A stretch of 47,156 nucleotides of DNA, taken from the NCBI GenBank assembly GCA_045647025.1, contig JAZRLW010000110.1:1-47156 (forward strand), given 5' to 3'. This document shows positions 1 to 47,156 of this stretch, piece after piece. This stretch comes from Eubacteriales bacterium. GTDB taxonomy: Bacteria > Bacillota > Clostridia > Oscillospirales > UBA644. The notes beneath the pieces are model-generated. The model was not told the DNA's origin. It saw only the letters and a list, made by a program, of their open reading frames with translations, and ran no database searches. The stretch's first letter is position 1. The number at the start of each line of letters is the position of its first letter. Position numbers and translations under genes: made by a program.

Positions 1-422
1 GCAAGACCAATCTGCTCAAAAACTCTGTTTGCGGACACCTTTTCCATACACAAGGCAGAAGAAAGGACTCCGCAGCCAACGTAGGGGATTTCCAGACACT
101 CAAGAAGGCCCTGAACGGTACCGTCTTCGCCATTCTTTCCGTGAAGAACAGGGAAAACAATATCCACACAAAGAGGTGTTCCGTCAGCTTCAAGACAACC
201 ATTTGCAAGATCGGCCTTAACCACTTTATTGGAAGCAGCGTTGACCCACTCGCCGCTCTTTATATCGGCAAGAGCTGCCTCCGTAAGAAACCATTTTCCG
301 TCCTCGGTAATACCTATTTTAATTACGTCGTAATCCTTTAAATTATCTATTACGTTGCAGGCAGAAGAGCACGAAACTTTATATTCGGTGGATTTTCCGC
401 CAAACAAAACTGCTATGGTCAT
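1..422 (-). CDS. ddl: D-alanine--D-alanine ligase, N-terminal part (rest of the gene lies outside the window)
   Basis: Own translation of the minus strand from the ATG at 422-420 gives [24 protein letters not shown]...[19 protein letters not shown], a typical Ddl N-terminus. SD GAAAGGA lies upstream. It is absent from the ORF track because it runs off the window edge. Confidence 0.8.
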
Positions 423-434
423 AGGGTTTTCCTT

Positions 435-1343
435 TCAATTTTGGTTTATGCCGTATACGACTCTGTCAACGCCGCTGTAATCAAGACAGACCGAGACATT
501 TTCGTATCCGTTTTCTCTCATTATATTCTTAATTGCTTGGGACTGTCCCTTTCCACATTCAAAGAAAAGATATCCTCCTCTTCGAAGAAGTTCTTTTCCC
601 AAAGGAATTATGCGGCGGTAAAAGTCAAGACCGTCTTCTCCTCCAAAAAGGGCGTTGTGAGGCTCACGAAGAACGTCTTTTGTAAGGTCTTCCCTTTCTT
701 CTTCTCTGATATAAGGGGGATTTGACAGGATGAAATCGTATTTTTTATCAGACAGACAAGCGAGAACCGTATCGTCAAAAACATCTCCGCAAACAAACTC
801 GGGGCGGTTTTTCTCATAAAACGGCTCTTCAGCAAGAAGTTTTTTGCAGTTTTTCTCAAAAACCTCTCCCGCACCTTGGGATATATCAAAGGCTGAAAGT
901 AAGACTTTACGGTTTAAAGCCGCCGTAATACCTATACAACCCGACCCTGAACATAAGTCAAGGACTCTGTCCCCGTCTTTAATGTACTCAAGAGCATTTT
1001 CCACAAGAACTTCCGTATCAAAACGGGGAATAAGGACTCTCTCGTCAACGTAAAAATCATATCCGAAGAAGGGTGCGATTCCCATTATATACTGGGGAGG
1101 CTCACCCAAAGCAAGACGGCTTATCCCCTCTTCAATAAGGCAAAGAGCGTCGGCTGTTGCTGCTATATTCTCATTTCCAAAAAAGGAAAAAGCGGAAGGG
1201 CGGCAACCAAGATAATATCCCGCAAGCTCTTTTAGTGAGGATTGAGCAAAGGGAACGGCTTCTTTTTCAAGAAAAGCCGTTGCCTCTTTAAACATATCCT
1301 TGCTAAAGCCCTTTTGTTTCTCTGTAAAGGTAAAGCTACTCAT
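435..1343 (-). CDS. prmC: Peptide chain release factor N5-glutamine methyltransferase (PrmC/HemK)
   Basis: SAM-binding motif DLCSGSGCIG and catalytic NPPY (SNPPYI). The ATG at 1343 overlaps the upstream TGA stop (ATGA), so I prefer it to the TTG at 1358. Confidence 0.85.
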   Translation of the reverse strand: MSSFTFTEKQKGFSKDMFKEATAFLEKEAVPFAQSSLKELAGYYLGCRPSAFSFFGNENIAATADALCLIEEGISRLALGEPPQYIMGIAPFFGYDFYVDERVLIPRFDTEVLVENALEYIKDGDRVLDLCSGSGCIGITAALNRKVLLSAFDISQGAGEVFEKNCKKLLAEEPFYEKNRPEFVCGDVFDDTVLACLSDKKYDFILSNPPYIREEEREDLTKDVLREPHNALFGGEDGLDFYRRIIPLGKELLRRGGYLFFECGKGQSQAIKNIMRENGYENVSVCLDYSGVDRVVYGINQN

Positions 1344-2275
1344 TTGGTATACGCGCAATCCTTGTCTATCACGCCGTCATCACCCATAAGGGACTGTGTA
1401 AGAGCAACAATCGCAACCTCTATCATCTCATCATCGGGCTCTGCAGTCGTCAGCTTCTGCATAGCCTTGCCGGGAGCACTTATAACGGTAGTGAACCAAT
1501 TGTCATGTCTGCCTGCGTATCTGATAAACTCAAAGCTTATACCCGCGACTACGGGAAGAAGGAGTATCTTGATAGCTACGCGAAGTATGGGATTGCTCCA
1601 TGTAATAAAGGAACCGAAAAGTATACTTATAATAAGAACGAGGAAAATGAATGATGTTCCGCATCTGGGATGAAGACGGCTAAAACGCCTTACGTTTTCA
1701 ACGGTAAGCTCCTCGTTTGCCTCAAAACAGAATATTGCCTTATGCTCTGCACCATGATACTGGAAAAGGCGTTTGATATCCTTCATTTTAGATACCAGTG
1801 CAACGTACGCAATAAAGAGACCTATTCGAATAAGGCCCTCGACGAGGGAGCGAAAAATGCCCAGCTCAAGACCAAGCTTTTCGGTAAGAAGCCAAACCAC
1901 GGCCGTAGGAAGAACCATAAAAAGTCCCATAGCGATAACAACGCCCAAGACCATAGAAATGGCCATAACCAGACCTTCCAAAAACTTATTGCCCTTGGTT
2001 TCCTCTTCAAGTCCGGCCAAAGAAGCAGACCTAGTAAGAGCTCCGTATCCTGTAAGCAGACTGGTAACGAAAGACACGCATCCTCTTATAATGGGAAGCT
2101 TAAAAAACTTATATTTATTTACGGCGTAATCCGCCTTTATATCCTCGGTAACGATACCGCCATCGGGCTGCCTTACGGCAAGAACACATCTTTTGGGAGA
2201 GCGCATCATTATGCCCTCCATAACCGCCTGCCCGCCTACGCTGGCATAACAGACCTTCTTTTTATCTTTACTCAT
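1340..2275 (-). CDS. DUF1385 (YqhQ-like) membrane protein
   Basis: MEGIMMRSP and HGAEHK motifs plus several TM segments typical of DUF1385. The ATG at 2275 has SD AAAGGA; the TTG at 2290 is less likely. Confidence 0.75.
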   Translation of the reverse strand: MSKDKKKVCYASVGGQAVMEGIMMRSPKRCVLAVRQPDGGIVTEDIKADYAVNKYKFFKLPIIRGCVSFVTSLLTGYGALTRSASLAGLEEETKGNKFLEGLVMAISMVLGVVIAMGLFMVLPTAVVWLLTEKLGLELGIFRSLVEGLIRIGLFIAYVALVSKMKDIKRLFQYHGAEHKAIFCFEANEELTVENVRRFSRLHPRCGTSFIFLVLIISILFGSFITWSNPILRVAIKILLLPVVAGISFEFIRYAGRHDNWFTTVISAPGKAMQKLTTAEPDDEMIEVAIVALTQSLMGDDGVIDKDCAYTK

Positions 2276-2286
2276 TCTTTTTCCTT

Positions 2287-3747
2287 TCAATCCTGGTATG
2301 TAACGTGAAGTGCTTCGGGATGCTTTAAGTTCCTTTTTGCCAGATTCTTTGGCAATTTCTCGGGGAAAGAAATAACAACCGTGGTGCCTTTTCCTTCCTT
2401 ACTGTATATGTCCAGATATCCTCCGTGGAGGTTTATAATACTGTCGCTTATAGCCAAGCCTAATCCCGAACCGGGAACGTTTGACCTTCCCTTATAGAAA
2501 CGGGTCTTGATATAGGGCAGGTCCTCTTCTCTGATACCCTCGCCTTTATCGGCGACGGTCAAGGCGTATCCACCTTCTATTCTTTCAGCAAAAACGTTTA
2601 TTTCAGAGTTATCGTAGGAGTGCTTTATAGCGTTATCCACAACGTTGACGAATACCTGTTTTATTCTTGCATCGTCGCCTTCGCAGGGCATCTGTCCCGA
2701 CTGCCCATGGTATATGAGCTTAATGCCTCTTTTTGCTGCTTTTTCCTTAAAGACCAGCACCGTTTCAGCCATAAGCTCGGACACGTCCACGTTCTTTATG
2801 GAAAGAGTAACCTTACCGCTCTGTATTTTTGAATAATCAAGAAGCTCTTCCACCATATTGGAAAGTCTATCAGCCTCGGAAGCAATAACACCCAATCCCA
2901 TTTTTATGGTTTCGTTATCCTCCTGGGGGTCGCAGGACATAAGGGTCTCGTTCCAGCCTTTAATGGCGGTAAGAGGTGTTCGAAGCTCGTGAGAAACGGA
3001 CGAAATAAAGTCGTTCTTCATTTGATCGATCTTTGAAAGGTCGGCGGCCATATTATTGATACTGTCTGTCAGTTCACCGATTTCGTCGTCGTGCTTTTTC
3101 TCTATTCTGGCGGTAAAATCGCCCTTTGAAATAGTTTTTGCCGTAGCTGCAATCTGTCGGATGGGATTAACTATGGACTTTATAAAATAAGTTCCGGAAA
3201 GGGCCATTACGCCTATCATTAAAGCACCGAGGACAAGGGCCACAGCCATAAATACTGCCTTCTGAACGTTCACTTGAGTAAGAGATGACGCGAGTCTTAC
3301 ACTACCCAGTATATTCCCAAGCCCATCCTCAAGAGGGGCGGTATAAACCACAAGACTTTCACCTGTGGCAATATCTCTTATTCTGTCTATAACAGGAACG
3401 GAGGTGAGGTATACCTCTTCTCCCGAATAATATCCTGCCGTAGAGGCCACCATATGGCCATCGGTAGCAAATATCTGAACCTTAAGATTTTCATAATCTA
3501 CGGCAATGGAAAGAACATCCTTTGCCGTAATGCCGAAGTCGTAGTTGTTTTCTTTTATGTATTCTGAAAAATACTTCTGTATAAGGGACCCTTGGCTCTG
3601 AAGATAATTGTCAACGGAAGAGTCTATACTGTTGCCCGAAAGAGCGATTACCGCAACCTCAACTATAACCAAGGCAATAATGATAATGGACAGGATATTG
3701 GTGATCCATCTGCCCGTTATTGAGTTCATCTTCATTGCTATACGCAC
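2287..3747 (-). CDS. Sensor histidine kinase (2 TM, about 130-aa extracytoplasmic loop, HAMP, HisKA, HATPase_c)
   Basis: H-box SHELRTPLTAIKG, N-box NVVDNAIKHS, G-boxes DKGEGI and GSGLGLAI. GTG start preceded by GGAAGGAAGGTG. Confidence 0.85.
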   Translation of the reverse strand: MRIAMKMNSITGRWITNILSIIIIALVIVEVAVIALSGNSIDSSVDNYLQSQGSLIQKYFSEYIKENNYDFGITAKDVLSIAVDYENLKVQIFATDGHMVASTAGYYSGEEVYLTSVPVIDRIRDIATGESLVVYTAPLEDGLGNILGSVRLASSLTQVNVQKAVFMAVALVLGALMIGVMALSGTYFIKSIVNPIRQIAATAKTISKGDFTARIEKKHDDEIGELTDSINNMAADLSKIDQMKNDFISSVSHELRTPLTAIKGWNETLMSCDPQEDNETIKMGLGVIASEADRLSNMVEELLDYSKIQSGKVTLSIKNVDVSELMAETVLVFKEKAAKRGIKLIYHGQSGQMPCEGDDARIKQVFVNVVDNAIKHSYDNSEINVFAERIEGGYALTVADKGEGIREEDLPYIKTRFYKGRSNVPGSGLGLAISDSIINLHGGYLDIYSKEGKGTTVVISFPEKLPKNLAKRNLKHPEALHVTYQD

Positions 3748-3783
3748 AGGGATTCACCTTCCTTCCAAACACTGAAATTCTCT

Positions 3784-4515
3784 TTATTCTTCGCCGTTAC
3801 TCCATCTGTAACCGTAATTCCACTCGGTCTTTATATATTTGGGAGCCTTTGCGGATTCTTCTATCTTTACTCGCAAACGTCGGATATTTACGTTTACTAT
3901 ATCGGGGTCGCCGTAGAAATCCTCTCCCCAGACGCCCTGCAATATTTCTTCTCTTGTAAGAGGAGTATCGGGATGTTCAAGGAAGAACTTAAGGATGTTA
4001 ACCTCTGTGGGAGTAAGATCAAGAGGCTTTCCGTTTTTGTAAAAGCTGTTTGTTCTGGTATCACGAGAGAATGGTGAGCCCTCATAGTAATAAATGGCAG
4101 AACTCTTCTTAGGAGCCTCTGCCTGTCCTCTCGACGAGGAAGCGACAGACTCTACTCTTCTGCAAAGGGCATCTGCTTTTGCTATAAGGATAGCGGGAGA
4201 AAAGGGCTTTTTGACGTAGTCGTCTGCACCAGAGCCGTAGCCCGAAAGCATATCCTCATCAAGGTCCTTTGCCGAAAGCATGATTATACCCATATTGCGG
4301 TTCTTTTCTCTAAGGCGTCTGCACACCTGAAAGCCGTCTATATCGGGGAGCATAATATCAAGTATAGCAAGGATTATATCGGGGTTTTCCTCAAACACTT
4401 TAAGAGCCGCACGTCCGCAGTCAGCCTCGTGGACCGTATATCCTGCTCTTTTAAAGTTAATGACCAAAAGATCTCTTATGGATTTTTCGTCGTCCATTAT
4501 AAGAACGTTTTTCAT
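3784..4515 (-). CDS. OmpR-family response regulator with a long receiver-to-DNA-binding linker
   Basis: Receiver motifs (MDDE..., ILDIMLPDIDG, KKPF) and a C-terminal winged helix (LTPTEVNILKFF...YIKTEWNYGYRW). Confidence 0.9.
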   Translation of the reverse strand: MKNVLIMDDEKSIRDLLVINFKRAGYTVHEADCGRAALKVFEENPDIILAILDIMLPDIDGFQVCRRLREKNRNMGIIMLSAKDLDEDMLSGYGSGADDYVKKPFSPAILIAKADALCRRVESVASSSRGQAEAPKKSSAIYYYEGSPFSRDTRTNSFYKNGKPLDLTPTEVNILKFFLEHPDTPLTREEILQGVWGEDFYGDPDIVNVNIRRLRVKIEESAKAPKYIKTEWNYGYRWSNGEE

Positions 4516-4532
4516 TTGTGCTTAGTCCTTTC

Positions 4533-5921
4533 TTAGGATGCGGTTATTATGCCGGTAACGGTAATGCTGTCTTTAAGCTCACCCAGGGGTATAAGCTTCT
4601 GATATGCCTCTGCGGATATCTGGGGATTAACAATGTAGCTCAGATAGGTATCAGTATTGCTTATATGTAAAAGCTGAGTGTTTTTATCTGCAGGAGCGGA
4701 AGAAGATGCCACAACGGAGAAAAGAAGCTCTTTTTGCCCGTTTTCCGCTATGTAGTAGAAAAGCATATTATCGGAGCTATCCAGATATACAGCTATATCC
4801 GTATAATAAGAGGGATTTTTAATGGCTATATAATAACCTAAATCCGTATTCAAATAGCAAGAAAAATCGTATACCGAGGTGTTTTCTTCCACATAGTACC
4901 AGGAGCAGGTGTACTGGAGCATTTCCTTGCTCTGGGAACTTACGGCGCTCTTTATATCTGCAGATATCTTGCTCTCGTCTGTCACGTCGCTTACGGGATA
5001 TTCCACAACGCCGTCGCCGTCTATATCCTGGGCTATGGCATTTCCGTAATAAAGGAACTTATCAACTATACCGTAGGATTTATCAATGGACAAATTTACG
5101 GGAACAAGAGCGTCGCCGCTCCAAACCAGTATCTCCGTGCTTTTAAGCATCGACCCCTGCTTTGAAGTAATATACACTGCAGAAGATCCATCTGCGGTTT
5201 CACCTCGTTCGATTCGGTAGCAGGTATCGGTATTTGCCAGATAGGCGCTTCCAGAAAGAGCTCTAAATGTCTGTAGATTGAAATCATATACAAGGCAGTT
5301 TGCGGTAGAGCGAATAGCGGATATACTGGTGTAAGTAATATTGAGTATCTCATTTACGCCGTCGTTATTAAAGTCAGAACACAGGAAATCGTGATAGTCT
5401 GCCATATGTCCGGGCATATATCCCCCCATTTGCTGATTGTAATAAATCAGGGTCATCGTGGAGGGGTAATATTCCGTGAGAGCGCTGTATCCTATGACTA
5501 TTTCCTCAATGCCGTCCCCGGTCATATCTCCGAATTCTATCTTATCTATGCTGTCGGATAGACCGTTGACCACACCCATTAAGGCAAAGTCGCCATTCTT
5601 CTCTTCACGAAGAATAAGTGTCTTTACAGTTTTTGCGGAAGCTACCAAAGGAATGTAACTTACTATGGCCTCGGCACTTTCATCTCCGTCCAAATCTCTG
5701 AAAAGTATAGGATTGAGGTAGCTACCGCGAGAGGCATAGGCCAAGGAATAGTTGTTATTTGAGTATTCTTCAACGAATTTATATACCGCAGATTCTCGGT
5801 CGGAACGCTCAGGATAGCGGAGATTTATATCCCCCGAACCCGAAAACGAGCATCCGTAAAGGAAAAAGAGGCAGAGTAACCCGGCAAGCAACAACAGTGT
5901 CGCTTTCTTGTAATTAACCAT
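4533..5921 (-). CDS. Lipoprotein with four FG-GAP/VCBS-like DxDxDG repeats
   Basis: Signal peptide with lipobox LYGC. Repeats DLDGDESAEAIV, GDMTGDGIEEIVIG, FNNDGVNEIL and DIDGDGVVEY. SD GGAGGTGGAG. Confidence 0.6.
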   Translation of the reverse strand: MVNYKKATLLLLAGLLCLFFLYGCSFSGSGDINLRYPERSDRESAVYKFVEEYSNNNYSLAYASRGSYLNPILFRDLDGDESAEAIVSYIPLVASAKTVKTLILREEKNGDFALMGVVNGLSDSIDKIEFGDMTGDGIEEIVIGYSALTEYYPSTMTLIYYNQQMGGYMPGHMADYHDFLCSDFNNDGVNEILNITYTSISAIRSTANCLVYDFNLQTFRALSGSAYLANTDTCYRIERGETADGSSAVYITSKQGSMLKSTEILVWSGDALVPVNLSIDKSYGIVDKFLYYGNAIAQDIDGDGVVEYPVSDVTDESKISADIKSAVSSQSKEMLQYTCSWYYVEENTSVYDFSCYLNTDLGYYIAIKNPSYYTDIAVYLDSSDNMLFYYIAENGQKELLFSVVASSSAPADKNTQLLHISNTDTYLSYIVNPQISAEAYQKLIPLGELKDSITVTGIITAS

Positions 5922-5968
5922 TTACTCCACCTCCGAAAGATCAATATTTAATTTTAGGCAGAAACGAC

Positions 5969-7621
5969 TTAAGCGTTTTCTGCAGAGATCACATAATAAT
6001 ATACGGGCTGTCCACCGTTGACAACGGTGATTTCGGCAGAATCGCCGATAACGGACTGAAGAACTTCTGCAGCAGCATTTGCCTCATTTTCATCAATACC
6101 CTCGCCGTAGAAAAGGGTGATGTAGTCTTTATCCTTAATATCCTCGGCTATCTGGGCAAGGCAATCTTCGCGGGAATCGCAAACGTACTTAACGTCGTTT
6201 TCAACAAGACCGAGAATCTGTCCTTCTTTGATCTCCTTGCCGTCAAAGGAGCTGTCTCTTGCAGCAAAGGTAAGCTTTGCGGTAGTAACCTTCTTCATTG
6301 CTTCCTTCATAGCTGCAGTATTGTCAGCCTCTTCGGCATCGAAGTCAAAGGCAAGCATAGCGCTGATACCCTGGGGAATGGTGTGGGTCTTAAGAACAAC
6401 GACCTTCTTATCGGTAACTATATCCTCAGCCTGCTTTGCAGCCATATAGATATTCTTGTTATTGGGAAGAACGTAAACTATCTCAGCAGGGGTTCTGTTA
6501 ATAGCACAGATAATATCCTCGGTAGAGGGGTTCATTGTCTGACCGCCTTCAACCATGCTGTCAACACCAAGGTCGTTAAAGACGGCAACCATACCCTCGC
6601 CTGCAGCTACGGATACAAAACCGTATTTCTTTTCGGGAGGCAGGGGTGCCTCTTCCTGTGCCTGCGCTTCTTCCTGCTTTATGGTCATTTCGGAATGCTG
6701 ATTTCTCATATTCTCAATTTTAACCATTGCAAGAGAACCACACTTAAGGGCCTGAGTAAGGACCTTGCCGGGAACGTTTGTATGAACGTGGAACTTAACG
6801 AAGGTATCGTCGTCAACGAATACAACGCTATCGCCCACGCCGTCTATATAGGAGTGAAGTCCCGCTATCTTTTCGTCAGTACAAGAGTCATCCTTGTCAA
6901 CGATACATTCGGTGCAGTATGCGAATCTTATATCTCCGGTGGAAACATTGCTAAAATCAGCAGAAGAATTGGTACCTGCAGATACGGGAGAAACGGCCTT
7001 AGCCATACCCTCACCCTTGGCAACCATAGTCATACCCTCAAAAATAACAGTAAAGCCCATACCGCCGGCATCTACAACGTTTGCCTGCTTGAGAACGGGA
7101 AGCATTTCGGGAGTCTTGGAAAGAATATCGTGACACTCGTCAAGAAGTGCTCCGAAGAAGCCTGCAACGTCGTCGGTCTCATCATACTGGGGAGCTATCT
7201 GAGCAGCCTTTTCTGCCATAACTCTCATAACGGTGAGCACAGTACCCTCGGTGGGGTGTCTTACCGCTTTATAGGCAGCTTCTACACCGCCTGCGAATGC
7301 TAAAGCAACGGTCTGAAGGTCAGCCTCGTCCTTTCCTGCAAGAACCTTGGAAAAGCCCCTGAAGAAAAGAGAAAGAATAACGCCGGAATTTCCTCTGCCG
7401 CCACGGAGAAGAGCTGCGGCTACCTTTGCGGAACACTCGGAAAGGTTACCGGAGAAGCCCTCCATCTCACGTCTGCCGGCAGACATGGTAAGACTCATGT
7501 TTATACCCGTATCACCGTCGGGAACGGGGAATATGTTAAGACTGTTTATTTCTTCTTTTTTACTTTCAAGTAAATTTGCAGCGGAAATAACCATTTCCCT
7601 GTAGATTTTACCGTTTACCAT
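5969..7621 (-). CDS. yloV: DAK2-domain fusion protein YloV
   Basis: DAK2 motif PDGDTGINM, a size of 550 aa and the position directly downstream of asp23. Confidence 0.85.
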   Translation of the reverse strand: MVNGKIYREMVISAANLLESKKEEINSLNIFPVPDGDTGINMSLTMSAGRREMEGFSGNLSECSAKVAAALLRGGRGNSGVILSLFFRGFSKVLAGKDEADLQTVALAFAGGVEAAYKAVRHPTEGTVLTVMRVMAEKAAQIAPQYDETDDVAGFFGALLDECHDILSKTPEMLPVLKQANVVDAGGMGFTVIFEGMTMVAKGEGMAKAVSPVSAGTNSSADFSNVSTGDIRFAYCTECIVDKDDSCTDEKIAGLHSYIDGVGDSVVFVDDDTFVKFHVHTNVPGKVLTQALKCGSLAMVKIENMRNQHSEMTIKQEEAQAQEEAPLPPEKKYGFVSVAAGEGMVAVFNDLGVDSMVEGGQTMNPSTEDIICAINRTPAEIVYVLPNNKNIYMAAKQAEDIVTDKKVVVLKTHTIPQGISAMLAFDFDAEEADNTAAMKEAMKKVTTAKLTFAARDSSFDGKEIKEGQILGLVENDVKYVCDSREDCLAQIAEDIKDKDYITLFYGEGIDENEANAAAEVLQSVIGDSAEITVVNGGQPVYYYVISAENA

Positions 7622-7633
7622 TGATCTGTCTCC

Positions 7634-7984
7634 TTATTTTGTATTAACCTTATCAACGTAAACGTTTACGCTTTTAACGTTGAAACCCGTCATATCCTCT
7701 ACCGTATAAGCAACCTTGTGAATGATGCTGTCGGTAATAGCGGGGATGTTTATTCCGTATACGACCATGATGTGAAGGTCAATTGTTATCTCGTTATTCT
7801 CGCAACGGACGTGGATGCCCTTGTCGTTTGAATCCTTCTTAAAAAGACTCCAGAATTCCTCCGTAGCGTTTTTCGACTCCATGCCTGCGATGCCGAAACA
7901 TTTGCTGGCAACGATAGAAGTTATGCTGGTGATTACCTCTTCGTCAATAGAAACTGTACCGTTTTTGTTGTTTTTTATCAGCAT
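7634..7984 (-). CDS. Asp23/Gls24-family alkaline shock protein (YloU-like)
   Basis: MLIKNNKNGTVSIDEEVITSIT... is typical of Asp23. The ATG at 7984 has SD GGAG. The longer ORF starting at 8122 would begin upstream of the predicted promoter. Confidence 0.8.
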   Translation of the reverse strand: MLIKNNKNGTVSIDEEVITSITSIVASKCFGIAGMESKNATEEFWSLFKKDSNDKGIHVRCENNEITIDLHIMVVYGINIPAITDSIIHKVAYTVEDMTGFNVKSVNVYVDKVNTK

Positions 7985-8053
7985 GGTCAATCTCCATTCT
8001 ATAAAATATATTTTATGGCTTGTATTATTTATGGTACGCAAATACCATTCTTT

Positions 8054-8082
8054 ATTATACAGTAAGCGGACTCTCAATTCAA
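8054..8082 (-). promoter_or_regulatory. Sigma-A-type promoter for asp23-yloV
   Basis: Minus strand reads TTGAAT (8082-8077), 17-nt spacer, TATAAT (8059-8054). Confidence 0.5.
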
Positions 8083-8271
8083 TGTTATTTCTTTGATATT
8101 TTAACGAACTTTGCATAAACAATGCCTAAAACAGGCATTTTTATGGTTTTTATACTAAAAATTGCCCCGCTCTACCCCGTACATTATATTATACCATATA
8201 ATAACGTTTATGTCAAGTCATGCCTCACTTTGGGAAAAAGGTCAAAGTTTCCAAAATATCAAATTAGCCAC

Positions 8272-8300
8272 TTGACAAAGACCGCCGTATATAGTATAAT
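8272..8300 (+). promoter_or_regulatory. Consensus sigma-A promoter for rny
   Basis: TTGACA (8272-8277), 17-nt spacer, TATAAT (8295-8300). It implies a 5' UTR of about 195 nt. Confidence 0.6.
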
Positions 8301-8501
8301 AATATACGTGATAAAATACCTTTGGTATTGTCCTTAATATATTTTCGCAACTGCACCGATTTTAAGCTGTTAGCAGAGAACGGATGCTTTACATAAAAAT
8401 ATACTCGTGTTTAACTTGGTATCGATATTGTTTTTAGGTGACCGTATATAAGGGCCGTCCGGGATTTTATCTTAATTATATAGATTGGAGGTACTCACCG
8501 G

Positions 8502-10055
8502 ATGGGTACTATAGGCACGATCGTACTGGCCGCCGTAGTAGGCGTTGTATGCGTCTTCGTCGGCTTTGCACTGGGAATCCTTTGGCGCAAAAAGGTTGCC
8601 GAAGCAACCATAGGCTCTGCAGAAGAAAAGGCAAGAAACATTGTTAACGAGGCCATTAAAACGGCTGAAACCAAGCAGAAAGAAGCCTTACTTGAAGCTA
8701 AAGAAGAAATTCACAGAAACAGAACCGAAGCAGAAAAAGAAATACGCGACAGAAGAAATGAAGTCCAGCGTATGGAAAAGCGCATCATTCAAAAAGAAGA
8801 AGTTTTAGACAAAAGAGCAGAGGCTTTTGAGCAGAAAGAACTCAATCTTGCAAAGAAGCTGGCAGAAACCGAAAAGAAGAGTCTTGAAATTGACGAAATC
8901 AAGGTTCAGCAGCTTGCAGCTCTTGAACAGATCAGCGGCTTGACCGTAGAAAAGGCAAGAGAATACATTCTTGCAAATCTGGAAAGCGAGTTGGCTCACG
9001 AAAAAGCCCTTTACATTAAGGAAGCTGAACAGAGAGCAAAGGAAGAAGCAGAGGACAAAGCAAAGCACGTTCTCACCCTTGCTATTCAGAAATGCGCTTC
9101 CGACCACGTTTCCCAGGCTACCGTATCGGTAGTAGCGCTTCCCAACGACGAAATGAAGGGAAGAATTATCGGCCGTGAAGGCAGAAACATCAAGGCCCTC
9201 GAAAACCTCACGGGCGTTGACGTAATCATTGACGATACTCCCGAAACCATCACCCTTTCAAGCTTTGATATCGCCAGAAGAGAGGTTGCAAGAATCGCTC
9301 TTGAAAACCTTATTCAGGACGGTAGAATCCATCCCACCAGAGTTGGTGATATGGTTGAAAAGGCTCGCAAAGAAGTTGACAGCACCATCAGAAAAGAAGG
9401 CGAAAGAGCCATATTCGAGACGGGCATCCATGGTATTCATCCCGAACTTATCAAGCTCCTTGGCCGTCTCCATTACAGAACGTCCTACGGACAGAACGTT
9501 CTCAACCACGCCATCGAGGTTTCCCACATTGCGGGACTTTTGGCTGGAGAACTTAAGATTGACGTTAATTCGGCAAAGAGAGCCGGTCTTCTCCACGATA
9601 TAGGTAAGGCTCTTGACCAGAACACCGAAGGTTCTCATATTTCCATAGGTGTAGAACTGGCCCGTAAATATAAAGAGAGCGAAAAGATCGTTCACGCTAT
9701 CGAAGCTCACCACGGTGACGTAGAGGCAAAGACCCTGCTGGCAGCCATTATTCAGGCAGCCGACGCTATCTCCGCAGCCCGTCCCGGTGCAAGAAGAGAG
9801 GATATAGAGAACTATATCAAGCGTCTTGAAAAGCTTGAAGGAATCGCAAACGATTTCGGCGGCGTTGAAAGATCCTTCGCAATCCAGGCAGGCCGTGAAA
9901 TCAGAGTTATGGTCCGTCCCGAAGAGATATCCGACGATGCAATGGTTATTCTTGCCCGCGATATTGCAAACAGAATTGAAAACGAGCTTGAATATCCCGG
10001 CCAGATCAAGATAAACGTTATAAGAGAAAGCAAAGCTGTCGAATACGCAAAATAA
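8502..10055 (+). CDS. rny: Ribonuclease Y
   Basis: N-terminal TM helix, coiled coil, KH domain ([15 protein letters not shown]) and HD domain (LLHDIGKA). Confidence 0.95.
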
Positions 10056-10072
10056 GTATTGATGGCATAATG

Positions 10073-10109
10073 GGTAGACTGCCATCTAAAGATGTCAGTC
10101 TGCCTTTTT
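10073..10109 (+). terminator. Intrinsic terminator after rny
   Basis: About 13-bp imperfect hairpin (10073-10104; core AGACTG/CAGTCT) followed by T5. Only 24 nt separate it from the hflK start. Confidence 0.7.
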
Positions 10110-10133
10110 ATATACCACAAAAAGGAGAAATAT

Positions 10134-11072
10134 ATGATGCAGAAAAAATGGCTCCACTTCGCGTGGATAATCCCCGTTCTTCTTGTGGTTGCCGTATTCT
10201 TCTTTAATTGCTTTTACAGCATAGGAGAAACCGAAAAGGGCGTAGTTACGACCTTCGGTAAGGTAACGGCAATACAGGACGCGGGTCTTAACTTTAAACT
10301 CCCCGATCCCATTCAGCACGTTGAAAAGGTAGATATGACTACCAGAAAGCTCAGCCTTGGATATACCGAAACCGGCTCCGGCATCGCAATCTCAACGGGA
10401 GATGCAAAAATGATTACGGGTGACTACAACGTCGTTGCCGTAGACTTCTTTATGGAATGGAAGGTTTCTGACCCCCAGAAGTTCCTTTTCAGCTCCGAAG
10501 ACCCCATATCCATACTCTCCAATATTGCTAAGGCCGCAGCCAGAGACGTTATCGGATCCTACGACGTTGATAACGTTCTTACCGACGGTAAGGTGGCTAT
10601 CCAGTCAAGCGTAAAAGAGCTTATGGCAGAAAAGCTTGCAGAATATGATATCGGTATACAGATACTTGAAGTAAAGATCCAGGACGCAGAGCCTCCCACA
10701 CAGGAAGTTATCGCAGCATTCAAGGATGTTGAAACCGCAAAGCAGCAGATGGAAACGGCTATAAACCAGGCAACTGCTTACCAGAACACCGTCATCCCCG
10801 AAGCTAACGCAGAGGCTGACAAGATACTCAAGGATGCTGAAGCGTACAAGCAGGAAAGAATCAATGCCGCAGAGGGTGACGTTGCAAAGTTTAAGGAAAT
10901 GTACGCACAGTACGCCCTTAATCCCGACGTAACCAGAAAACGTCTTTACCTTGAAATGATAGAGGACATTCTCCCCGGAGTTGACCTTTATATAGAAACA
11001 GCTGACGGCAATACCCTTAACGTACTGCCCTTGGACAGCTTTGTAAACGATAAGGAAGGAGGAGCTCAGTAA
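10134..11072 (+). CDS. hflK: SPFH/band-7 protein, FtsH modulator HflK
   Basis: N-terminal TM helix plus SPFH domain. The ATG at 10134 follows SD AGGAGA. The stop overlaps the hflC start (TAATG). Confidence 0.85.
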   Translation: MMQKKWLHFAWIIPVLLVVAVFFFNCFYSIGETEKGVVTTFGKVTAIQDAGLNFKLPDPIQHVEKVDMTTRKLSLGYTETGSGIAISTGDAKMITGDYNVVAVDFFMEWKVSDPQKFLFSSEDPISILSNIAKAAARDVIGSYDVDNVLTDGKVAIQSSVKELMAEKLAEYDIGIQILEVKIQDAEPPTQEVIAAFKDVETAKQQMETAINQATAYQNTVIPEANAEADKILKDAEAYKQERINAAEGDVAKFKEMYAQYALNPDVTRKRLYLEMIEDILPGVDLYIETADGNTLNVLPLDSFVNDKEGGAQ

Positions 11073-11974
11073 TGACAAAGAAGACTAAGATTTCTCTTAT
11101 TATCGCAGGCATAATAGTCGCTCTTGCAGTTATTCTTATCGCCTCCACCGCATACACCGTTGGTGAAGACCAGTACGGTATCGTAAGACAGTTCGGAAAA
11201 GTAGTTTCCATAAAAGATGAAGCAGGTATTTATATCAAGATACCTTTTATGGAGGACGTTTCCTATCTCCCCAAAAATCTTTTGGTTTACGACGTAACAC
11301 CTTCCGACGTACTTACTTCAGATAAAAAAGCGTTGGTAATAGACAGTTACGTAGTATGGAATATAACCGATCCCCTCACCTTCGTTCAGTCCATAGGCAC
11401 CGTTGACGAAATGGAAAGCCGTCTTGATGCGGCCACGTTCAGCGTGGTAAAGAATACCATGGGTACTATGGAACAGACCAGTATCATTCAGTCTGGCGCC
11501 TCCGAAAACAGCCGCAACGAAGTAAACGGCCTTATTACCGAAATGGTTAACCAGCAGGTAACAAGTGAGTACGGCGTTAAGGTAATGTCCATTGAAATCA
11601 AGAAGCTTGACCTTCCCGAGGACAACGAAGCCGCAGTATATGAAAGAATGATTTCTGAAAGACAACAGATGGCCGCAAAGTACATTGCCGAGGGCGAACT
11701 TGAAGCCTCCGTTATAAGAAACGATACAGATAAGCAAGCCGCAATTATTATAAGTGAAGCCGCCGCCGAAGCCGAAAAACTCAAAGGTGAAGGAGAAGCT
11801 GAATATATGAGAATAATTGCTGAAGCTTATGCAACTCCCGACCAGGTGGAATTTTACGAGTTTTACCGATCTCTTGAAGCTATGAGAAAATCTATGGTTT
11901 CTCAGAATAACGAAAAGAGAGTTCTTATCCTTTCTCAGGATTCCTTTATTGCACAGATGTTTATGGGTGAATAA
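11072..11974 (+). CDS. hflC: SPFH/band-7 protein, FtsH modulator HflC
   Basis: N-terminal TM helix plus SPFH domain, translationally coupled to hflK. Confidence 0.85.
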   Translation: MTKKTKISLIIAGIIVALAVILIASTAYTVGEDQYGIVRQFGKVVSIKDEAGIYIKIPFMEDVSYLPKNLLVYDVTPSDVLTSDKKALVIDSYVVWNITDPLTFVQSIGTVDEMESRLDAATFSVVKNTMGTMEQTSIIQSGASENSRNEVNGLITEMVNQQVTSEYGVKVMSIEIKKLDLPEDNEAAVYERMISERQQMAAKYIAEGELEASVIRNDTDKQAAIIISEAAAEAEKLKGEGEAEYMRIIAEAYATPDQVEFYEFYRSLEAMRKSMVSQNNEKRVLILSQDSFIAQMFMGE

Positions 11975-11999
11975 CCCATGGATGAGTAAAACCTATGGA

Positions 12000-12030
12000 G
12001 TAAAGAGCCGTCTTCCTGACGGCTCTTTAC
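12000..12030 (+). terminator. Hairpin terminator after hflC
   Basis: Perfect 13-bp stem GTAAAGAGCCGTC/GACGGCTCTTTAC with a 5-nt loop. The U-tract is poor. Confidence 0.55.
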
Positions 12031-12087
12031 TGATATGTATCTGCAACACAAAAATGTGACTTTTTTATAAATCACCCTGCTAAAGTA

Positions 12088-12116
12088 TTGACAATCGGTT
12101 TTTTTTGTGCTATGAT
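12088..12116 (+). promoter_or_regulatory. Sigma-A promoter of the aromatic amino acid operon
   Basis: TTGACA (12088-12093), 17-nt spacer, TATGAT (12111-12116), with a TG extension at 12108-12109. Confidence 0.7.
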
Positions 12117-12148
12117 ACACTCATAGTAATATAGGAGACGCAAAGGCA

Positions 12149-12220
12149 ATGAAGACCAACATTTTCGCTGCATACTTTTTTTACTTTTACTTTTATTTTG
12201 CATCCGCAACCGAGAAGTAA
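12149..12220 (+). CDS. Phe/Tyr-rich leader peptide (23 aa, MKTNIFAAYFFYFYFYFASATEK)
   Basis: Own translation. SD AGGAGA (12133-12138) lies 10 nt upstream of the ATG. Ten of 23 codons are Phe or Tyr, nine of them consecutive. It sits between the promoter and a terminator upstream of aroF. Confidence 0.6.
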   Translation: MKTNIFAAYFFYFYFYFASATEK

Positions 12221-12282
12221 AAGTGATTTGTGCTGCAAATGTTCGTTAATGTGAACAATGCTCTCTTTCATATTTTGAATGA

Positions 12283-12320
12283 GTTCCGCAGTGATCAATC
12301 ACTGACGGAGCATTTTTTTT
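12283..12320 (+). terminator. Leader (attenuator) terminator upstream of aroF
   Basis: Twelve-bp stem with one bulged A (12283-12294 pairs with 12299-12311), 4-nt loop, then T8 (12313-12320). It ends 38 nt before the aroF ATG. Confidence 0.75.
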
Positions 12321-12358
12321 GTTATAAATAAACCTTAATATATTCGGAGGAAACTAAA

Positions 12359-13366
12359 ATGATTGCGGTACTTAAACATAATGCAACACCCCAGCAACAG
12401 GAAAACCTGATTAATTGGCTCAAGGGTATGAACATCGGTGTTCATGTTTCCGAAGGTGAATACCAGACCGTCCTCGGCCTGATAGGCGACACCTCCAAAA
12501 TAGACATCGACCTTTTGGAAGGTCTTGACGTTATTGAAAGAGTTACAAGAATTACCGAACCCTATAAAAAAGCAAACAGAAAATTCCACCCCGACGATTC
12601 GGTTATCGACGTTGGAGGTGTTAAAATAGGCGGCGGCAACTTTGCCATTATCGCAGGCCCCTGCTCTGTAGAAAGTGAAGAGCAAATAATCGAAGTTGCA
12701 AAAAGAGTAAAGGCCGGAGGCGCTACCCTTCTCCGTGGCGGTGCCTTCAAGCCCAGAACCTCTCCTTACGACTTCCAGGGGCTTAAAGCAGAAGGTATAG
12801 AACTTTTGCTCAAAGCAAAAAAAGAAACAGGACTCCCCATAGTAACCGAAATAATGAATGCCGCCCACCTTCCCCTCTTCGAAGAGGTGGACCTGATTCA
12901 GGTAGGCGCAAGAAATATGCAGAACTTCGAACTTCTTAAGGAACTGGGAAAAACAGACAAACCCATACTCTTAAAGAGAGGTCTTGCAAACACCATAAAA
13001 GAATGGCTTATGAGTGCCGAGTATATTATGGCGGGCGGTAACGAAAAGGTTATCCTCTGCGAAAGAGGTATAAGAACCTATGAGTCATACACCAGAAACA
13101 CTCTGGACATCTCTGCAGTACCCGCACTTCACGAGATCACCCACCTTCCCGTTATCGTTGACCCCTCTCATGCCTGCGGTATAGCACGTATGGTATCACC
13201 TATGGCCTGTGCTGCGGCAGCCTGCGGATCCGATGGTCTTATGATAGAGGTTCACAATAACCCCAAGCTGGCCCTCTGTGACGGTGCTCAGTCCCTTACT
13301 CCCGATCAGTTTGACGACGTAGCTATGAAGGTCAGACAGATACTGGACGTTGTAAAGGGAAATTAG
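12359..13366 (+). CDS. aroF: 3-deoxy-7-phosphoheptulonate (DAHP) synthase, type I-beta, with an N-terminal ferredoxin-like regulatory domain
   Basis: KDO8PS-like DAHPS core (IAGPCSVES, LLRGGAFKPRTSPY, DPSH) preceded by an extra domain of about 75 aa, as in Thermotoga-type DAHPS. Confidence 0.9.
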   Translation: MIAVLKHNATPQQQENLINWLKGMNIGVHVSEGEYQTVLGLIGDTSKIDIDLLEGLDVIERVTRITEPYKKANRKFHPDDSVIDVGGVKIGGGNFAIIAGPCSVESEEQIIEVAKRVKAGGATLLRGGAFKPRTSPYDFQGLKAEGIELLLKAKKETGLPIVTEIMNAAHLPLFEEVDLIQVGARNMQNFELLKELGKTDKPILLKRGLANTIKEWLMSAEYIMAGGNEKVILCERGIRTYESYTRNTLDISAVPALHEITHLPVIVDPSHACGIARMVSPMACAAAACGSDGLMIEVHNNPKLALCDGAQSLTPDQFDDVAMKVRQILDVVKGN

Positions 13367-13393
13367 TATTCCATTTTAAAGGAAGAATTAGTC

Positions 13394-14227
13394 ATGAATA
13401 TCGGTGTAGTAGGCCTCGGTCTTATAGGAGGCTCCCTTGCAAAAAGCGCAAAGAAAAACACAAATCATAAAGTTTTAGGCACAGACAGATCAAAGCCTGT
13501 CCTGGATTACGCTCTGTTAAGCGGTGTTATAGATGGTGAACTAAACCCCAAGGCCTTAAAGGACTGCGATGTGGTTTTTCTTTCCCTCTATCCCGAAGCT
13601 ACGATAAAATATATAGAAGACAACGCAAAGAACTTCAAAAAAGACAGTATAGTTATTGACTGCGCAGGAACGAAAAGAGCTGTCTGCGAAAAGGGCTTTG
13701 CCATTGGGGAAGAAAACGGCTTCCACTTTATAGGTGGCCATCCTATGGCAGGAACCCAATACTCCGGCATTAAATATGCAAAGGACACCATGTTCAAAAA
13801 CGCCTGCTTTGTACTTGTTCCCAAACATGAAGAGGATGTTTACGTTCTCGGCAAAGCCAGAGACGTGATAATAGAAATAGGCTTTGCAAAGATAACCGTC
13901 ATGGATGCCGAAAAGCACGACAGACTCATTGCTTTCAGCTCACAGCTTGCCCACGTGGTTTCAAACGCCTACGTAAAAAGCCCCTCGGCAAACGAGCACA
14001 AGGGAATCTCCGCAGGTAGTTACAAGGATATGACCAGAGTAGCATACCTTAACGAAAACATGTGGACGGAGCTATTTATCGATAACAGTGATAATTTGGT
14101 AAACGAGCTTGATATTCTTATAAAAGAGCTTACCAAATACCGCGATGCCATAAAGGAAAAGGATGCAGACACCCTTCGTCTCCTGCTTAAGGACGGACGA
14201 GAGGCAAAAGAAAGGATAGACTCATGA
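13394..14227 (+). CDS. tyrA: Prephenate dehydrogenase
   Basis: Rossmann motif VVGLGLIGGS and a GGHPMAG motif. The stop overlaps the aroB start (ATGA). Confidence 0.85.
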   Translation: MNIGVVGLGLIGGSLAKSAKKNTNHKVLGTDRSKPVLDYALLSGVIDGELNPKALKDCDVVFLSLYPEATIKYIEDNAKNFKKDSIVIDCAGTKRAVCEKGFAIGEENGFHFIGGHPMAGTQYSGIKYAKDTMFKNACFVLVPKHEEDVYVLGKARDVIIEIGFAKITVMDAEKHDRLIAFSSQLAHVVSNAYVKSPSANEHKGISAGSYKDMTRVAYLNENMWTELFIDNSDNLVNELDILIKELTKYRDAIKEKDADTLRLLLKDGREAKERIDS

Positions 14228-15261
14228 GAACCCTCACAGTCAAAGCCTCAACCCAATACAAAGTCAACATAGAAAACGGCCTTATTGATAGCATCGGTAA
14301 GTATACACGAGAGGTATCTTCGGCAGGTAAGGCTTTTATAGTTTCGGACACAAACGTTTTTCCCCTTTACGGAGAAAGACTTAAAAGAAGCCTTTCCCAA
14401 TACGGATTTGCGATTTCGGAATATATTCTTCCCGCAGGCGAAGCATCAAAAACCCCCGAGAATATGATAAAAATAGTCGAGGCCTGCGCTGAGGCAGGGC
14501 TTACACGAAGCGATCTCCTTGTTGCCCTGGGCGGCGGCGTGATAGGAGATATTACAGGGCTTTCAGCCTCCCTTTACCAGAGAGGAACCGACTTTATACA
14601 GATACCTACTACCCTTTTGGCCACCGTTGACTCCTCAATTGGGGGAAAGACAGCCGTTGACCTCAAGGCTGGCAAAAACCTTTTGGGTGCCTTTTATCAG
14701 CCCATAGCGGTTTTCTGCGACCCAGAAACCCTCAACACTCTTACACCCGAAGATTTCCACGACGGTTGTGCGGAGGTCATAAAGTACGCCGTACTTAAGG
14801 GCGATAGACTTTTGGAACTCGTAAAAGAGGGAATCAAAAAAAATGCCGAGGAAGTAATTGAAATATGCGTAGGCATTAAGCGCGACATTGTAGAAGCCGA
14901 CGAATTTGACAGAGGAGAAAGAAAGCTCCTTAACCTCGGGCATACCATAGGCCACGCCATAGAAAAATCCAGTAATTTTTCCATTACCCACGGAAGCGCG
15001 GTAGCCGCAGGCATGTGCATAATTGCAAGGGCGTGTCTGAAGAAAGGCATTTGCTCTCCCGATTTTCCCAACAGCTTGGAATCACTATGTAAAGCATACA
15101 ACCTGCCCACAGACAGCAATATTTCAGCTGATATTCTTTATTCAGCGGCCGGCTCTGATAAAAAAAGAGAACAGAACAGTTTAACTCTTATTCTCCCCAA
15201 GGATTTCGGCAACTGCATAATGAAGAAAATACAGCTTACCGACCTCAAAGAATACATTTAA
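14224..15261 (+). CDS. aroB: 3-dehydroquinate synthase
   Basis: GGGVIGDITG and the metal-binding region GHTIGHAIE. Confidence 0.9.
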   Translation: MRTLTVKASTQYKVNIENGLIDSIGKYTREVSSAGKAFIVSDTNVFPLYGERLKRSLSQYGFAISEYILPAGEASKTPENMIKIVEACAEAGLTRSDLLVALGGGVIGDITGLSASLYQRGTDFIQIPTTLLATVDSSIGGKTAVDLKAGKNLLGAFYQPIAVFCDPETLNTLTPEDFHDGCAEVIKYAVLKGDRLLELVKEGIKKNAEEVIEICVGIKRDIVEADEFDRGERKLLNLGHTIGHAIEKSSNFSITHGSAVAAGMCIIARACLKKGICSPDFPNSLESLCKAYNLPTDSNISADILYSAAGSDKKREQNSLTLILPKDFGNCIMKKIQLTDLKEYI

Positions 15262-15294
15262 GTATAAGAATTTTAAAGAAAGGATGCTCCAAGG

Positions 15295-16548
15295 ATGATT
15301 GCAAAGGTTTCACCTGTAAAACTTTCGGGACAGATTCAGGCCATTGCCTCAAAATCGTCGGCTCACCGCTTACTTATATGCGCGGCCCTGTCAAATGAAG
15401 AAGTAACCATCCGTTGCAACGGCCTTTCCGAAGACATTATGGCTACCTGCAGATCTCTTGAATCATTGGGAGCAAAAATCCTTCTTAGCGAAGATAAAAT
15501 CCAGATAACACCAATACAAAAAAATATCACGGAAGAGCCCGCCGTACTGGATTGCGGAGAAAGCGGTTCAACTTTAAGGTTTATGCTTCCCGTAGTTGCG
15601 GGACTTGGAAGAAAAGCAATTTTCAAGGCCTCCGGCAGGCTGCCTCAAAGGCCCCTCTCTCCCCTTTACGAAATCCTGGGACAAAAGGGTTGCACCCTCT
15701 CCGAAAAAGGAGTATTTCCCTTTACAGTAGAAGGCAAAGCCCTGGGCGGGGATTATGAAATTCCGGGGAACGTCAGCTCCCAATACATCACCGGATTACT
15801 CCTTATGCTACCCTTGGTTGGCGGTGGCTCGGTAAGGGTAACGGGAGAATTTGAATCCCGCTCCTACGTTGATATGACGGTGTCCGCTATGAGAAAAAGC
15901 GGCATAGACATTAAGGAAAACGACAATTTATATACAGTACCCAATTCCCCCTATACTCTTAAAGACTGCCACGCAGAGGGTGACTGGTCAAACGCCGCAT
16001 TCTGGCTTTCATCAGGAGCATTGGGAAATGGGATAAAAATGACAGGACTTGACCTCGACTCATTACAGGGTGACAAGGAAATCACCACTTTACTTGAACG
16101 GTTCGGTGCAAAGGTGGAAATAGGCGAAGAAATTTCCATATCACCCGCCCCCATGAAGGGAATCAAGATAGATGCAAAGAACATTCCCGACCTTGTTCCC
16201 GTCCTTTCTGTTGTGGCTTGTGCCGCTGAAGGAGAAACTGTAATCTACAACGCATCCCGCTTAAGATTAAAGGAAAGTGACCGAATAGCCACCACGATTG
16301 ACCTCATAACCTCATTGGGTGGCAAAGCAAGAGAAACCGAAGACGGTCTGGTTATAAGTGGCACGGGAGGTCTCTGCGGCGGAAAGGTCAACTCACATAA
16401 CGACCACAGAATTGTAATGGCGGCGGCAGTCGCGTCGAATATATGCAAAACGCCCGTAATTATTGAGGGCGCGGAAGCGAAAAACAAGTCTTATCCCACA
16501 TTCTTCACCCACATGAAAACCTTGGGCGGAAACATAACGGAGGATTAA
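15295..16548 (+). CDS. aroA: 3-phosphoshikimate 1-carboxyvinyltransferase (EPSP synthase)
   Basis: 417 aa with LDCGESGSTLRF and a DHRIVMAAAVA-type C-terminal motif. Confidence 0.9.
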   Translation: MIAKVSPVKLSGQIQAIASKSSAHRLLICAALSNEEVTIRCNGLSEDIMATCRSLESLGAKILLSEDKIQITPIQKNITEEPAVLDCGESGSTLRFMLPVVAGLGRKAIFKASGRLPQRPLSPLYEILGQKGCTLSEKGVFPFTVEGKALGGDYEIPGNVSSQYITGLLLMLPLVGGGSVRVTGEFESRSYVDMTVSAMRKSGIDIKENDNLYTVPNSPYTLKDCHAEGDWSNAAFWLSSGALGNGIKMTGLDLDSLQGDKEITTLLERFGAKVEIGEEISISPAPMKGIKIDAKNIPDLVPVLSVVACAAEGETVIYNASRLRLKESDRIATTIDLITSLGGKARETEDGLVISGTGGLCGGKVNSHNDHRIVMAAAVASNICKTPVIIEGAEAKNKSYPTFFTHMKTLGGNITED

Positions 16549-16549
16549 T

Positions 16550-17623
16550 ATGGCAGCAACTTTTGGAGATAAAATTAAAATTACACTTTTTGGGCAGTCT
16601 CATTCCGAGGCTATTGGTGCCGTGGTTGACGGCGTACCCGCAGGACTGAAAATAGACATGGAAGTCCTTGATAGATTTATGGCGCGCAGGGCTCCAGGCG
16701 GGGAATTTGCCACCAAAAGAAAAGAGGCAGACAAGGTACGATTTATATCCGGATTAGGGCCCGACGGACTCACCTGCGGCGCTCCTATTTGTATGATCAT
16801 AGACAATACCGATGCACGTTCCGCAGATTACGATAAGCTTAAAGCCCTTCCCAGACCTTCTCATTCCGATTACGCCGCCTTTATTAAATACGGCGGACAT
16901 AACGATATCAGAGGCGGAGGACAGTTTTCCGGTAGACTCACCGCCCCCATGTGCGCGGCAGGCTTTATCTGTAAAACCCTGCTTGAACAGAGAGGCGTAA
17001 AGATAATCTCCCATATTTACGAAGTATACGGAGTTCAGGACGAGCATCTGCCCCAGGAAATGCCCTCAAACGAGCTTTTTGAAAAGCTTAGTACAAGCCA
17101 CTTTGCGGTTATTGACGATACAAAAGCAGAACAGATGAAGAATGCTATCCAAGAAGCAGCCGCCACTGCAGATTCGGTAGGAGGAATCACAGAGGTTGGT
17201 ATATACGGACTGGAGCCCGGACTGGGAGAACCCTTCTTTGGAAGCGTGGAAAGCCTTATATCCCAGACCATGTTTGCAGTCCCCGCAGTAAAGGGCATCG
17301 AATTCGGAGCAGGATTTGATTTGGCAAAAATGAAGGGCTCTCAGGCAAATGATCCCTTTATTACCGATGAAGAAGGAAAGGTCGTTCCCAAAACAAACAA
17401 CTGCGGCGGAATTCTTGGCGGTATAACTTCGGGTATGCCCGTAATATTCAGGGCTGTATTTAAGCCCACCCCATCCATAGGAATGGAGCAGGATACTGTA
17501 AATCTCTTGACTAGAGAACCCGAAAAGCTTGCCGTAAAGGGCCGCCACGACCCCTGCATTCTCACAAGAACGCCCTCCGTATGCGAGGCTGCTGCTGCAA
17601 TAGCCATAGTAAACTTAAACTAA
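16550..17623 (+). CDS. aroC: Chorismate synthase
   Basis: GQSHSEAIGAVVDGVPAG and RPSHSDY motifs. Confidence 0.9.
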   Translation: MAATFGDKIKITLFGQSHSEAIGAVVDGVPAGLKIDMEVLDRFMARRAPGGEFATKRKEADKVRFISGLGPDGLTCGAPICMIIDNTDARSADYDKLKALPRPSHSDYAAFIKYGGHNDIRGGGQFSGRLTAPMCAAGFICKTLLEQRGVKIISHIYEVYGVQDEHLPQEMPSNELFEKLSTSHFAVIDDTKAEQMKNAIQEAAATADSVGGITEVGIYGLEPGLGEPFFGSVESLISQTMFAVPAVKGIEFGAGFDLAKMKGSQANDPFITDEEGKVVPKTNNCGGILGGITSGMPVIFRAVFKPTPSIGMEQDTVNLLTREPEKLAVKGRHDPCILTRTPSVCEAAAAIAIVNLN

Positions 17624-17645
17624 CTACAGAAAGAAGATACCTGTC

Positions 17646-18788
17646 ATGGACATGAACGATTACAGAAACGATATAGATAAAATAGACAGAGAAATCGTTG
17701 AACTCTTCAAGAAAAGAATGGATACGGCAAAAAATATTGCCGAATATAAAAAGCAGAACGCTCTCCCTATATATGACGGAGCAAGGGAAAGAGCCCTCCT
17801 GACCAAGGTGAGCGACCTTGCAGGCGAAGAGTATTCCCAGTACACCAGAGTCCTCTTCTCCACCATAATGAATTTGAGCCGGTCCTGCCAGATACAGACA
17901 ACTTCACCCCAAAGCGCTCTTTCCCAGCAGATACAGAAAGCTATCACGACCACCCCTGAGCTTTTTCCTGAAAAAGCCACCGTTGCCTGTCAGGGTGTTG
18001 AGGGGGCATACTCCCAGCTTGCCTGCGAAAAGCTTTTCGCCGTACCCAACATCATGTTCTTCAATAGCTTTGACGGTGTTTTCAAGGCCGTAAATTCAGG
18101 CCTTTGCCGTTACGGTGTACTTCCTCTTGAAAACAGTACCGCAGGCTCGGTAAATAAGGTTTATGACCTCATGTCAAAGTACAAGTTCCACATCGTAAGA
18201 AGTATCCGTTGCAGAATAACTCACGAGCTTCTTGCAAAGTCCGGAACAAATCTCTCCGACATAAAGGAAATCATTTCCCACGAGCAGGCTCTTAACCAGT
18301 GTGCTCAATTCCTTGCAGATCATAAAGACATTAAAATAACAATTTGCGAAAACACCGCCGTCGCAGCAAAGACAGTTGCAGAATCGGGAAGAACCGATAT
18401 TGCAGCTATAGCATCCAGCACCTCCGCAAGACAGTACGGATTAAAGGTTATCGCCTCCGATATTCTCGATAACGGCGGAAACGATACCAGATTTATCTGC
18501 ATTTCCAAGGAGCCCGAGGTATATCCCGGCAGTGACAGAACAAGTATCAAGCTTATTCTCCCCCACCGTCCCGGTTCTTTGTATAATGTGTTGGCAAGAT
18601 TCGCCTCCCTCGGAATTAATATAGTCAAGCTTGAAAGCCGCCCCATCCCCGGCAAGGATTTCGAGTTCATGTTCTACTTCGATATAGGGGTTTCGGTATA
18701 CTCTCCCGCCCTTGCAGAGCTTCTCTGCGAGCTCGAGCACGACGTTGACGAGTTGGTATATCTGGGCAGCTATTCGGAAATAGTATAA
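17646..18788 (+). CDS. pheA: Bifunctional chorismate mutase / prephenate dehydratase with a C-terminal ACT domain
   Basis: N-terminal AroQ-type chorismate mutase helix bundle, prephenate dehydratase core (LPLENSTAGSV) and ACT domain (GSLYNVLARFASLGINIVKLESRP). Confidence 0.9.
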   Translation: MDMNDYRNDIDKIDREIVELFKKRMDTAKNIAEYKKQNALPIYDGARERALLTKVSDLAGEEYSQYTRVLFSTIMNLSRSCQIQTTSPQSALSQQIQKAITTTPELFPEKATVACQGVEGAYSQLACEKLFAVPNIMFFNSFDGVFKAVNSGLCRYGVLPLENSTAGSVNKVYDLMSKYKFHIVRSIRCRITHELLAKSGTNLSDIKEIISHEQALNQCAQFLADHKDIKITICENTAVAAKTVAESGRTDIAAIASSTSARQYGLKVIASDILDNGGNDTRFICISKEPEVYPGSDRTSIKLILPHRPGSLYNVLARFASLGINIVKLESRPIPGKDFEFMFYFDIGVSVYSPALAELLCELEHDVDELVYLGSYSEIV

Positions 18789-18806
18789 GAAGGGACTGTC
18801 CGAAAA

Positions 18807-20027
18807 ATGAAATTTGGTCTTTTAGGCGGAAGGCTGGGACATAGCTTTTCACCGCAAATACACGCTCAGCTGGCGGACTACGAGTACAAACTCTACCCTA
18901 TGCCCGAAAACGAGGTGGAGAGGTGGGTAAGAAATTGCGACCTTAACGGCTTTAACGTAACCATCCCATATAAAGAAAAGGTCTACGCCCTATGTGACGG
19001 ACTCACCGACAGGGCAAAAAAAATAGGCTGTGTAAACACCGTAAAAAAAATGCCTGACGGCAAACTATACGGTGATAACACAGACTATTACGGCTTTAGC
19101 TATATGGTGAAAAAGCTGGGCGTAGAGATAAAAGATAAAAAGGTTCTTGTTATCGGTAGCGGAGGCACGGCAAAGACCGCAACGGCAGTTCTTACCGATA
19201 TGGGAGCCAAAGAAATAGTTATCGTTTCAAGAAAGGATAACACTCCCGAAACACTGAAAAAGCACTCCGATACGGATATATTGGTAAACGCCTCGCCCGT
19301 TGGCATGTATCCAAAGAACGGTGAATCCCCCGTTGACCTTGATTTATTCCCCGATTGCAAGGGAATAATAGACGTTATATACAACCCTTCCCTTACCGAA
19401 CTGCTTATCCAAGGTCAAAAGCGGGGTATTCCCTGCATAAACGGCCTTTCCATGCTGGTTGCCCAAGCTAAAATGGCATGTGAAATCTTCATCGATACAA
19501 ATATTGCAGAGTCGAAAATTGACCGTATCACCAAGGAAATAGAAAAGCAGACCAAGAATCTTATTCTCGTTGGTATGCCGGGCTGCGGAAAGACAACCGC
19601 AGGTAAAAATCTCGCCCTGATGACAGGGAAAGAGTTCATTGACTCGGACGAAGTGATAAAGAAAGCCGAGAACAGAAGCCCGTCAGAAATTATCAAGGCT
19701 GAAGGGGAAAAGGCATTCCGTGAAATAGAAACCCGAGTTCTTAAGGAAGTATGTAAAGGAAGCGGAAAAATAATCGCTACGGGCGGAGGCTCGGTAACAA
19801 TTCCCGAAAATCATGATATTATGCGCCAAAACGGTACGGTTATATTCCTTAAGCGCCCCATTGAAAGGCTGGACAAAAGCGACAGACCTCTTTCAATAGA
19901 TCTGCCTGCTCTTTACAAAAAACGCCTTCCCCTGTATGAGGAATTTTCGGATTCAGAAGTAGAGGGAAGAGAAAGTCCAACAGAAACTGCGGCGGCGATT
20001 TTGGCCGCTTGGGAGGAAAAGGTATGA
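18807..20027 (+). CDS. aroE/aroK: Fusion of shikimate dehydrogenase (N-terminal) and shikimate kinase (C-terminal)
   Basis: AroE motifs (GHSFSPQIH, NVTIPYK, GSGGTAK) followed by a P-loop kinase (GMPGCGKTT). Confidence 0.85.
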   Translation: MKFGLLGGRLGHSFSPQIHAQLADYEYKLYPMPENEVERWVRNCDLNGFNVTIPYKEKVYALCDGLTDRAKKIGCVNTVKKMPDGKLYGDNTDYYGFSYMVKKLGVEIKDKKVLVIGSGGTAKTATAVLTDMGAKEIVIVSRKDNTPETLKKHSDTDILVNASPVGMYPKNGESPVDLDLFPDCKGIIDVIYNPSLTELLIQGQKRGIPCINGLSMLVAQAKMACEIFIDTNIAESKIDRITKEIEKQTKNLILVGMPGCGKTTAGKNLALMTGKEFIDSDEVIKKAENRSPSEIIKAEGEKAFREIETRVLKEVCKGSGKIIATGGGSVTIPENHDIMRQNGTVIFLKRPIERLDKSDRPLSIDLPALYKKRLPLYEEFSDSEVEGRESPTETAAAILAAWEEKV

Positions 20028-20464
20028 AATTTCTTATTATAAACGGCCCTAATCTCAATATGCTGGGCATAAGAGAACCCGAAGTATACGGAAACAGAAC
20101 CTTCAAAGACTTGGAAGGCCTTATAGTATCGGCTTGTCACGAGGCAGACGTAGACTACAAGCTTTTTCAGTCAAATTGCGAGGGCGAAATAGTAACCGAA
20201 ATACAGAAGGCCTACGAAACATTTGATGGCATCGTAATTAATCCTGCCGCCTATACCCACACAAGCGTAGCCATTCTCGATGCCCTGAAGGCCGTGGGAA
20301 TCCCCACCGTGGAAGTCCACATATCCGACATTTCCGCCCGCGAGGAATTCCGCAAATTTTCCTATGTATCTCTTTATGCTGAAAAAACCATAGCAGGACA
20401 CGGCTTCGAAGGATACAGGGAAGCCATCCTTTACCTTAAAGAAAAACTTGATTCTATTTCTTGA
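20024..20464 (+). CDS. aroQ: Type II 3-dehydroquinate dehydratase
   Basis: [23 protein letters not shown] is typical of AroQ. The ATG at 20024 overlaps the stop of the upstream gene (ATGA). Confidence 0.9.
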   Translation: [146 protein letters not shown]

Positions 20465-21281
20465 TAGTGATGGTATAGACTACTCTATCGTCAAAATCGG
20501 TATTTTCCGTGTGTGCGGTTATACCTGCAGCTCGGAGCATTTTAACGGTTTTTTCTATAGTGTTTAAGCAGACCCGCATGTCTCCTATATACCCCTTCGC
20601 TTTTGGCGGAGGGGATTTTTTTATGAGCATACGGATACCGTCGGGAGTACCGTCGGAGGTATTAAATAGGCGCTCTGTATATCTCTCAAACTCCCCTATG
20701 CTCATATCCTTATCGGCGGCAACCTTTACCGCCTCACTCATAACCTCGGGCGGGAGCTTTAAGAGAGCTCTTGCGTGACGCTCCGAAAGGCCGTATTTCA
20801 AAACCTCTTTACGAACCAAGGGCGGAATACGTAAAAGCCGCAACTTATTTGCCACCGCAGATTGGCTTTTCCCTATTCTGGAAGCCACCTCCGATTGACT
20901 CAGCCCAAGATCTTCGATAATTGCGGAAATGCCGTGAGCCTGCTCAAAAAAATCCAGATCCTTACGCTGTAAATTTTCAACAAGAGCAAGAATTGCGGAG
21001 CCCTCATCATCAACATCGATAACTATACAGGGGACACTCTTCAGTCCTACCATTTTGCAGGCGCGCAATCGCCTTTCCCCTGCAACAAGACGGTAATTTC
21101 CATCCCCGTCGTAGCATACGGTCAAGGGCTGTATAACCCCCAGCACTCTGATGCTTTGGGCAAGGCTGACAAGATCGTCAAAGTCAAAATATTTTCTCGG
21201 TTGCTTAGGGTTTGGTTTTATGGAGTCTATGGGAATGACTCTGAATATTTTTTTATCCCTTTCTTCGGTATTTTCGTTCAT
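20454..21281 (-). CDS. ParB/Spo0J/Noc-family protein (orphan, no adjacent ParA)
   Basis: ParB N-terminal domain with GERRLRA, plus an HTH (SQSEVASRIGKSQSAVANKLRLL). The ATG at 21281 has SD AAAGGAGA. The longer ORF would start upstream of the promoter. Confidence 0.8.
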   Translation of the reverse strand: MNENTEERDKKIFRVIPIDSIKPNPKQPRKYFDFDDLVSLAQSIRVLGVIQPLTVCYDGDGNYRLVAGERRLRACKMVGLKSVPCIVIDVDDEGSAILALVENLQRKDLDFFEQAHGISAIIEDLGLSQSEVASRIGKSQSAVANKLRLLRIPPLVRKEVLKYGLSERHARALLKLPPEVMSEAVKVAADKDMSIGEFERYTERLFNTSDGTPDGIRMLIKKSPPPKAKGYIGDMRVCLNTIEKTVKMLRAAGITAHTENTDFDDRVVYTITIKK

Positions 21282-21318
21282 GGACAAATCTCCTTTAGGG
21301 GTTGTTGTGTGTGGTATA

Positions 21319-21347
21319 ATTATAACAGAATACCCCTTTTCTTTCAA
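21319..21347 (-). promoter_or_regulatory. Sigma-A promoter for the ParB-like gene
   Basis: Minus strand reads TTGAAA (21347-21342), 17-nt spacer, TATAAT (21324-21319). Confidence 0.55.
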
Positions 21348-21446
21348 GAAAAACCGTTCGTCACACATTTTCGGAATACGCCTTTACATACCTAAAATCC
21401 CCCTAATACTTCCCTCTTCCACATTTTTTATTCTTCTTTTGTCGAA

Positions 21447-21486
21447 ACAAAAAAAATGCCGTTCCTACTTGAACGGCATTTTTCTT
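21447..21486. terminator. Bidirectional intrinsic terminator (ends the ABC exporter transcript)
   Basis: Perfect 10-bp stem AATGCCGTTC/GAACGGCATT with a 6-nt loop, flanked by an A-run and a T-run. Confidence 0.8.
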
Positions 21487-23500
21487 ATTCTTTTTCAAAT
21501 CCGTGAGGTCTTTCTCCCCTTTTGCCAAAGGGTGGTGGAGGGAAGGGAAACTTCTTCTCCGAGACTAATGACTCATAAGGCTCAGAGGTATCTCTGTATC
21601 TCTTTGCCTGAGTATTAAAGAGCTCGGCGTACTTGCCGTTAAGCTGAATAAGCTCACGGTGGCTACCGATTTCTACTATCTCTCCGTTTTCAAGAACGAT
21701 TACGGTGTCGGCAATTGTGGCGCTTGAAAGCCTATGAGAAACGAATATTGTGGTCTTACTGCCCCTGAGCTCGTCAAATTGAGAGAATATCTCCTGCTCG
21801 GCCATGGGATCAAGAGATGCGGTGGGCTCGTCAAGAATCATTATATCCGAATCGCGGAAGAATGCTCTGGATACTGCAATCTTTTGCCACTGGCCTATGG
21901 AAAGCTCAAGGCCACCCTCCTCAAACTGTCTGGTGAGGGGAGTATCGTAAGAGTTTGATAGCTTTGCAATAAACTCGTTTGCACTACTCTTTTCAGATGC
22001 AGCAATAATGCCTTCGCGGTCGTCTTTTCGCTCTATCTGGCCAAAGCCTATATTTTCGCCCACGGTAAAAGCATACTTTCCGAAATCCTGGAAGATGATT
22101 CCAAAAACGCTGTATATATCTTCGGTGGCATACTCGCGAATATCGTGTCCGTCAAAGAGAATAACACCCTCCGTAGGGTCGTAAAGCCTGGTAAGTAATT
22201 TGAGCAGGGTGGTCTTTCCCGCCCCGTTCAGACCTACAAGAACGGCCGTTTCGCCGCCTTTTATGGTAAGGTTGATATTCTTAAGCACTTTTTTCTCGGT
22301 ACCGGGATAGCAGAAAGACACGTTCTTAAACTCTATAACGTGATTTATATGTCTTTCCACTCGTCTGGGCTGAGACAGGGAAGGAACTACGGTGGGATCT
22401 TCCTCCATAAAGGCTATCATGTTGTCTATAAAGAGGGTTCCCTCGTATATACCAGCTGAGGTATTCACTATATCGGACACCCCGCCCGAAATGGAAAATA
22501 ACGCGCCCGAATAAAGATTGAAGTCACCTACGGAAAGGATTCCATCAAAGATCCCTTTTGCGATAAGAACAAGTACGGAGCCGTTAACTCCGGTATGGAC
22601 TACATTAAGTGCCATTCCCCAGAAGCTTTCGCCGTATATGAGGCTCTTTATGCCCTTGAAGTAGTTATTAAATACCTCTTTATACTTTGCAATAAAGGTG
22701 TCGGCCAGATTGAAAAGCTTTATTTCCTTGACCATATCCTTGTTGACGATGAGGTTTGAGAAATAGTCCATTTGACGCCTGTCCTTTGAACGGCGACGGA
22801 CGTAACCGAACATCTTTTTCCTGTAATGATAATGGATAATGGCAGAGGGTATAGCCATTACAATAAGTACTGCTGGAGCCCAATTAAGAAATGCGCCAAG
22901 AATAACTATATAGCTGACCAGACTTATAAATGCGGAAACTATAGAGAAGGATGCCTGCAAAACACTTAAAGGACGGTTTCCCGCCTCTCTGTTTGCATTT
23001 TCAAGCTTGGAATAAAATTCGGGCAGGTCAAAGGACGCAAGGTCTATTGTCTTGGCCTTGTTCATGATCTTGAGTTTAATACTGTATACCAATACTTCGT
23101 TGGATATACGGTTTATCATATTATTGGCAGAATGAATAAGTCTTACAGCCAACTGATATCCAAGCTGTAACACCAAAAGTCCGCCAAGCACCCAGAAGTC
23201 GTCGCCTAACTGTCCTGTCGCGGCTAATGCCAGATTATCAAGAAGGGCCTTGGATATATATGAACCAATAACGGGAACTACACCGTTAAATATGGCCATA
23301 AATGTCATAAGCAAAAGTATCCAGGGTCTTGCATCCCAAACAAGCTTATAAATGTAAAGCAACCTGCGGGCAGTATCCTTAAGGCTTTTAAATATAAAGG
23401 GAATCCAATCCTTCAGCTTTTCGGGCTTTTGCACATGAACATCAGACCCTCTTGGATGGGGCATGCCCATACCGCCAAAGCCACCCATTCCTCCGTACAT
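21485..23500 (-). CDS. ABC exporter, fused permease and ATPase (type I half-transporter) with low-complexity tails
   Basis: Six-TM domain, Walker A GLNGAGKTT, signature LSIGQWQ and Walker B IMILDEPT. SD AAGGAG lies 7 nt upstream of the ATG. Confidence 0.9.
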   Translation of the reverse strand: MYGGMGGFGGMGMPHPRGSDVHVQKPEKLKDWIPFIFKSLKDTARRLLYIYKLVWDARPWILLLMTFMAIFNGVVPVIGSYISKALLDNLALAATGQLGDDFWVLGGLLVLQLGYQLAVRLIHSANNMINRISNEVLVYSIKLKIMNKAKTIDLASFDLPEFYSKLENANREAGNRPLSVLQASFSIVSAFISLVSYIVILGAFLNWAPAVLIVMAIPSAIIHYHYRKKMFGYVRRRSKDRRQMDYFSNLIVNKDMVKEIKLFNLADTFIAKYKEVFNNYFKGIKSLIYGESFWGMALNVVHTGVNGSVLVLIAKGIFDGILSVGDFNLYSGALFSISGGVSDIVNTSAGIYEGTLFIDNMIAFMEEDPTVVPSLSQPRRVERHINHVIEFKNVSFCYPGTEKKVLKNINLTIKGGETAVLVGLNGAGKTTLLKLLTRLYDPTEGVILFDGHDIREYATEDIYSVFGIIFQDFGKYAFTVGENIGFGQIERKDDREGIIAASEKSSANEFIAKLSNSYDTPLTRQFEEGGLELSIGQWQKIAVSRAFFRDSDIMILDEPTASLDPMAEQEIFSQFDELRGSKTTIFVSHRLSSATIADTVIVLENGEIVEIGSHRELIQLNGKYAELFNTQAKRYRDTSEPYESLVSEKKFPFPPPPFGKRGERPHGFEKE

Positions 23501-23556
23501 ATTTTCACTCCTTATTTAAATCAGAATAGCCGTAATAGTAGTACCAATCTACTAAA

Positions 23557-23596
23557 GGGGGCCGTCGCAAATCATATTTGCAACAGCCCCCTTTTT
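23557..23596. terminator. Long imperfect hairpin between the eight-gene operon and the ABC exporter (weak or leaky terminator)
   Basis: GGGGGC/GCCCCC outer stem with an inner TGCAAAT/ATTTGCA stem. On the coding (minus) strand only TTT follows; the T5 run is on the plus strand. Confidence 0.4.
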
Positions 23597-23618
23597 CAGA
23601 CACTTGTCTTTTATTTAA

Positions 23619-24623
23619 TTATTCTACAAGACCGCTTCGTTCAATACTCTGTACGAAATATCTCTGGCAGAACAAGAACACGAGAAGAAGGGGTGCGATG
23701 AGGAGCAGAGATGCAGTATCAAGGAGGGTCGCCTGCTGGAGAGCGTCGGCGGTGGTACTCTTTGTTACGTTCTTAATGGTATTGGTGAGTATGGGTAACT
23801 CAGAAATAAGCATATCGTTGTAGGTAGTATCCGTCCACTGCCATGTAAAGGCAAAGAGGAATACGGTGATCATCATGTTCATAGCGTTGGGAAGCATGAT
23901 GACGAAGAAGGTTTTAAGATGGCCTGCACCGTCTATGTAGGCGGAAGCTTCAAGTTCTTTAGGCATACCGCGGAAGAACTGACGCATCATGTAAATGTAA
24001 AGACCATTCTTAAGACCCATACCCGTGGCAGACATCAGTACCAAGGGCCAGAAGGTATTCAGCAGGTTGAAACCGAACATGTTGCTGAATATTTCGAACA
24101 AAGGAATGGTGATAGTCTGTGTGGGGATTATAAGGGTAAGTATAACACCAAAGAAGAGGACGTCGGAACCAAAGAACTTGAATCTCGCAAATCCGTAACC
24201 AACAAATGTGGAGATTGCAAGCTGGAAGACGGCAACCACCAAGGAGAGGATTGCAGTATAAAGCAATGCAACCCAATAGTCCATACTGAGAAGAGCCTTC
24301 TCAATAAAGTAGGTAGAACCTTCTCGGGGTATATACATAACCGTGGAGTCGGTAATATCATTGGTGCTCATGAAGGAAACGATGAGCTTTACAATGAAGG
24401 GGTACAGTATCATGAAAGAGATACCGAAGATGATTATAAAACGAAGAATTATCCAGCAGAATTTGCCAAGACCGTAGAGGTTAAGATTCTTTCTTCTCCA
24501 TCTTGCCCACTCCATATCGGTCATCTTCTTGGGCTTGATTCTGTCCCAGAAGCTGGGGTTTTCAACAGTAACAACCTCGCCGTTAGGGGTAATGATTTCT
24601 TTTTCTTTCTTGAAAATAGACAT
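23619..24623 (-). CDS. CUT1-type ABC importer permease (MalG-like), module B
   Basis: Six TM segments and the EAA loop LEASAYIDGAGHLKTFFVIMLP. The ATG at 24623 has SD GGAGG. Confidence 0.85.
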   Translation of the reverse strand: MSIFKKEKEIITPNGEVVTVENPSFWDRIKPKKMTDMEWARWRRKNLNLYGLGKFCWIILRFIIIFGISFMILYPFIVKLIVSFMSTNDITDSTVMYIPREGSTYFIEKALLSMDYWVALLYTAILSLVVAVFQLAISTFVGYGFARFKFFGSDVLFFGVILTLIIPTQTITIPLFEIFSNMFGFNLLNTFWPLVLMSATGMGLKNGLYIYMMRQFFRGMPKELEASAYIDGAGHLKTFFVIMLPNAMNMMITVFLFAFTWQWTDTTYNDMLISELPILTNTIKNVTKSTTADALQQATLLDTASLLLIAPLLLVFLFCQRYFVQSIERSGLVE

Positions 24624-24636
24624 TCTACTTACCTCC

Positions 24637-25596
24637 TTAATCTTGATATACGACAAGCTTCTTAACAAGAACCCAAGCTATAGCGACGAATGCAAGAACA
24701 ACGACGGTATATACCCAGGAAAGAGCGGAAGCAAGTTCGTAGGTTGCGGCGTTACCCATATATGTGTTGATATAAAGGATAGCGGCGTTATCGGACTTAA
24801 GGAAGAGGTCGATAACCGTGTAGATGAGGTTAACGAGAATAAGGGGAGAAATCATGGGGAAGGATATCTTCCAGAAAACTTCCCAACCTGTAGCACCCTC
24901 AACCTTTGCGGCTTCGTACATACTGATTGAAATACCCTGAAGACCCGAAAGGAATACCAGCATCTGAACACCGGAAGAGGTGATAACCGAGTACAGACCG
25001 TCAATGGCGCCCAAAACTATACCCGAAAGAGTGGGGTTATTAAGGGCGGAGGTGATAACCTCTCTGAGCTGGTTATAATTGAAGATGTTTGCGGCACCGG
25101 AGGCGCTGGCTCCACCTACCTCCAGCTTTTCGCCGGAGTTGTAGGTGTCGAGCATAGAGCTCATTTCTTCAAATTCTCTCATAATACCCGTAGAAATAAT
25201 AACGGGGATGAAGAATATAACACGGGCTACCGTTCTACCAAGGAACTTCTGGTTAAGAACGTTTGCCATAAAGAATGCGAAGATAATGATAACGAATATC
25301 TGGGGAATGAGGGACGTTACCGATTCGATAACGGTTCTCAGGAAGCCCTCTTCTACGAAGAGAGCCTGACGGTAGTTTTCCCAACCTACAAAAGAGGTCT
25401 GGAAACCTTTTCCCTTTACGATTTCGATTTCACTGAAGGAGTAAATAATAGACTGAACGAGCACGGGGATATACATTATTGCAAGACCGATTATGATAGG
25501 TAAGCAGAATACATATCCAAAAAGGCTGTTCTTTCTTTCGAGGGTCAGAAACGAAGCTTTTCTGGCCTTAACTGTTTTCTTTGCCTGTACGCTCAT
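24637..25596 (-). CDS. CUT1-type ABC importer permease (MalF-like), module B
   Basis: TM profile and the EAA loop YEAAKVEGATGWEVFWKISFP. Confidence 0.85.
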   Translation of the reverse strand: MSVQAKKTVKARKASFLTLERKNSLFGYVFCLPIIIGLAIMYIPVLVQSIIYSFSEIEIVKGKGFQTSFVGWENYRQALFVEEGFLRTVIESVTSLIPQIFVIIIFAFFMANVLNQKFLGRTVARVIFFIPVIISTGIMREFEEMSSMLDTYNSGEKLEVGGASASGAANIFNYNQLREVITSALNNPTLSGIVLGAIDGLYSVITSSGVQMLVFLSGLQGISISMYEAAKVEGATGWEVFWKISFPMISPLILVNLIYTVIDLFLKSDNAAILYINTYMGNAATYELASALSWVYTVVVLAFVAIAWVLVKKLVVYQD

Positions 25597-25611
25597 ATGT
25601 TTTTAACCCCC

Positions 25612-28509
25612 TTACTCAAAAATTACATAGTCTTTTGCAGGAACGGTAATTATTGTACCGTCAGCTGCAGCCAACTGAATATCAAAGGAATTGTAGTTTA
25701 CGTAAACTGTGTACTGATCACCATATACGGTCTTGTAAACGCTGTCTACCCAAACACGAGTATCTTCCTTAACTATCTTTCTACCTTCTCTGTAACCGGG
25801 ATCGCCGGGCTGGAGATAGGTAACCTCACCGCCTGCAATATAAACTTTTCTATCATAGGTAGAATAGCCTTCATGCTGGGTAATGGGAAGAGAAGCAACC
25901 TTATCGAGAACAACCTTAACGGTATTGTAAACCTCAAGAGCTGTGTCATAAGAGTTGTTATAGTTAAGAGAATACCAATTGGTAAATGCAGTGTTGTAGA
26001 GGATCGTATCTTCTTCACCCATCCAACGGAAGTATACGTTACTACCGGTTTCTATACAGTAAAGAATGAGATCTTCATAGTTTGCGTTGATATTGAAGGC
26101 CTCAGGCGCGTAATATACGTAGCCGTGAAGAACCATCTGGATGAAGGGTATTGATTCCTTGGAAGAGAGATATTCAGAAGAGCCCATGGGCATATTGAGA
26201 ATATGGTCTGCACTGTTCCAGGTGTAATCATTACCGTTATCAACCATAAGCTCGTAATCCTTAAATACTTCAAGAGCCTGGAGCTGATACTCGTAAGACT
26301 TGGTTCTGTTAACGTTACGGTTGGTCTTATAGTTGGAGTTGAGATATTCACCCATAGCGGCGAGAGATATCTGACCGTTACCGATAATCTTAGAGTAAGA
26401 AGCCTCAAAGTTTGCAGCCATCTCGGGAAGAATATCGGGAGAGATAATGGTCTTCTTGAAATCGTCGGTCTGAGCCAAGGAACCGGAAGCAGGGCTTCTC
26501 ATATTAACGGTGGCAAGACGCATATCAAGTCTACGGGCAGAATCCTGAGAGTAGTTAAATCCGTCTCTCACAGTATCTCTGTAAACGTACTGCATATCAG
26601 CGTTGGGGAAGAATCCGTAATCGTTTTCAGTACAGTACTCAACAAGAGATGTAAGTTCTTTCTTGCTGCCGAGAAGGTCGAGAAGTTCAACCTCGTTGTA
26701 AGCGGTATTGTAGAAACCGCCGTTAGACCAGTAGAGATAACGAGCGTTTACGTTCTCAATACCGTCAGCATTAAGCTTTTCAAGAACTTCAAGTATATCG
26801 GAATAAGTGGTGAGAGCCTTTTTCTTTACGGTGGGAACACCGGCTACGGATTCGGTCTTCTCAAAGCTTCCGATAAAGTCGATATAGAGCTGGGTAGTTG
26901 CATCAGAAATGGTTTCTGCGGGAAGTTTACCGGCTTCTATAAGATAATTTCTGTATTCTTCAGCGTACTCAGAATAGGTCTTTCCACCCTCACCGAACAT
27001 ATAGCGAACTACAAAGTTTGCTATGGTTTCGTCCTTTGCAAGAACAACACCGGAGCCGGAGGAGTCGGTAGAAGCTCCGCCTACGGACTGACCGCCGGAA
27101 TAGGTACGGTAATCACGCTCGGAATATACAAGATCAAAGTTAAGAGAAGCAACAGGATTGCTTACCTCGTTATAGGGTCTTGCGGAAATGAATGCCTGGG
27201 CAGCGCCATCCTCAAGAACCATCATCATGCTTCCGCCCAACTTACCGTAGGTACCTTCATCGGAATAGTCACCTCTGTCGTATATACCGAAGCCCGAGAG
27301 AACGGGAGCGGACTGGCCGGAAAGAATACTGGGGTTAAAGGTTTCGTCACTGCCGTAAACGCGGGCAGAGTAAGCATCAGTGGTCATGTTACCAAAGAGA
27401 GGCATAACGGAACCGGAGCCGTCGGGAAGGATCATGTACTTAGTATCATCGGATGTATCTGCTGCCTCAACTGCGCCGAATGCTCTGTAGAAGTATATCT
27501 TATAGAGCTTCTGCTTTTCGGGAGCAAGTATCAACGAAGTATCAACGTTAAGGGTAAGACCCTTTTCGTCAAGGCTGATATCTACGGGAATGGTGTACAT
27601 AACAGCACGTTCAGGACCGGAGTAGTCAACCTTCTCCATTTCCTGCTTCAGCATTTCAACGGTAAAGCCGATAGCTGTAAGAGCGTTCTTAACGTTATTC
27701 TTCTGCTTGGAGGTCAAGCTACGACCGATATAAAGTGCTTCGTAGTCAAGAGTGGGATAGTATGCAAGATACTGTTCCTTAACCTCGAGAGAAAGGGAAT
27801 CAGGTTCGTTAAGATTGTAGGAAGTCTGGATAGCCTTTTTGTAGGTCTTTGCAGCTCCCGCATCGGGAATCTTATCTATCTGCTCCATTATCCAGTTGTA
27901 GGTGCTGACTGTAAGAACGGGAGGAACGAGTTCCTTATCGGGGTCATTACCGATGGTGTAGATGACTCTGATGGTATTATCGTCCATCTTCTTTATATAG
28001 AAGTTCTTATCAAGATAGCAGTTTTCATAGAAGTTAAACTCAAATCTCTTGTTGAGGGAGTCATAAGCTTCTATGGTAAGGGGAGCGTGGAGCTTTCCAC
28101 GCTTATCATCAGCCGTGGTGCTGAGTTCTTCACCGTCAGCCTTTACAGCGTTAGTGGGGTCGGAGTGGTAAACCATTCCGGTTTCCTTGTCATATACGGC
28201 GATGGAAGTATCATCAAAGTCAAAATAAAGAATATAATTGTCGTTTTCAATTACGTTTTTCATTCCGACGATACCAAGCCTCTTGTTTACGTCGTTCTTT
28301 CCAGAACCGCCCTTTACGGTATCATAATCGTCAGGGTCTATTACGTTTTCAAGGCTGCCGTCAAGGAGTTCAAGAATGTGAGCCTCTCTCTCTTCATCCG
28401 AAACATAGCCGGAAGAAGTAGTTGCCTTATCGCAAGATGAGAGGAGTACCGATAATGCAGCAAAGAGAACCGCAAAAACGGTGATCATTAAAAACTTTTT
28501 GATCTTCAT
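25612..28509 (-). CDS. 965-aa lipoprotein of unknown function (possibly DUF5696-like)
   Basis: Signal peptide with lipobox LLSSC, an SD and an uninterrupted 965-codon ORF. I found no solute-binding-protein, nucleotide-binding-domain or clear catalytic motif. The DUF5696 assignment rests on remembered gene-neighbourhood patterns, not a search. Confidence 0.55.
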   Translation of the reverse strand: MKIKKFLMITVFAVLFAALSVLLSSCDKATTSSGYVSDEEREAHILELLDGSLENVIDPDDYDTVKGGSGKNDVNKRLGIVGMKNVIENDNYILYFDFDDTSIAVYDKETGMVYHSDPTNAVKADGEELSTTADDKRGKLHAPLTIEAYDSLNKRFEFNFYENCYLDKNFYIKKMDDNTIRVIYTIGNDPDKELVPPVLTVSTYNWIMEQIDKIPDAGAAKTYKKAIQTSYNLNEPDSLSLEVKEQYLAYYPTLDYEALYIGRSLTSKQKNNVKNALTAIGFTVEMLKQEMEKVDYSGPERAVMYTIPVDISLDEKGLTLNVDTSLILAPEKQKLYKIYFYRAFGAVEAADTSDDTKYMILPDGSGSVMPLFGNMTTDAYSARVYGSDETFNPSILSGQSAPVLSGFGIYDRGDYSDEGTYGKLGGSMMMVLEDGAAQAFISARPYNEVSNPVASLNFDLVYSERDYRTYSGGQSVGGASTDSSGSGVVLAKDETIANFVVRYMFGEGGKTYSEYAEEYRNYLIEAGKLPAETISDATTQLYIDFIGSFEKTESVAGVPTVKKKALTTYSDILEVLEKLNADGIENVNARYLYWSNGGFYNTAYNEVELLDLLGSKKELTSLVEYCTENDYGFFPNADMQYVYRDTVRDGFNYSQDSARRLDMRLATVNMRSPASGSLAQTDDFKKTIISPDILPEMAANFEASYSKIIGNGQISLAAMGEYLNSNYKTNRNVNRTKSYEYQLQALEVFKDYELMVDNGNDYTWNSADHILNMPMGSSEYLSSKESIPFIQMVLHGYVYYAPEAFNINANYEDLILYCIETGSNVYFRWMGEEDTILYNTAFTNWYSLNYNNSYDTALEVYNTVKVVLDKVASLPITQHEGYSTYDRKVYIAGGEVTYLQPGDPGYREGRKIVKEDTRVWVDSVYKTVYGDQYTVYVNYNSFDIQLAAADGTIITVPAKDYVIFE

Positions 28510-28524
28510 AATCTTTCCTCCTCC

Positions 28525-29205
28525 TTATTCATTTATTCTGAACGAGATTTCCGTCCAGAGCGAAGAAGCAAAGCCGGTTACCTGCTGTACAAGGAAAACG
28601 ATAAGCACGATGATAAACGCAATAATCAGTATACCAACTATTGAAAGAACCGTCGTAGCAATACCCTTTTTAACCGAGTACTGATGAGTGGTTATCATTC
28701 CGAGGAAGATCTCCATATAAGCAATAACTACGCCCATAGAATTTACGGTAGTAAATACGCTGGCGGATTCCAAGGGAAGATAATGGCTAAGAGGTACGGC
28801 AATAAAGTTACAAAGTGTAAGGGGAAGAGTACCTACTGCTGTGGCAACGAAAATGTCACCAAACTTACCGTCGCCGTCCATAAGGGAGGAGAAGCACCAG
28901 TTAGCAACAGTCCACAGAATGTAGGGAAGAATAGCAATACCAATCTCAAGGATAACGTTCAGGCTGAGCTGTTCAGCTACGCTTGTGTACATATATCCGA
29001 GAAGCTGTCTCTTAAATACTGCAGAGAAGGCGAGAAGAATCATGAGCAACACTGCGGTATTGACAGATTTTCTCTTGGGATCGTTTTTCAGATCGTAAAA
29101 CCCATCGAAGGGATGAACGAGAACGTAAAACGCATAAGGAAGCTTTTTGAAAGCATCAACAATACAATCGCCGGTTGTCTTAAATACCTTTTTTACTGTT
29201 GTCAT
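28525..29205 (-). CDS. Yip1-family polytopic membrane protein
   Basis: Five predicted TM helices after a cytoplasmic N-terminus (HPFDGFYDLKNDPKRK). The start overlaps the stop of the NHL gene (TAATG). Confidence 0.6.
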   Translation of the reverse strand: MTTVKKVFKTTGDCIVDAFKKLPYAFYVLVHPFDGFYDLKNDPKRKSVNTAVLLMILLAFSAVFKRQLLGYMYTSVAEQLSLNVILEIGIAILPYILWTVANWCFSSLMDGDGKFGDIFVATAVGTLPLTLCNFIAVPLSHYLPLESASVFTTVNSMGVVIAYMEIFLGMITTHQYSVKKGIATTVLSIVGILIIAFIIVLIVFLVQQVTGFASSLWTEISFRINE

Positions 29206-30854
29206 TATCTTCTACCTCCTTTCTTTTTTCTTCTCTTACTCTTTCTTGTCTTAATCAAGAAGTACAGAACGAACAAACCAACTACGAGAACGATTGCACT
29301 GATAGCAATAAGAGCGAAGTTCTCTTCCATAGAAGCTCTCTGGAGCTCTTTGAAAGCCTGAGAGTAATAGGTGGTTTCGTTTGCAACTTCGAAGTAATCA
29401 AGAGCATTCTGATAATGATCAAGTCTTGAATCATCGTAATACAAGGTCATAGCGGTACGCATTTCAGCCTTACCGAGACCGATGTAAGCGATATGCATAT
29501 TAGAGTTATAAGCTATAACGTCTTTCCAATACTGGGAAGAAACGTCGTATTTACCTGCGATATGAGAATCGAGAGCATTAAATACTGTCTTTGCATAGTC
29601 CGTCATTTCATAAATAACGAGAGACTTGCTTCCAACGTCAGAAACAACAATGTGGTCGCCATTAATTACCATCGAGTAAGGAGTGGTTGTTCTACCCTGC
29701 TGGCTACCCTTACCGCCACTGATGAAGATAAGGTTACAGTCGTTATCGTAAACGAAGAATCGACCGCTTCTCTGGTCGAGAATAACGAAACATCCATTAT
29801 CGTAAGCCGCTGCGTCTACTATCTGAGGCGTGGTCTCAACAGTGAAATCCAAGTCGCCGATTACGGGGAAGATACCGTTTCTACGGAGAATATCTATACC
29901 CGAAGTGTTAAGCTTGGAAACAGGTGAAGTATCGGGCTCGCTCTTGCTTACAGCAGCGGATACGAGGCTTGCAGAGTCTATTGTAGAAATAGTAACATAC
30001 ATGAATCCTCTGTAGTCCTGAGCGATATTATTATATTCGGTAGGAACGTAGGTGACGAGCTTCTTTCTCTGCTCATCGGTAGCCAACATTCTCCAGAACC
30101 AATCCATGGGGTTCATTTCAACCTTAGGAGCGCCTACGAAGTTGGTAAACATACCGGTGTTGTCAAGCTCCATTATACCGCGGTTAACGGCATAAGCGAT
30201 TACCTGCATACCGCCGGCACGGTCAACTATGAGCTTCAGAGGCTTGAATATGTAGCTTTTACCAAGAACGGATACCTTTACAGACTGGTATACCTGCTTT
30301 ACGTAACCATTGATATCACATACGACTATACGTCTGTTATTGGTATCTGCTACGTAGATAAGACCATCTTCGGTAACGTATATACCCGAAGGATGATTAA
30401 AGCTATAAGCATTAGCTGCGGTCATTTCGGGGTCGATGGAAGGATTGCCGAGAGCGTCGTACTTGTTCTTATCAAGCTCGGGAATGACGTATCCGGGATC
30501 CTCTGCGGTAGCGGGAGTATTCTTTAAGCTTCTGATGGTCTGCGTTACCTTGTAGGCTTCGTCGAGAACGATAATCTGGTTACCGCCTCTGTCGAGAACA
30601 TACACATAGCCGTTTCTCTCAAAGAGGTCAACGGGCTCGTAGGTAAGGATATCAGCGCCAATATCCTCTGCGCCGAGAGTCTTGATGTGAGCGTAGGATA
30701 CGGGAGCATCTACGGGTTCGCCGTAGAAGTTATAAATATAGGAGTCTACGATTTCGTCATTGGTCGTTACGGCCGCCATAGGCAGAACGCAAAGAGGAAG
30801 AATAACGAGCATCGCAAGAATAAGGGCGAAAGCCGATTTAAATATGTTTCTCAT
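29205..30854 (-). CDS. Secreted NHL-repeat beta-propeller protein with a C-terminal TM anchor and polybasic tail
   Basis: Signal peptide and NHL-like blades (YVYVLDRGGNQIIVLD, LIYVADTNNRRIVVCD, CFVILDQRSGRFFVYD, HIVVSDVGSKSLVIYE). C-terminus reads LIAISAIVLVVGLFVLYFLIKTRKSKRRKKKGGRR. Confidence 0.7.
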   Translation of the reverse strand: MRNIFKSAFALILAMLVILPLCVLPMAAVTTNDEIVDSYIYNFYGEPVDAPVSYAHIKTLGAEDIGADILTYEPVDLFERNGYVYVLDRGGNQIIVLDEAYKVTQTIRSLKNTPATAEDPGYVIPELDKNKYDALGNPSIDPEMTAANAYSFNHPSGIYVTEDGLIYVADTNNRRIVVCDINGYVKQVYQSVKVSVLGKSYIFKPLKLIVDRAGGMQVIAYAVNRGIMELDNTGMFTNFVGAPKVEMNPMDWFWRMLATDEQRKKLVTYVPTEYNNIAQDYRGFMYVTISTIDSASLVSAAVSKSEPDTSPVSKLNTSGIDILRRNGIFPVIGDLDFTVETTPQIVDAAAYDNGCFVILDQRSGRFFVYDNDCNLIFISGGKGSQQGRTTTPYSMVINGDHIVVSDVGSKSLVIYEMTDYAKTVFNALDSHIAGKYDVSSQYWKDVIAYNSNMHIAYIGLGKAEMRTAMTLYYDDSRLDHYQNALDYFEVANETTYYSQAFKELQRASMEENFALIAISAIVLVVGLFVLYFLIKTRKSKRRKKKGGRR

Positions 30855-30866
30855 CTTTCCGCCTCC

Positions 30867-31820
30867 TTAGTCTTTCATACCCGATGTTGCCATCGTTTCA
30901 ACTATGTTACTCTGTGTTATAACGAAGACTATAACGGGAACGGACATCATTACTATCTGAATTGCCATGGAAACGCCCGTTCTGGCAATACCTGCGCCGG
31001 AGATCTGACCCAACGCATAAGAAAGGGTTTTAAGTTCTTCGCGGTAGATGTAAATACTTGAGCCCTGATTCCAGAAGTTCTGAACGGCGAAAACGATAAG
31101 AGTCAGCCATCCGGGCTTGATGGAAGGCATCAGTATGTTAAAGAATATCCTGAATTCTCCTGCACCGTCGATACGGGCCGCCTCAAGAACGGTATCAGGG
31201 AACTGGTCCATATACTGCTTGATGAGGTAGAGGGAGAAGGAAGAACCGAGGGCGGGAATAAGAATAGCGTAGTATGTATCGATCCAGCCGAGGTTTGCCA
31301 TTATAATATAGTTGGCAATTGTAGATGCGGTGGAGGTGAACATAAGGGACATAGAGGAGATCTGGAAGATAAACTCACGGCCCTTGAACTGACGCTTGGA
31401 GAGGGGGTACGCAGCCAAAGATGCGGAAACAACGTTGAAGGTTGTACCCACCAAGGTAATAAAGATGGTGTTAAAGAGGTATTTGGAGAAAGGCACCAAA
31501 GAGTTGGACATTATGGTGAACAAATCCAAATAGTTCTTAAAGGTAGGATTCTTAACAATAAGATTCGGGGGGAAAAGGAATATTTCGTTCATGGGCTTAA
31601 GAGAGTTACTGATGGAGTACACCAGAGGGAAGCCCATAAAGCATCCGCCTATAAGAAGACAAGTAAAGAGGAAAAGGTCACCGGCCAAACCTCTGTTTAC
31701 CCTTTTATACTTAAAAAGACGTTTCTTTTTACGGTATATGGGATTGCCGTCAGCATCAACCTGAGGCTTTTTGGCGAAAATGGATTTCTTCTGCGCCAAA
31801 ACAGCTGTATTATCAGACAT
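30867..31820 (-). CDS. CUT1-type ABC importer permease (MalG-like), module A
   Basis: EAA loop LEAARIDGAGEFRIFFNILMP and six TM segments. Confidence 0.85.
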   Translation of the reverse strand: MSDNTAVLAQKKSIFAKKPQVDADGNPIYRKKKRLFKYKRVNRGLAGDLFLFTCLLIGGCFMGFPLVYSISNSLKPMNEIFLFPPNLIVKNPTFKNYLDLFTIMSNSLVPFSKYLFNTIFITLVGTTFNVVSASLAAYPLSKRQFKGREFIFQISSMSLMFTSTASTIANYIIMANLGWIDTYYAILIPALGSSFSLYLIKQYMDQFPDTVLEAARIDGAGEFRIFFNILMPSIKPGWLTLIVFAVQNFWNQGSSIYIYREELKTLSYALGQISGAGIARTGVSMAIQIVMMSVPVIVFVITQSNIVETMATSGMKD

Positions 31821-31837
31821 TCGTTTTTCCTCCTTTC

Positions 31838-32752
31838 CTACTTACCTATCTTACTGAGTATAAACTTAACGACTCTGTTTGAAACGTACGACAGAATAAA
31901 CAGTATCGTAGCAATTGCGGACGCGTAACCCATTTCAAAACGGGTTCCGCCGTAGTCGTCAAGGTGATGGGATATGGTATGCAATTCGTAGTTTTGGGTA
32001 GGACTACCGAATACGCTTGAAATGATACCGCCGATGCCGAAGGAGTTGGTGATGGTAAGAATAGCACCGAACATAAGCTGACCTCTCATGGAGGGGAGAG
32101 TTATGAAGTAGAGTTCCTGCCATCTATTCTTTATACCGTCAACTGCGCCTGCCTCATAGAGGGACTTATCAACGGTCTGAAGACCGGCTATCATGGTAAG
32201 GAATGAGGTACCAAGGGACTGCCAAAGTATTACTATAATACATATGGGCCACATAAGGTCTGCATCCTTGGTGAACTGAAGGGGTTCGGTTATAAGACCC
32301 CAGTCAAGGAACCAAGCGTTAAGGTAACCGTTTGCGTCACCTGTAAAGAAGAGTTTCCAGAAGGTGGTAAGACCGCCGGCAAGAGAAGGCGCATAGAAGA
32401 GAAGCGTCAGGAATGCACGGGGCTTTGCAGGAACCTCATTAATAAGCCATGCAAAAGCAAAGCAAAGCAAATAGCTACAGGGACCGGTAATGATTGCAAG
32501 AATCATTGTGTTCTCAAAGGCGAGAGAGAAGATGTCGTCATTGAGGAAGAGCTTAGAATAGTTATCAAATCCAACGAAGTCGGGCATTTCCAACATGTTG
32601 AAGTTTGTAAAACTCAAGCCGAGAGATACGAAAACAGGGAGAACCGTAAACGTAAAGAAGGTGATGAGGTAGGGACCAAGGAAGACGATAAGGTCTAAGT
32701 TCTCATATTTCTTCTGTCTTGAAAGGCTCGAAACTTTTTGCTTTTTAGCCAT
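31838..32752 (-). CDS. CUT1-type ABC importer permease (MalF-like), module A
   Basis: EAA loop YEAGAVDGIKNRWQELYFITLP and six TM segments. Confidence 0.85.
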   Translation of the reverse strand: MAKKQKVSSLSRQKKYENLDLIVFLGPYLITFFTFTVLPVFVSLGLSFTNFNMLEMPDFVGFDNYSKLFLNDDIFSLAFENTMILAIITGPCSYLLCFAFAWLINEVPAKPRAFLTLLFYAPSLAGGLTTFWKLFFTGDANGYLNAWFLDWGLITEPLQFTKDADLMWPICIIVILWQSLGTSFLTMIAGLQTVDKSLYEAGAVDGIKNRWQELYFITLPSMRGQLMFGAILTITNSFGIGGIISSVFGSPTQNYELHTISHHLDDYGGTRFEMGYASAIATILFILSYVSNRVVKFILSKIGK

Positions 32753-32767
32753 CTATGATCACCCTCC

Positions 32768-35695
32768 TTAGTCTACATCAACCATATCGAGGGGAAGACC
32801 CAGCTCGGTACGCTTGTGAATGATTTCTTCATTAATGTACATAACGTTGTTAAGTATTGCTTCACGGGGATCGTCAAAGTCAACAACAACGCTGGTGAAT
32901 GCGAAGCCTACGTATCTTGAAGTGTAATAACCTGCGATAACTTCGGGATAGGGGATAAGGCTTGCAAACTGTTCTTCAATAGCGTCAACCTCAGACGCAG
33001 TCCAGTTCATAGCGAGAACTGCATTAACGTTTGCAGAGTTGTAACGGCCTGCGGCACCAAGAACGGATTCAATTTCGCGGCCGAAGTCGGTCTGAATCTC
33101 ATCACTAGTCCACCAGTCAATAAATGTCCAACCGTTTTCCTTTTCCTTTGCGGTCTGGAGAAGAACGGTACACTTGAAGGTTGCGATATTTGACTTATCA
33201 ATGCCACCGTCTTCTCTAACCGTTCCGGGAACGGTGGTGAAGGTCCAAAGACCCTTGATTTCGGGAGCAAAGATTGACATCTTATTGTAGAAGTTGTAAA
33301 GGTCGGTATCGCCTATAGGCATACTGCCCTGTCTGAAACGGTTTTCAAAGTCGAATTCGATTGAAAGGCCGTAGTTGGTATAGAGCTCGGTATGACGGAT
33401 AAAGGCGTCGATAGCAACGGGAGAGTCGATATCGGAAGCCTGACCTCTATACTTATAAAGAGAACCGCCTGCCTGATAGAGGAGGGTGTTATACTCGGGA
33501 GGAGCATACTCCATATATCTCTTCTGCATTACAGGGATAACCTCATAAACCTCATCCCAGGTATTGGGAACTGCAAGGCCAAGGCTTTCCATGATGTCGC
33601 TTCTATAGAAGAGAACCTGGAAGTTCATGGTTTCGGGCATACCGTAAACATGTTTTACTACGTTGCCGTTTTCATCGTAAACTTCAGCAGACATAGCTTC
33701 AGTAGCGTTCTTTATAAATCTTTCGGATACCATCTGCTCAAAGCCTTCGTAACCGTCAAGAGGTTCAAGAGCGTTACGGGTGGAGTAGTTGATAACTTCT
33801 TCTGTACCTATACCCAAAACAACGTCGGGACCCTTACCTGCAAGAATGGAGGGAAGGAGCGCGCCCGAGGGAACGAGAGACATTGAAAGGTTTATCTCTT
33901 TTTCGGGAATGAAAGAACGGTCGATAAGCTGACGAAGAACCTGAGCCTGGTCACGGGCGGACATGGTCCACACGGTAGCGGTTTCGGTATATTCAGCGCC
34001 GTTGGAAGAAGAGATGCTGTTGAAATCGGTAAAGAATGAAGAGAAGAACATCTTTACGTTAAACCAAAGAGAATCAAACACACCGGCTTCTGCAGCAGGA
34101 GCTTCGTAATTTTCTTCAGCTATGATAAAGTAGTCGACTTCAAGGGGAAGGGAGCGGATATCGAGCAACCACGAACCAAGATTTGTTATACAATTTTTAA
34201 ATGCCGAATATTCGGAAGCGATACTGTCGGGATTCTCATAAAGAGTAATAAGAGTATTGTATATGTTCTTAACCAAAGCAGTATACTGACCGTTCTCACC
34301 GAGTATGTTGAGAAGCTCGTCATGAATCTTTCTCAGAATATCGGCCTGAGCCTTAAGGTCAGAAATAACTTCGGGAATGATTTCATCAAACTCGTAATCT
34401 CTGTACTTGTCGGGAGAAGGACCGGTAACCATCAGAATCTTCTGAGAGTCGACGTTCAAATTGGCTATAACAGCGGTAACAGCATTGATGATATCTGCCA
34501 TATCGCCGTAAACAGCCTCAAATCTTACGGTGTTTTCGCCTTCTTCAAAGTAGAAGAGAAGGGGCTGATTGTATTCATCGGTAGGAGTTACTATCTGCCA
34601 GTCATCACTAAAGCCTATCTTGATCTTGGAAGCTTCTTCGAACTGAACCTTTCCGTTAACCGTTATCTCACGGCTTACGAAGCTTCCGTTCAAAGTGTTC
34701 TGACGAGCTCTGAAGATGATCTTGTAAAGACCTGCGGCAGGAACATCAACCTTGTATTCGATCCACTGACCCGAAACACTCCATCTGGGAGTACCGGAGG
34801 AGTTACCACCCATAGAGTTGAGCTTAATAGTATCAACACTGGCGGGCTCGGTAGCGGCAGAGGCTCTATCGTAAGAAGCAAAAAGAGTGGGGTCATTCTT
34901 TCCGTAGGGATATTCTGCCTGATACTTTGCGATAAGCTGATCGCCGCCGGTCTGATAAACCAGATTATCAAGCATGAATTCGCCGAAGGAAATAGGATCC
35001 TTGTCGCCGTAAAGGTAAACGGCGGAGAAAGCAACAGGCTCTCTGAGGGACTCTATTCTTACAACGTTAGTACCCTTTTCAAGGTAGAACTTGAGGGGAT
35101 AGTCGTAAGAAGCGGATGCATCCTCAAAAGCTGCGCCGTAGATCCAATAGGGATTCTCTACCTGCTCGCGACGGGTTTCGTTACCGTAAGCATCCCTGGT
35201 AAAGAAGCTATCGAAATCCCTGAGGTCTTCTACATTGTCCTTGTAGATACGGTCGAGGGTAGCGGCACGGGCTTCAACGAACTGAAGCTCTCCGTTTATG
35301 TAAATATTTCTTTCAATGGCAGAACCCTTACCCTTGACGGGGTAGTAGTCAACGCCCAGTGAATAAAGACCGGTTGCGGGAACGTTTACTATGAATTCCA
35401 CGTAACCGTCTTCCTGAGTGATCAGCACATTGTCCTTGCCGTCAACCGTTCCGTAGCTGTAATTTTCACCTGCGGAGGGATTGGAAAGGTCAAAATAGAC
35501 TGTTTCATCAGGGATTGCTGCTCTGGCATAATCCTCCAGGAACGCGCCGAAGGTTCCGTCCACGTAAGTGGGAATGAAGGGAACGTCGGATGCACTGGAT
35601 TCATTGCCGCTTGAGTTTGCAAAAGTAATAACGGCCGTGAGCTGAAGCATTGCTATCAAAATGCAGACAACCGTCAAAACTTTGTTCTTGCGCAC
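32768..35695 (-). CDS. 975-aa extracellular protein: two tandem CBM-like beta-sandwich repeats, a helical linker and a family-1 solute-binding domain
   Basis: GTG start with SD GGAAGGTG and a signal peptide without a lipobox. Internal duplication: VEFIVNVPATGLYSLGV...IYINGELQFVEA...PLKFYLEKGTNVVRIE versus IEYKVDVPAAGLYKIIF...ITVNGKVQFEEA...PLLFYFEEGENTVRFE. The C-terminal roughly 400 aa are LplA/SBP_bac_1-like. Confidence 0.8.
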   Translation of the reverse strand: MRKNKVLTVVCILIAMLQLTAVITFANSSGNESSASDVPFIPTYVDGTFGAFLEDYARAAIPDETVYFDLSNPSAGENYSYGTVDGKDNVLITQEDGYVEFIVNVPATGLYSLGVDYYPVKGKGSAIERNIYINGELQFVEARAATLDRIYKDNVEDLRDFDSFFTRDAYGNETRREQVENPYWIYGAAFEDASASYDYPLKFYLEKGTNVVRIESLREPVAFSAVYLYGDKDPISFGEFMLDNLVYQTGGDQLIAKYQAEYPYGKNDPTLFASYDRASAATEPASVDTIKLNSMGGNSSGTPRWSVSGQWIEYKVDVPAAGLYKIIFRARQNTLNGSFVSREITVNGKVQFEEASKIKIGFSDDWQIVTPTDEYNQPLLFYFEEGENTVRFEAVYGDMADIINAVTAVIANLNVDSQKILMVTGPSPDKYRDYEFDEIIPEVISDLKAQADILRKIHDELLNILGENGQYTALVKNIYNTLITLYENPDSIASEYSAFKNCITNLGSWLLDIRSLPLEVDYFIIAEENYEAPAAEAGVFDSLWFNVKMFFSSFFTDFNSISSSNGAEYTETATVWTMSARDQAQVLRQLIDRSFIPEKEINLSMSLVPSGALLPSILAGKGPDVVLGIGTEEVINYSTRNALEPLDGYEGFEQMVSERFIKNATEAMSAEVYDENGNVVKHVYGMPETMNFQVLFYRSDIMESLGLAVPNTWDEVYEVIPVMQKRYMEYAPPEYNTLLYQAGGSLYKYRGQASDIDSPVAIDAFIRHTELYTNYGLSIEFDFENRFRQGSMPIGDTDLYNFYNKMSIFAPEIKGLWTFTTVPGTVREDGGIDKSNIATFKCTVLLQTAKEKENGWTFIDWWTSDEIQTDFGREIESVLGAAGRYNSANVNAVLAMNWTASEVDAIEEQFASLIPYPEVIAGYYTSRYVGFAFTSVVVDFDDPREAILNNVMYINEEIIHKRTELGLPLDMVDVD

Positions 35696-35963
35696 TGCAA
35701 TACACCTTCCTTTTCTGTCGTTTTACCGATTCGTTTTGCTCTGTGGAATCGGTATTTTTTGGTTCGGTACGCTTTGTTGCACGTTAAGGAAATAAAACAC
35801 GTAAAACCTAATTTCGGAGAATAAAAAACCCGTCAAAACGGTACACTTCCGCTTTGAACTTGGCACTTTTATGATCACCGGAGGTCAAGCAATGTCTTTC
35901 CTTGGCGATTTTTCGATAACCGCGCAGGGTAAAACATAGCCTTCCCCCTTTGCAGTTATATAT

Positions 35964-35992
35964 ATTATAATACTTTTTGGCCGAAAAGTCAA
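35964..35992 (-). promoter_or_regulatory. Sigma-A promoter of the eight-gene ABC-like operon
   Basis: Minus strand reads TTGACT (35992-35987), 17-nt spacer, TATAAT (35969-35964). It implies a leader of about 260 nt. Confidence 0.6.
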
Positions 35993-36084
35993 CAACCCGC
36001 AGGTTGAGAGATTTTACAAGAATGTGTATTTATGTTGCCGCTTGTGCAACATTGCCAAAAACGTCACCCTGAATACATCAAGAT

Positions 36085-36100
36085 TGTGTAATTTTACACA
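36085..36100. promoter_or_regulatory. Perfect 7-2-7 dyad TGTGTAA-TT-TTACACA (candidate operator or activator site)
   Basis: Read directly from the sequence. It lies about 95 nt upstream of the -35 of the operon promoter. A second dyad, ATGTTGC-N7-GCAACAT, lies at 36032-36052. Confidence 0.3.
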
Positions 36101-36132
36101 TAGAAATGTACCATTTGTAATGCGTGCATAAC

Positions 36133-36162
36133 AAAACGGACACAATATATTGTGTCCGTTTT
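36133..36162. terminator. Bidirectional intrinsic terminator
   Basis: AAAACGGACACAAT/ATTGTGTCCGTTTT perfect palindrome (about 13 bp) with A/T runs on both sides. Confidence 0.7.
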
Positions 36163-36386
36163 GATAAATATTGGGTTTTTATCTATATATTGATGCCGCC
36201 AAACAAATTGAACTTTTTTGTCTTGTGCAAAATGACCAAAAATTATCTTTCAAAAATACTTTACAATCATTTCGCAAAACCACCGCAAATTGTGGAAAAA
36301 CACCCTTGTTTTCCTATCACGAGCAAAAGATTTTTTGGCAATATATACATCTTTTTTGACATTTTTGAAACTAAAAGAGCCGCTCT

Positions 36387-37388
36387 CTACTCCCACACAC
36401 CAAGCTTTACCAGCTTCGCATGAACAACCACTCGAACGTCCTTATCGTAAGACTTACAAGTGGACAAAGTGAGTATCCTATCGTCGGCGGTAAACTCAAA
36501 TTTTTCAAAAGCCGCTATCTCGTTTTTGTTCTGCAGAGAATTGCAAAATTCAACAAACACTACCGGATCCGAAAAGGCAGTTCGGATATAATTATACATA
36601 GAGGCAGTCTCTGCCTCCACACTGGTCTCATACCAAGCAAAAATCTGCCATACGGTATCTTCGTTAACAGTTTTAACATATACGTAATGATTGGATCTAT
36701 CATTATACCAGCTCTTTTTAACATCGAGGTACTTCAGCCCACCAAACATATTGTCACTTCGAGCGTGGCCATAAAGTATAGTGTTGTAGTTGGAAGACAA
36801 CTGCTCGGCGTCGTTTCTGTAATCTACAAACACCCAGCCGTTTATATTCTCTTCTTTGTCAAAATTATGGCTGAGATAATACTCGTTATCCCCGCTGTAA
36901 ACTATAGGGAGATCTATGGGCAACCCGGCAACCTTCCCCGTAGAATCGGAGAAATTAAACCAACCCACGGTATCCCCGTTGCGTTGTTTTACAGTATCGA
37001 GAGGCGCCTGCAAGAACTCAACCGTCTCTCCCACCTCATCATACACTATCCTAAATGTACGACGAGGTGTTTCATCCTCATCGGAAGACACCTGTCCTTC
37101 GGAAGAGTGCCCCTCATCCTCTTTTTTATCGTCGGGCAAGGATGGAGCAAGAATAACGTCCTCATTATATTCAAGACGCGCATCCTGAAATTCACTTACA
37201 ACTTTGTCCGTAGCCGCATTTTCTACCAGATCCTTCACAATGTTATACGCAGAAAAAAGGAATACGGAAGCACAAACAGCAAGAACAAAAAACGAGATGA
37301 CCTTATGCCGGGGCTTTTTTCTTGTGTCAGCAGATGGCGACGCAACGTCAATACGCTGCTCGGGCTTATTAGCTTTCATGTCCGGCAT
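36387..37388 (-). CDS. srtB: Class B sortase (N-terminal TM anchor, acidic linker)
   Basis: DNEYYLSHNF, NTILYGH (catalytic His), TLSTC (catalytic Cys) and DVRVVVHAKL (catalytic Arg). The ATG at 37388 has better SD spacing than the one at 37397. Confidence 0.8.
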   Translation of the reverse strand: MPDMKANKPEQRIDVASPSADTRKKPRHKVISFFVLAVCASVFLFSAYNIVKDLVENAATDKVVSEFQDARLEYNEDVILAPSLPDDKKEDEGHSSEGQVSSDEDETPRRTFRIVYDEVGETVEFLQAPLDTVKQRNGDTVGWFNFSDSTGKVAGLPIDLPIVYSGDNEYYLSHNFDKEENINGWVFVDYRNDAEQLSSNYNTILYGHARSDNMFGGLKYLDVKKSWYNDRSNHYVYVKTVNEDTVWQIFAWYETSVEAETASMYNYIRTAFSDPVVFVEFCNSLQNKNEIAAFEKFEFTADDRILTLSTCKSYDKDVRVVVHAKLVKLGVWE

Positions 37389-37433
37389 AAAGGTCATCCT
37401 TTCTTGAAAAATTTTCAGTTGTAAAAGGCAAAA

Positions 37434-38969
37434 TTACTTGATAGGCTCAACCTTTTCAAGCGCTGCCTGAACGATATACTTATTTACGTCCTTATGATCC
37501 GCACAAGTATAAAGAGTGATAATTACATCATCAGCATCAACGGTAACTCCGAAATCTCTGTTCTTAAGATATGCGTAGTTAACGCCATCTTCGGAATAAT
37601 TGGTCATAACACGACTCTTCCAAGAATTACAGAATTCAAGGAAAGCTGTTGTATCCTTAAAGCCGTTAATCTTGCTGCTTTCAGCAAGAAAGCCTGTGGG
37701 GTCACTCTTAGAAAGAGCAATTATCTGATCAGAGGGAAGTCTGAAATTAACGTCCTGGATAACAGAGTTCTTCTTACCGCCAACTATGGCACTGGTGTCC
37801 ATATAGTATGTGGCAAAAATCTTGAAAACATACCTGTGGGTCAAAGTATTCACATAAACATATCTGTTGGATTCCTTATTGAACCACTCGTCGGTACGAG
37901 TAACGTTTTCAAGCTGGTCAAAAATATCGTCTTCCTTGGCATGACCATAGAAAACATTGTTATGGTCAAGAAGCTGCCCCTTGGTGGAAACGTAAGAATT
38001 TCTGAAATCAAGGAAGCAGGAACCACTAACCTTGGACTTACCGTCAAGACCCCTGGACAGATAGTATTCGTTCTTAGTATCAGAAGATCTCTGCGCCACG
38101 GGTATATTGATGTTGGTGCCGGGGACATATATCCAAGCAACAACGTCCTTGTTATAATCATGATATTTCTGAAGGATATCAGGGGTGGCAAGGGTTAAAA
38201 ATCCGTTACTGTCAAGAGATGCAGCAGGATATTTGGGCTTCTGACCAAAGGAAAGGCCGTTAGTACTGGTTGTGGAATCGCCACCACCGTTGCCACTATT
38301 ACCGGTGTCGGAGGTTGAAGACTGCTTCTTAACGTTAATGGTAACACTGGCATTTGCGCCGCCAACTGCAGTTGCGGTAATTGTAACCTCACCCTTTTTA
38401 AGAGCAGTTACCGTTCCCCACTCGTCAACGGTGGCAACAGTGTCATCAGAAGTGCTCCAAGTAATGGAAGTATCGGTGGTCTGGGGAGGGAATACGGTAG
38501 CAGTAAGAGCTATCTTATCGCCGATGTACATAGTCTTCTCAGCCCCGTTTATAGTAACCTGTGCCGCGAGAATGGGGTCAGCGATGGGAAAATCAACGGT
38601 AATTGTACTGGTTGCTGTAAAGCGGCCCTCTTCTGTAGTAACGATAATAGTTGCGACACCGTTTCCTACTGCGGTAACACAGCCACTAGCATCAACTGAG
38701 GCAACAGCGGGATTGCTTGATGTCCAGGTAACGTTCTTATTGGTAGCTGTAACGGGAAGCACGATCGCATTTAACTGCACGTGACCACCTTCAACAAGAA
38801 TAGCTTCAGCCTTAGGATTAATACCTACGCCGGTAACTACGGTGGGGTCTACTGCAGGAGGGGTGTTATCGTCCACAGGATCCTTGTCGCAGGCCACAAA
38901 GAGGGAAAGAGCCATAATGACAAGCAGTATTAGACTTATTCCCTTATGAAACTTGGTGTGTGTTTGCAT
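37434..38969 (-). CDS. Lipoprotein with two Big_2 Ig-like domains fused to a C-terminal sortase B-like domain
   Basis: Lipobox LFVAC. Big_2 signatures VTWTSSNPAVASVDASGCVTAVGNGVATI and ITWSTSDDTVATVDEWGTVTALKKGEVTI. Sortase motifs NEYYLSRGL, NVFYGH and TLYTC. SD GGAGGA. Confidence 0.75.
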   Translation of the reverse strand: MQTHTKFHKGISLILLVIMALSLFVACDKDPVDDNTPPAVDPTVVTGVGINPKAEAILVEGGHVQLNAIVLPVTATNKNVTWTSSNPAVASVDASGCVTAVGNGVATIIVTTEEGRFTATSTITVDFPIADPILAAQVTINGAEKTMYIGDKIALTATVFPPQTTDTSITWSTSDDTVATVDEWGTVTALKKGEVTITATAVGGANASVTINVKKQSSTSDTGNSGNGGGDSTTSTNGLSFGQKPKYPAASLDSNGFLTLATPDILQKYHDYNKDVVAWIYVPGTNINIPVAQRSSDTKNEYYLSRGLDGKSKVSGSCFLDFRNSYVSTKGQLLDHNNVFYGHAKEDDIFDQLENVTRTDEWFNKESNRYVYVNTLTHRYVFKIFATYYMDTSAIVGGKKNSVIQDVNFRLPSDQIIALSKSDPTGFLAESSKINGFKDTTAFLEFCNSWKSRVMTNYSEDGVNYAYLKNRDFGVTVDADDVIITLYTCADHKDVNKYIVQAALEKVEPIK

Positions 38970-39026
38970 ATATTTAGTCCTCCATAATTTTGAACTACTG
39001 AGCTATATCTTTTAGACGATAAAATT

Positions 39027-39075
39027 CTCGGTTTGTTCCAAACCCCGAGGAAGTTCCGACTAAAGCCGGAACTTC
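39027..39075 (-). terminator. Tandem hairpins terminating the transketolase operon
   Basis: Minus strand: a perfect 9-bp stem GAAGTTCCG/CGGAACTTC (39075-39050), then a second 9-bp bulged stem (39049-39027), followed by AATTTTAT. Confidence 0.6.
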
Positions 39076-39093
39076 TCAGGATAAAATCACATA

Positions 39094-40032
39094 TTAAAGG
39101 GTCTTCATCAGCTCTTCGGCCTTGGCAGCGATGCTCTCGCCGTCCATGCCGTACTTAGCCATAAGTTCGAGAGGAGTACCGGACTTACCGAAGGTATCGC
39201 AGGCACCCATTCTTACAACCTTGCAGGATGCGCCGATATTGCAGAGGCTTTCGCAAACTGCACTACCGAAGCCGGCAATGGTATTATGGTCCTCGATGGT
39301 AATTATAGCCTTGGTATCCTTAACTGCCTCGGCAACAGCCTCGTCAGCAAAGGGCTTGATGGAAGGAACGTCAAGAATCTTAAGACTTATACCCTTCTGG
39401 GCAAGAATTTCCTTTGCCTTAAGAGCGGCTTCATAGAAAGGACCGGTATACATAAGAGTGATATCGGTACCGTCGGCTATCTTGTTGTAACAGCCGGGAG
39501 TGAATACGTAGTTTTCATCGTATATTACGGGAACGGCAAGTCTGCCAAGTCTAATATATACGGGGCCCTGATATTCGCAAGCGAATCTCAAAGCAGCCTT
39601 GGTCTGCCAGGAATCGGAAGGAGAAATAACAACCATTCCGGGGATAGCTCTCATAAGAGCCATATCTTCAAGACACTGATGGGTAGCGCCATCCTCACCA
39701 ACAGTAATACCGGCGTGGGTAGCAACGACCTTAACGTTTGCCTTGGGATATGCAATAGCATTTCTTACCTGCTCGTAAGCTCTGCCTGCAGCAAACATGG
39801 CAAAGGAGGAGGCGAACACTATATTTCCGCAGGATGCAAGACCTGCAGCGGTGGACATCATATTACCTTCTGCAATACCGCAGTTGGCAAACTTTTCGGG
39901 GAATGCCTTTGCGAAGTCTGCAGTCTTTGTGGACTTGGTAAGGTCAGCGTCAAGAACGAACATATTATCGTACTTTTTGCCGAGCTCAACCAATTCGGCG
40001 CCGTAGGCGTCTCTTAATGCGATCTTTTCCAT
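39094..40032 (-). CDS. Transketolase, C-terminal (pyrimidine-binding) subunit
   Basis: 312 aa, typical of a split transketolase. The start overlaps the upstream stop (TAATG). Confidence 0.9.
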   Translation of the reverse strand: MEKIALRDAYGAELVELGKKYDNMFVLDADLTKSTKTADFAKAFPEKFANCGIAEGNMMSTAAGLASCGNIVFASSFAMFAAGRAYEQVRNAIAYPKANVKVVATHAGITVGEDGATHQCLEDMALMRAIPGMVVISPSDSWQTKAALRFACEYQGPVYIRLGRLAVPVIYDENYVFTPGCYNKIADGTDITLMYTGPFYEAALKAKEILAQKGISLKILDVPSIKPFADEAVAEAVKDTKAIITIEDHNTIAGFGSAVCESLCNIGASCKVVRMGACDTFGKSGTPLELMAKYGMDGESIAAKAEELMKTL

Positions 40033-40835
40033 TATGCGTTCAACTCCTTCATAGCTTCTTCAAACTGTTCTGCGTTGGGTGCGGTACCGTGCCAGGAAGC
40101 AACGTTTTCCATAAAGGAAACGCCCTTACCCTTTACAGTGTGGGCAAGAATAGCGGTAGGCATACCCTTGGTAGCCTTTGCCTGAGCAAGAGCAGAACGG
40201 ATCTGGTCATAATCGTGACCGTCAATCTCAATAAGATTCATGCCGAAAGCCTTGAGCTTCTGATCAAAGGGAAGGGGGGACATAACCTTGGTAATATCAC
40301 CGTCTATCTGAAGACCGTTAAAATCAAGGAAGAAACAGAAGTTATCAAGCTTGTAGTGAGCGGCAAACATCATTGCCTCCCAAACCTGACCTTCTTCGCA
40401 CTCGCCGTCACCGAGAACGGAGTATACACGATAATCAAGACCCTTACGTTTTGCGTTAAGAGCCATACCGCAAGCGGCAGAAATACCCTGACCGAGAGAA
40501 CCGGTGGACATATCTACGCCGGGGATATACTTCATATCGGGATGGCCTTCGAGAATACTGTCGATCTTTCTGAAGGTCTTAACATCTTCAGTGGGGAAGT
40601 AACCCTTAAGGGCAAGAGCAGAGTAGAGAGTACAAGAAGCATGACCCTTAGACATAACGAATCTGTCTCTGTTGGGGTCCTTGGGATTCTTGGGATCTAT
40701 ACGCATTTCTTCATTAAAAAGAACGGCAACTATATCCGTACAGGAAAGGGATCCGCCGGGATGTCCGCTCTTGGCATTGTAAATACCTTCAAGTATAAGC
40801 TTTCGCATATTTTTAGCGAATTCTTTGGTTTCCAT
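40032..40835 (-). CDS. Transketolase, N-terminal (TPP-binding) subunit
   Basis: GHPGGSLS and GDGECEEGQVWEA TPP-binding motifs. Confidence 0.9.
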   Translation of the reverse strand: METKEFAKNMRKLILEGIYNAKSGHPGGSLSCTDIVAVLFNEEMRIDPKNPKDPNRDRFVMSKGHASCTLYSALALKGYFPTEDVKTFRKIDSILEGHPDMKYIPGVDMSTGSLGQGISAACGMALNAKRKGLDYRVYSVLGDGECEEGQVWEAMMFAAHYKLDNFCFFLDFNGLQIDGDITKVMSPLPFDQKLKAFGMNLIEIDGHDYDQIRSALAQAKATKGMPTAILAHTVKGKGVSFMENVASWHGTAPNAEQFEEAMKELNA

Positions 40836-40870
40836 TTTATTAATTCACCTCAAACAAAATAATTCATTTT

Positions 40871-40900
40871 ATTATAGCACATAATCGCTGTAAAAAGCAA
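40871..40900 (-). promoter_or_regulatory. Possible promoter for the transketolase genes
   Basis: Minus strand reads TTGCTT, 18-nt spacer, TATAAT. Confidence 0.4.
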
Positions 40901-40970
40901 TACCAAAACCCATTATTATTTTGTTTTTAACAATTAGTTTAAATCTGAACACGATTTTCACCCCTCTGTA

Positions 40971-40999
40971 TTGACAATTCAGCCCCCATATGGTATATT
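40971..40999 (+). promoter_or_regulatory. Sigma-A promoter for the PAP2 gene
   Basis: TTGACA (40971-40976), 17-nt spacer, TATATT (40994-40999), with a TG extension. Confidence 0.6.
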
Positions 41000-41032
41000 A
41001 ATGGTTGAAAAAAGTCGAAAAGAGGTACCCGA

Positions 41033-41608
41033 ATGCTTGAATTTATTCAATCTGCAGACGAAGCCATCCTCGCCTTTTTAAGAGGAAACGTCTGCAACTC
41101 TATACTCAACTACATAATGATTTTCTTCACCTATCTGGGAGAAGAAGGCATCATCTGGATCATATTTGGCATTATAATGATGATCCTTCCCAAGTACAGA
41201 AAGCACGGTGTAAAGATGGCTCTTGCCCTTGTGGTAATGCTGTTTATAAACAACATTGTCCTCAAGCCCCTTATCGCAAGACCTCGCCCATTTACGAACG
41301 ACCCCTCTATTCTCGAGCATATGATAGTTCACGCTCCCTCAAGCTTCTCCTTCCCCTCAGGTCACACCGCAAGCTCCTTTGCAGGGGCGTGTATTATGGC
41401 CCACGCAAACAAAAAGGCCGCCTTCTGGGCTTACCCGTTGGCAATACTCATAGCATTTTCCCGCGCCTACCTTCAGGTACACTACCCCAGCGATATTATT
41501 GCGGGCGCAATTCTCGGAACGGTTTATGCATTTATCGGCATACTGATATTCGCCGTTATCGAAAAGCTTATTGGCAAGACCAAGTTCTTTAAGTTCATTT
41601 TCAGATAA
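41033..41608 (+). CDS. PAP2-family membrane phosphatase (BcrC/undecaprenyl-diphosphatase-like)
   Basis: Motifs KPLIARPRP, PSGH and SRAYLQVHYPSD, plus multiple TM helices. Confidence 0.85.
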   Translation: MLEFIQSADEAILAFLRGNVCNSILNYIMIFFTYLGEEGIIWIIFGIIMMILPKYRKHGVKMALALVVMLFINNIVLKPLIARPRPFTNDPSILEHMIVHAPSSFSFPSGHTASSFAGACIMAHANKKAAFWAYPLAILIAFSRAYLQVHYPSDIIAGAILGTVYAFIGILIFAVIEKLIGKTKFFKFIFR

Positions 41609-41623
41609 GCTCTGATTTTTAAG

Positions 41624-41653
41624 GGCAGTCCGATTTTTCGGACTGCCTTTTTT
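41624..41653 (+). terminator. Intrinsic terminator after the PAP2 gene
   Basis: Perfect 9-bp stem GGCAGTCCG/CGGACTGCC with a 6-nt loop, followed by T6. Confidence 0.8.
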
Positions 41654-41799
41654 GTTTTTCCTTGTATAAACCTCTTTACATATACCCATACTTTTATAGT
41701 CAGATATTACAAGAATACATAAAAAGCAAAACTGCGAAAAACTTTAAAATCTTGAGAAAACAAAAGAAAACATGGGGTTTTCAAAACACAAAAAGCGTT

Positions 41800-41816
41800 T
41801 TTGACCTTTTTTGACC
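41800..41816 (-). promoter_or_regulatory. CtsR operator 1 (GGTCAAA-AAA-GGTCAAA, inverted orientation)
   Basis: Plus strand reads TTTGACC-TTT-TTTGACC, the reverse complement of the CtsR heptad direct repeat. It lies just upstream of the -35. Confidence 0.8.
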
Positions 41817-41827
41817 TTTAATCAACT

Positions 41828-41856
41828 TTGCAAATCTTTTCCGCCGGGTGTATAAT
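41828..41856 (+). promoter_or_regulatory. Sigma-A promoter of ctsR-mcsA-mcsB-clpC
   Basis: TTGCAA (41828-41833), 17-nt spacer, TATAAT (41851-41856). Confidence 0.65.
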
Positions 41857-41870
41857 ATAGCCATGACAAA

Positions 41871-41887
41871 GGTCAAAGAAAGTCAAA
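41871..41887 (+). promoter_or_regulatory. CtsR operator 2 (GGTCAAA-GAA-AGTCAAA)
   Basis: Direct heptad repeat immediately downstream of the -10 and transcription start region. Confidence 0.8.
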
Positions 41888-41902
41888 GACAGAAAAGAGG
41901 AC

Positions 41903-42367
41903 ATGGATATGCGTTCCAGCGATATAATTACCGCCTTTATTATGAGCCTGCTTGAAAACAGCGAGGGAGAAACCGAAATAAAAAGAAACGAGCTTGCACA
42001 GCAGTTCAACGTAGTTCCCAGCCAGATAAACTACGTTATATCCTCACGATTCACCCCCGAGCTTGGCTTTATAACCGAAAGCCGCAGAGGCGGTGGCGGA
42101 TACATAAAGATCCGCAGGGTATATTCTACGGCTCCCTCTCCCCTTATGCACGTAATCAACGGCATACCAAGCTCTCTGACCCAGACCGAAACGAGAATTA
42201 TCCTTGAAAACCTTCTGGCAAACCGTATCATACAGCCCCACGATGCCCGACTCATGTCCGCGGCTCTTTCGGACAAATCATATATTACGGTACCCAGAGA
42301 ATACAGAGACGAGCTTCGTTCCTCTCTGCTGAAAAATATGCTTCTGGCAATTTCCGCATCGAAATGA
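41903..42367 (+). CDS. ctsR: Class III stress gene repressor CtsR
   Basis: SDIITAFIMSLL, HTH region and the glycine-rich loop ESRRGGGGYIKI. The ATG at 41909 is an alternative start with better SD spacing. Confidence 0.9.
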   Translation: MDMRSSDIITAFIMSLLENSEGETEIKRNELAQQFNVVPSQINYVISSRFTPELGFITESRRGGGGYIKIRRVYSTAPSPLMHVINGIPSSLTQTETRIILENLLANRIIQPHDARLMSAALSDKSYITVPREYRDELRSSLLKNMLLAISASK

Positions 42368-42423
42368 ATAAGAACATAACCAAAACACATAAAATTATAA
42401 ATACGTACACGGAGGATTAAACA

Positions 42424-42945
42424 ATGCTTTGTGAAAACTGCAAAAAAAACGTAGCGAACACCTATTTTAAGCAAACTGTAAACGGTAAGACCAGCGAAGT
42501 ATTCCTTTGCTCCGAATGCGCCTCCAAGTTAGGCGTAAACCAGACCGTAACTTCAAATATGGACTTTGGATTTGGCGACCTTTTAAACGAATTCTTCTCC
42601 CCCTACTATCAGACAAAATCTCTTTCGGGAGGCACAAAAAAGGTTGAAAGGCTCACCTGTTCCTACTGCAACATGACCGAAGAAGAGTTCTTCAGAACAG
42701 GAAAAGCAGGGTGCGAAAACTGCTATTCCACCTTTAAAAACAGGCTTAATGGTTTTCTCAATAAGCTCCACGGAAGCAAAAAGCATCTGGGCAAAACTCC
42801 CGCCTCCGCAGGCGGCAATAAAAAGACTTCCGACATAGAATCCCTCAAAAAGGAACTGGCCGAGGCCGTAAAGAGCGAGAATTTTGAAAAAGCCGTAGTT
42901 CTTCGCGACAAAATAAAAGAGATTGAAGCCCAAAATGGCAACTAA
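42424..42945 (+). CDS. mcsA: McsA (zinc-finger plus UVR-motif activator of McsB)
   Basis: Paired CxxC motifs (CENC...CSEC, CSYC...CENC) and the UVR motif ENFEKAVVLRDKIKEIE. Confidence 0.85.
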   Translation: MLCENCKKNVANTYFKQTVNGKTSEVFLCSECASKLGVNQTVTSNMDFGFGDLLNEFFSPYYQTKSLSGGTKKVERLTCSYCNMTEEEFFRTGKAGCENCYSTFKNRLNGFLNKLHGSKKHLGKTPASAGGNKKTSDIESLKKELAEAVKSENFEKAVVLRDKIKEIEAQNGN

Positions 42946-42966
42946 AAAGAAAGGAAGGTCGCAGAT

Positions 42967-43947
42967 ATGAACAACGTTATTTCTTCCCGTATAAGATTGG
43001 CAAGAAACTTCAAAGACCTGCCTTTCTCACCCAAAATAAAGGCAGATAACAAAGAGTATCTTACCGATAAAATACACCAAAAAGTTAAAGACGACAACCG
43101 TTACGGGCTCAACTATATAGACATGTCCAAGGTCACCCCCGTTCAGGCGGGCGCTATGGTTGAAGAGCATCTTATAAGCCTTGAATTTGCAAACAACAGA
43201 CAGGGCAAAGCCCTTCTTTTAAGCGATGATAAAAAAATATCGGCTATGATAGGCGAGGAAGACCATCTCCGTCTTCAACTTTTTTCCAACACCGCCGGAA
43301 TAAAGGAGCTATGGGAAAAGGCAAACCAGGTGGACGACTGGTTTGACGGCCTTATGCCCTACGCGTTCTCCGAAGAACTGGGCTATCTCACCGCCTGCCC
43401 CACAAATTTAGGCACGGGGTTGAGAGCATCCGTTATGCTCCATCTTCCCGCACTTACCGAAAGCGGATATATTGAACGTTTTATAAACGCTTCTTCAAAG
43501 ATAGGTCTTACCGTGCGAGGGATGTACGGAGAGGGGTCTGCCCCAAACGGCGCCATCTATCAGCTGTCAAATCAGACAACCATGGGCATCAGCGAAGCAG
43601 ACACCATTGAACGCCTCATTCAGGCCGCAGAAAAAATAACCCAGAGTGAAAAAGAGATAAGCCAAGAGCTTCTCAAAAAAGACCAGCTCAAGGACAGAAT
43701 TGCCAGAGCTGAAGGAATTTTAAGATATTCCACTCTTATGTCCTCGGCAGAATTTATCAAGCTCTTTTCTGACCTTCGCTGGGGCGCAGAACAGGGACTT
43801 AACGAGATTGCCCCCAAGGCTCTTGACGAGCTTTTCCTTAAGGTTCAGCCCTATAACATTATGCTTTTCGGAGGAGAGGACCTTAACGGCAACGAAAGAG
43901 ATAAAAAGAGAGCGGAGATACTCCGCCAAGAGCTGAAAAAGCTTTGA
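42967..43947 (+). CDS. mcsB: Protein arginine kinase McsB
   Basis: Guanido phosphotransferase signature CPTNLGTGLRASVMLHLP. Confidence 0.9.
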   Translation: MNNVISSRIRLARNFKDLPFSPKIKADNKEYLTDKIHQKVKDDNRYGLNYIDMSKVTPVQAGAMVEEHLISLEFANNRQGKALLLSDDKKISAMIGEEDHLRLQLFSNTAGIKELWEKANQVDDWFDGLMPYAFSEELGYLTACPTNLGTGLRASVMLHLPALTESGYIERFINASSKIGLTVRGMYGEGSAPNGAIYQLSNQTTMGISEADTIERLIQAAEKITQSEKEISQELLKKDQLKDRIARAEGILRYSTLMSSAEFIKLFSDLRWGAEQGLNEIAPKALDELFLKVQPYNIMLFGGEDLNGNERDKKRAEILRQELKKL

Positions 43948-43986
43948 TAAAGAGCACGTTCCAACGAAAGGACGGTAACACAGTAT

Positions 43987-46437
43987 ATGATTTTTGAAAA
44001 CTTTACAAGCAGAGCCAATATGGCAATAGAAAACACCATTGAAGCCGCCCGTCAACTGGGCCACGGATATATCGGAACAGAGCATCTGCTTTTAGGTCTT
44101 TGCCAGACGGGTGACAGTATGGCAGCAAGAACCCTGTCAAAGTTCGGCATTTCCGACACCTTGGTTCTCAATAAAATAGCCGAAGAAATTGGCACGGGTG
44201 TCCCCACCAATCTCTCCCTTCAGGACGTAACTCCCCGCCTTAAAAGAATTATACAGAATTCCGTAATCGAGGCAAGTCATGCGGGAGCTAATCTTGTGGG
44301 CACCGAGCATCTCCTTATGGCGCTTTTGAGAGAAAACGAGAGCAAGGCCGCAGAAATAATTCGTTCCGAAGGCGCTGATGCAAGAGAAATATTTGAAGAG
44401 GTGGTTTCCCAGCAGGGACTTGCGGGAGCGGACTCCACCGCCGCGAAAAGTTCAGGCAGACCCGGAGGAAAGAGCAAAGGAACCCCCACCCTTGACAGCT
44501 TCGGAAGAGACCTTACCGCTATGGCAGAAGCGGGCAAAATCGACCCCGTTATCGGAAGAAGTAAAGAAATCGAAAGAGTCATTCAGGTACTCAGCCGCAG
44601 GACGAAAAATAACCCCTGCCTTATAGGTGAACCGGGCGTAGGTAAGACTGCCATCGCAGAGGGCCTTGCCCAGCATATCGTGAAGGGAATGGTACCCGAG
44701 ACTCTTAAGGGCAAAAGGGTCGTCACCCTTGATATTGCCTCAATGATAGCAGGAGCAAAATACAGAGGCGACTTTGAAGAAAGACTCAAGAACGCCATCG
44801 AAGAGGTGAGCAAAGCGGGCAACGTGGTGCTGTTTATCGACGAGATTCACGTTCTCATAGGTGCAGGCTCGGCAGAGGGCGCCGTTGACGCGGCAAACAT
44901 CCTCAAGCCTTCCCTCGCGAGAGGCGAATTGCAGGTTATAGGCGCCACCACCCTTAACGAGTACAAGAAGCACATTGAAAAGGATGCCGCCCTGGAAAGA
45001 AGATTCCAGCCCATAATCGTGGCAGAACCCACCGTTGAGGACTCCATTCTTATCCTTAAAGGTATAAGGGATAAATACGAGGCTCATCACAACGTAAAAA
45101 TTACCGACGGCGCCGTTGAAGCCGCCGTTAAGCTGAGCAAGAGATATATTCAGGACAGATTTCTCCCCGATAAGGCAATAGACCTTATGGACGAGGCATC
45201 CTCTAAAATCAGAATATCCAACATGACCGCACCTCCCGACCTTACCGAAAAAGAGGACGAGGTAAAACGAATTGCCGCCGAAAAGGAAGATGCGGTAAAG
45301 AAGCAGGACTACGAAAACGCCGCAAAGCTTCGTGACGAAGAGAAAAAACTCTCCGCAGAGCTTGAAGAATTGCGTAAGCAGTGGTCCGCAACGGCCTCCT
45401 CAAAGGAGCTGACGGTTACTGAAAATGAAATAGCCGACGTTTTGGCCCTTTCCACGGGAATTCCCGTAAGAAAGCTCCTCTCCGAAGAAAGTGAACGGCT
45501 CCTGAACATGGAGAAGATAATCCATGAAAGGGTTATCGGTCAGGACGAGGCGGTAATTGCCGTATCAAAGGCTATCCGTCGCAGCAGAGTCGGACTTAAA
45601 GACCCCAAACGTCCCATAGGCTCTTTCCTCTTCCTGGGTCCCACGGGCGTAGGTAAAACCGAGCTTTCAAAGGCCTTGGCCGAGGTGATGTTCGGCGACG
45701 AAAACGCCATGATAAGGGTTGACATGTCGGAGTATATGGAAAAGCATACCGTTTCCAAACTCATCGGCTCCCCTCCCGGATACGTGGGATACGACGAAGG
45801 AGGTCAGCTTACCGATAAAGTACGCAGAAAGCCCTACTCCGTAATCCTCTTTGACGAGATAGAAAAGGCTCATCCCGACGTATTCAACGTTATGCTTCAG
45901 GTACTTGACGACGGCATACTCACCGACGCCCAGGGACGAAAGGTGGACTTTAAAAACACCGTCATCATCATGACCAGTAACGTGGGAGCCCAAAGCATTG
46001 TAAACACAAGGTCCTCCATGGGCTTCACCCCTCAGGATGAAAGCTACGGCAAGGCGCAGGACAAAATAAAGGAGCAGGTAATGAGCCAGCTCAAGCAGTC
46101 CTTCCGCCCCGAGTTCCTTAACCGTATAGACGATATTATCGTTTTCCGTCAGCTGAAAAAAGAGGATATCGCTCTTATTGCGGAGGGAATGATAGCAACC
46201 GTTACACAGCGCCTGGGCACTATGGGTATCACACTCAAGGTTGAGCAGTCCGCCCTTGACCTTATTTCCGAAAAAGGATTTGACCCCTCTTACGGTGCAA
46301 GACCCCTCAAAAGAACCATTCAGTCAATGATTGAAGACAATCTGGCCGAAAAGATACTTGAAGGCACCTTTAAAGCGGGCGACACAGTGCAGATTTCCTC
46401 CGAAAACGGCGAAATATCTTTCGCTAAAAAGGAATAG
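43987..46437 (+). CDS. clpC: ATP-dependent Clp protease ATPase ClpC
   Basis: Clp_N repeats, two AAA+ modules ([26 protein letters not shown]) and a UVR-like middle domain. Confidence 0.95.
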
Positions 46438-46445
46438 TATAAAAA

Positions 46446-46474
46446 GGGCAGCGTATTGACACGCTGCTCTTTTT
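46446..46474 (+). terminator. Intrinsic terminator after clpC
   Basis: Stem GGGCAGCGT/ACGCTGCTC (9 bp including one G-U pair) with a 6-nt loop, followed by T5. Confidence 0.75.
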
Positions 46475-46484
46475 ATGGTATACT
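46456..46484 (+). promoter_or_regulatory. Promoter nested in the clpC terminator
   Basis: TTGACA (46456-46461, within the hairpin loop and 3' arm), 17-nt spacer, TATACT (46479-46484), with a TG extension. Confidence 0.5.
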
Positions 46485-46512
46485 TTGGACATCAAATTCT
46501 TTGGAGGAAAAT

Positions 46513-47103
46513 ATGACAGACGGACACGCACTAATTCTCTTTATATCGGGCATGTGTGCTTTATTGGGTGTTGGTTTTCTAATTACCGCATTTTTTGAAA
46601 AAACATATAAAAAAGCATTTTTTCTCGGTTGGGGGACGGGATGCCTTGCAACACCCGTGCTTGCCGTACTTGGAATACTTATAAAGTCAGAAAGGCTTAC
46701 AGTTGTCAGCCTGTTTTTGCCAATTTCTTTTATATTGATATTTACCTTCTTTTATCAAGTGTACTCTCAAAAAAGATGCATCTTGCCCATTCAGGCGAAA
46801 TGCACCGATTTTATAGAAACTAATTCCAGAGGAATTGTTTCACGAAACCCTAAATTCACATATTATTATGAAGGCCGGAAAATAACATCAACCCTGCTCT
46901 TCCCCTATAAAAAGAAAGTTTTTGATAAGCTTCTTACCGTAGGCAAAACCTACACCATACATATTGACCCCCAAAATCCAACCCTGTACGTTTACAAAAA
47001 AAGAGTTTCCGCAGGAGCTTGTATAACCCTAATTATAGGTATTCTGCTTCTCTTATTCTGCATATTCATCATTAGTACTTCGATGGATATTAGCGTGGGG
47101 TAG
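46513..47103 (+). CDS. Small membrane protein (DUF3592-like topology: TM helices, soluble beta-rich segment, C-terminal TM)
   Basis: The ATG at 46513 has SD GGAGG. The longer ORF from 46456 would start inside the clpC terminator. The family call is tentative. Confidence 0.55.
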   Translation: MTDGHALILFISGMCALLGVGFLITAFFEKTYKKAFFLGWGTGCLATPVLAVLGILIKSERLTVVSLFLPISFILIFTFFYQVYSQKRCILPIQAKCTDFIETNSRGIVSRNPKFTYYYEGRKITSTLLFPYKKKVFDKLLTVGKTYTIHIDPQNPTLYVYKKRVSAGACITLIIGILLLLFCIFIISTSMDISVG

Positions 47104-47134
47104 ACTCCTATAAAATTCAATAAAAAACTTAAAG

Positions 47135-47156
47135 CCCGACAGAAATTTCTGTCGGG
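47135..47156 (+). terminator. Hairpin at the window edge (probable terminator; any U-tract lies outside the window)
   Basis: CCCGACAGAAA/TTTCTGTCGGG perfect palindrome. Confidence 0.45.

Follow-up and report, generated by a model that had tools for sequence, protein, structure and literature searches.

Leader-peptide attenuation is usually taught as a proteobacterial device. In pheL-pheA and pheM-pheST of Gammaproteobacteria (Rfam Phe_leader), a short ORF places Phe codons in segment 1 of an RNA that can form alternative 1:2, 2:3 and 3:4 hairpins, a terminator precedes the Phe biosynthesis gene, and the charging of tRNA is sensed through ribosome stalling. Some leaders are multivalent: in the E. 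coli thr operon (Thr and Ile) and in ilvGMEDA (Ile, Leu and Val), shortage of any one of the amino acids relieves termination. In Firmicutes, the usual tRNA- and Trp-sensing controls of aromatic genes are the T-box and TRAP, and a leu/phe leader of Lactococcus is one of the Rfam families. His leaders have been reported in the B. cereus group, Peptostreptococcaceae and Erysipelotrichales (PMC2965389, PMC9413887), and a Leu-rich ilv-leu attenuator peptide in S. aureus (PMC5794164). These reported Firmicute leader attenuators coexist with T-boxes and belong to other amino acids and operons; none of them is for an Oscillospiraceae aro operon.

To our knowledge, aroR-aroF of C. glutamicum is the only aroF leader peptide that has been tested experimentally. 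The aroR leader was predicted in PMC4046766, and according to PMC11802643, which relates Neshat et al. (2014), read-through is raised under Phe limitation while Tyr is without effect. A second system, uORFC-13-1, is a predicted uORF before aroF with a promoter, an RBS, a start codon and a U-rich Phe-coding run; it adjoins an intrinsic terminator, has one further base-paired element, and ribosome-speed-dependent attenuation has been proposed for it (Brewer et al. 2021, PMC8632094). Its 24 representatives are reported only from Acholeplasma and unassigned environmental sequences, 'at least one' Phe is said to be coded, and the description makes no mention of Tyr codons, an antiterminator or Clostridia.

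The locus considered here lies upstream of aroF in a window that comprises the whole stretch of DNA analysed, 47,156 nt long. From its sequence and from folding models, it most probably controls the aromatic amino acid operon by ribosome-mediated (leader-peptide) attenuation of transcription, a reading to which we assign a probability of about 0.85. The reading is supported because the elements are conserved, P1 and the terminator show compensatory changes, the antiterminator covaries, and the fold switches under a blocked ribosome. On these grounds of conservation, covariation and blocked-ribosome folds, the pheL/trpL-type attenuator suggested in a preliminary description of this DNA gains support.

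With the pheL type, the locus shares each of the traits named above, the sensing of charged tRNA through stalling being a prediction in this case. In contrast to it, the host is a Clostridium-class Firmicute, Tyr and Phe codons alternate where pheL-type leaders have Phe only, no Rfam match is obtained, and the target is the common pathway together with the Phe and Tyr branches (8 genes) instead of pheA alone. C. glutamicum aroR likewise has a Phe/Tyr leader peptide just before aroF, the gene of DAHP synthase; compared by description, it has a Phe-Tyr-Phe triplet only and belongs to Actinobacteria, whereas runs reach up to 9 here, and the two differ in host phylum, leader length and composition. 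Also compared by description, the window fits uORFC-13-1, being a U-rich Phe-coding uORF before aroF and next to a terminator. As published, that family is small, with 24 sequences and no Clostridia, which speaks indirectly against identity of the two. The E. coli multivalent leaders have mixed codons in common with the leader in the window, while amino acids and hosts are different and there is no sequence relation. T-box and TRAP leaders take the same terminator-versus-antiterminator decision in a 5' leader, and the T-box also senses tRNA charging; here GAG/UAG repeats are absent and sensing is predicted to proceed through translation.

No match, and no T-box, was returned by Rfam cmscan on the whole window at gathering score, and positions 11950-12450 gave only chance matches (snoZ165, Ysr100 and similar) in Rfam 15 at E<10. 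By cmscan, the leader is a member neither of Phe_leader or leu-phe_leader, nor of the other curated leaders or the T-box. The absence of a T-box and of a GAG/UAG array had been noted before by eye; cmscan bears out the first and the sequence the second. The regulator type is ordinary and its host group unusual. The attenuation principle was already known: pheL of E. coli and aroR-aroF of Corynebacterium use it, and uORFC-13-1 of Acholeplasma is predicted to; no principle is changed. To call such a leader unusual for Firmicutes, as the preliminary description did, is fair but goes too far, since Bacillus, S. aureus, the C. difficile group, Erysipelotrichales and Acholeplasma all have documented or predicted leader attenuators (PMC2965389, PMC5794164, PMC9413887, PMC8632094). 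A published description of this Clostridia aroF leader family was not found in the literature.

The leader, its hairpins and the operon

The promoter, the leader ORF and the genes behind it are arranged as follows.

12088..12093, + strand: TTGACA, the -35 element of the promoter for leader and aro operon, followed by a 17-nt spacer; 11/12 in a promoter scan
12108..12116, + strand: extended -10 TGcTATGAT (TG 12108-12109, TATGAT 12111-12116), from the promoter scan and conserved in alignment A2
12133..12138, + strand: Shine-Dalgarno sequence AGGAGA of the leader ORF, with the ATG 10 nt downstream
12149..12220, + strand: leader ORF MKTNIFAAYFFYFYFYFASATEK, 23 codons plus TAA (ATG 12149, TAA 12218-12220); homologous F/Y-rich mini-ORFs stand before aroF in relatives
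12173..12199, + strand: regulatory run YFFYFYFYF (TAC TTT TTT TAC TTT TAC TTT TAT TTT), the proposed stalling site
12359..20464, + strand: operon aroF-tyrA-aroB-aroA-aroC-pheA-aroE/K-aroQ (8 genes, Pfam), in the same gene order behind the leader in related loci

The promoter TTGACA-17-TATGAT at 12088-12116 had been recognized before, and the scan adds the TG of the extended -10, which had gone unmentioned. Its -35 TTGACA is kept in relatives with AroF 84-98 % identical (alignment A2), and transcription probably starts near 12123. The Shine-Dalgarno sequence, the 23-codon ORF and its ten aromatic residues, nine of them consecutive, were likewise found in the sequence where they had been placed. 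The peptide MKTNIFAAYFFYFYFYFASATEK has 6 F and 4 Y, nine of which form an unbroken series (codons 9-17); in the nearest relative (L136) the leader peptide is MNHIVFAISYFYFYFYFAKATEK. When both strands of the 47-kb window were scanned, the leader was the sole mini-ORF with 8/8 aromatic codons. The locus therefore offers two features that define a ribosome-mediated attenuator, a short ORF in the 5' leader that brings its own start codon and a ribosome-binding site, and a cluster of codons for the amino acids that the operon makes (pheA, tyrA).

The earlier reading of the operon as one for Phe and Tyr, lacking trp genes, agrees with Pfam, by which trp genes are absent, pheA encodes a CM-PDT-ACT protein and aroE and aroK are fused. 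AroF bears a Phe/Tyr-binding ferredoxin-like domain (PF18152), and the role of a domain of this type in T. maritima is described in PMC5526877. If the proposal is true, the leader would be a second level of control on an AroF that has this domain.

Downstream of the Shine-Dalgarno sequence, folding of the RNA gives a series of hairpins.

12167..12236, + strand: hairpin P1 (segments 1:2, anti-antiterminator), pairs 12167-68/12235-36, 12170-74/12229-33 and 12181-94/12213-26
12240..12257, + strand: spacer hairpin B, 6 bp, from folds; extension possible through 12235-37/12259-61
12263..12283, + strand: small spacer hairpin C, from folds, enclosed by the antiterminator helix
12283..12311, + strand: intrinsic terminator (segments 3:4), 12 bp, bulged A12305, loop UCAA; -17.7 kcal/mol, in minimum-energy folds
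12313..12320, + strand: terminator U-tract T8, a predicted premature 3'-end site

P1 (-24.3 kcal/mol) is present in minimum-energy folds, its 5' strand holding the F/Y codons and its 3' strand the leader stop codon. It extends the 14-bp pairing of 12181-12194 with 12213-12226 that had been seen by eye and that recurs in the minimum-energy fold. The second hairpin reported at 12235-12261 appears there as 12240-12257 plus the extension, and the 12-bp terminator with T8 is confirmed by sequence and folds. One A separates its stem from T8, and the U-tract ends, as had been stated, 38 nt upstream of the aroF ATG (12359). An intrinsic terminator between leader ORF and first structural gene, a third defining feature, is thus in place; the bulge alone made a simple terminator scan pass over it. 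The leader as a whole folds better than its shuffles (z -5.0 and -5.9), none of 200 being as good. The GUUC/GAAC core of hairpin B is kept in relatives with AroF 90-98 % identical, hairpin C is not conserved beyond close relatives, and across the family the spacer that contains both shows no conservation.

Conservation among related Clostridia

One genome per GTDB species was scanned, and aroF loci were taken from the best 80 of more than 593 relatives by AroF match. The informative loci (n=78) are from Oscillospiraceae-type Clostridia with AroF 67-78 % identical; the close-relative comparison rests on an AroF protein search in which, among the matches listed, all are at least 75 % identical. 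In 67 of the 78 loci the same element is found: Shine-Dalgarno sequence and ATG open a mini-ORF rich in F and Y, whose F/Y codons are buried in the long hairpin P1, and a terminator completes it. A further 3 carry a variant with F/Y ORF and terminator. Cultured carriers include Sporobacter termitidis DSM 10068 (L038), Angelakisella massiliensis (L051), Flintibacter faecis BX5 (L062), Pseudoflavonifractor sp. AF19-9AC (L071) and Hominicoprocola fusiformis (L011). The co-occurrence of F/Y mini-ORF and terminator proposed earlier as a check thus amounts to 67-70 of 78 loci. A set of 60 loci (59 of the best 80 plus the window), selected for ORF, P1 and terminator, was used for the analyses below. 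Among held-out loci, a covariance model built from it recovered 8 more from genomes and 19 from metagenomes or close relatives, all at E <= 4e-6, with no match in 7 leaderless loci. No T-box was found upstream of aroF in 9 related loci without an evident F/Y leader.

In the terminator 82.6 % of cells are paired, its own-versus-foreign z is -24.6, and its RNAalifold consensus of 10 pairs has compensatory changes in all 10; a U-run follows the hairpin in homologous loci. The P1 helices are 70-80 % paired on the 60 sequences, with both sides changed in 11 of 14 core pairs, and the own-versus-foreign test of P1 partners gives z = -15.5. Taken together, P1 and terminator are 75.6 % paired, against 37-52 % with slid partners, and their covariation score of 0.36 compares with 0.21 in shuffles, none of 500 being equally high. 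RNAalifold on the gappy alignment A1 recovered the terminator only and not P1.

Conservation extends to the reading frame, which bears on whether the ribosome is involved. The three-hairpin switch could in principle work without it, if a TRAP- or PyrR-like protein, uncharged tRNA or a small ligand stabilized P1 or the antiterminator and the mini-ORF were a by-product of a U/A-rich P1. Covariation of P1, antiterminator and terminator would fit any antitermination switch, and UACUUU repeats may also be constrained by RNA pairing alone. Against this, the ATG-ORF is held in the F/Y frame with an SD-like motif in about 90 % of loci. Of the 60 homologous leaders, 47 have an SD-like 4-mer between -4 and -18, with a median spacing of 10 nt, and an ATG is almost confined to the F/Y frame, occurring in 6 and 7 of 60 in the other two. 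F-to-Y and synonymous changes preserve aromatic identity, 88 % of run codons in the 60 leaders being F or Y where 41 % is expected from shuffled nucleotides, with no stops. Moreover, no T-box or other Rfam match and no repeated triplet array of the TRAP type is present in the leader, and no regulator gene is linked. A switch that dispenses with the ribosome is, on this evidence, quite improbable.

With leader-peptide attenuation as the preferred reading, it can be asked which amino acids are sensed. Two or more each of F and Y occur in 59 of the 60 leaders, Trp codons total only 6, and the longest F/Y run in the family's leaders has a median of 5 and reaches up to 9. The attenuator might respond to one amino acid only, most likely Phe, with Tyr codons being structural, as UAC pairs with GUA in P1. 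The commonest codon is UUU (252 of 555 aromatic codons), and the Phe-Tyr-Phe leader of C. glutamicum is reported to have answered Phe limitation and not Tyr (PMC11802643). Yet Tyr makes up 48 % of run codons besides its presence in nearly every leader, Tyr-dominated lineages exist (YYYYFYY in L002, YYYYYYF in L077), and tyrA is in the operon. By the multivalent principle of the thr and ilv leaders, any scarce charged tRNA in the run should stall the ribosome. Sensing of a single amino acid is accordingly considered unlikely, though less so than a mechanism without the ribosome.

The antiterminator and the proposed switch

For the antiterminator, the tentative candidate of the preliminary description is not supported: 12250-12256 with 12283-12290 occurs in no free or constrained fold and lies within the non-conserved spacer. 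It is replaced by a pairing of 12224-12236 with 12288-12297.

12224..12236, + strand: segment 2 core (3' strand of P1, 5' strand of the antiterminator); duplex -10.5 kcal/mol, from the nascent-RNA fold with stalled ribosome
12288..12297, + strand: segment 3 (distal 5' arm and loop of the terminator, 3' strand of the antiterminator), pairs 12232-36/12288-92 and 12224-28/12293-97

P1 and antiterminator share 12224-36, and antiterminator and terminator share 12288-97. By these overlapping coordinates, by constrained folds and by alignment-free covariation, the 1:2, 2:3 and 3:4 pairings are mutually exclusive, with the regulatory codons in or near segment 1, as in other attenuators of this kind. 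In folds of the window's nascent RNA up to 12298, P1 forms when no ribosome is present, and the 10-bp antiterminator is the minimum-energy fold with a ribosome blocked at any of four F/Y positions. Masking by a stalled ribosome, which had been suggested as a check, turns P1 into the antiterminator in the window. Over the family, antiterminators of 5 bp or more form in 45 of 60 loci under the block (median 11.5 bp) and in 21 of 60 in the free state (median 0).

The following mechanism can be proposed, with three mutually exclusive pairings: P1 (12167-12194 with 12213-12236), antiterminator (12224-12236 with 12288-12297) and terminator (12283-12311 plus U8). Segment 1 would consist of Ala and F/Y codons. 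When Phe-tRNA and Tyr-tRNA are ample, the ribosome would pass the nine F/Y codons and reach the stop at 12218-12220 inside segment 2, where it would cover this segment, or depart and let P1 re-form. Segment 3 would then be free, the terminator would form and RNA polymerase would halt near 12320. When charged Phe- or Tyr-tRNA is scarce, the ribosome would stall within 12173-12199, masking segment 1 and exposing segment 2. The latter could capture segment 3 as it emerges, so that the terminator is blocked and aroF through aroQ are transcribed. Without any translation, P1 would form and termination would follow. We infer that the leader is actually translated, that ribosomes stall on it, that the competition is kinetic and that the response is to Phe and Tyr alike.

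At equilibrium the terminator wins, with -28.1 kcal/mol in the window versus -17.8 with the antiterminator enforced, and in 54 of 60 loci a stalled ribosome does not displace it as the minimum-energy fold. Since it is always favoured at equilibrium, the switch must be kinetic (co-transcriptional). Classical attenuators are alike in this respect, the trp 2:3 and 3:4 pairings having about -12 and -20 kcal/mol.

Across the 60 loci, an alignment-free duplex test gives segment 2 a preference for its own terminator 5' arm and loop (-13.9 kcal/mol) over foreign ones (-10.6; z = -9.4). Controls with reversed segment 2 (-1.7, -1.3), upstream sequence (+0.9) and spacer (+2.1) lack this signal. With alignment-defined segments the own-versus-foreign test yields z = -8.4 (non-redundant, z = -7.7), and family-wide the covariation is located in the distal arm and loop of the terminator (z = -9.8). 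All three pairings covary. Matched changes of segment 2 and terminator are seen in L018 (AGCGAUUUGUGCUGCA / AGCUGCACGGAAUCGC), L048 (UUCUUUGUGUUGCUG / AGGCGGCACGAAGGC) and L070 (UUAGUUUUGCUGUA / CGCAGUAAAAUUAC). Column by column, in the window register of the MAFFT alignment A1, the antiterminator is 62.5 % paired and not above shuffles (80/500), since lineages vary in the register of the pairing and in the length of the loop; for the same reason, it is the alignment-free test that carries its covariation.

In the window itself the antiterminator is of modest strength: 10 bp interrupted by a 3-nt bulge, -10.5 kcal/mol, z = -0.9 against shuffles and rank 37 of 60 against foreign terminators. 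Segment 2 (GUGAUUUGUGCUGC) is unchanged in relatives with AroF 80-98 % identical, apart from a single G-to-C in L205 (84 %). Among the closest relatives the terminator loop varies while segment 2 is constant, the distal half retains 4 or 5 of its 5 pairs, some of them G-U, and the duplexes have energies between -7.8 and -11.7 kcal/mol. The inverted repeats I3 (12254-63/12308-17) and I4 (12222-28/12297-303), which would sequester the 3' arm of the terminator, were rejected; for segment 2 against the 3' arm, z is -0.4 family-wide.

If the peptide itself is the functional product, the covariation of segment 2 with the terminator loop is left unexplained. It might be a hydrophobic micropeptide, or the terminated transcript of ~200 nt a trans-acting sRNA, the hairpins being ordinary mRNA structure; the composition of the peptide is conserved, and second jobs are possible for terminated leaders in other bacteria. 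What the family retains, however, is the series of F/Y codons and the RNA segments that pair, whereas the peptide differs freely in length (17-63 aa), in its C-terminal sequence and in where it stops, the stop codon never lying inside the terminator. Furthermore, an exact-sequence look-up did not find the peptide in a collection of 15 billion proteins, and the location is always directly 5' of aroF. This explanation of the leader hardly seems credible.

Extent and significance of the family

The device is kept in about 90 % of related gut Clostridia. For a broader proposal we consider the odds to be slightly better than even: an undescribed family of dual Phe/Tyr-sensing leader-peptide attenuators may extend across Oscillospiraceae-type Clostridia and, in this group that is dominant among gut and rumen Clostridia, act as the main transcriptional control of the aro supra-operon as a whole, replacing the T-box or TRAP expected for Firmicutes. 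The terminator loop would be a lineage-specific 'address' that co-evolves with the leader, and the F:Y ratio of the peptide is perhaps tuned to operon content.

If this is true, the standard control of aromatic synthesis in a large and ecologically important Firmicute order (gut and rumen Oscillospiraceae and relatives) would be classical leader-peptide attenuation. The ~70 species-level variants with covarying P1, antiterminator and terminator are a data set for the evolution of such switches, and mini-ORFs overlooked by genome annotation are brought to notice. Should the mechanism hold, the leader might also serve as a compact Phe/Tyr-responsive part for the engineering of anaerobes.

A search of the window with the covariance model gave no second leader copy; its 21-bit match at 36127-36260 on the minus strand is an ordinary terminator. 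A pattern scan of metagenomes gave 120 matches, about a dozen of which are real, and every one with downstream sequence sits before aroF. As a side observation, leaders tend to be F-richer where tyrA is missing, a trend seen in n=4 loci, three of them from close relatives.

Anatomy of the leader and the operon behind it

A Phe/Tyr leader-peptide attenuator had been proposed in the preliminary description, and its coordinates for the promoter, Shine-Dalgarno (SD) sequence, ORF, P1 core, second hairpin and terminator all hold in the sequence and the computed folds. P1 is a hairpin (12167-12236) with the F/Y codons in its 5' strand (segment 1) and the leader stop codon in its 3' strand (segment 2).

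Elements of the leader and the first gene
12088-93 (+), -35 box TTGACA, 17-nt spacer to the -10 (sequence)
12111-16 (+), -10 box TATGAT with extended -10 TG (promoter scan, 11/12)
12133-38 (+), SD sequence AGGAGA, 5' of the leader ORF (sequence)
12149-12220 (+), leader ORF, 23 codons, MKTNIFAAYFFYFYFYFASATEK (sequence)
12181-94/12213-26 (+), P1 core, 14 bp (minimum-energy fold)
12170-74/12229-33 and 12167-68/12235-36 (+), P1 outer pairs (minimum-energy fold)
12240-57 (+), second hairpin, extendable to 12235-61 (predicted fold)
12283-12311 (+), terminator, 12 bp, bulged A12305, then A and U8 at 12313-20 (predicted fold)
12359-13366 (+), AroF, DAHP synthase; residues 1-67 form ferredoxin-like regulatory domain PF18152 (Pfam)

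The peptide contains six Phe and four Tyr residues, nine of them consecutive (codons at 12173-12199), and no other mini-ORF on either strand of the window has eight aromatic codons out of eight. P1 has a computed energy of -24.3 kcal/mol, and the leader fold as a whole is not equalled by any of 200 dinucleotide shuffles (z -5.0 and -5.9). Rfam 15 gave no match in the whole window at the gathering score, in agreement with the reported absence of a T-box; at E<10 only chance matches appeared around the leader, with no T-box, Phe_leader or leu-phe leader among them.

According to Pfam, the genes downstream are aroF, tyrA, aroB, aroA, aroC, pheA (CM-PDT-ACT), an aroE/aroK fusion and aroQ, an order that is kept in related loci. 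The operon thus contains pheA and tyrA and no trp genes, as previously read. In the Thermotoga maritima enzyme, the active site is closed by the ferredoxin-like domain, to which Phe or Tyr binds (PMC5526877). Since AroF has a domain of this type, feedback at two levels by the same end products is plausible; that is, Phe and Tyr may act on the enzyme and, via their tRNAs, on transcription.

Conservation and coding signature

The window AroF was compared with one genome per GTDB species, and the best 80 aroF loci (67-78 % identity) were considered. Their cultured members are Oscillospiraceae or Eubacteriales (Sporobacter, Angelakisella, Flintibacter, Pseudoflavonifractor, Hominicoprocola). The predicted co-occurrence of F/Y mini-ORF and terminator is present in most of these loci: at 80-290 nt before aroF there is an ATG-started mini-ORF rich in F/Y codons (for example MKRNIFAAEYFYFYFINKS, MKSTLFAAAYFFYFFFYF... 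and MLCKTNATAYSFFYFYFYFNEK), followed by a hairpin and a U-run. Under a strict filter requiring an ORF, a terminator and a P1 that covers the F/Y codons, 59 loci and the window passed, and a covariance model, R1, was built on these 60 leaders. The window, itself part of the training set, scores 98.4 bits; held-out matches (8 genome, 9 metagenome and 10 close-relative loci) score 42-103 bits, and seven leaderless aroF loci give no match. In total, 67 of the 78 informative loci match R1, three have an F/Y ORF with a differently shaped terminator, seven are without leader and one is ambiguous; in the other 2 of the 80 a contig end truncates the locus. A P1-pattern scan of metagenomes yielded about a dozen true members, and all those with downstream sequence precede aroF. 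Where AroF is 80-98 % identical, the relatives retain both the F/Y run and the terminator arm CCGCAGUGA, and segment 2 (GUGAUUUGUGCUGC) is invariant except for one G-to-C change in locus L205; promoter and SD are alignable at 84-98 % identity. Both spacer hairpins (12240-57, 12263-83) are lineage-specific.

At the sequence level, the mini-ORF shows the pattern of a regulatory leader and not of a functional peptide. Phe and Tyr make up 88 % of the run codons in the 60 leaders; the figure expected after shuffling these nucleotides is 41 %. The F/Y frame of the run has no stop codon, an upstream ATG in the other two frames occurs in only 6 and 7 of the 60 loci, and 47 have an SD-like 4-mer ahead of the ATG. 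Two or more codons each for Phe and Tyr are found in 59/60 leaders, and the Trp codons total six. The peptides range from 17 to 63 aa and differ in C-terminus and stop position, and in no case is the stop codon inside the terminator.

The +2 frame of the UACUUU repeats (12173-12199 and homologues) reads as poly-Leu (70 % Leu over 60 loci; ATG in 7/60). Frequent frameshifting is reported for E. coli pheL (PMC3082878), and by analogy ribosomal slippage on U-rich F/Y runs might be conceivable. Furthermore, Y/(F+Y) is 0.25 in loci without tyrA beside aroF and 0.46 otherwise (Mann-Whitney p = 0.003; L035, L062, L071 and L048, three of the four closely related, against 45 others), which is at most suggestive of a Phe-richer leader where tyrA is absent from the side of aroF. 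Metagenome loci L149 and L178 have similar leaders, yet tyrA is present.

The seven leaderless loci (L004, L005, L009, L034, L056, L060, L076) have no F/Y leader, R1 match or T-box upstream of aroF, which is preceded by a plain promoter or an adjacent gene; a T-box in L009 (10375-10616) lies some 6 kb downstream. L006, L031, L068 and L074 have an Oscillospiraceae-type aroF operon and match R1 (L068 held out, the others in the training set). The MAGs of these four, and of several further loci labelled Lachnospiraceae, bear the names Treponemataceae, Thermoguttaceae, Alloprevotella, Lentisphaerae or Lachnospiraceae, probably through binning or labelling errors and not horizontal transfer. A second, weak R1 match in the window (36127-36260 (-), 21 bits) was rejected as a leader; it is an ordinary intrinsic terminator (ACGGACACAAUAUAUUGUGUCCG and U-run), with no F/Y ORF and no P1, downstream of the gene at 36387-37397(-).

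Alternative pairings and the proposed switch

In A1, a MAFFT alignment of the 60 leaders, P1 and terminator columns are 75.6 % paired, against 37-52 % after sliding the partners by 1-3 columns. Cells with changes in both partners number 218, where shuffles give 88; none of 500 shuffles reaches the covariation score of 0.36 (shuffled value 0.21). RNAalifold recovered the terminator, with compensatory changes in all 10 pairs; P1 was not recovered.

The consensus of the P1 3' strand (AAGUAARAGUGAUUUKUGCUGC) complements that of the terminator 5' arm and loop (CYGCAGUGAAW). While the attenuator architecture described earlier is upheld by conservation and folds, its tentative antiterminator, 12250-56 with 12283-90, is replaced by the candidate 12224-36 with 12288-97 (10 bp, 3-nt bulge, -10.5 kcal/mol). 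In other lineages, as in the five further loci of the list, both partners are altered together.

Antiterminator partners
12232-36 (GCUGC)/12288-92 (GCAGU) and 12224-28 (UGAUU)/12293-97 (GAUCA) (+), window (duplex computation)
L018, AGCGAUUUGUGCUGCA with AGCUGCACGGAAUCGC
L048, UUCUUUGUGUUGCUG with AGGCGGCACGAAGGC
L052, GGUAAUUUGUGAUGCAA with AUGCGGCACAGGUUAC
L057, UAGCGUUUCGUGCUGCA with GGCUGCACGAGAGGCU
L070, UUAGUUUUGCUGUA with CGCAGUAAAAUUAC

A column count of antiterminator pairs in A1, in the register of the window, gave nothing above shuffles, because register and loop length vary between lineages. Therefore, an alignment-free test was used, in which segment 2 is paired with its own terminator 5' arm and loop or with those of the other 59 loci. 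Own partners reach -13.9 and foreign ones -10.6 kcal/mol (z = -9.4, p < 2e-4, 60 loci); z is -8.4 with segments defined by alignment columns and -7.7 after removal of near-duplicates. The signal is located in the distal part of the terminator arm together with the loop (z = -9.8), a stretch on which terminator formation imposes no constraint. Negative controls are flat (reversed segment 2, -1.7 and -1.3; upstream of the ORF, +0.9; spacer, +2.1), segment 2 shows no preference for its own terminator 3' arm (z = -0.4), and the positive controls give -15.5 (P1) and -24.6 (terminator). The antiterminator of the window is unremarkable by itself (z = -0.9 against shuffles; rank 37/60). Among its closest relatives, segment 2 is constant while the loop of the terminator differs, and the distal half of the antiterminator is only partly kept, with duplex energies of -7.8 to -11.7 kcal/mol.

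P1 and antiterminator share 12224-36, and antiterminator and terminator share 12288-97. In computation, nascent RNA up to 12298 folds as P1 when nothing is blocked and as antiterminator with a 33-nt ribosome footprint on any of four F/Y codons, so that the switch anticipated from masking these codons is seen in the window. Across the 60 loci, the antiterminator reaches 5 bp or more in 45 leaders when stalled (median 11.5 bp) and in 21 when free (median 0); P1 forms without ribosome in 58. Since the stop codon (12218-20) lies within segment 2, a ribosome of usual footprint size terminating there would cover most of 12224-36, so that the terminator could form. When the full terminator is included, the terminated fold of the window is preferred at equilibrium in every state (-28.1 against -17.8 kcal/mol), as in 54/60 loci. 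The outcome must therefore be decided by kinetics, as it is in classical attenuators.

Comparison with known systems and neighbouring genes

Leader-peptide transcription attenuation is a textbook class. In logic, the window leader is closest to pheL-pheA of Gammaproteobacteria and to the multivalent thr and ilv leaders. The alternating Tyr/Phe codons would be expected to act as an OR gate, in which a shortage of either charged tRNA would relieve termination of an operon making both amino acids. In target, the closest are the aroR-aroF leader of C. glutamicum, with Phe-Tyr-Phe (PMC11802643, PMC4046766), where only Phe had an effect (PMC11802643), and, by its description, the predicted uORFC-13-1 motif upstream of aroF, found in Acholeplasma and environmental sequences (PMC8632094). 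Firmicutes leader peptides are reported for His (PMC2965389, PMC9413887) and for Leu (PMC5794164). A literature search gave no description of this Oscillospiraceae family or of an alternating Tyr/Phe leader. On comparative sequence evidence, the attenuator interpretation with the corrected antiterminator is supported, and the proposed leader family, widespread in an important bacterial group and conventional in mechanism, is well supported.

The aroE/K fusion, also seen in many related operons, is one 406-aa ORF (18807-20027 (+)) with Shikimate_dh_N at the N-terminus, a short NAD-domain match and a complete shikimate kinase; aroQ, the next gene, has TTG as start codon and shares 19 nt with it. 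The AroF homologues P0007 (573 aa), P0011 (485 aa) and P0051 (427 aa) from the protein collection are near-identical and far longer than 335 aa, probably as gene-calling artefacts in which an adjacent ORF was joined on or the start misplaced. Upstream of the leader, two tandem SPFH/Band-7 genes (10092-11974 (+)) end in their own hairpin, 11998-12030 (AAAGAGCCGUC...GACGGCUCUUU). The pair also lies 5' of the leader in L201 and L202 (AroF 96-98 % identical), and L203 (90 %) has an APH-family gene at this place.

Follow-up and report, generated by a model that had tools for sequence, protein, structure and literature searches.

Eight tightly packed minus-strand genes at positions 23619-35695 of the window, the whole 47,156-nucleotide stretch of Eubacteriales (UBA644) DNA analysed here, are, as comparison of related loci shows, a fixed, widespread and unstudied module of Gram-positive bacteria, the parts of which are inherited together in a fixed order. 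With a probability of roughly 0.55, they specify a single integrated assembly outside the cytoplasm that captures glycans and imports them by two ABC routes, powered by an ATPase encoded elsewhere. From 5′ to 3′, the operon consists of a 975-aa SBP, the permeases P1a and P1b, an NHL-repeat protein, a Yip1-family membrane protein, a 965-aa DUF5696 lipoprotein, and the permeases P2a and P2b, and the Pfam matches across it are SBP_bac_1, BPD_transp_1 (four proteins), NHL, Yip1 and DUF5696.

A preliminary description of this DNA had reported eight minus-strand ORFs with gaps of 12-17 nt or a 1-nt overlap, each preceded by a Shine-Dalgarno sequence, and these coordinates and spacings were reproduced. 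The intergenic spacers in operon order are 15, 17 and 12 nt, a 1-nt overlap, and 15, 15 and 13 nt; the NHL stop and the Yip1 start share one nucleotide at 29205, and an AGGAGG-like Shine-Dalgarno sequence lies upstream of all eight starts. The 13-nt spacer before P2b assumes that translation starts at the ATG at 24623 and not at a TTG further upstream (24668); the resulting protein of 334 aa is as long as the one annotated in locus L001, which is 95% identical. The single upstream promoter proposed earlier, a sigma-70-type site on the minus strand (35964-35992; TTGACT-17-TATAAT, 11/12 consensus matches), has the top minus-strand score in 21000-37500, equalled by a site within the parB ORF (21347-21319), but it is a pattern match and not proof; promoter-like sites are not clearly enriched in the scanned region (38 versus 27 ± 5.5 in shuffles). 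The leader of about 270 nt matches no Rfam family and contains a terminator-like hairpin followed by T6 (35833-35857, minus strand, −10.4 kcal/mol), which is kept in L001 and L010 and is a possible attenuator. A 19-bp hairpin right after the last permease gene (23554-23594, minus strand, −35.6 kcal/mol) is taken as the operon terminator.

Neighbourhoods combining DUF5696, Yip1 and a large SBP, which the preliminary description had mentioned for other Firmicutes, proved to be real and very common. Sixty-three fetched loci hold every part, and since all but one of them (62/63; the exception, L062, is circularly permuted) keep the same gene order, the gene set is not a matter of chance. The order recurs in L001-L008 and in all genome-scan loci with enough flank. 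The carriers, drawn from both Clostridia and Bacilli, comprise Oscillospirales-like MAGs, Lachnospiraceae, Herbinix, Cellulosilyticaceae, Paenibacillus, Cohnella, Alkalihalobacillus and Bacillus; DUF5696 identity goes down to 21%, and the flanking genes are unrelated between lineages. Where the contig extends far enough, every one of the roughly 90 DUF5696 genes inspected has module partners as its neighbours. NHL and Yip1 keep strict synteny with the transporters; in 18 loci the two full-length proteins are joined into one (a Rosetta-stone fusion that is also seen in L005 and L089), and pairwise divergence shows a strong correlation among all module components (r 0.67-0.98). Taken with the constant order and the fusion, this close correlation favours one integrated eight-part unit over the two parallel modules with an add-on that had been suggested. 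Two paralogous, diverged modules are present in one Herbinix MAG, and two copies in one genome are typical of nutrient-uptake loci.

All four permeases, encoded on the minus strand, match BPD_transp_1, and a motif scan confirmed the EAA loops previously ascribed to them. P1a (31838-32752; EAA loop at aa 200) and P2a (24637-25596; aa 228) are MalF/UgpA-like, and P1b (30867-31820; aa 213) and the 334-aa P2b (23619-24623; aa 225) are MalG/UgpE-like. P1a/P1b and P2a/P2b are two complete CUT1-type transmembrane pairs, and because of its EAA loops each pair needs an ABC ATPase. A search of the eight proteins for a Walker A motif found none, and no ABC ATPase lies inside the module at any locus examined. 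The description of the locus as a CUT1-type importer lacking its own ATPase is supported within 23619-35695, although an MsbA/Sav1866-type ABC exporter with an NBD is found 118 nt downstream of the operon (21485-23500). Since the terminator hairpin separates this exporter from the operon and most related loci lack it, it is placed outside the module. CUT1 importers of Bacillota are known to draw on shared MsmX-type ATPases (PMC7658222, PMC5730181).

The giant SBP (32768-35695, minus strand) begins with an N-terminal signal/anchor, continues with two CBM35/6-like β-sandwiches and a helical stalk, and ends in an SBP_bac_1 domain (aa 598-868, Pfam E 1e-16). Its residues 30-570 were modelled with AF2 at a pLDDT of 89. 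The two β-sandwiches, delimited by the secondary structure of this model and by Foldseek, extend over aa ~75-229 (35009-35473, minus strand) and aa ~254-395 (34511-34936, minus strand), and Foldseek retrieved CBM35 and CBM6 structures, among them 2vzp, 2w47 and 2w1w for the first sandwich with TM 0.65-0.69 (target-relative). The second sandwich also gives a Pfam CBM_6 match below threshold (E 0.011) and weak phmmer matches to CBM35 structures, and PF16990 is present in two homologues of the protein. A helical bundle of aa ~397-514 (34154-34507, minus strand; model helices 368-485, high pLDDT) links these modules to the SBP domain. No lipobox was found in the giant SBP, and for this reason its mode of surface retention is inferred; the protein is probably tethered to the membrane and, as modelled, carries the two CBM35/6-like modules on the stalk. 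Its closest solved relative is the Listeria innocua sophoro-oligosaccharide-binding SBP Lin1841 (5YSB, E 2e-9), which together with the cluster-D SBPs RafE and CpMnBP1 resembles the C-terminal 400 aa (E 2e-9 to 5e-5). In contrast to the giant SBP, these are lipoproteins of about 400 aa with neither CBM modules nor a stalk, and the similarity is too low for ligand specificity to be transferred.

The NHL protein (29205-30854, minus strand; 549 aa) has a signal peptide, a helical (TPR-like) region, a C-terminal transmembrane helix and a basic tail, with transmembrane segments at aa 11-29 and 516-534. Pfam recognizes one repeat (E 5e-10) and six NHL-like blades can be counted by eye; its homologues give faint TPR matches. 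The polytopic 226-aa Yip1 protein (28525-29205, minus strand) was assigned from Pfam (E 4e-14, 171/173 profile positions) and hydropathy. An extracellular NHL β-propeller is tied to Yip1 by a transmembrane helix here and by covalent fusion elsewhere. The pair had been called unprecedented in sugar importers, which holds for such importers, but a Yip1-family accessory of an ABC exporter is known: YknW modulates assembly of the YknWXYZ exporter of Bacillus (PMC4887032). In that system, too, the gene for a Yip1-family membrane protein accompanies those of an ABC transporter (YknW with the MFP YknX and MacB-type YknYZ; PMC4887032). However, YknWXYZ is a MacB-type exporter of a peptide toxin with its own ATPase and without an NHL propeller, SBP or glycosidase-like partner, whereas the Yip1 partners here are type I importer permeases.

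The DUF5696 lipoprotein (25612-28509, minus strand; Pfam E 2e-123; lipobox LSSC, Cys26) had been regarded as an unknown lipoprotein bearing no glycoside hydrolase signature. The latter remains true for Pfam and NCBIfam (neither Glyco_hydro_129 nor Glyco_hydro_101 matches in Pfam), and a literature search on DUF5696 found no paper and no characterised glycosidase, but the protein is not without a recognizable fold. In its AF2 model (pLDDT 82, pTM 0.82), Foldseek matched ZgGH129 (5e-29), NagBb (6e-22) and then GH101, with TM 0.67-0.74 (target-relative) for these GH129/GH101 structures; GH36 and GH31 were also matched, and the family profile retrieved ZgGH129 from PDB sequences at E 4e-7. The protein is a surface lipoprotein with a GH129/GH101-like three-domain α-glycosidase fold. 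Like GH129/GH101 enzymes (NagBb, 5WZN; ZgGH129/DagB, 5OPQ and 8RZK; EngBF; SpGH101), it combines an N-terminal β-sandwich, a (β/α)8 barrel and a C-terminal β-sandwich, and it has local motifs in common with them (GNDY/GGNDF and VNYN/ANFS). It differs in its identity of only ~10%, in a helical insertion of ~100 aa of its own in the N-terminal domain, and in being a lipoprotein always encoded with ABC permeases.

The GH129 nucleophile is an Asp (NagBb D435, Zg D486; PMC5698469), and the DUF5696 position aligned to it in the β4 segment, 718, is Ala in the window protein and Asp in 6/69 near-clade and 27/40 far-clade members, so that a conserved carboxylate is absent from this segment across the family. 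Positions 757, 761 and 779, near the expected acid/base residue, are variable. In 109 non-redundant members, D363, D388, N596, R735, N760, Y762, H795, N806, E820 and H879 are invariant or near-invariant, and these residues are identical across lineages with apparently different substrates, a constancy at least as compatible with one shared ligand or partner as with an enzyme specific for its substrate.

As for its place in the operon, the DUF5696 gene had been seen in the SBP position of a second module, and it does lie directly upstream of P2a in every related locus, often translationally coupled. In a sister clade, though, whose DUF5696 proteins are 21-32% identical to the window protein, a ninth gene of the operon encodes an ordinary lipoprotein SBP (SBP2); hence DUF5696 is not simply the SBP of the second module, nor is it required as a receptor in that clade. 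Neighbours of the sister-clade module are of a xylan type (GH10, GH3, GH67, GH43, AraC), an N-glycan type (LacI, GH38, GH35, GH20, HK/AraC-RR) or a third set (GH95, GH38, GH123, ROK, SIS). The window clade is flanked by sortases (16 loci), Mur ligase (9), an MsbA-like exporter (9), AsnA and transketolase, and CAZyme or regulator neighbours are almost absent, which makes the nutrient-uptake reading here an extrapolation from the sister clade. This window contains neither a regulator nor a recognised CAZyme.

Several other readings of the locus have been weighed. A tentative one, clearly less probable than the integrated importer, is that DUF5696 is a fully active extracellular glycosidase beside an unchanged importer core, its catalytic residues moved from the GH129 positions to, for example, D363/D388 of the N-terminal domain with E820. 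The fold and profile matches agree with it, and an invariant set of polar residues is the pattern expected for an active site. Moreover, just one of the two catalytic residues of NagBb is retained in ZgGH129, which requires for activity Asp202 of the N-terminal domain, supplied by the other monomer, so catalytic residues do move within the GH129 superfamily (PMC5698469). The lack of a conserved carboxylate at 718, the variation at 757, 761 and 779, and the same invariant residues beside xylan-type and N-glycan-type gene sets argue against it. If it were true, the locus, with one enzyme and two importers, would amount to the smallest core set of a Gram-positive polysaccharide-utilisation locus (gpPUL), and a new GH family would begin with DUF5696. 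It is rather improbable that the module serves the cell's own envelope, recycling or remodelling a surface glycopolymer (wall polysaccharide, teichoic-acid-like polymer or capsule fragments) instead of nutrition. The housekeeping and envelope genes around the window-clade module point this way, as do DUF5696 residues that stay unchanged when the flanking catabolic genes differ, suggesting a common ligand. Nevertheless, the sister-clade module belongs to classic catabolic clusters that also contain intracellular GHs and regulators of the LacI, AraC or two-component kind, one genome has two diverged copies, the CBM35/6-like modules and the CUT1 SBP point to an exogenous glycan, and inspection of the C-termini found no sortase signal in any module protein.

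Two ordinary, independent CUT1 importers standing side by side by chance, with three unrelated genes (NHL, Yip1 and DUF5696) between them, are already disfavoured and very improbable. Either permease pair looks complete alone, and the sister clade, with its two pairs, also has two SBPs, but the order of the eight genes persists at 21-25% DUF5696 identity in two bacterial classes with unrelated flanks, and the short spacers, the NHL-Yip1 fusion, the constant partners of DUF5696 genes and the correlated divergence all speak for a unit. Least probable of all is a transporter-like sensor, in which permease pairs and ectoproteins would together sense a glycan outside the cell and pass on a signal without bulk import. 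The module has no ATPase, Yip1 is an accessory membrane protein with no known catalytic role, and two-component systems adjoin some Paenibacillus copies; yet every component lacks a cytoplasmic output domain, the four intact EAA loops imply NBD coupling, and regulators are missing from most loci.

We know of no counterpart of the NHL propeller, Yip1 or DUF5696 in any characterised sugar importer. The core otherwise resembles the CUT1-family (TC 3.A.1.1) type I importers of Bacillota (B. subtilis AraNPQ, GanSPQ and YesOPQ with MsmX; the MalEFGK2 paradigm) in its SBP_bac_1 domain, its MalF/MalG-type pairs with EAA loops, the order of an SBP followed by two permeases, and an ATPase outside the operon (PMC7658222, PMC5730181). 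It departs from them in having two permease pairs in one fixed operon and a non-lipoprotein SBP of ~1000 aa that bears a helical stalk and two CBM35/6-like modules. The gpPULs and, by analogy, the Sus-like systems of Bacteroidota also encode surface glycan-binding modules, a glycosidase-fold lipoprotein and a transporter together, and in the sister clade the module adjoins intracellular GHs and regulators as gpPULs do. Unlike a gpPUL, however, the locus in this window is without such neighbours and its composition is fixed, not mix-and-match; the enzyme-like part may be non-catalytic, and ABC permeases replace the TonB-dependent SusC.

In the integrated machine favoured here, the CBM-bearing giant SBP would capture, at the cell surface, a complex glycan or a large oligosaccharide with which it feeds permease pair 1. 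DUF5696, placed at permease pair 2 by the constant position of its gene, would either trim the bound glycan at a non-canonical D363/D388/E820 active site or, as a glycosidase-derived binding protein, hand substrate to that pair. NHL-Yip1 may be a membrane scaffold holding both transporters and the two large ectoproteins together, a role modelled on that of YknW in the YknXYZ exporter, and ATP would be hydrolysed by a multitask ATPase of the MsmX type that is encoded elsewhere and acts in trans. Surface capture and import of complex carbohydrates is thus the most likely function of the module, and its substrate may vary by lineage, being xylan-derived in some Lachnospiraceae and of mannose/N-glycan type in Paenibacillus.

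Complex-glycan uptake by the Gram-positive bacteria of gut, rumen and soil is usually pictured as the work of free enzymes and three-gene ABC importers. The module considered here departs from this picture. It consists of eight minus-strand genes (23619-35695) encoding, in order, a giant substrate-binding protein (SBP; 975 aa), a first pair of MalF-/MalG-like permeases (P1a and P1b; 304 and 317 aa), an NHL-repeat protein (549 aa), a Yip1-family protein (226 aa), a DUF5696 lipoprotein (965 aa) and a second permease pair (P2a and P2b; 319 and 334 aa). ORF coordinates, domain content and EAA loops, together with the lack of a Walker A motif in all eight proteins, bear out the preliminary description of an eight-gene locus resembling an ABC importer, and its mention of DUF5696 proved correct (Pfam E 2e-123). 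The genes are spaced by 15, 17, 12, -1, 15, 15 and 13 nt, the last value presupposing that the final gene starts at the ATG at 24623, which yields a product of 334 aa, as long as that predicted for its counterpart in a locus of 95% identity; an AGGAGG-like Shine-Dalgarno sequence precedes every start. The best sigma-70-like match on this strand, TTGACT-17-TATAAT at 35992-35964 (-), ties in score with a site inside the parB ORF and is separated from the first gene by a leader of about 270 nt (35696-35963). A terminator-like hairpin followed by T6 lies inside this leader (35833-35857, -), is kept in two related loci of about 90% identity (L001 and L010) and may act as a transcription attenuator or antitermination target. 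The leader matches no Rfam family, and a riboswitch was rejected on this ground. Directly after the last gene stands a 19-bp hairpin of -35.6 kcal/mol (23554-23594, -).

The GC content of the module is close to that of the remainder of the window, and at the nucleotide level the window is about 90-91% identical to contigs from two MAGs, each of an uncultured 'Eubacteriales bacterium'. Beyond the module, the window carries housekeeping genes: those for PrmC, a two-component pair, FakA, Asp23, RNase Y, SPFH proteins, ParB, an MsbA-like exporter, transketolase and PAP2, a complete aromatic amino-acid biosynthesis operon reaching from DAHP synthase to a shikimate dehydrogenase/kinase fusion and a type II dehydroquinase (12359-20464, +), and the McsA/McsB/ClpC stress operon (41903-46437, +), the two operons being ordinary context of this kind. 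Neither a transcriptional regulator nor a recognized polysaccharide-degrading enzyme is found beside the module in the window, so the locus does not have the make-up of a Gram-positive PUL. Two sortase-domain genes lie directly upstream (36387-37397 and 37434-38969, -), the second also encoding Big_2 domains, and 16 loci within the window's clade have a sortase gene upstream of their module; this recurrent gene is taken as a mere neighbor, because all eight module proteins lack an LPXTG-type C-terminus. The ORF opposite the sortase gene (36420-37424, +) has no Pfam match. A 745-aa ORF runs antisense to the DUF5696 gene (26203-28440, +), and antisense ORFs of 400-1057 aa occur in the same relative frame opposite the DUF5696 genes of many loci. 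It was rejected as a gene and is regarded as a shadow ORF produced by codon usage, its counterpart in a 91%-identical locus (L009) being only 428 aa long.

The gene order is conserved over a wide range of divergence. When DUF5696 homologues of 95%, 45%, 38%, 24% and 21-23% identity were looked up, each was found in the same succession of SBP, two permeases, NHL, Yip1, DUF5696 and two permeases, with unrelated flanks in each case. A genome scan with one genome per species detected relatives in at least 480 genomes, from which 77 loci were fetched; iterative labeling showed the order to be retained wherever the contig extends far enough, all parts being present in 63 loci, one of which (L062) is circularly permuted. 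These loci come from Oscillospirales-like MAGs, Ruminococcaceae, Lachnospiraceae, Herbinix, Cellulosilyticaceae, Paenibacillus, Cohnella, Alkalihalobacillus and Bacillus, and two further distant DUF5696 homologues likewise adjoin NHL-Yip1 and permease genes. An exhaustive profile search places 3,745 clusters at 50% identity in the DUF5696 family (E <= 1e-30). Seven components were compared, and within each clade their pairwise divergences correlate strongly (r 0.67-0.98), which is consistent with inheritance as one unit, species phylogeny also contributing to the correlation. All components of the module are inherited together in a fixed order.

A far clade of DUF5696 proteins, 21-32% identical to the window protein and called here the sister clade, has a ninth gene in 30 loci, placed either immediately before the gene for the giant SBP or immediately after that for the last permease. 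Its product, SBP2, is an ordinary SBP_bac_1 protein of 445-594 aa and a lipoprotein in all 31 cases; examples among the loci L050-L085 are L052:~1000-2500 and L075:14456-15889. SBP2 is absent from the window and its entire clade, and a second SBP in the window was rejected since the SBP2 profile matches none of its ORFs. In Lachnospiraceae and Herbinix the module is accompanied by GH10, GH3, GH67, GH43 and AraC genes, a set of the glucuronoxylan-oligosaccharide type, in Paenibacillus by LacI and GH38 plus GH35, GH20 or a histidine kinase/AraC response regulator, and in some Clostridia by GH95, GH38, GH123, ROK, SIS and AraC genes. Cultivable carriers with LacI and GH38 beside the module include Paenibacillus baekrokdamisoli KCTC 33723 and P. 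dendrobii. One genome, the Herbinix sp. MAG L_E1_T20_C_bin.107, harbors two diverged copies of the module (L050 and L080), with NHL and Yip1 separate in one and fused in the other. The catabolic clusters and the duplicate module of the sister clade are hallmarks of oligosaccharide uptake with a specificity that changes between lineages. A census of 115 flanking genes in the window's clade yielded mostly sortase, Mur ligase, AsnA, YpsA, transketolase and ABC exporter genes, and GH95 only twice. In six loci from rumen or gut Clostridia (L014, L018, L021, L022, L028 and L049), the module is directly followed on the same strand by a gene for a secreted, alanine- and helix-rich protein of 1277-1455 aa without an LPXTG motif.

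All four permeases contain the BPD_transp_1 domain of Pfam, with EAA motifs at aa 200, 213, 228 and 225. Their nearest NCBIfam families are UgpA/UgpE, MalG and GlcT/GlcU, which places them in the CUT1 group; the two EAA-bearing subunits typical of such importers are present twice over, and a binding protein of the SBP_bac_1/8 type is encoded as well (SBP_bac_1 at E 1.3e-16 and SBP_bac_8 at E 1.9e-12, each exceeding its gathering score). The two pairs share only 20-30% identity and therefore stem from an old rather than a recent duplication. In one Clostridiaceae MAG (L057), the two ORFs next to P2b encode a third pair of permeases, of 340 and 330 aa. Each of the two pairs is a complete importer membrane pair and must couple to nucleotide-binding domains. 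No ABC ATPase lies inside the module in any of the loci examined, and no MalK/MsmX-type subunit is encoded in the locus, in the 47-kb window or within 10 kb on either side of any related module; the few ATPase-domain genes near modules encode proteins of 226-305 aa that belong to other transporters next to the module, or MsbA-like exporters. An ABC protein encoded 118 nt downstream of the module (21485-23500, -) was rejected as the missing ATPase, since it is an MsbA/Sav1866-type half-exporter, lies past a strong terminator hairpin and is absent from most loci. A homologue occupies the same position in nine loci of the window's clade and nowhere else, and it is probably a neighbor conserved by descent outside the module. 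In Bacillota, it is common for several CUT1 importers to rely on one multitask MsmX-type ATPase whose gene lies elsewhere (PMC7658222; PMC5730181).

In the giant SBP, Pfam places SBP_bac_1/SBP_bac_8 at aa 598-873, and the best solved relatives of this C-terminal domain are sugar SBPs such as Lin1841, RafE and CpMnBP1. Residues 30-570 were modeled by AF2 with the help of 32 homologues (pLDDT 89). The model predicts two beta-sandwiches and, after them, a long helical bundle, and Foldseek matches it to CBM35 and CBM6 modules and to CBM35-bearing enzymes; isolated CBM35/CBM6 structures align with a TM score of 0.57-0.69 relative to the target, as expected for the CBM35/CBM6 beta-sandwich fold. At the level of sequence, support for a CBM assignment is weak, as CBM_6 reaches E 0.011 and 16.5 bits against a cut-off of 28.9, too low for CBM35/CBM6 membership, phmmer against CBM35 gives about 0.06, and PF16990 is carried by two homologues. 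Whereas normal Gram-positive SBPs have a lipobox, the giant SBP lacks one, as do 64 of the 68 members of its family, which have a hydrophobic N-terminal segment only.

The 965-aa protein matches DUF5696 (PF18952) over profile positions 8-576 of 612 with 413 bits against a cut-off of 25.6, and its lipobox (LSSC, Cys26) is conserved within its clade. Its AF2 model (pLDDT 82, pTM 0.82) consists of an N-terminal beta-sandwich, a (beta/alpha)8 barrel and a C-terminal beta-sandwich. This corresponds to the architecture of the GH129/GH101 superfamily, in which a TIM barrel stands between an N-terminal beta-sandwich and an Ig-like domain at the C-terminus (PMC5698469; PMC8106489). Foldseek returned ZgGH129/DagB (5opq and 8rzk; E 5e-29, probability 1.00) and the GH129 enzyme NagBb (5wzn; E 6e-22, probability 1.00, TM 0.71 relative to target), followed by weaker matches to GH101, GH36, GH31 and GH13; from sequence alone, a profile of 36 family members detects ZgGH129 at E 4e-7 and NagBb at E 3.5e-4. 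Taken together, these matches identify DUF5696 as distantly homologous to the superfamily of GH129/GH101 alpha-glycosidases. The Pfam families Glyco_hydro_129 (PF11308) and Glyco_hydro_101 do not match the window protein even at E <= 5, a barrel-only DUF5696 profile found nothing among PDB sequences, and a search with a 138-aa ZgGH129 fragment returned an 82-aa fragment only. By tblastn of the ZgGH129 fragment against plasmids, one Pfam GH129 member was obtained from the 546-kb conjugative plasmid pl546 of Bacillus mycoides (L086:3356-5680; CP067054.1, QWI73231.1, 774 aa, annotated 'hypothetical protein', Glyco_hydro_129 E 1e-114). Its catalytic domain aligned to none of the solved chains, and hhalign of DUF5696 against this single sequence aligned the C-terminal sandwich only.

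NagBb and ZgGH129 have one catalytic residue in common, an Asp located where barrel strand 4 ends (D435 = D486; PMC5698469). In a local hmmsearch with filters off, 'FVDCDATGEVYDDY' of the pl546 GH129 member aligned with 'ISLGxIGxxLNSNY' of DUF5696 and 'GSEGGNDF' with 'MVxxGNDY', in a weak and short alignment covering beta4-beta5 only. This weak alignment would put the nucleophile position at residue 718. The window protein has Ala there; Asp is found in 6 of the 69 members from its own clade and in 27 of the 40 from the sister clade. None of the positions 711-722 holds a conserved carboxylate across 109 non-redundant DUF5696 members, and residues 757, 761 and 779 vary among them, so that the strand-4 nucleophile of GH129 appears not to be conserved in DUF5696. 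Invariant or nearly so in both clades are D363 (PDGSG loop), D388 (YGxD), N596, R735, N760, Y762, H795, N806, E820 and H879. In ZgGH129, Asp202 of the N-terminal domain, contributed by the partner monomer, is essential (PMC5698469), and a relocated catalytic center in DUF5696 is therefore conceivable. Within the reading favored below, the odds between an enzyme with a non-canonical site and a glycosidase-derived binding or docking protein are roughly even.

The 549-aa protein comprises a signal peptide, six NHL-like blades, a helical region, a C-terminal transmembrane helix and a basic tail. One NHL repeat exceeds the Pfam threshold, and five more blades were recognized by eye (approximately aa 73-97, 205-231, 277-300, 345-370 and 392-416); NCBIfam gives weak ScyF/ScyE-type matches, and the helical region shows faint TPR matches in homologues. 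The 226-aa protein, which has several hydrophobic segments, covers nearly the full Yip1 profile (PF04893; positions 2-172 of 173, 53.4 bits against 28.6), as expected of a polytopic membrane protein of this family. The NHL stop codon overlaps the Yip1 start codon, and in 18 fetched loci from Paenibacillus, Bacillales, Herbinix and some Clostridia both are joined in a single protein of 685-751 aa, whose N-terminal part spans the entire NHL-protein profile and whose C-terminal part spans the entire Yip1 profile. This Rosetta-stone fusion is evidence that the putative propeller and the Yip1 domain function together as a single unit in the membrane. A Yip1-family protein, YknW, modulates the assembly of the ABC exporter YknXYZ (PMC4887032). 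The likeness is an analogy and not a matter of membership, since the Yip1 component alone is shared: YknWXYZ has a MacB-type permease, a membrane-fusion protein and its own ATPase, whereas the module permeases are of the BPD_transp_1 type.

Three large proteins of the module are extracytoplasmic and have folds or modules of a carbohydrate-related kind, and a putative propeller forms a membrane unit with Yip1. The preliminary description had read the locus as two parallel importer modules, the second with the 965-aa lipoprotein in the place of the binding protein, next to a membrane accessory lacking precedent among characterized sugar importers. The position of the lipoprotein and the synteny support this reading, but it has to be amended by the glycosidase fold of DUF5696, the extra SBP of the sister clade, the integration of all parts into one unit in place of two parallel modules, and the precedent of YknW. 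We favor, with a probability of about 55%, a single surface machine. In such a machine, the CBM-SBP would capture glycan for pair 1, DUF5696 would act at pair 2 as a processing enzyme or receptor, NHL-Yip1 would serve as a scaffold, and an orphan ATPase would power both permease pairs. Competing readings are envelope-glycan recycling, a set of independent importers, and a sensor. A more elaborate proposal, in which two type I dimers sit on an NHL-Yip1 scaffold, with DUF5696, a glycosidase fold deprived of the canonical GH129 nucleophile, as docking receptor or processing gate on one dimer and the stalked CBM-SBP on the other, would make the module a new ABC-importer supercomplex and, in function, a Gram-positive counterpart of Sus-type surface machines; in this specific form we consider it rather unlikely.

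The known kinds of system nearest to the module are the ABC sugar importer and the Gram-positive glycan-utilization locus. Every domain family in it is already catalogued; the architecture of two permease pairs, a stalked CBM-SBP, a GH129-like surface protein with no conserved nucleophile and NHL-Yip1 is without counterpart among characterized sugar importers, and there is a real chance that the module represents a new type of transporter supercomplex. The literature search returned no paper on DUF5696, PF18952, a 'YIP1 family protein' in such a context or this combination of genes, nor any on CBM35 combined with an SBP, and to our knowledge no part of the module has been studied so far.

If the components form one complex, it would explain how Bacillota, which have no outer membrane, capture and import large oligosaccharides, would give a function to bacterial Yip1 proteins and to DUF5696, a family of about 3,700 clusters (50% identity, E <= 1e-30) with relatives in at least 480 species-representative genomes, and would establish either a new GH family or a receptor derived from a glycosidase. 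Since genes for xylan and N-glycan catabolism lie beside the module in Paenibacillus and Lachnospiraceae that can be cultivated, its role is directly testable and relevant to the use of fiber and host glycans in the gut.
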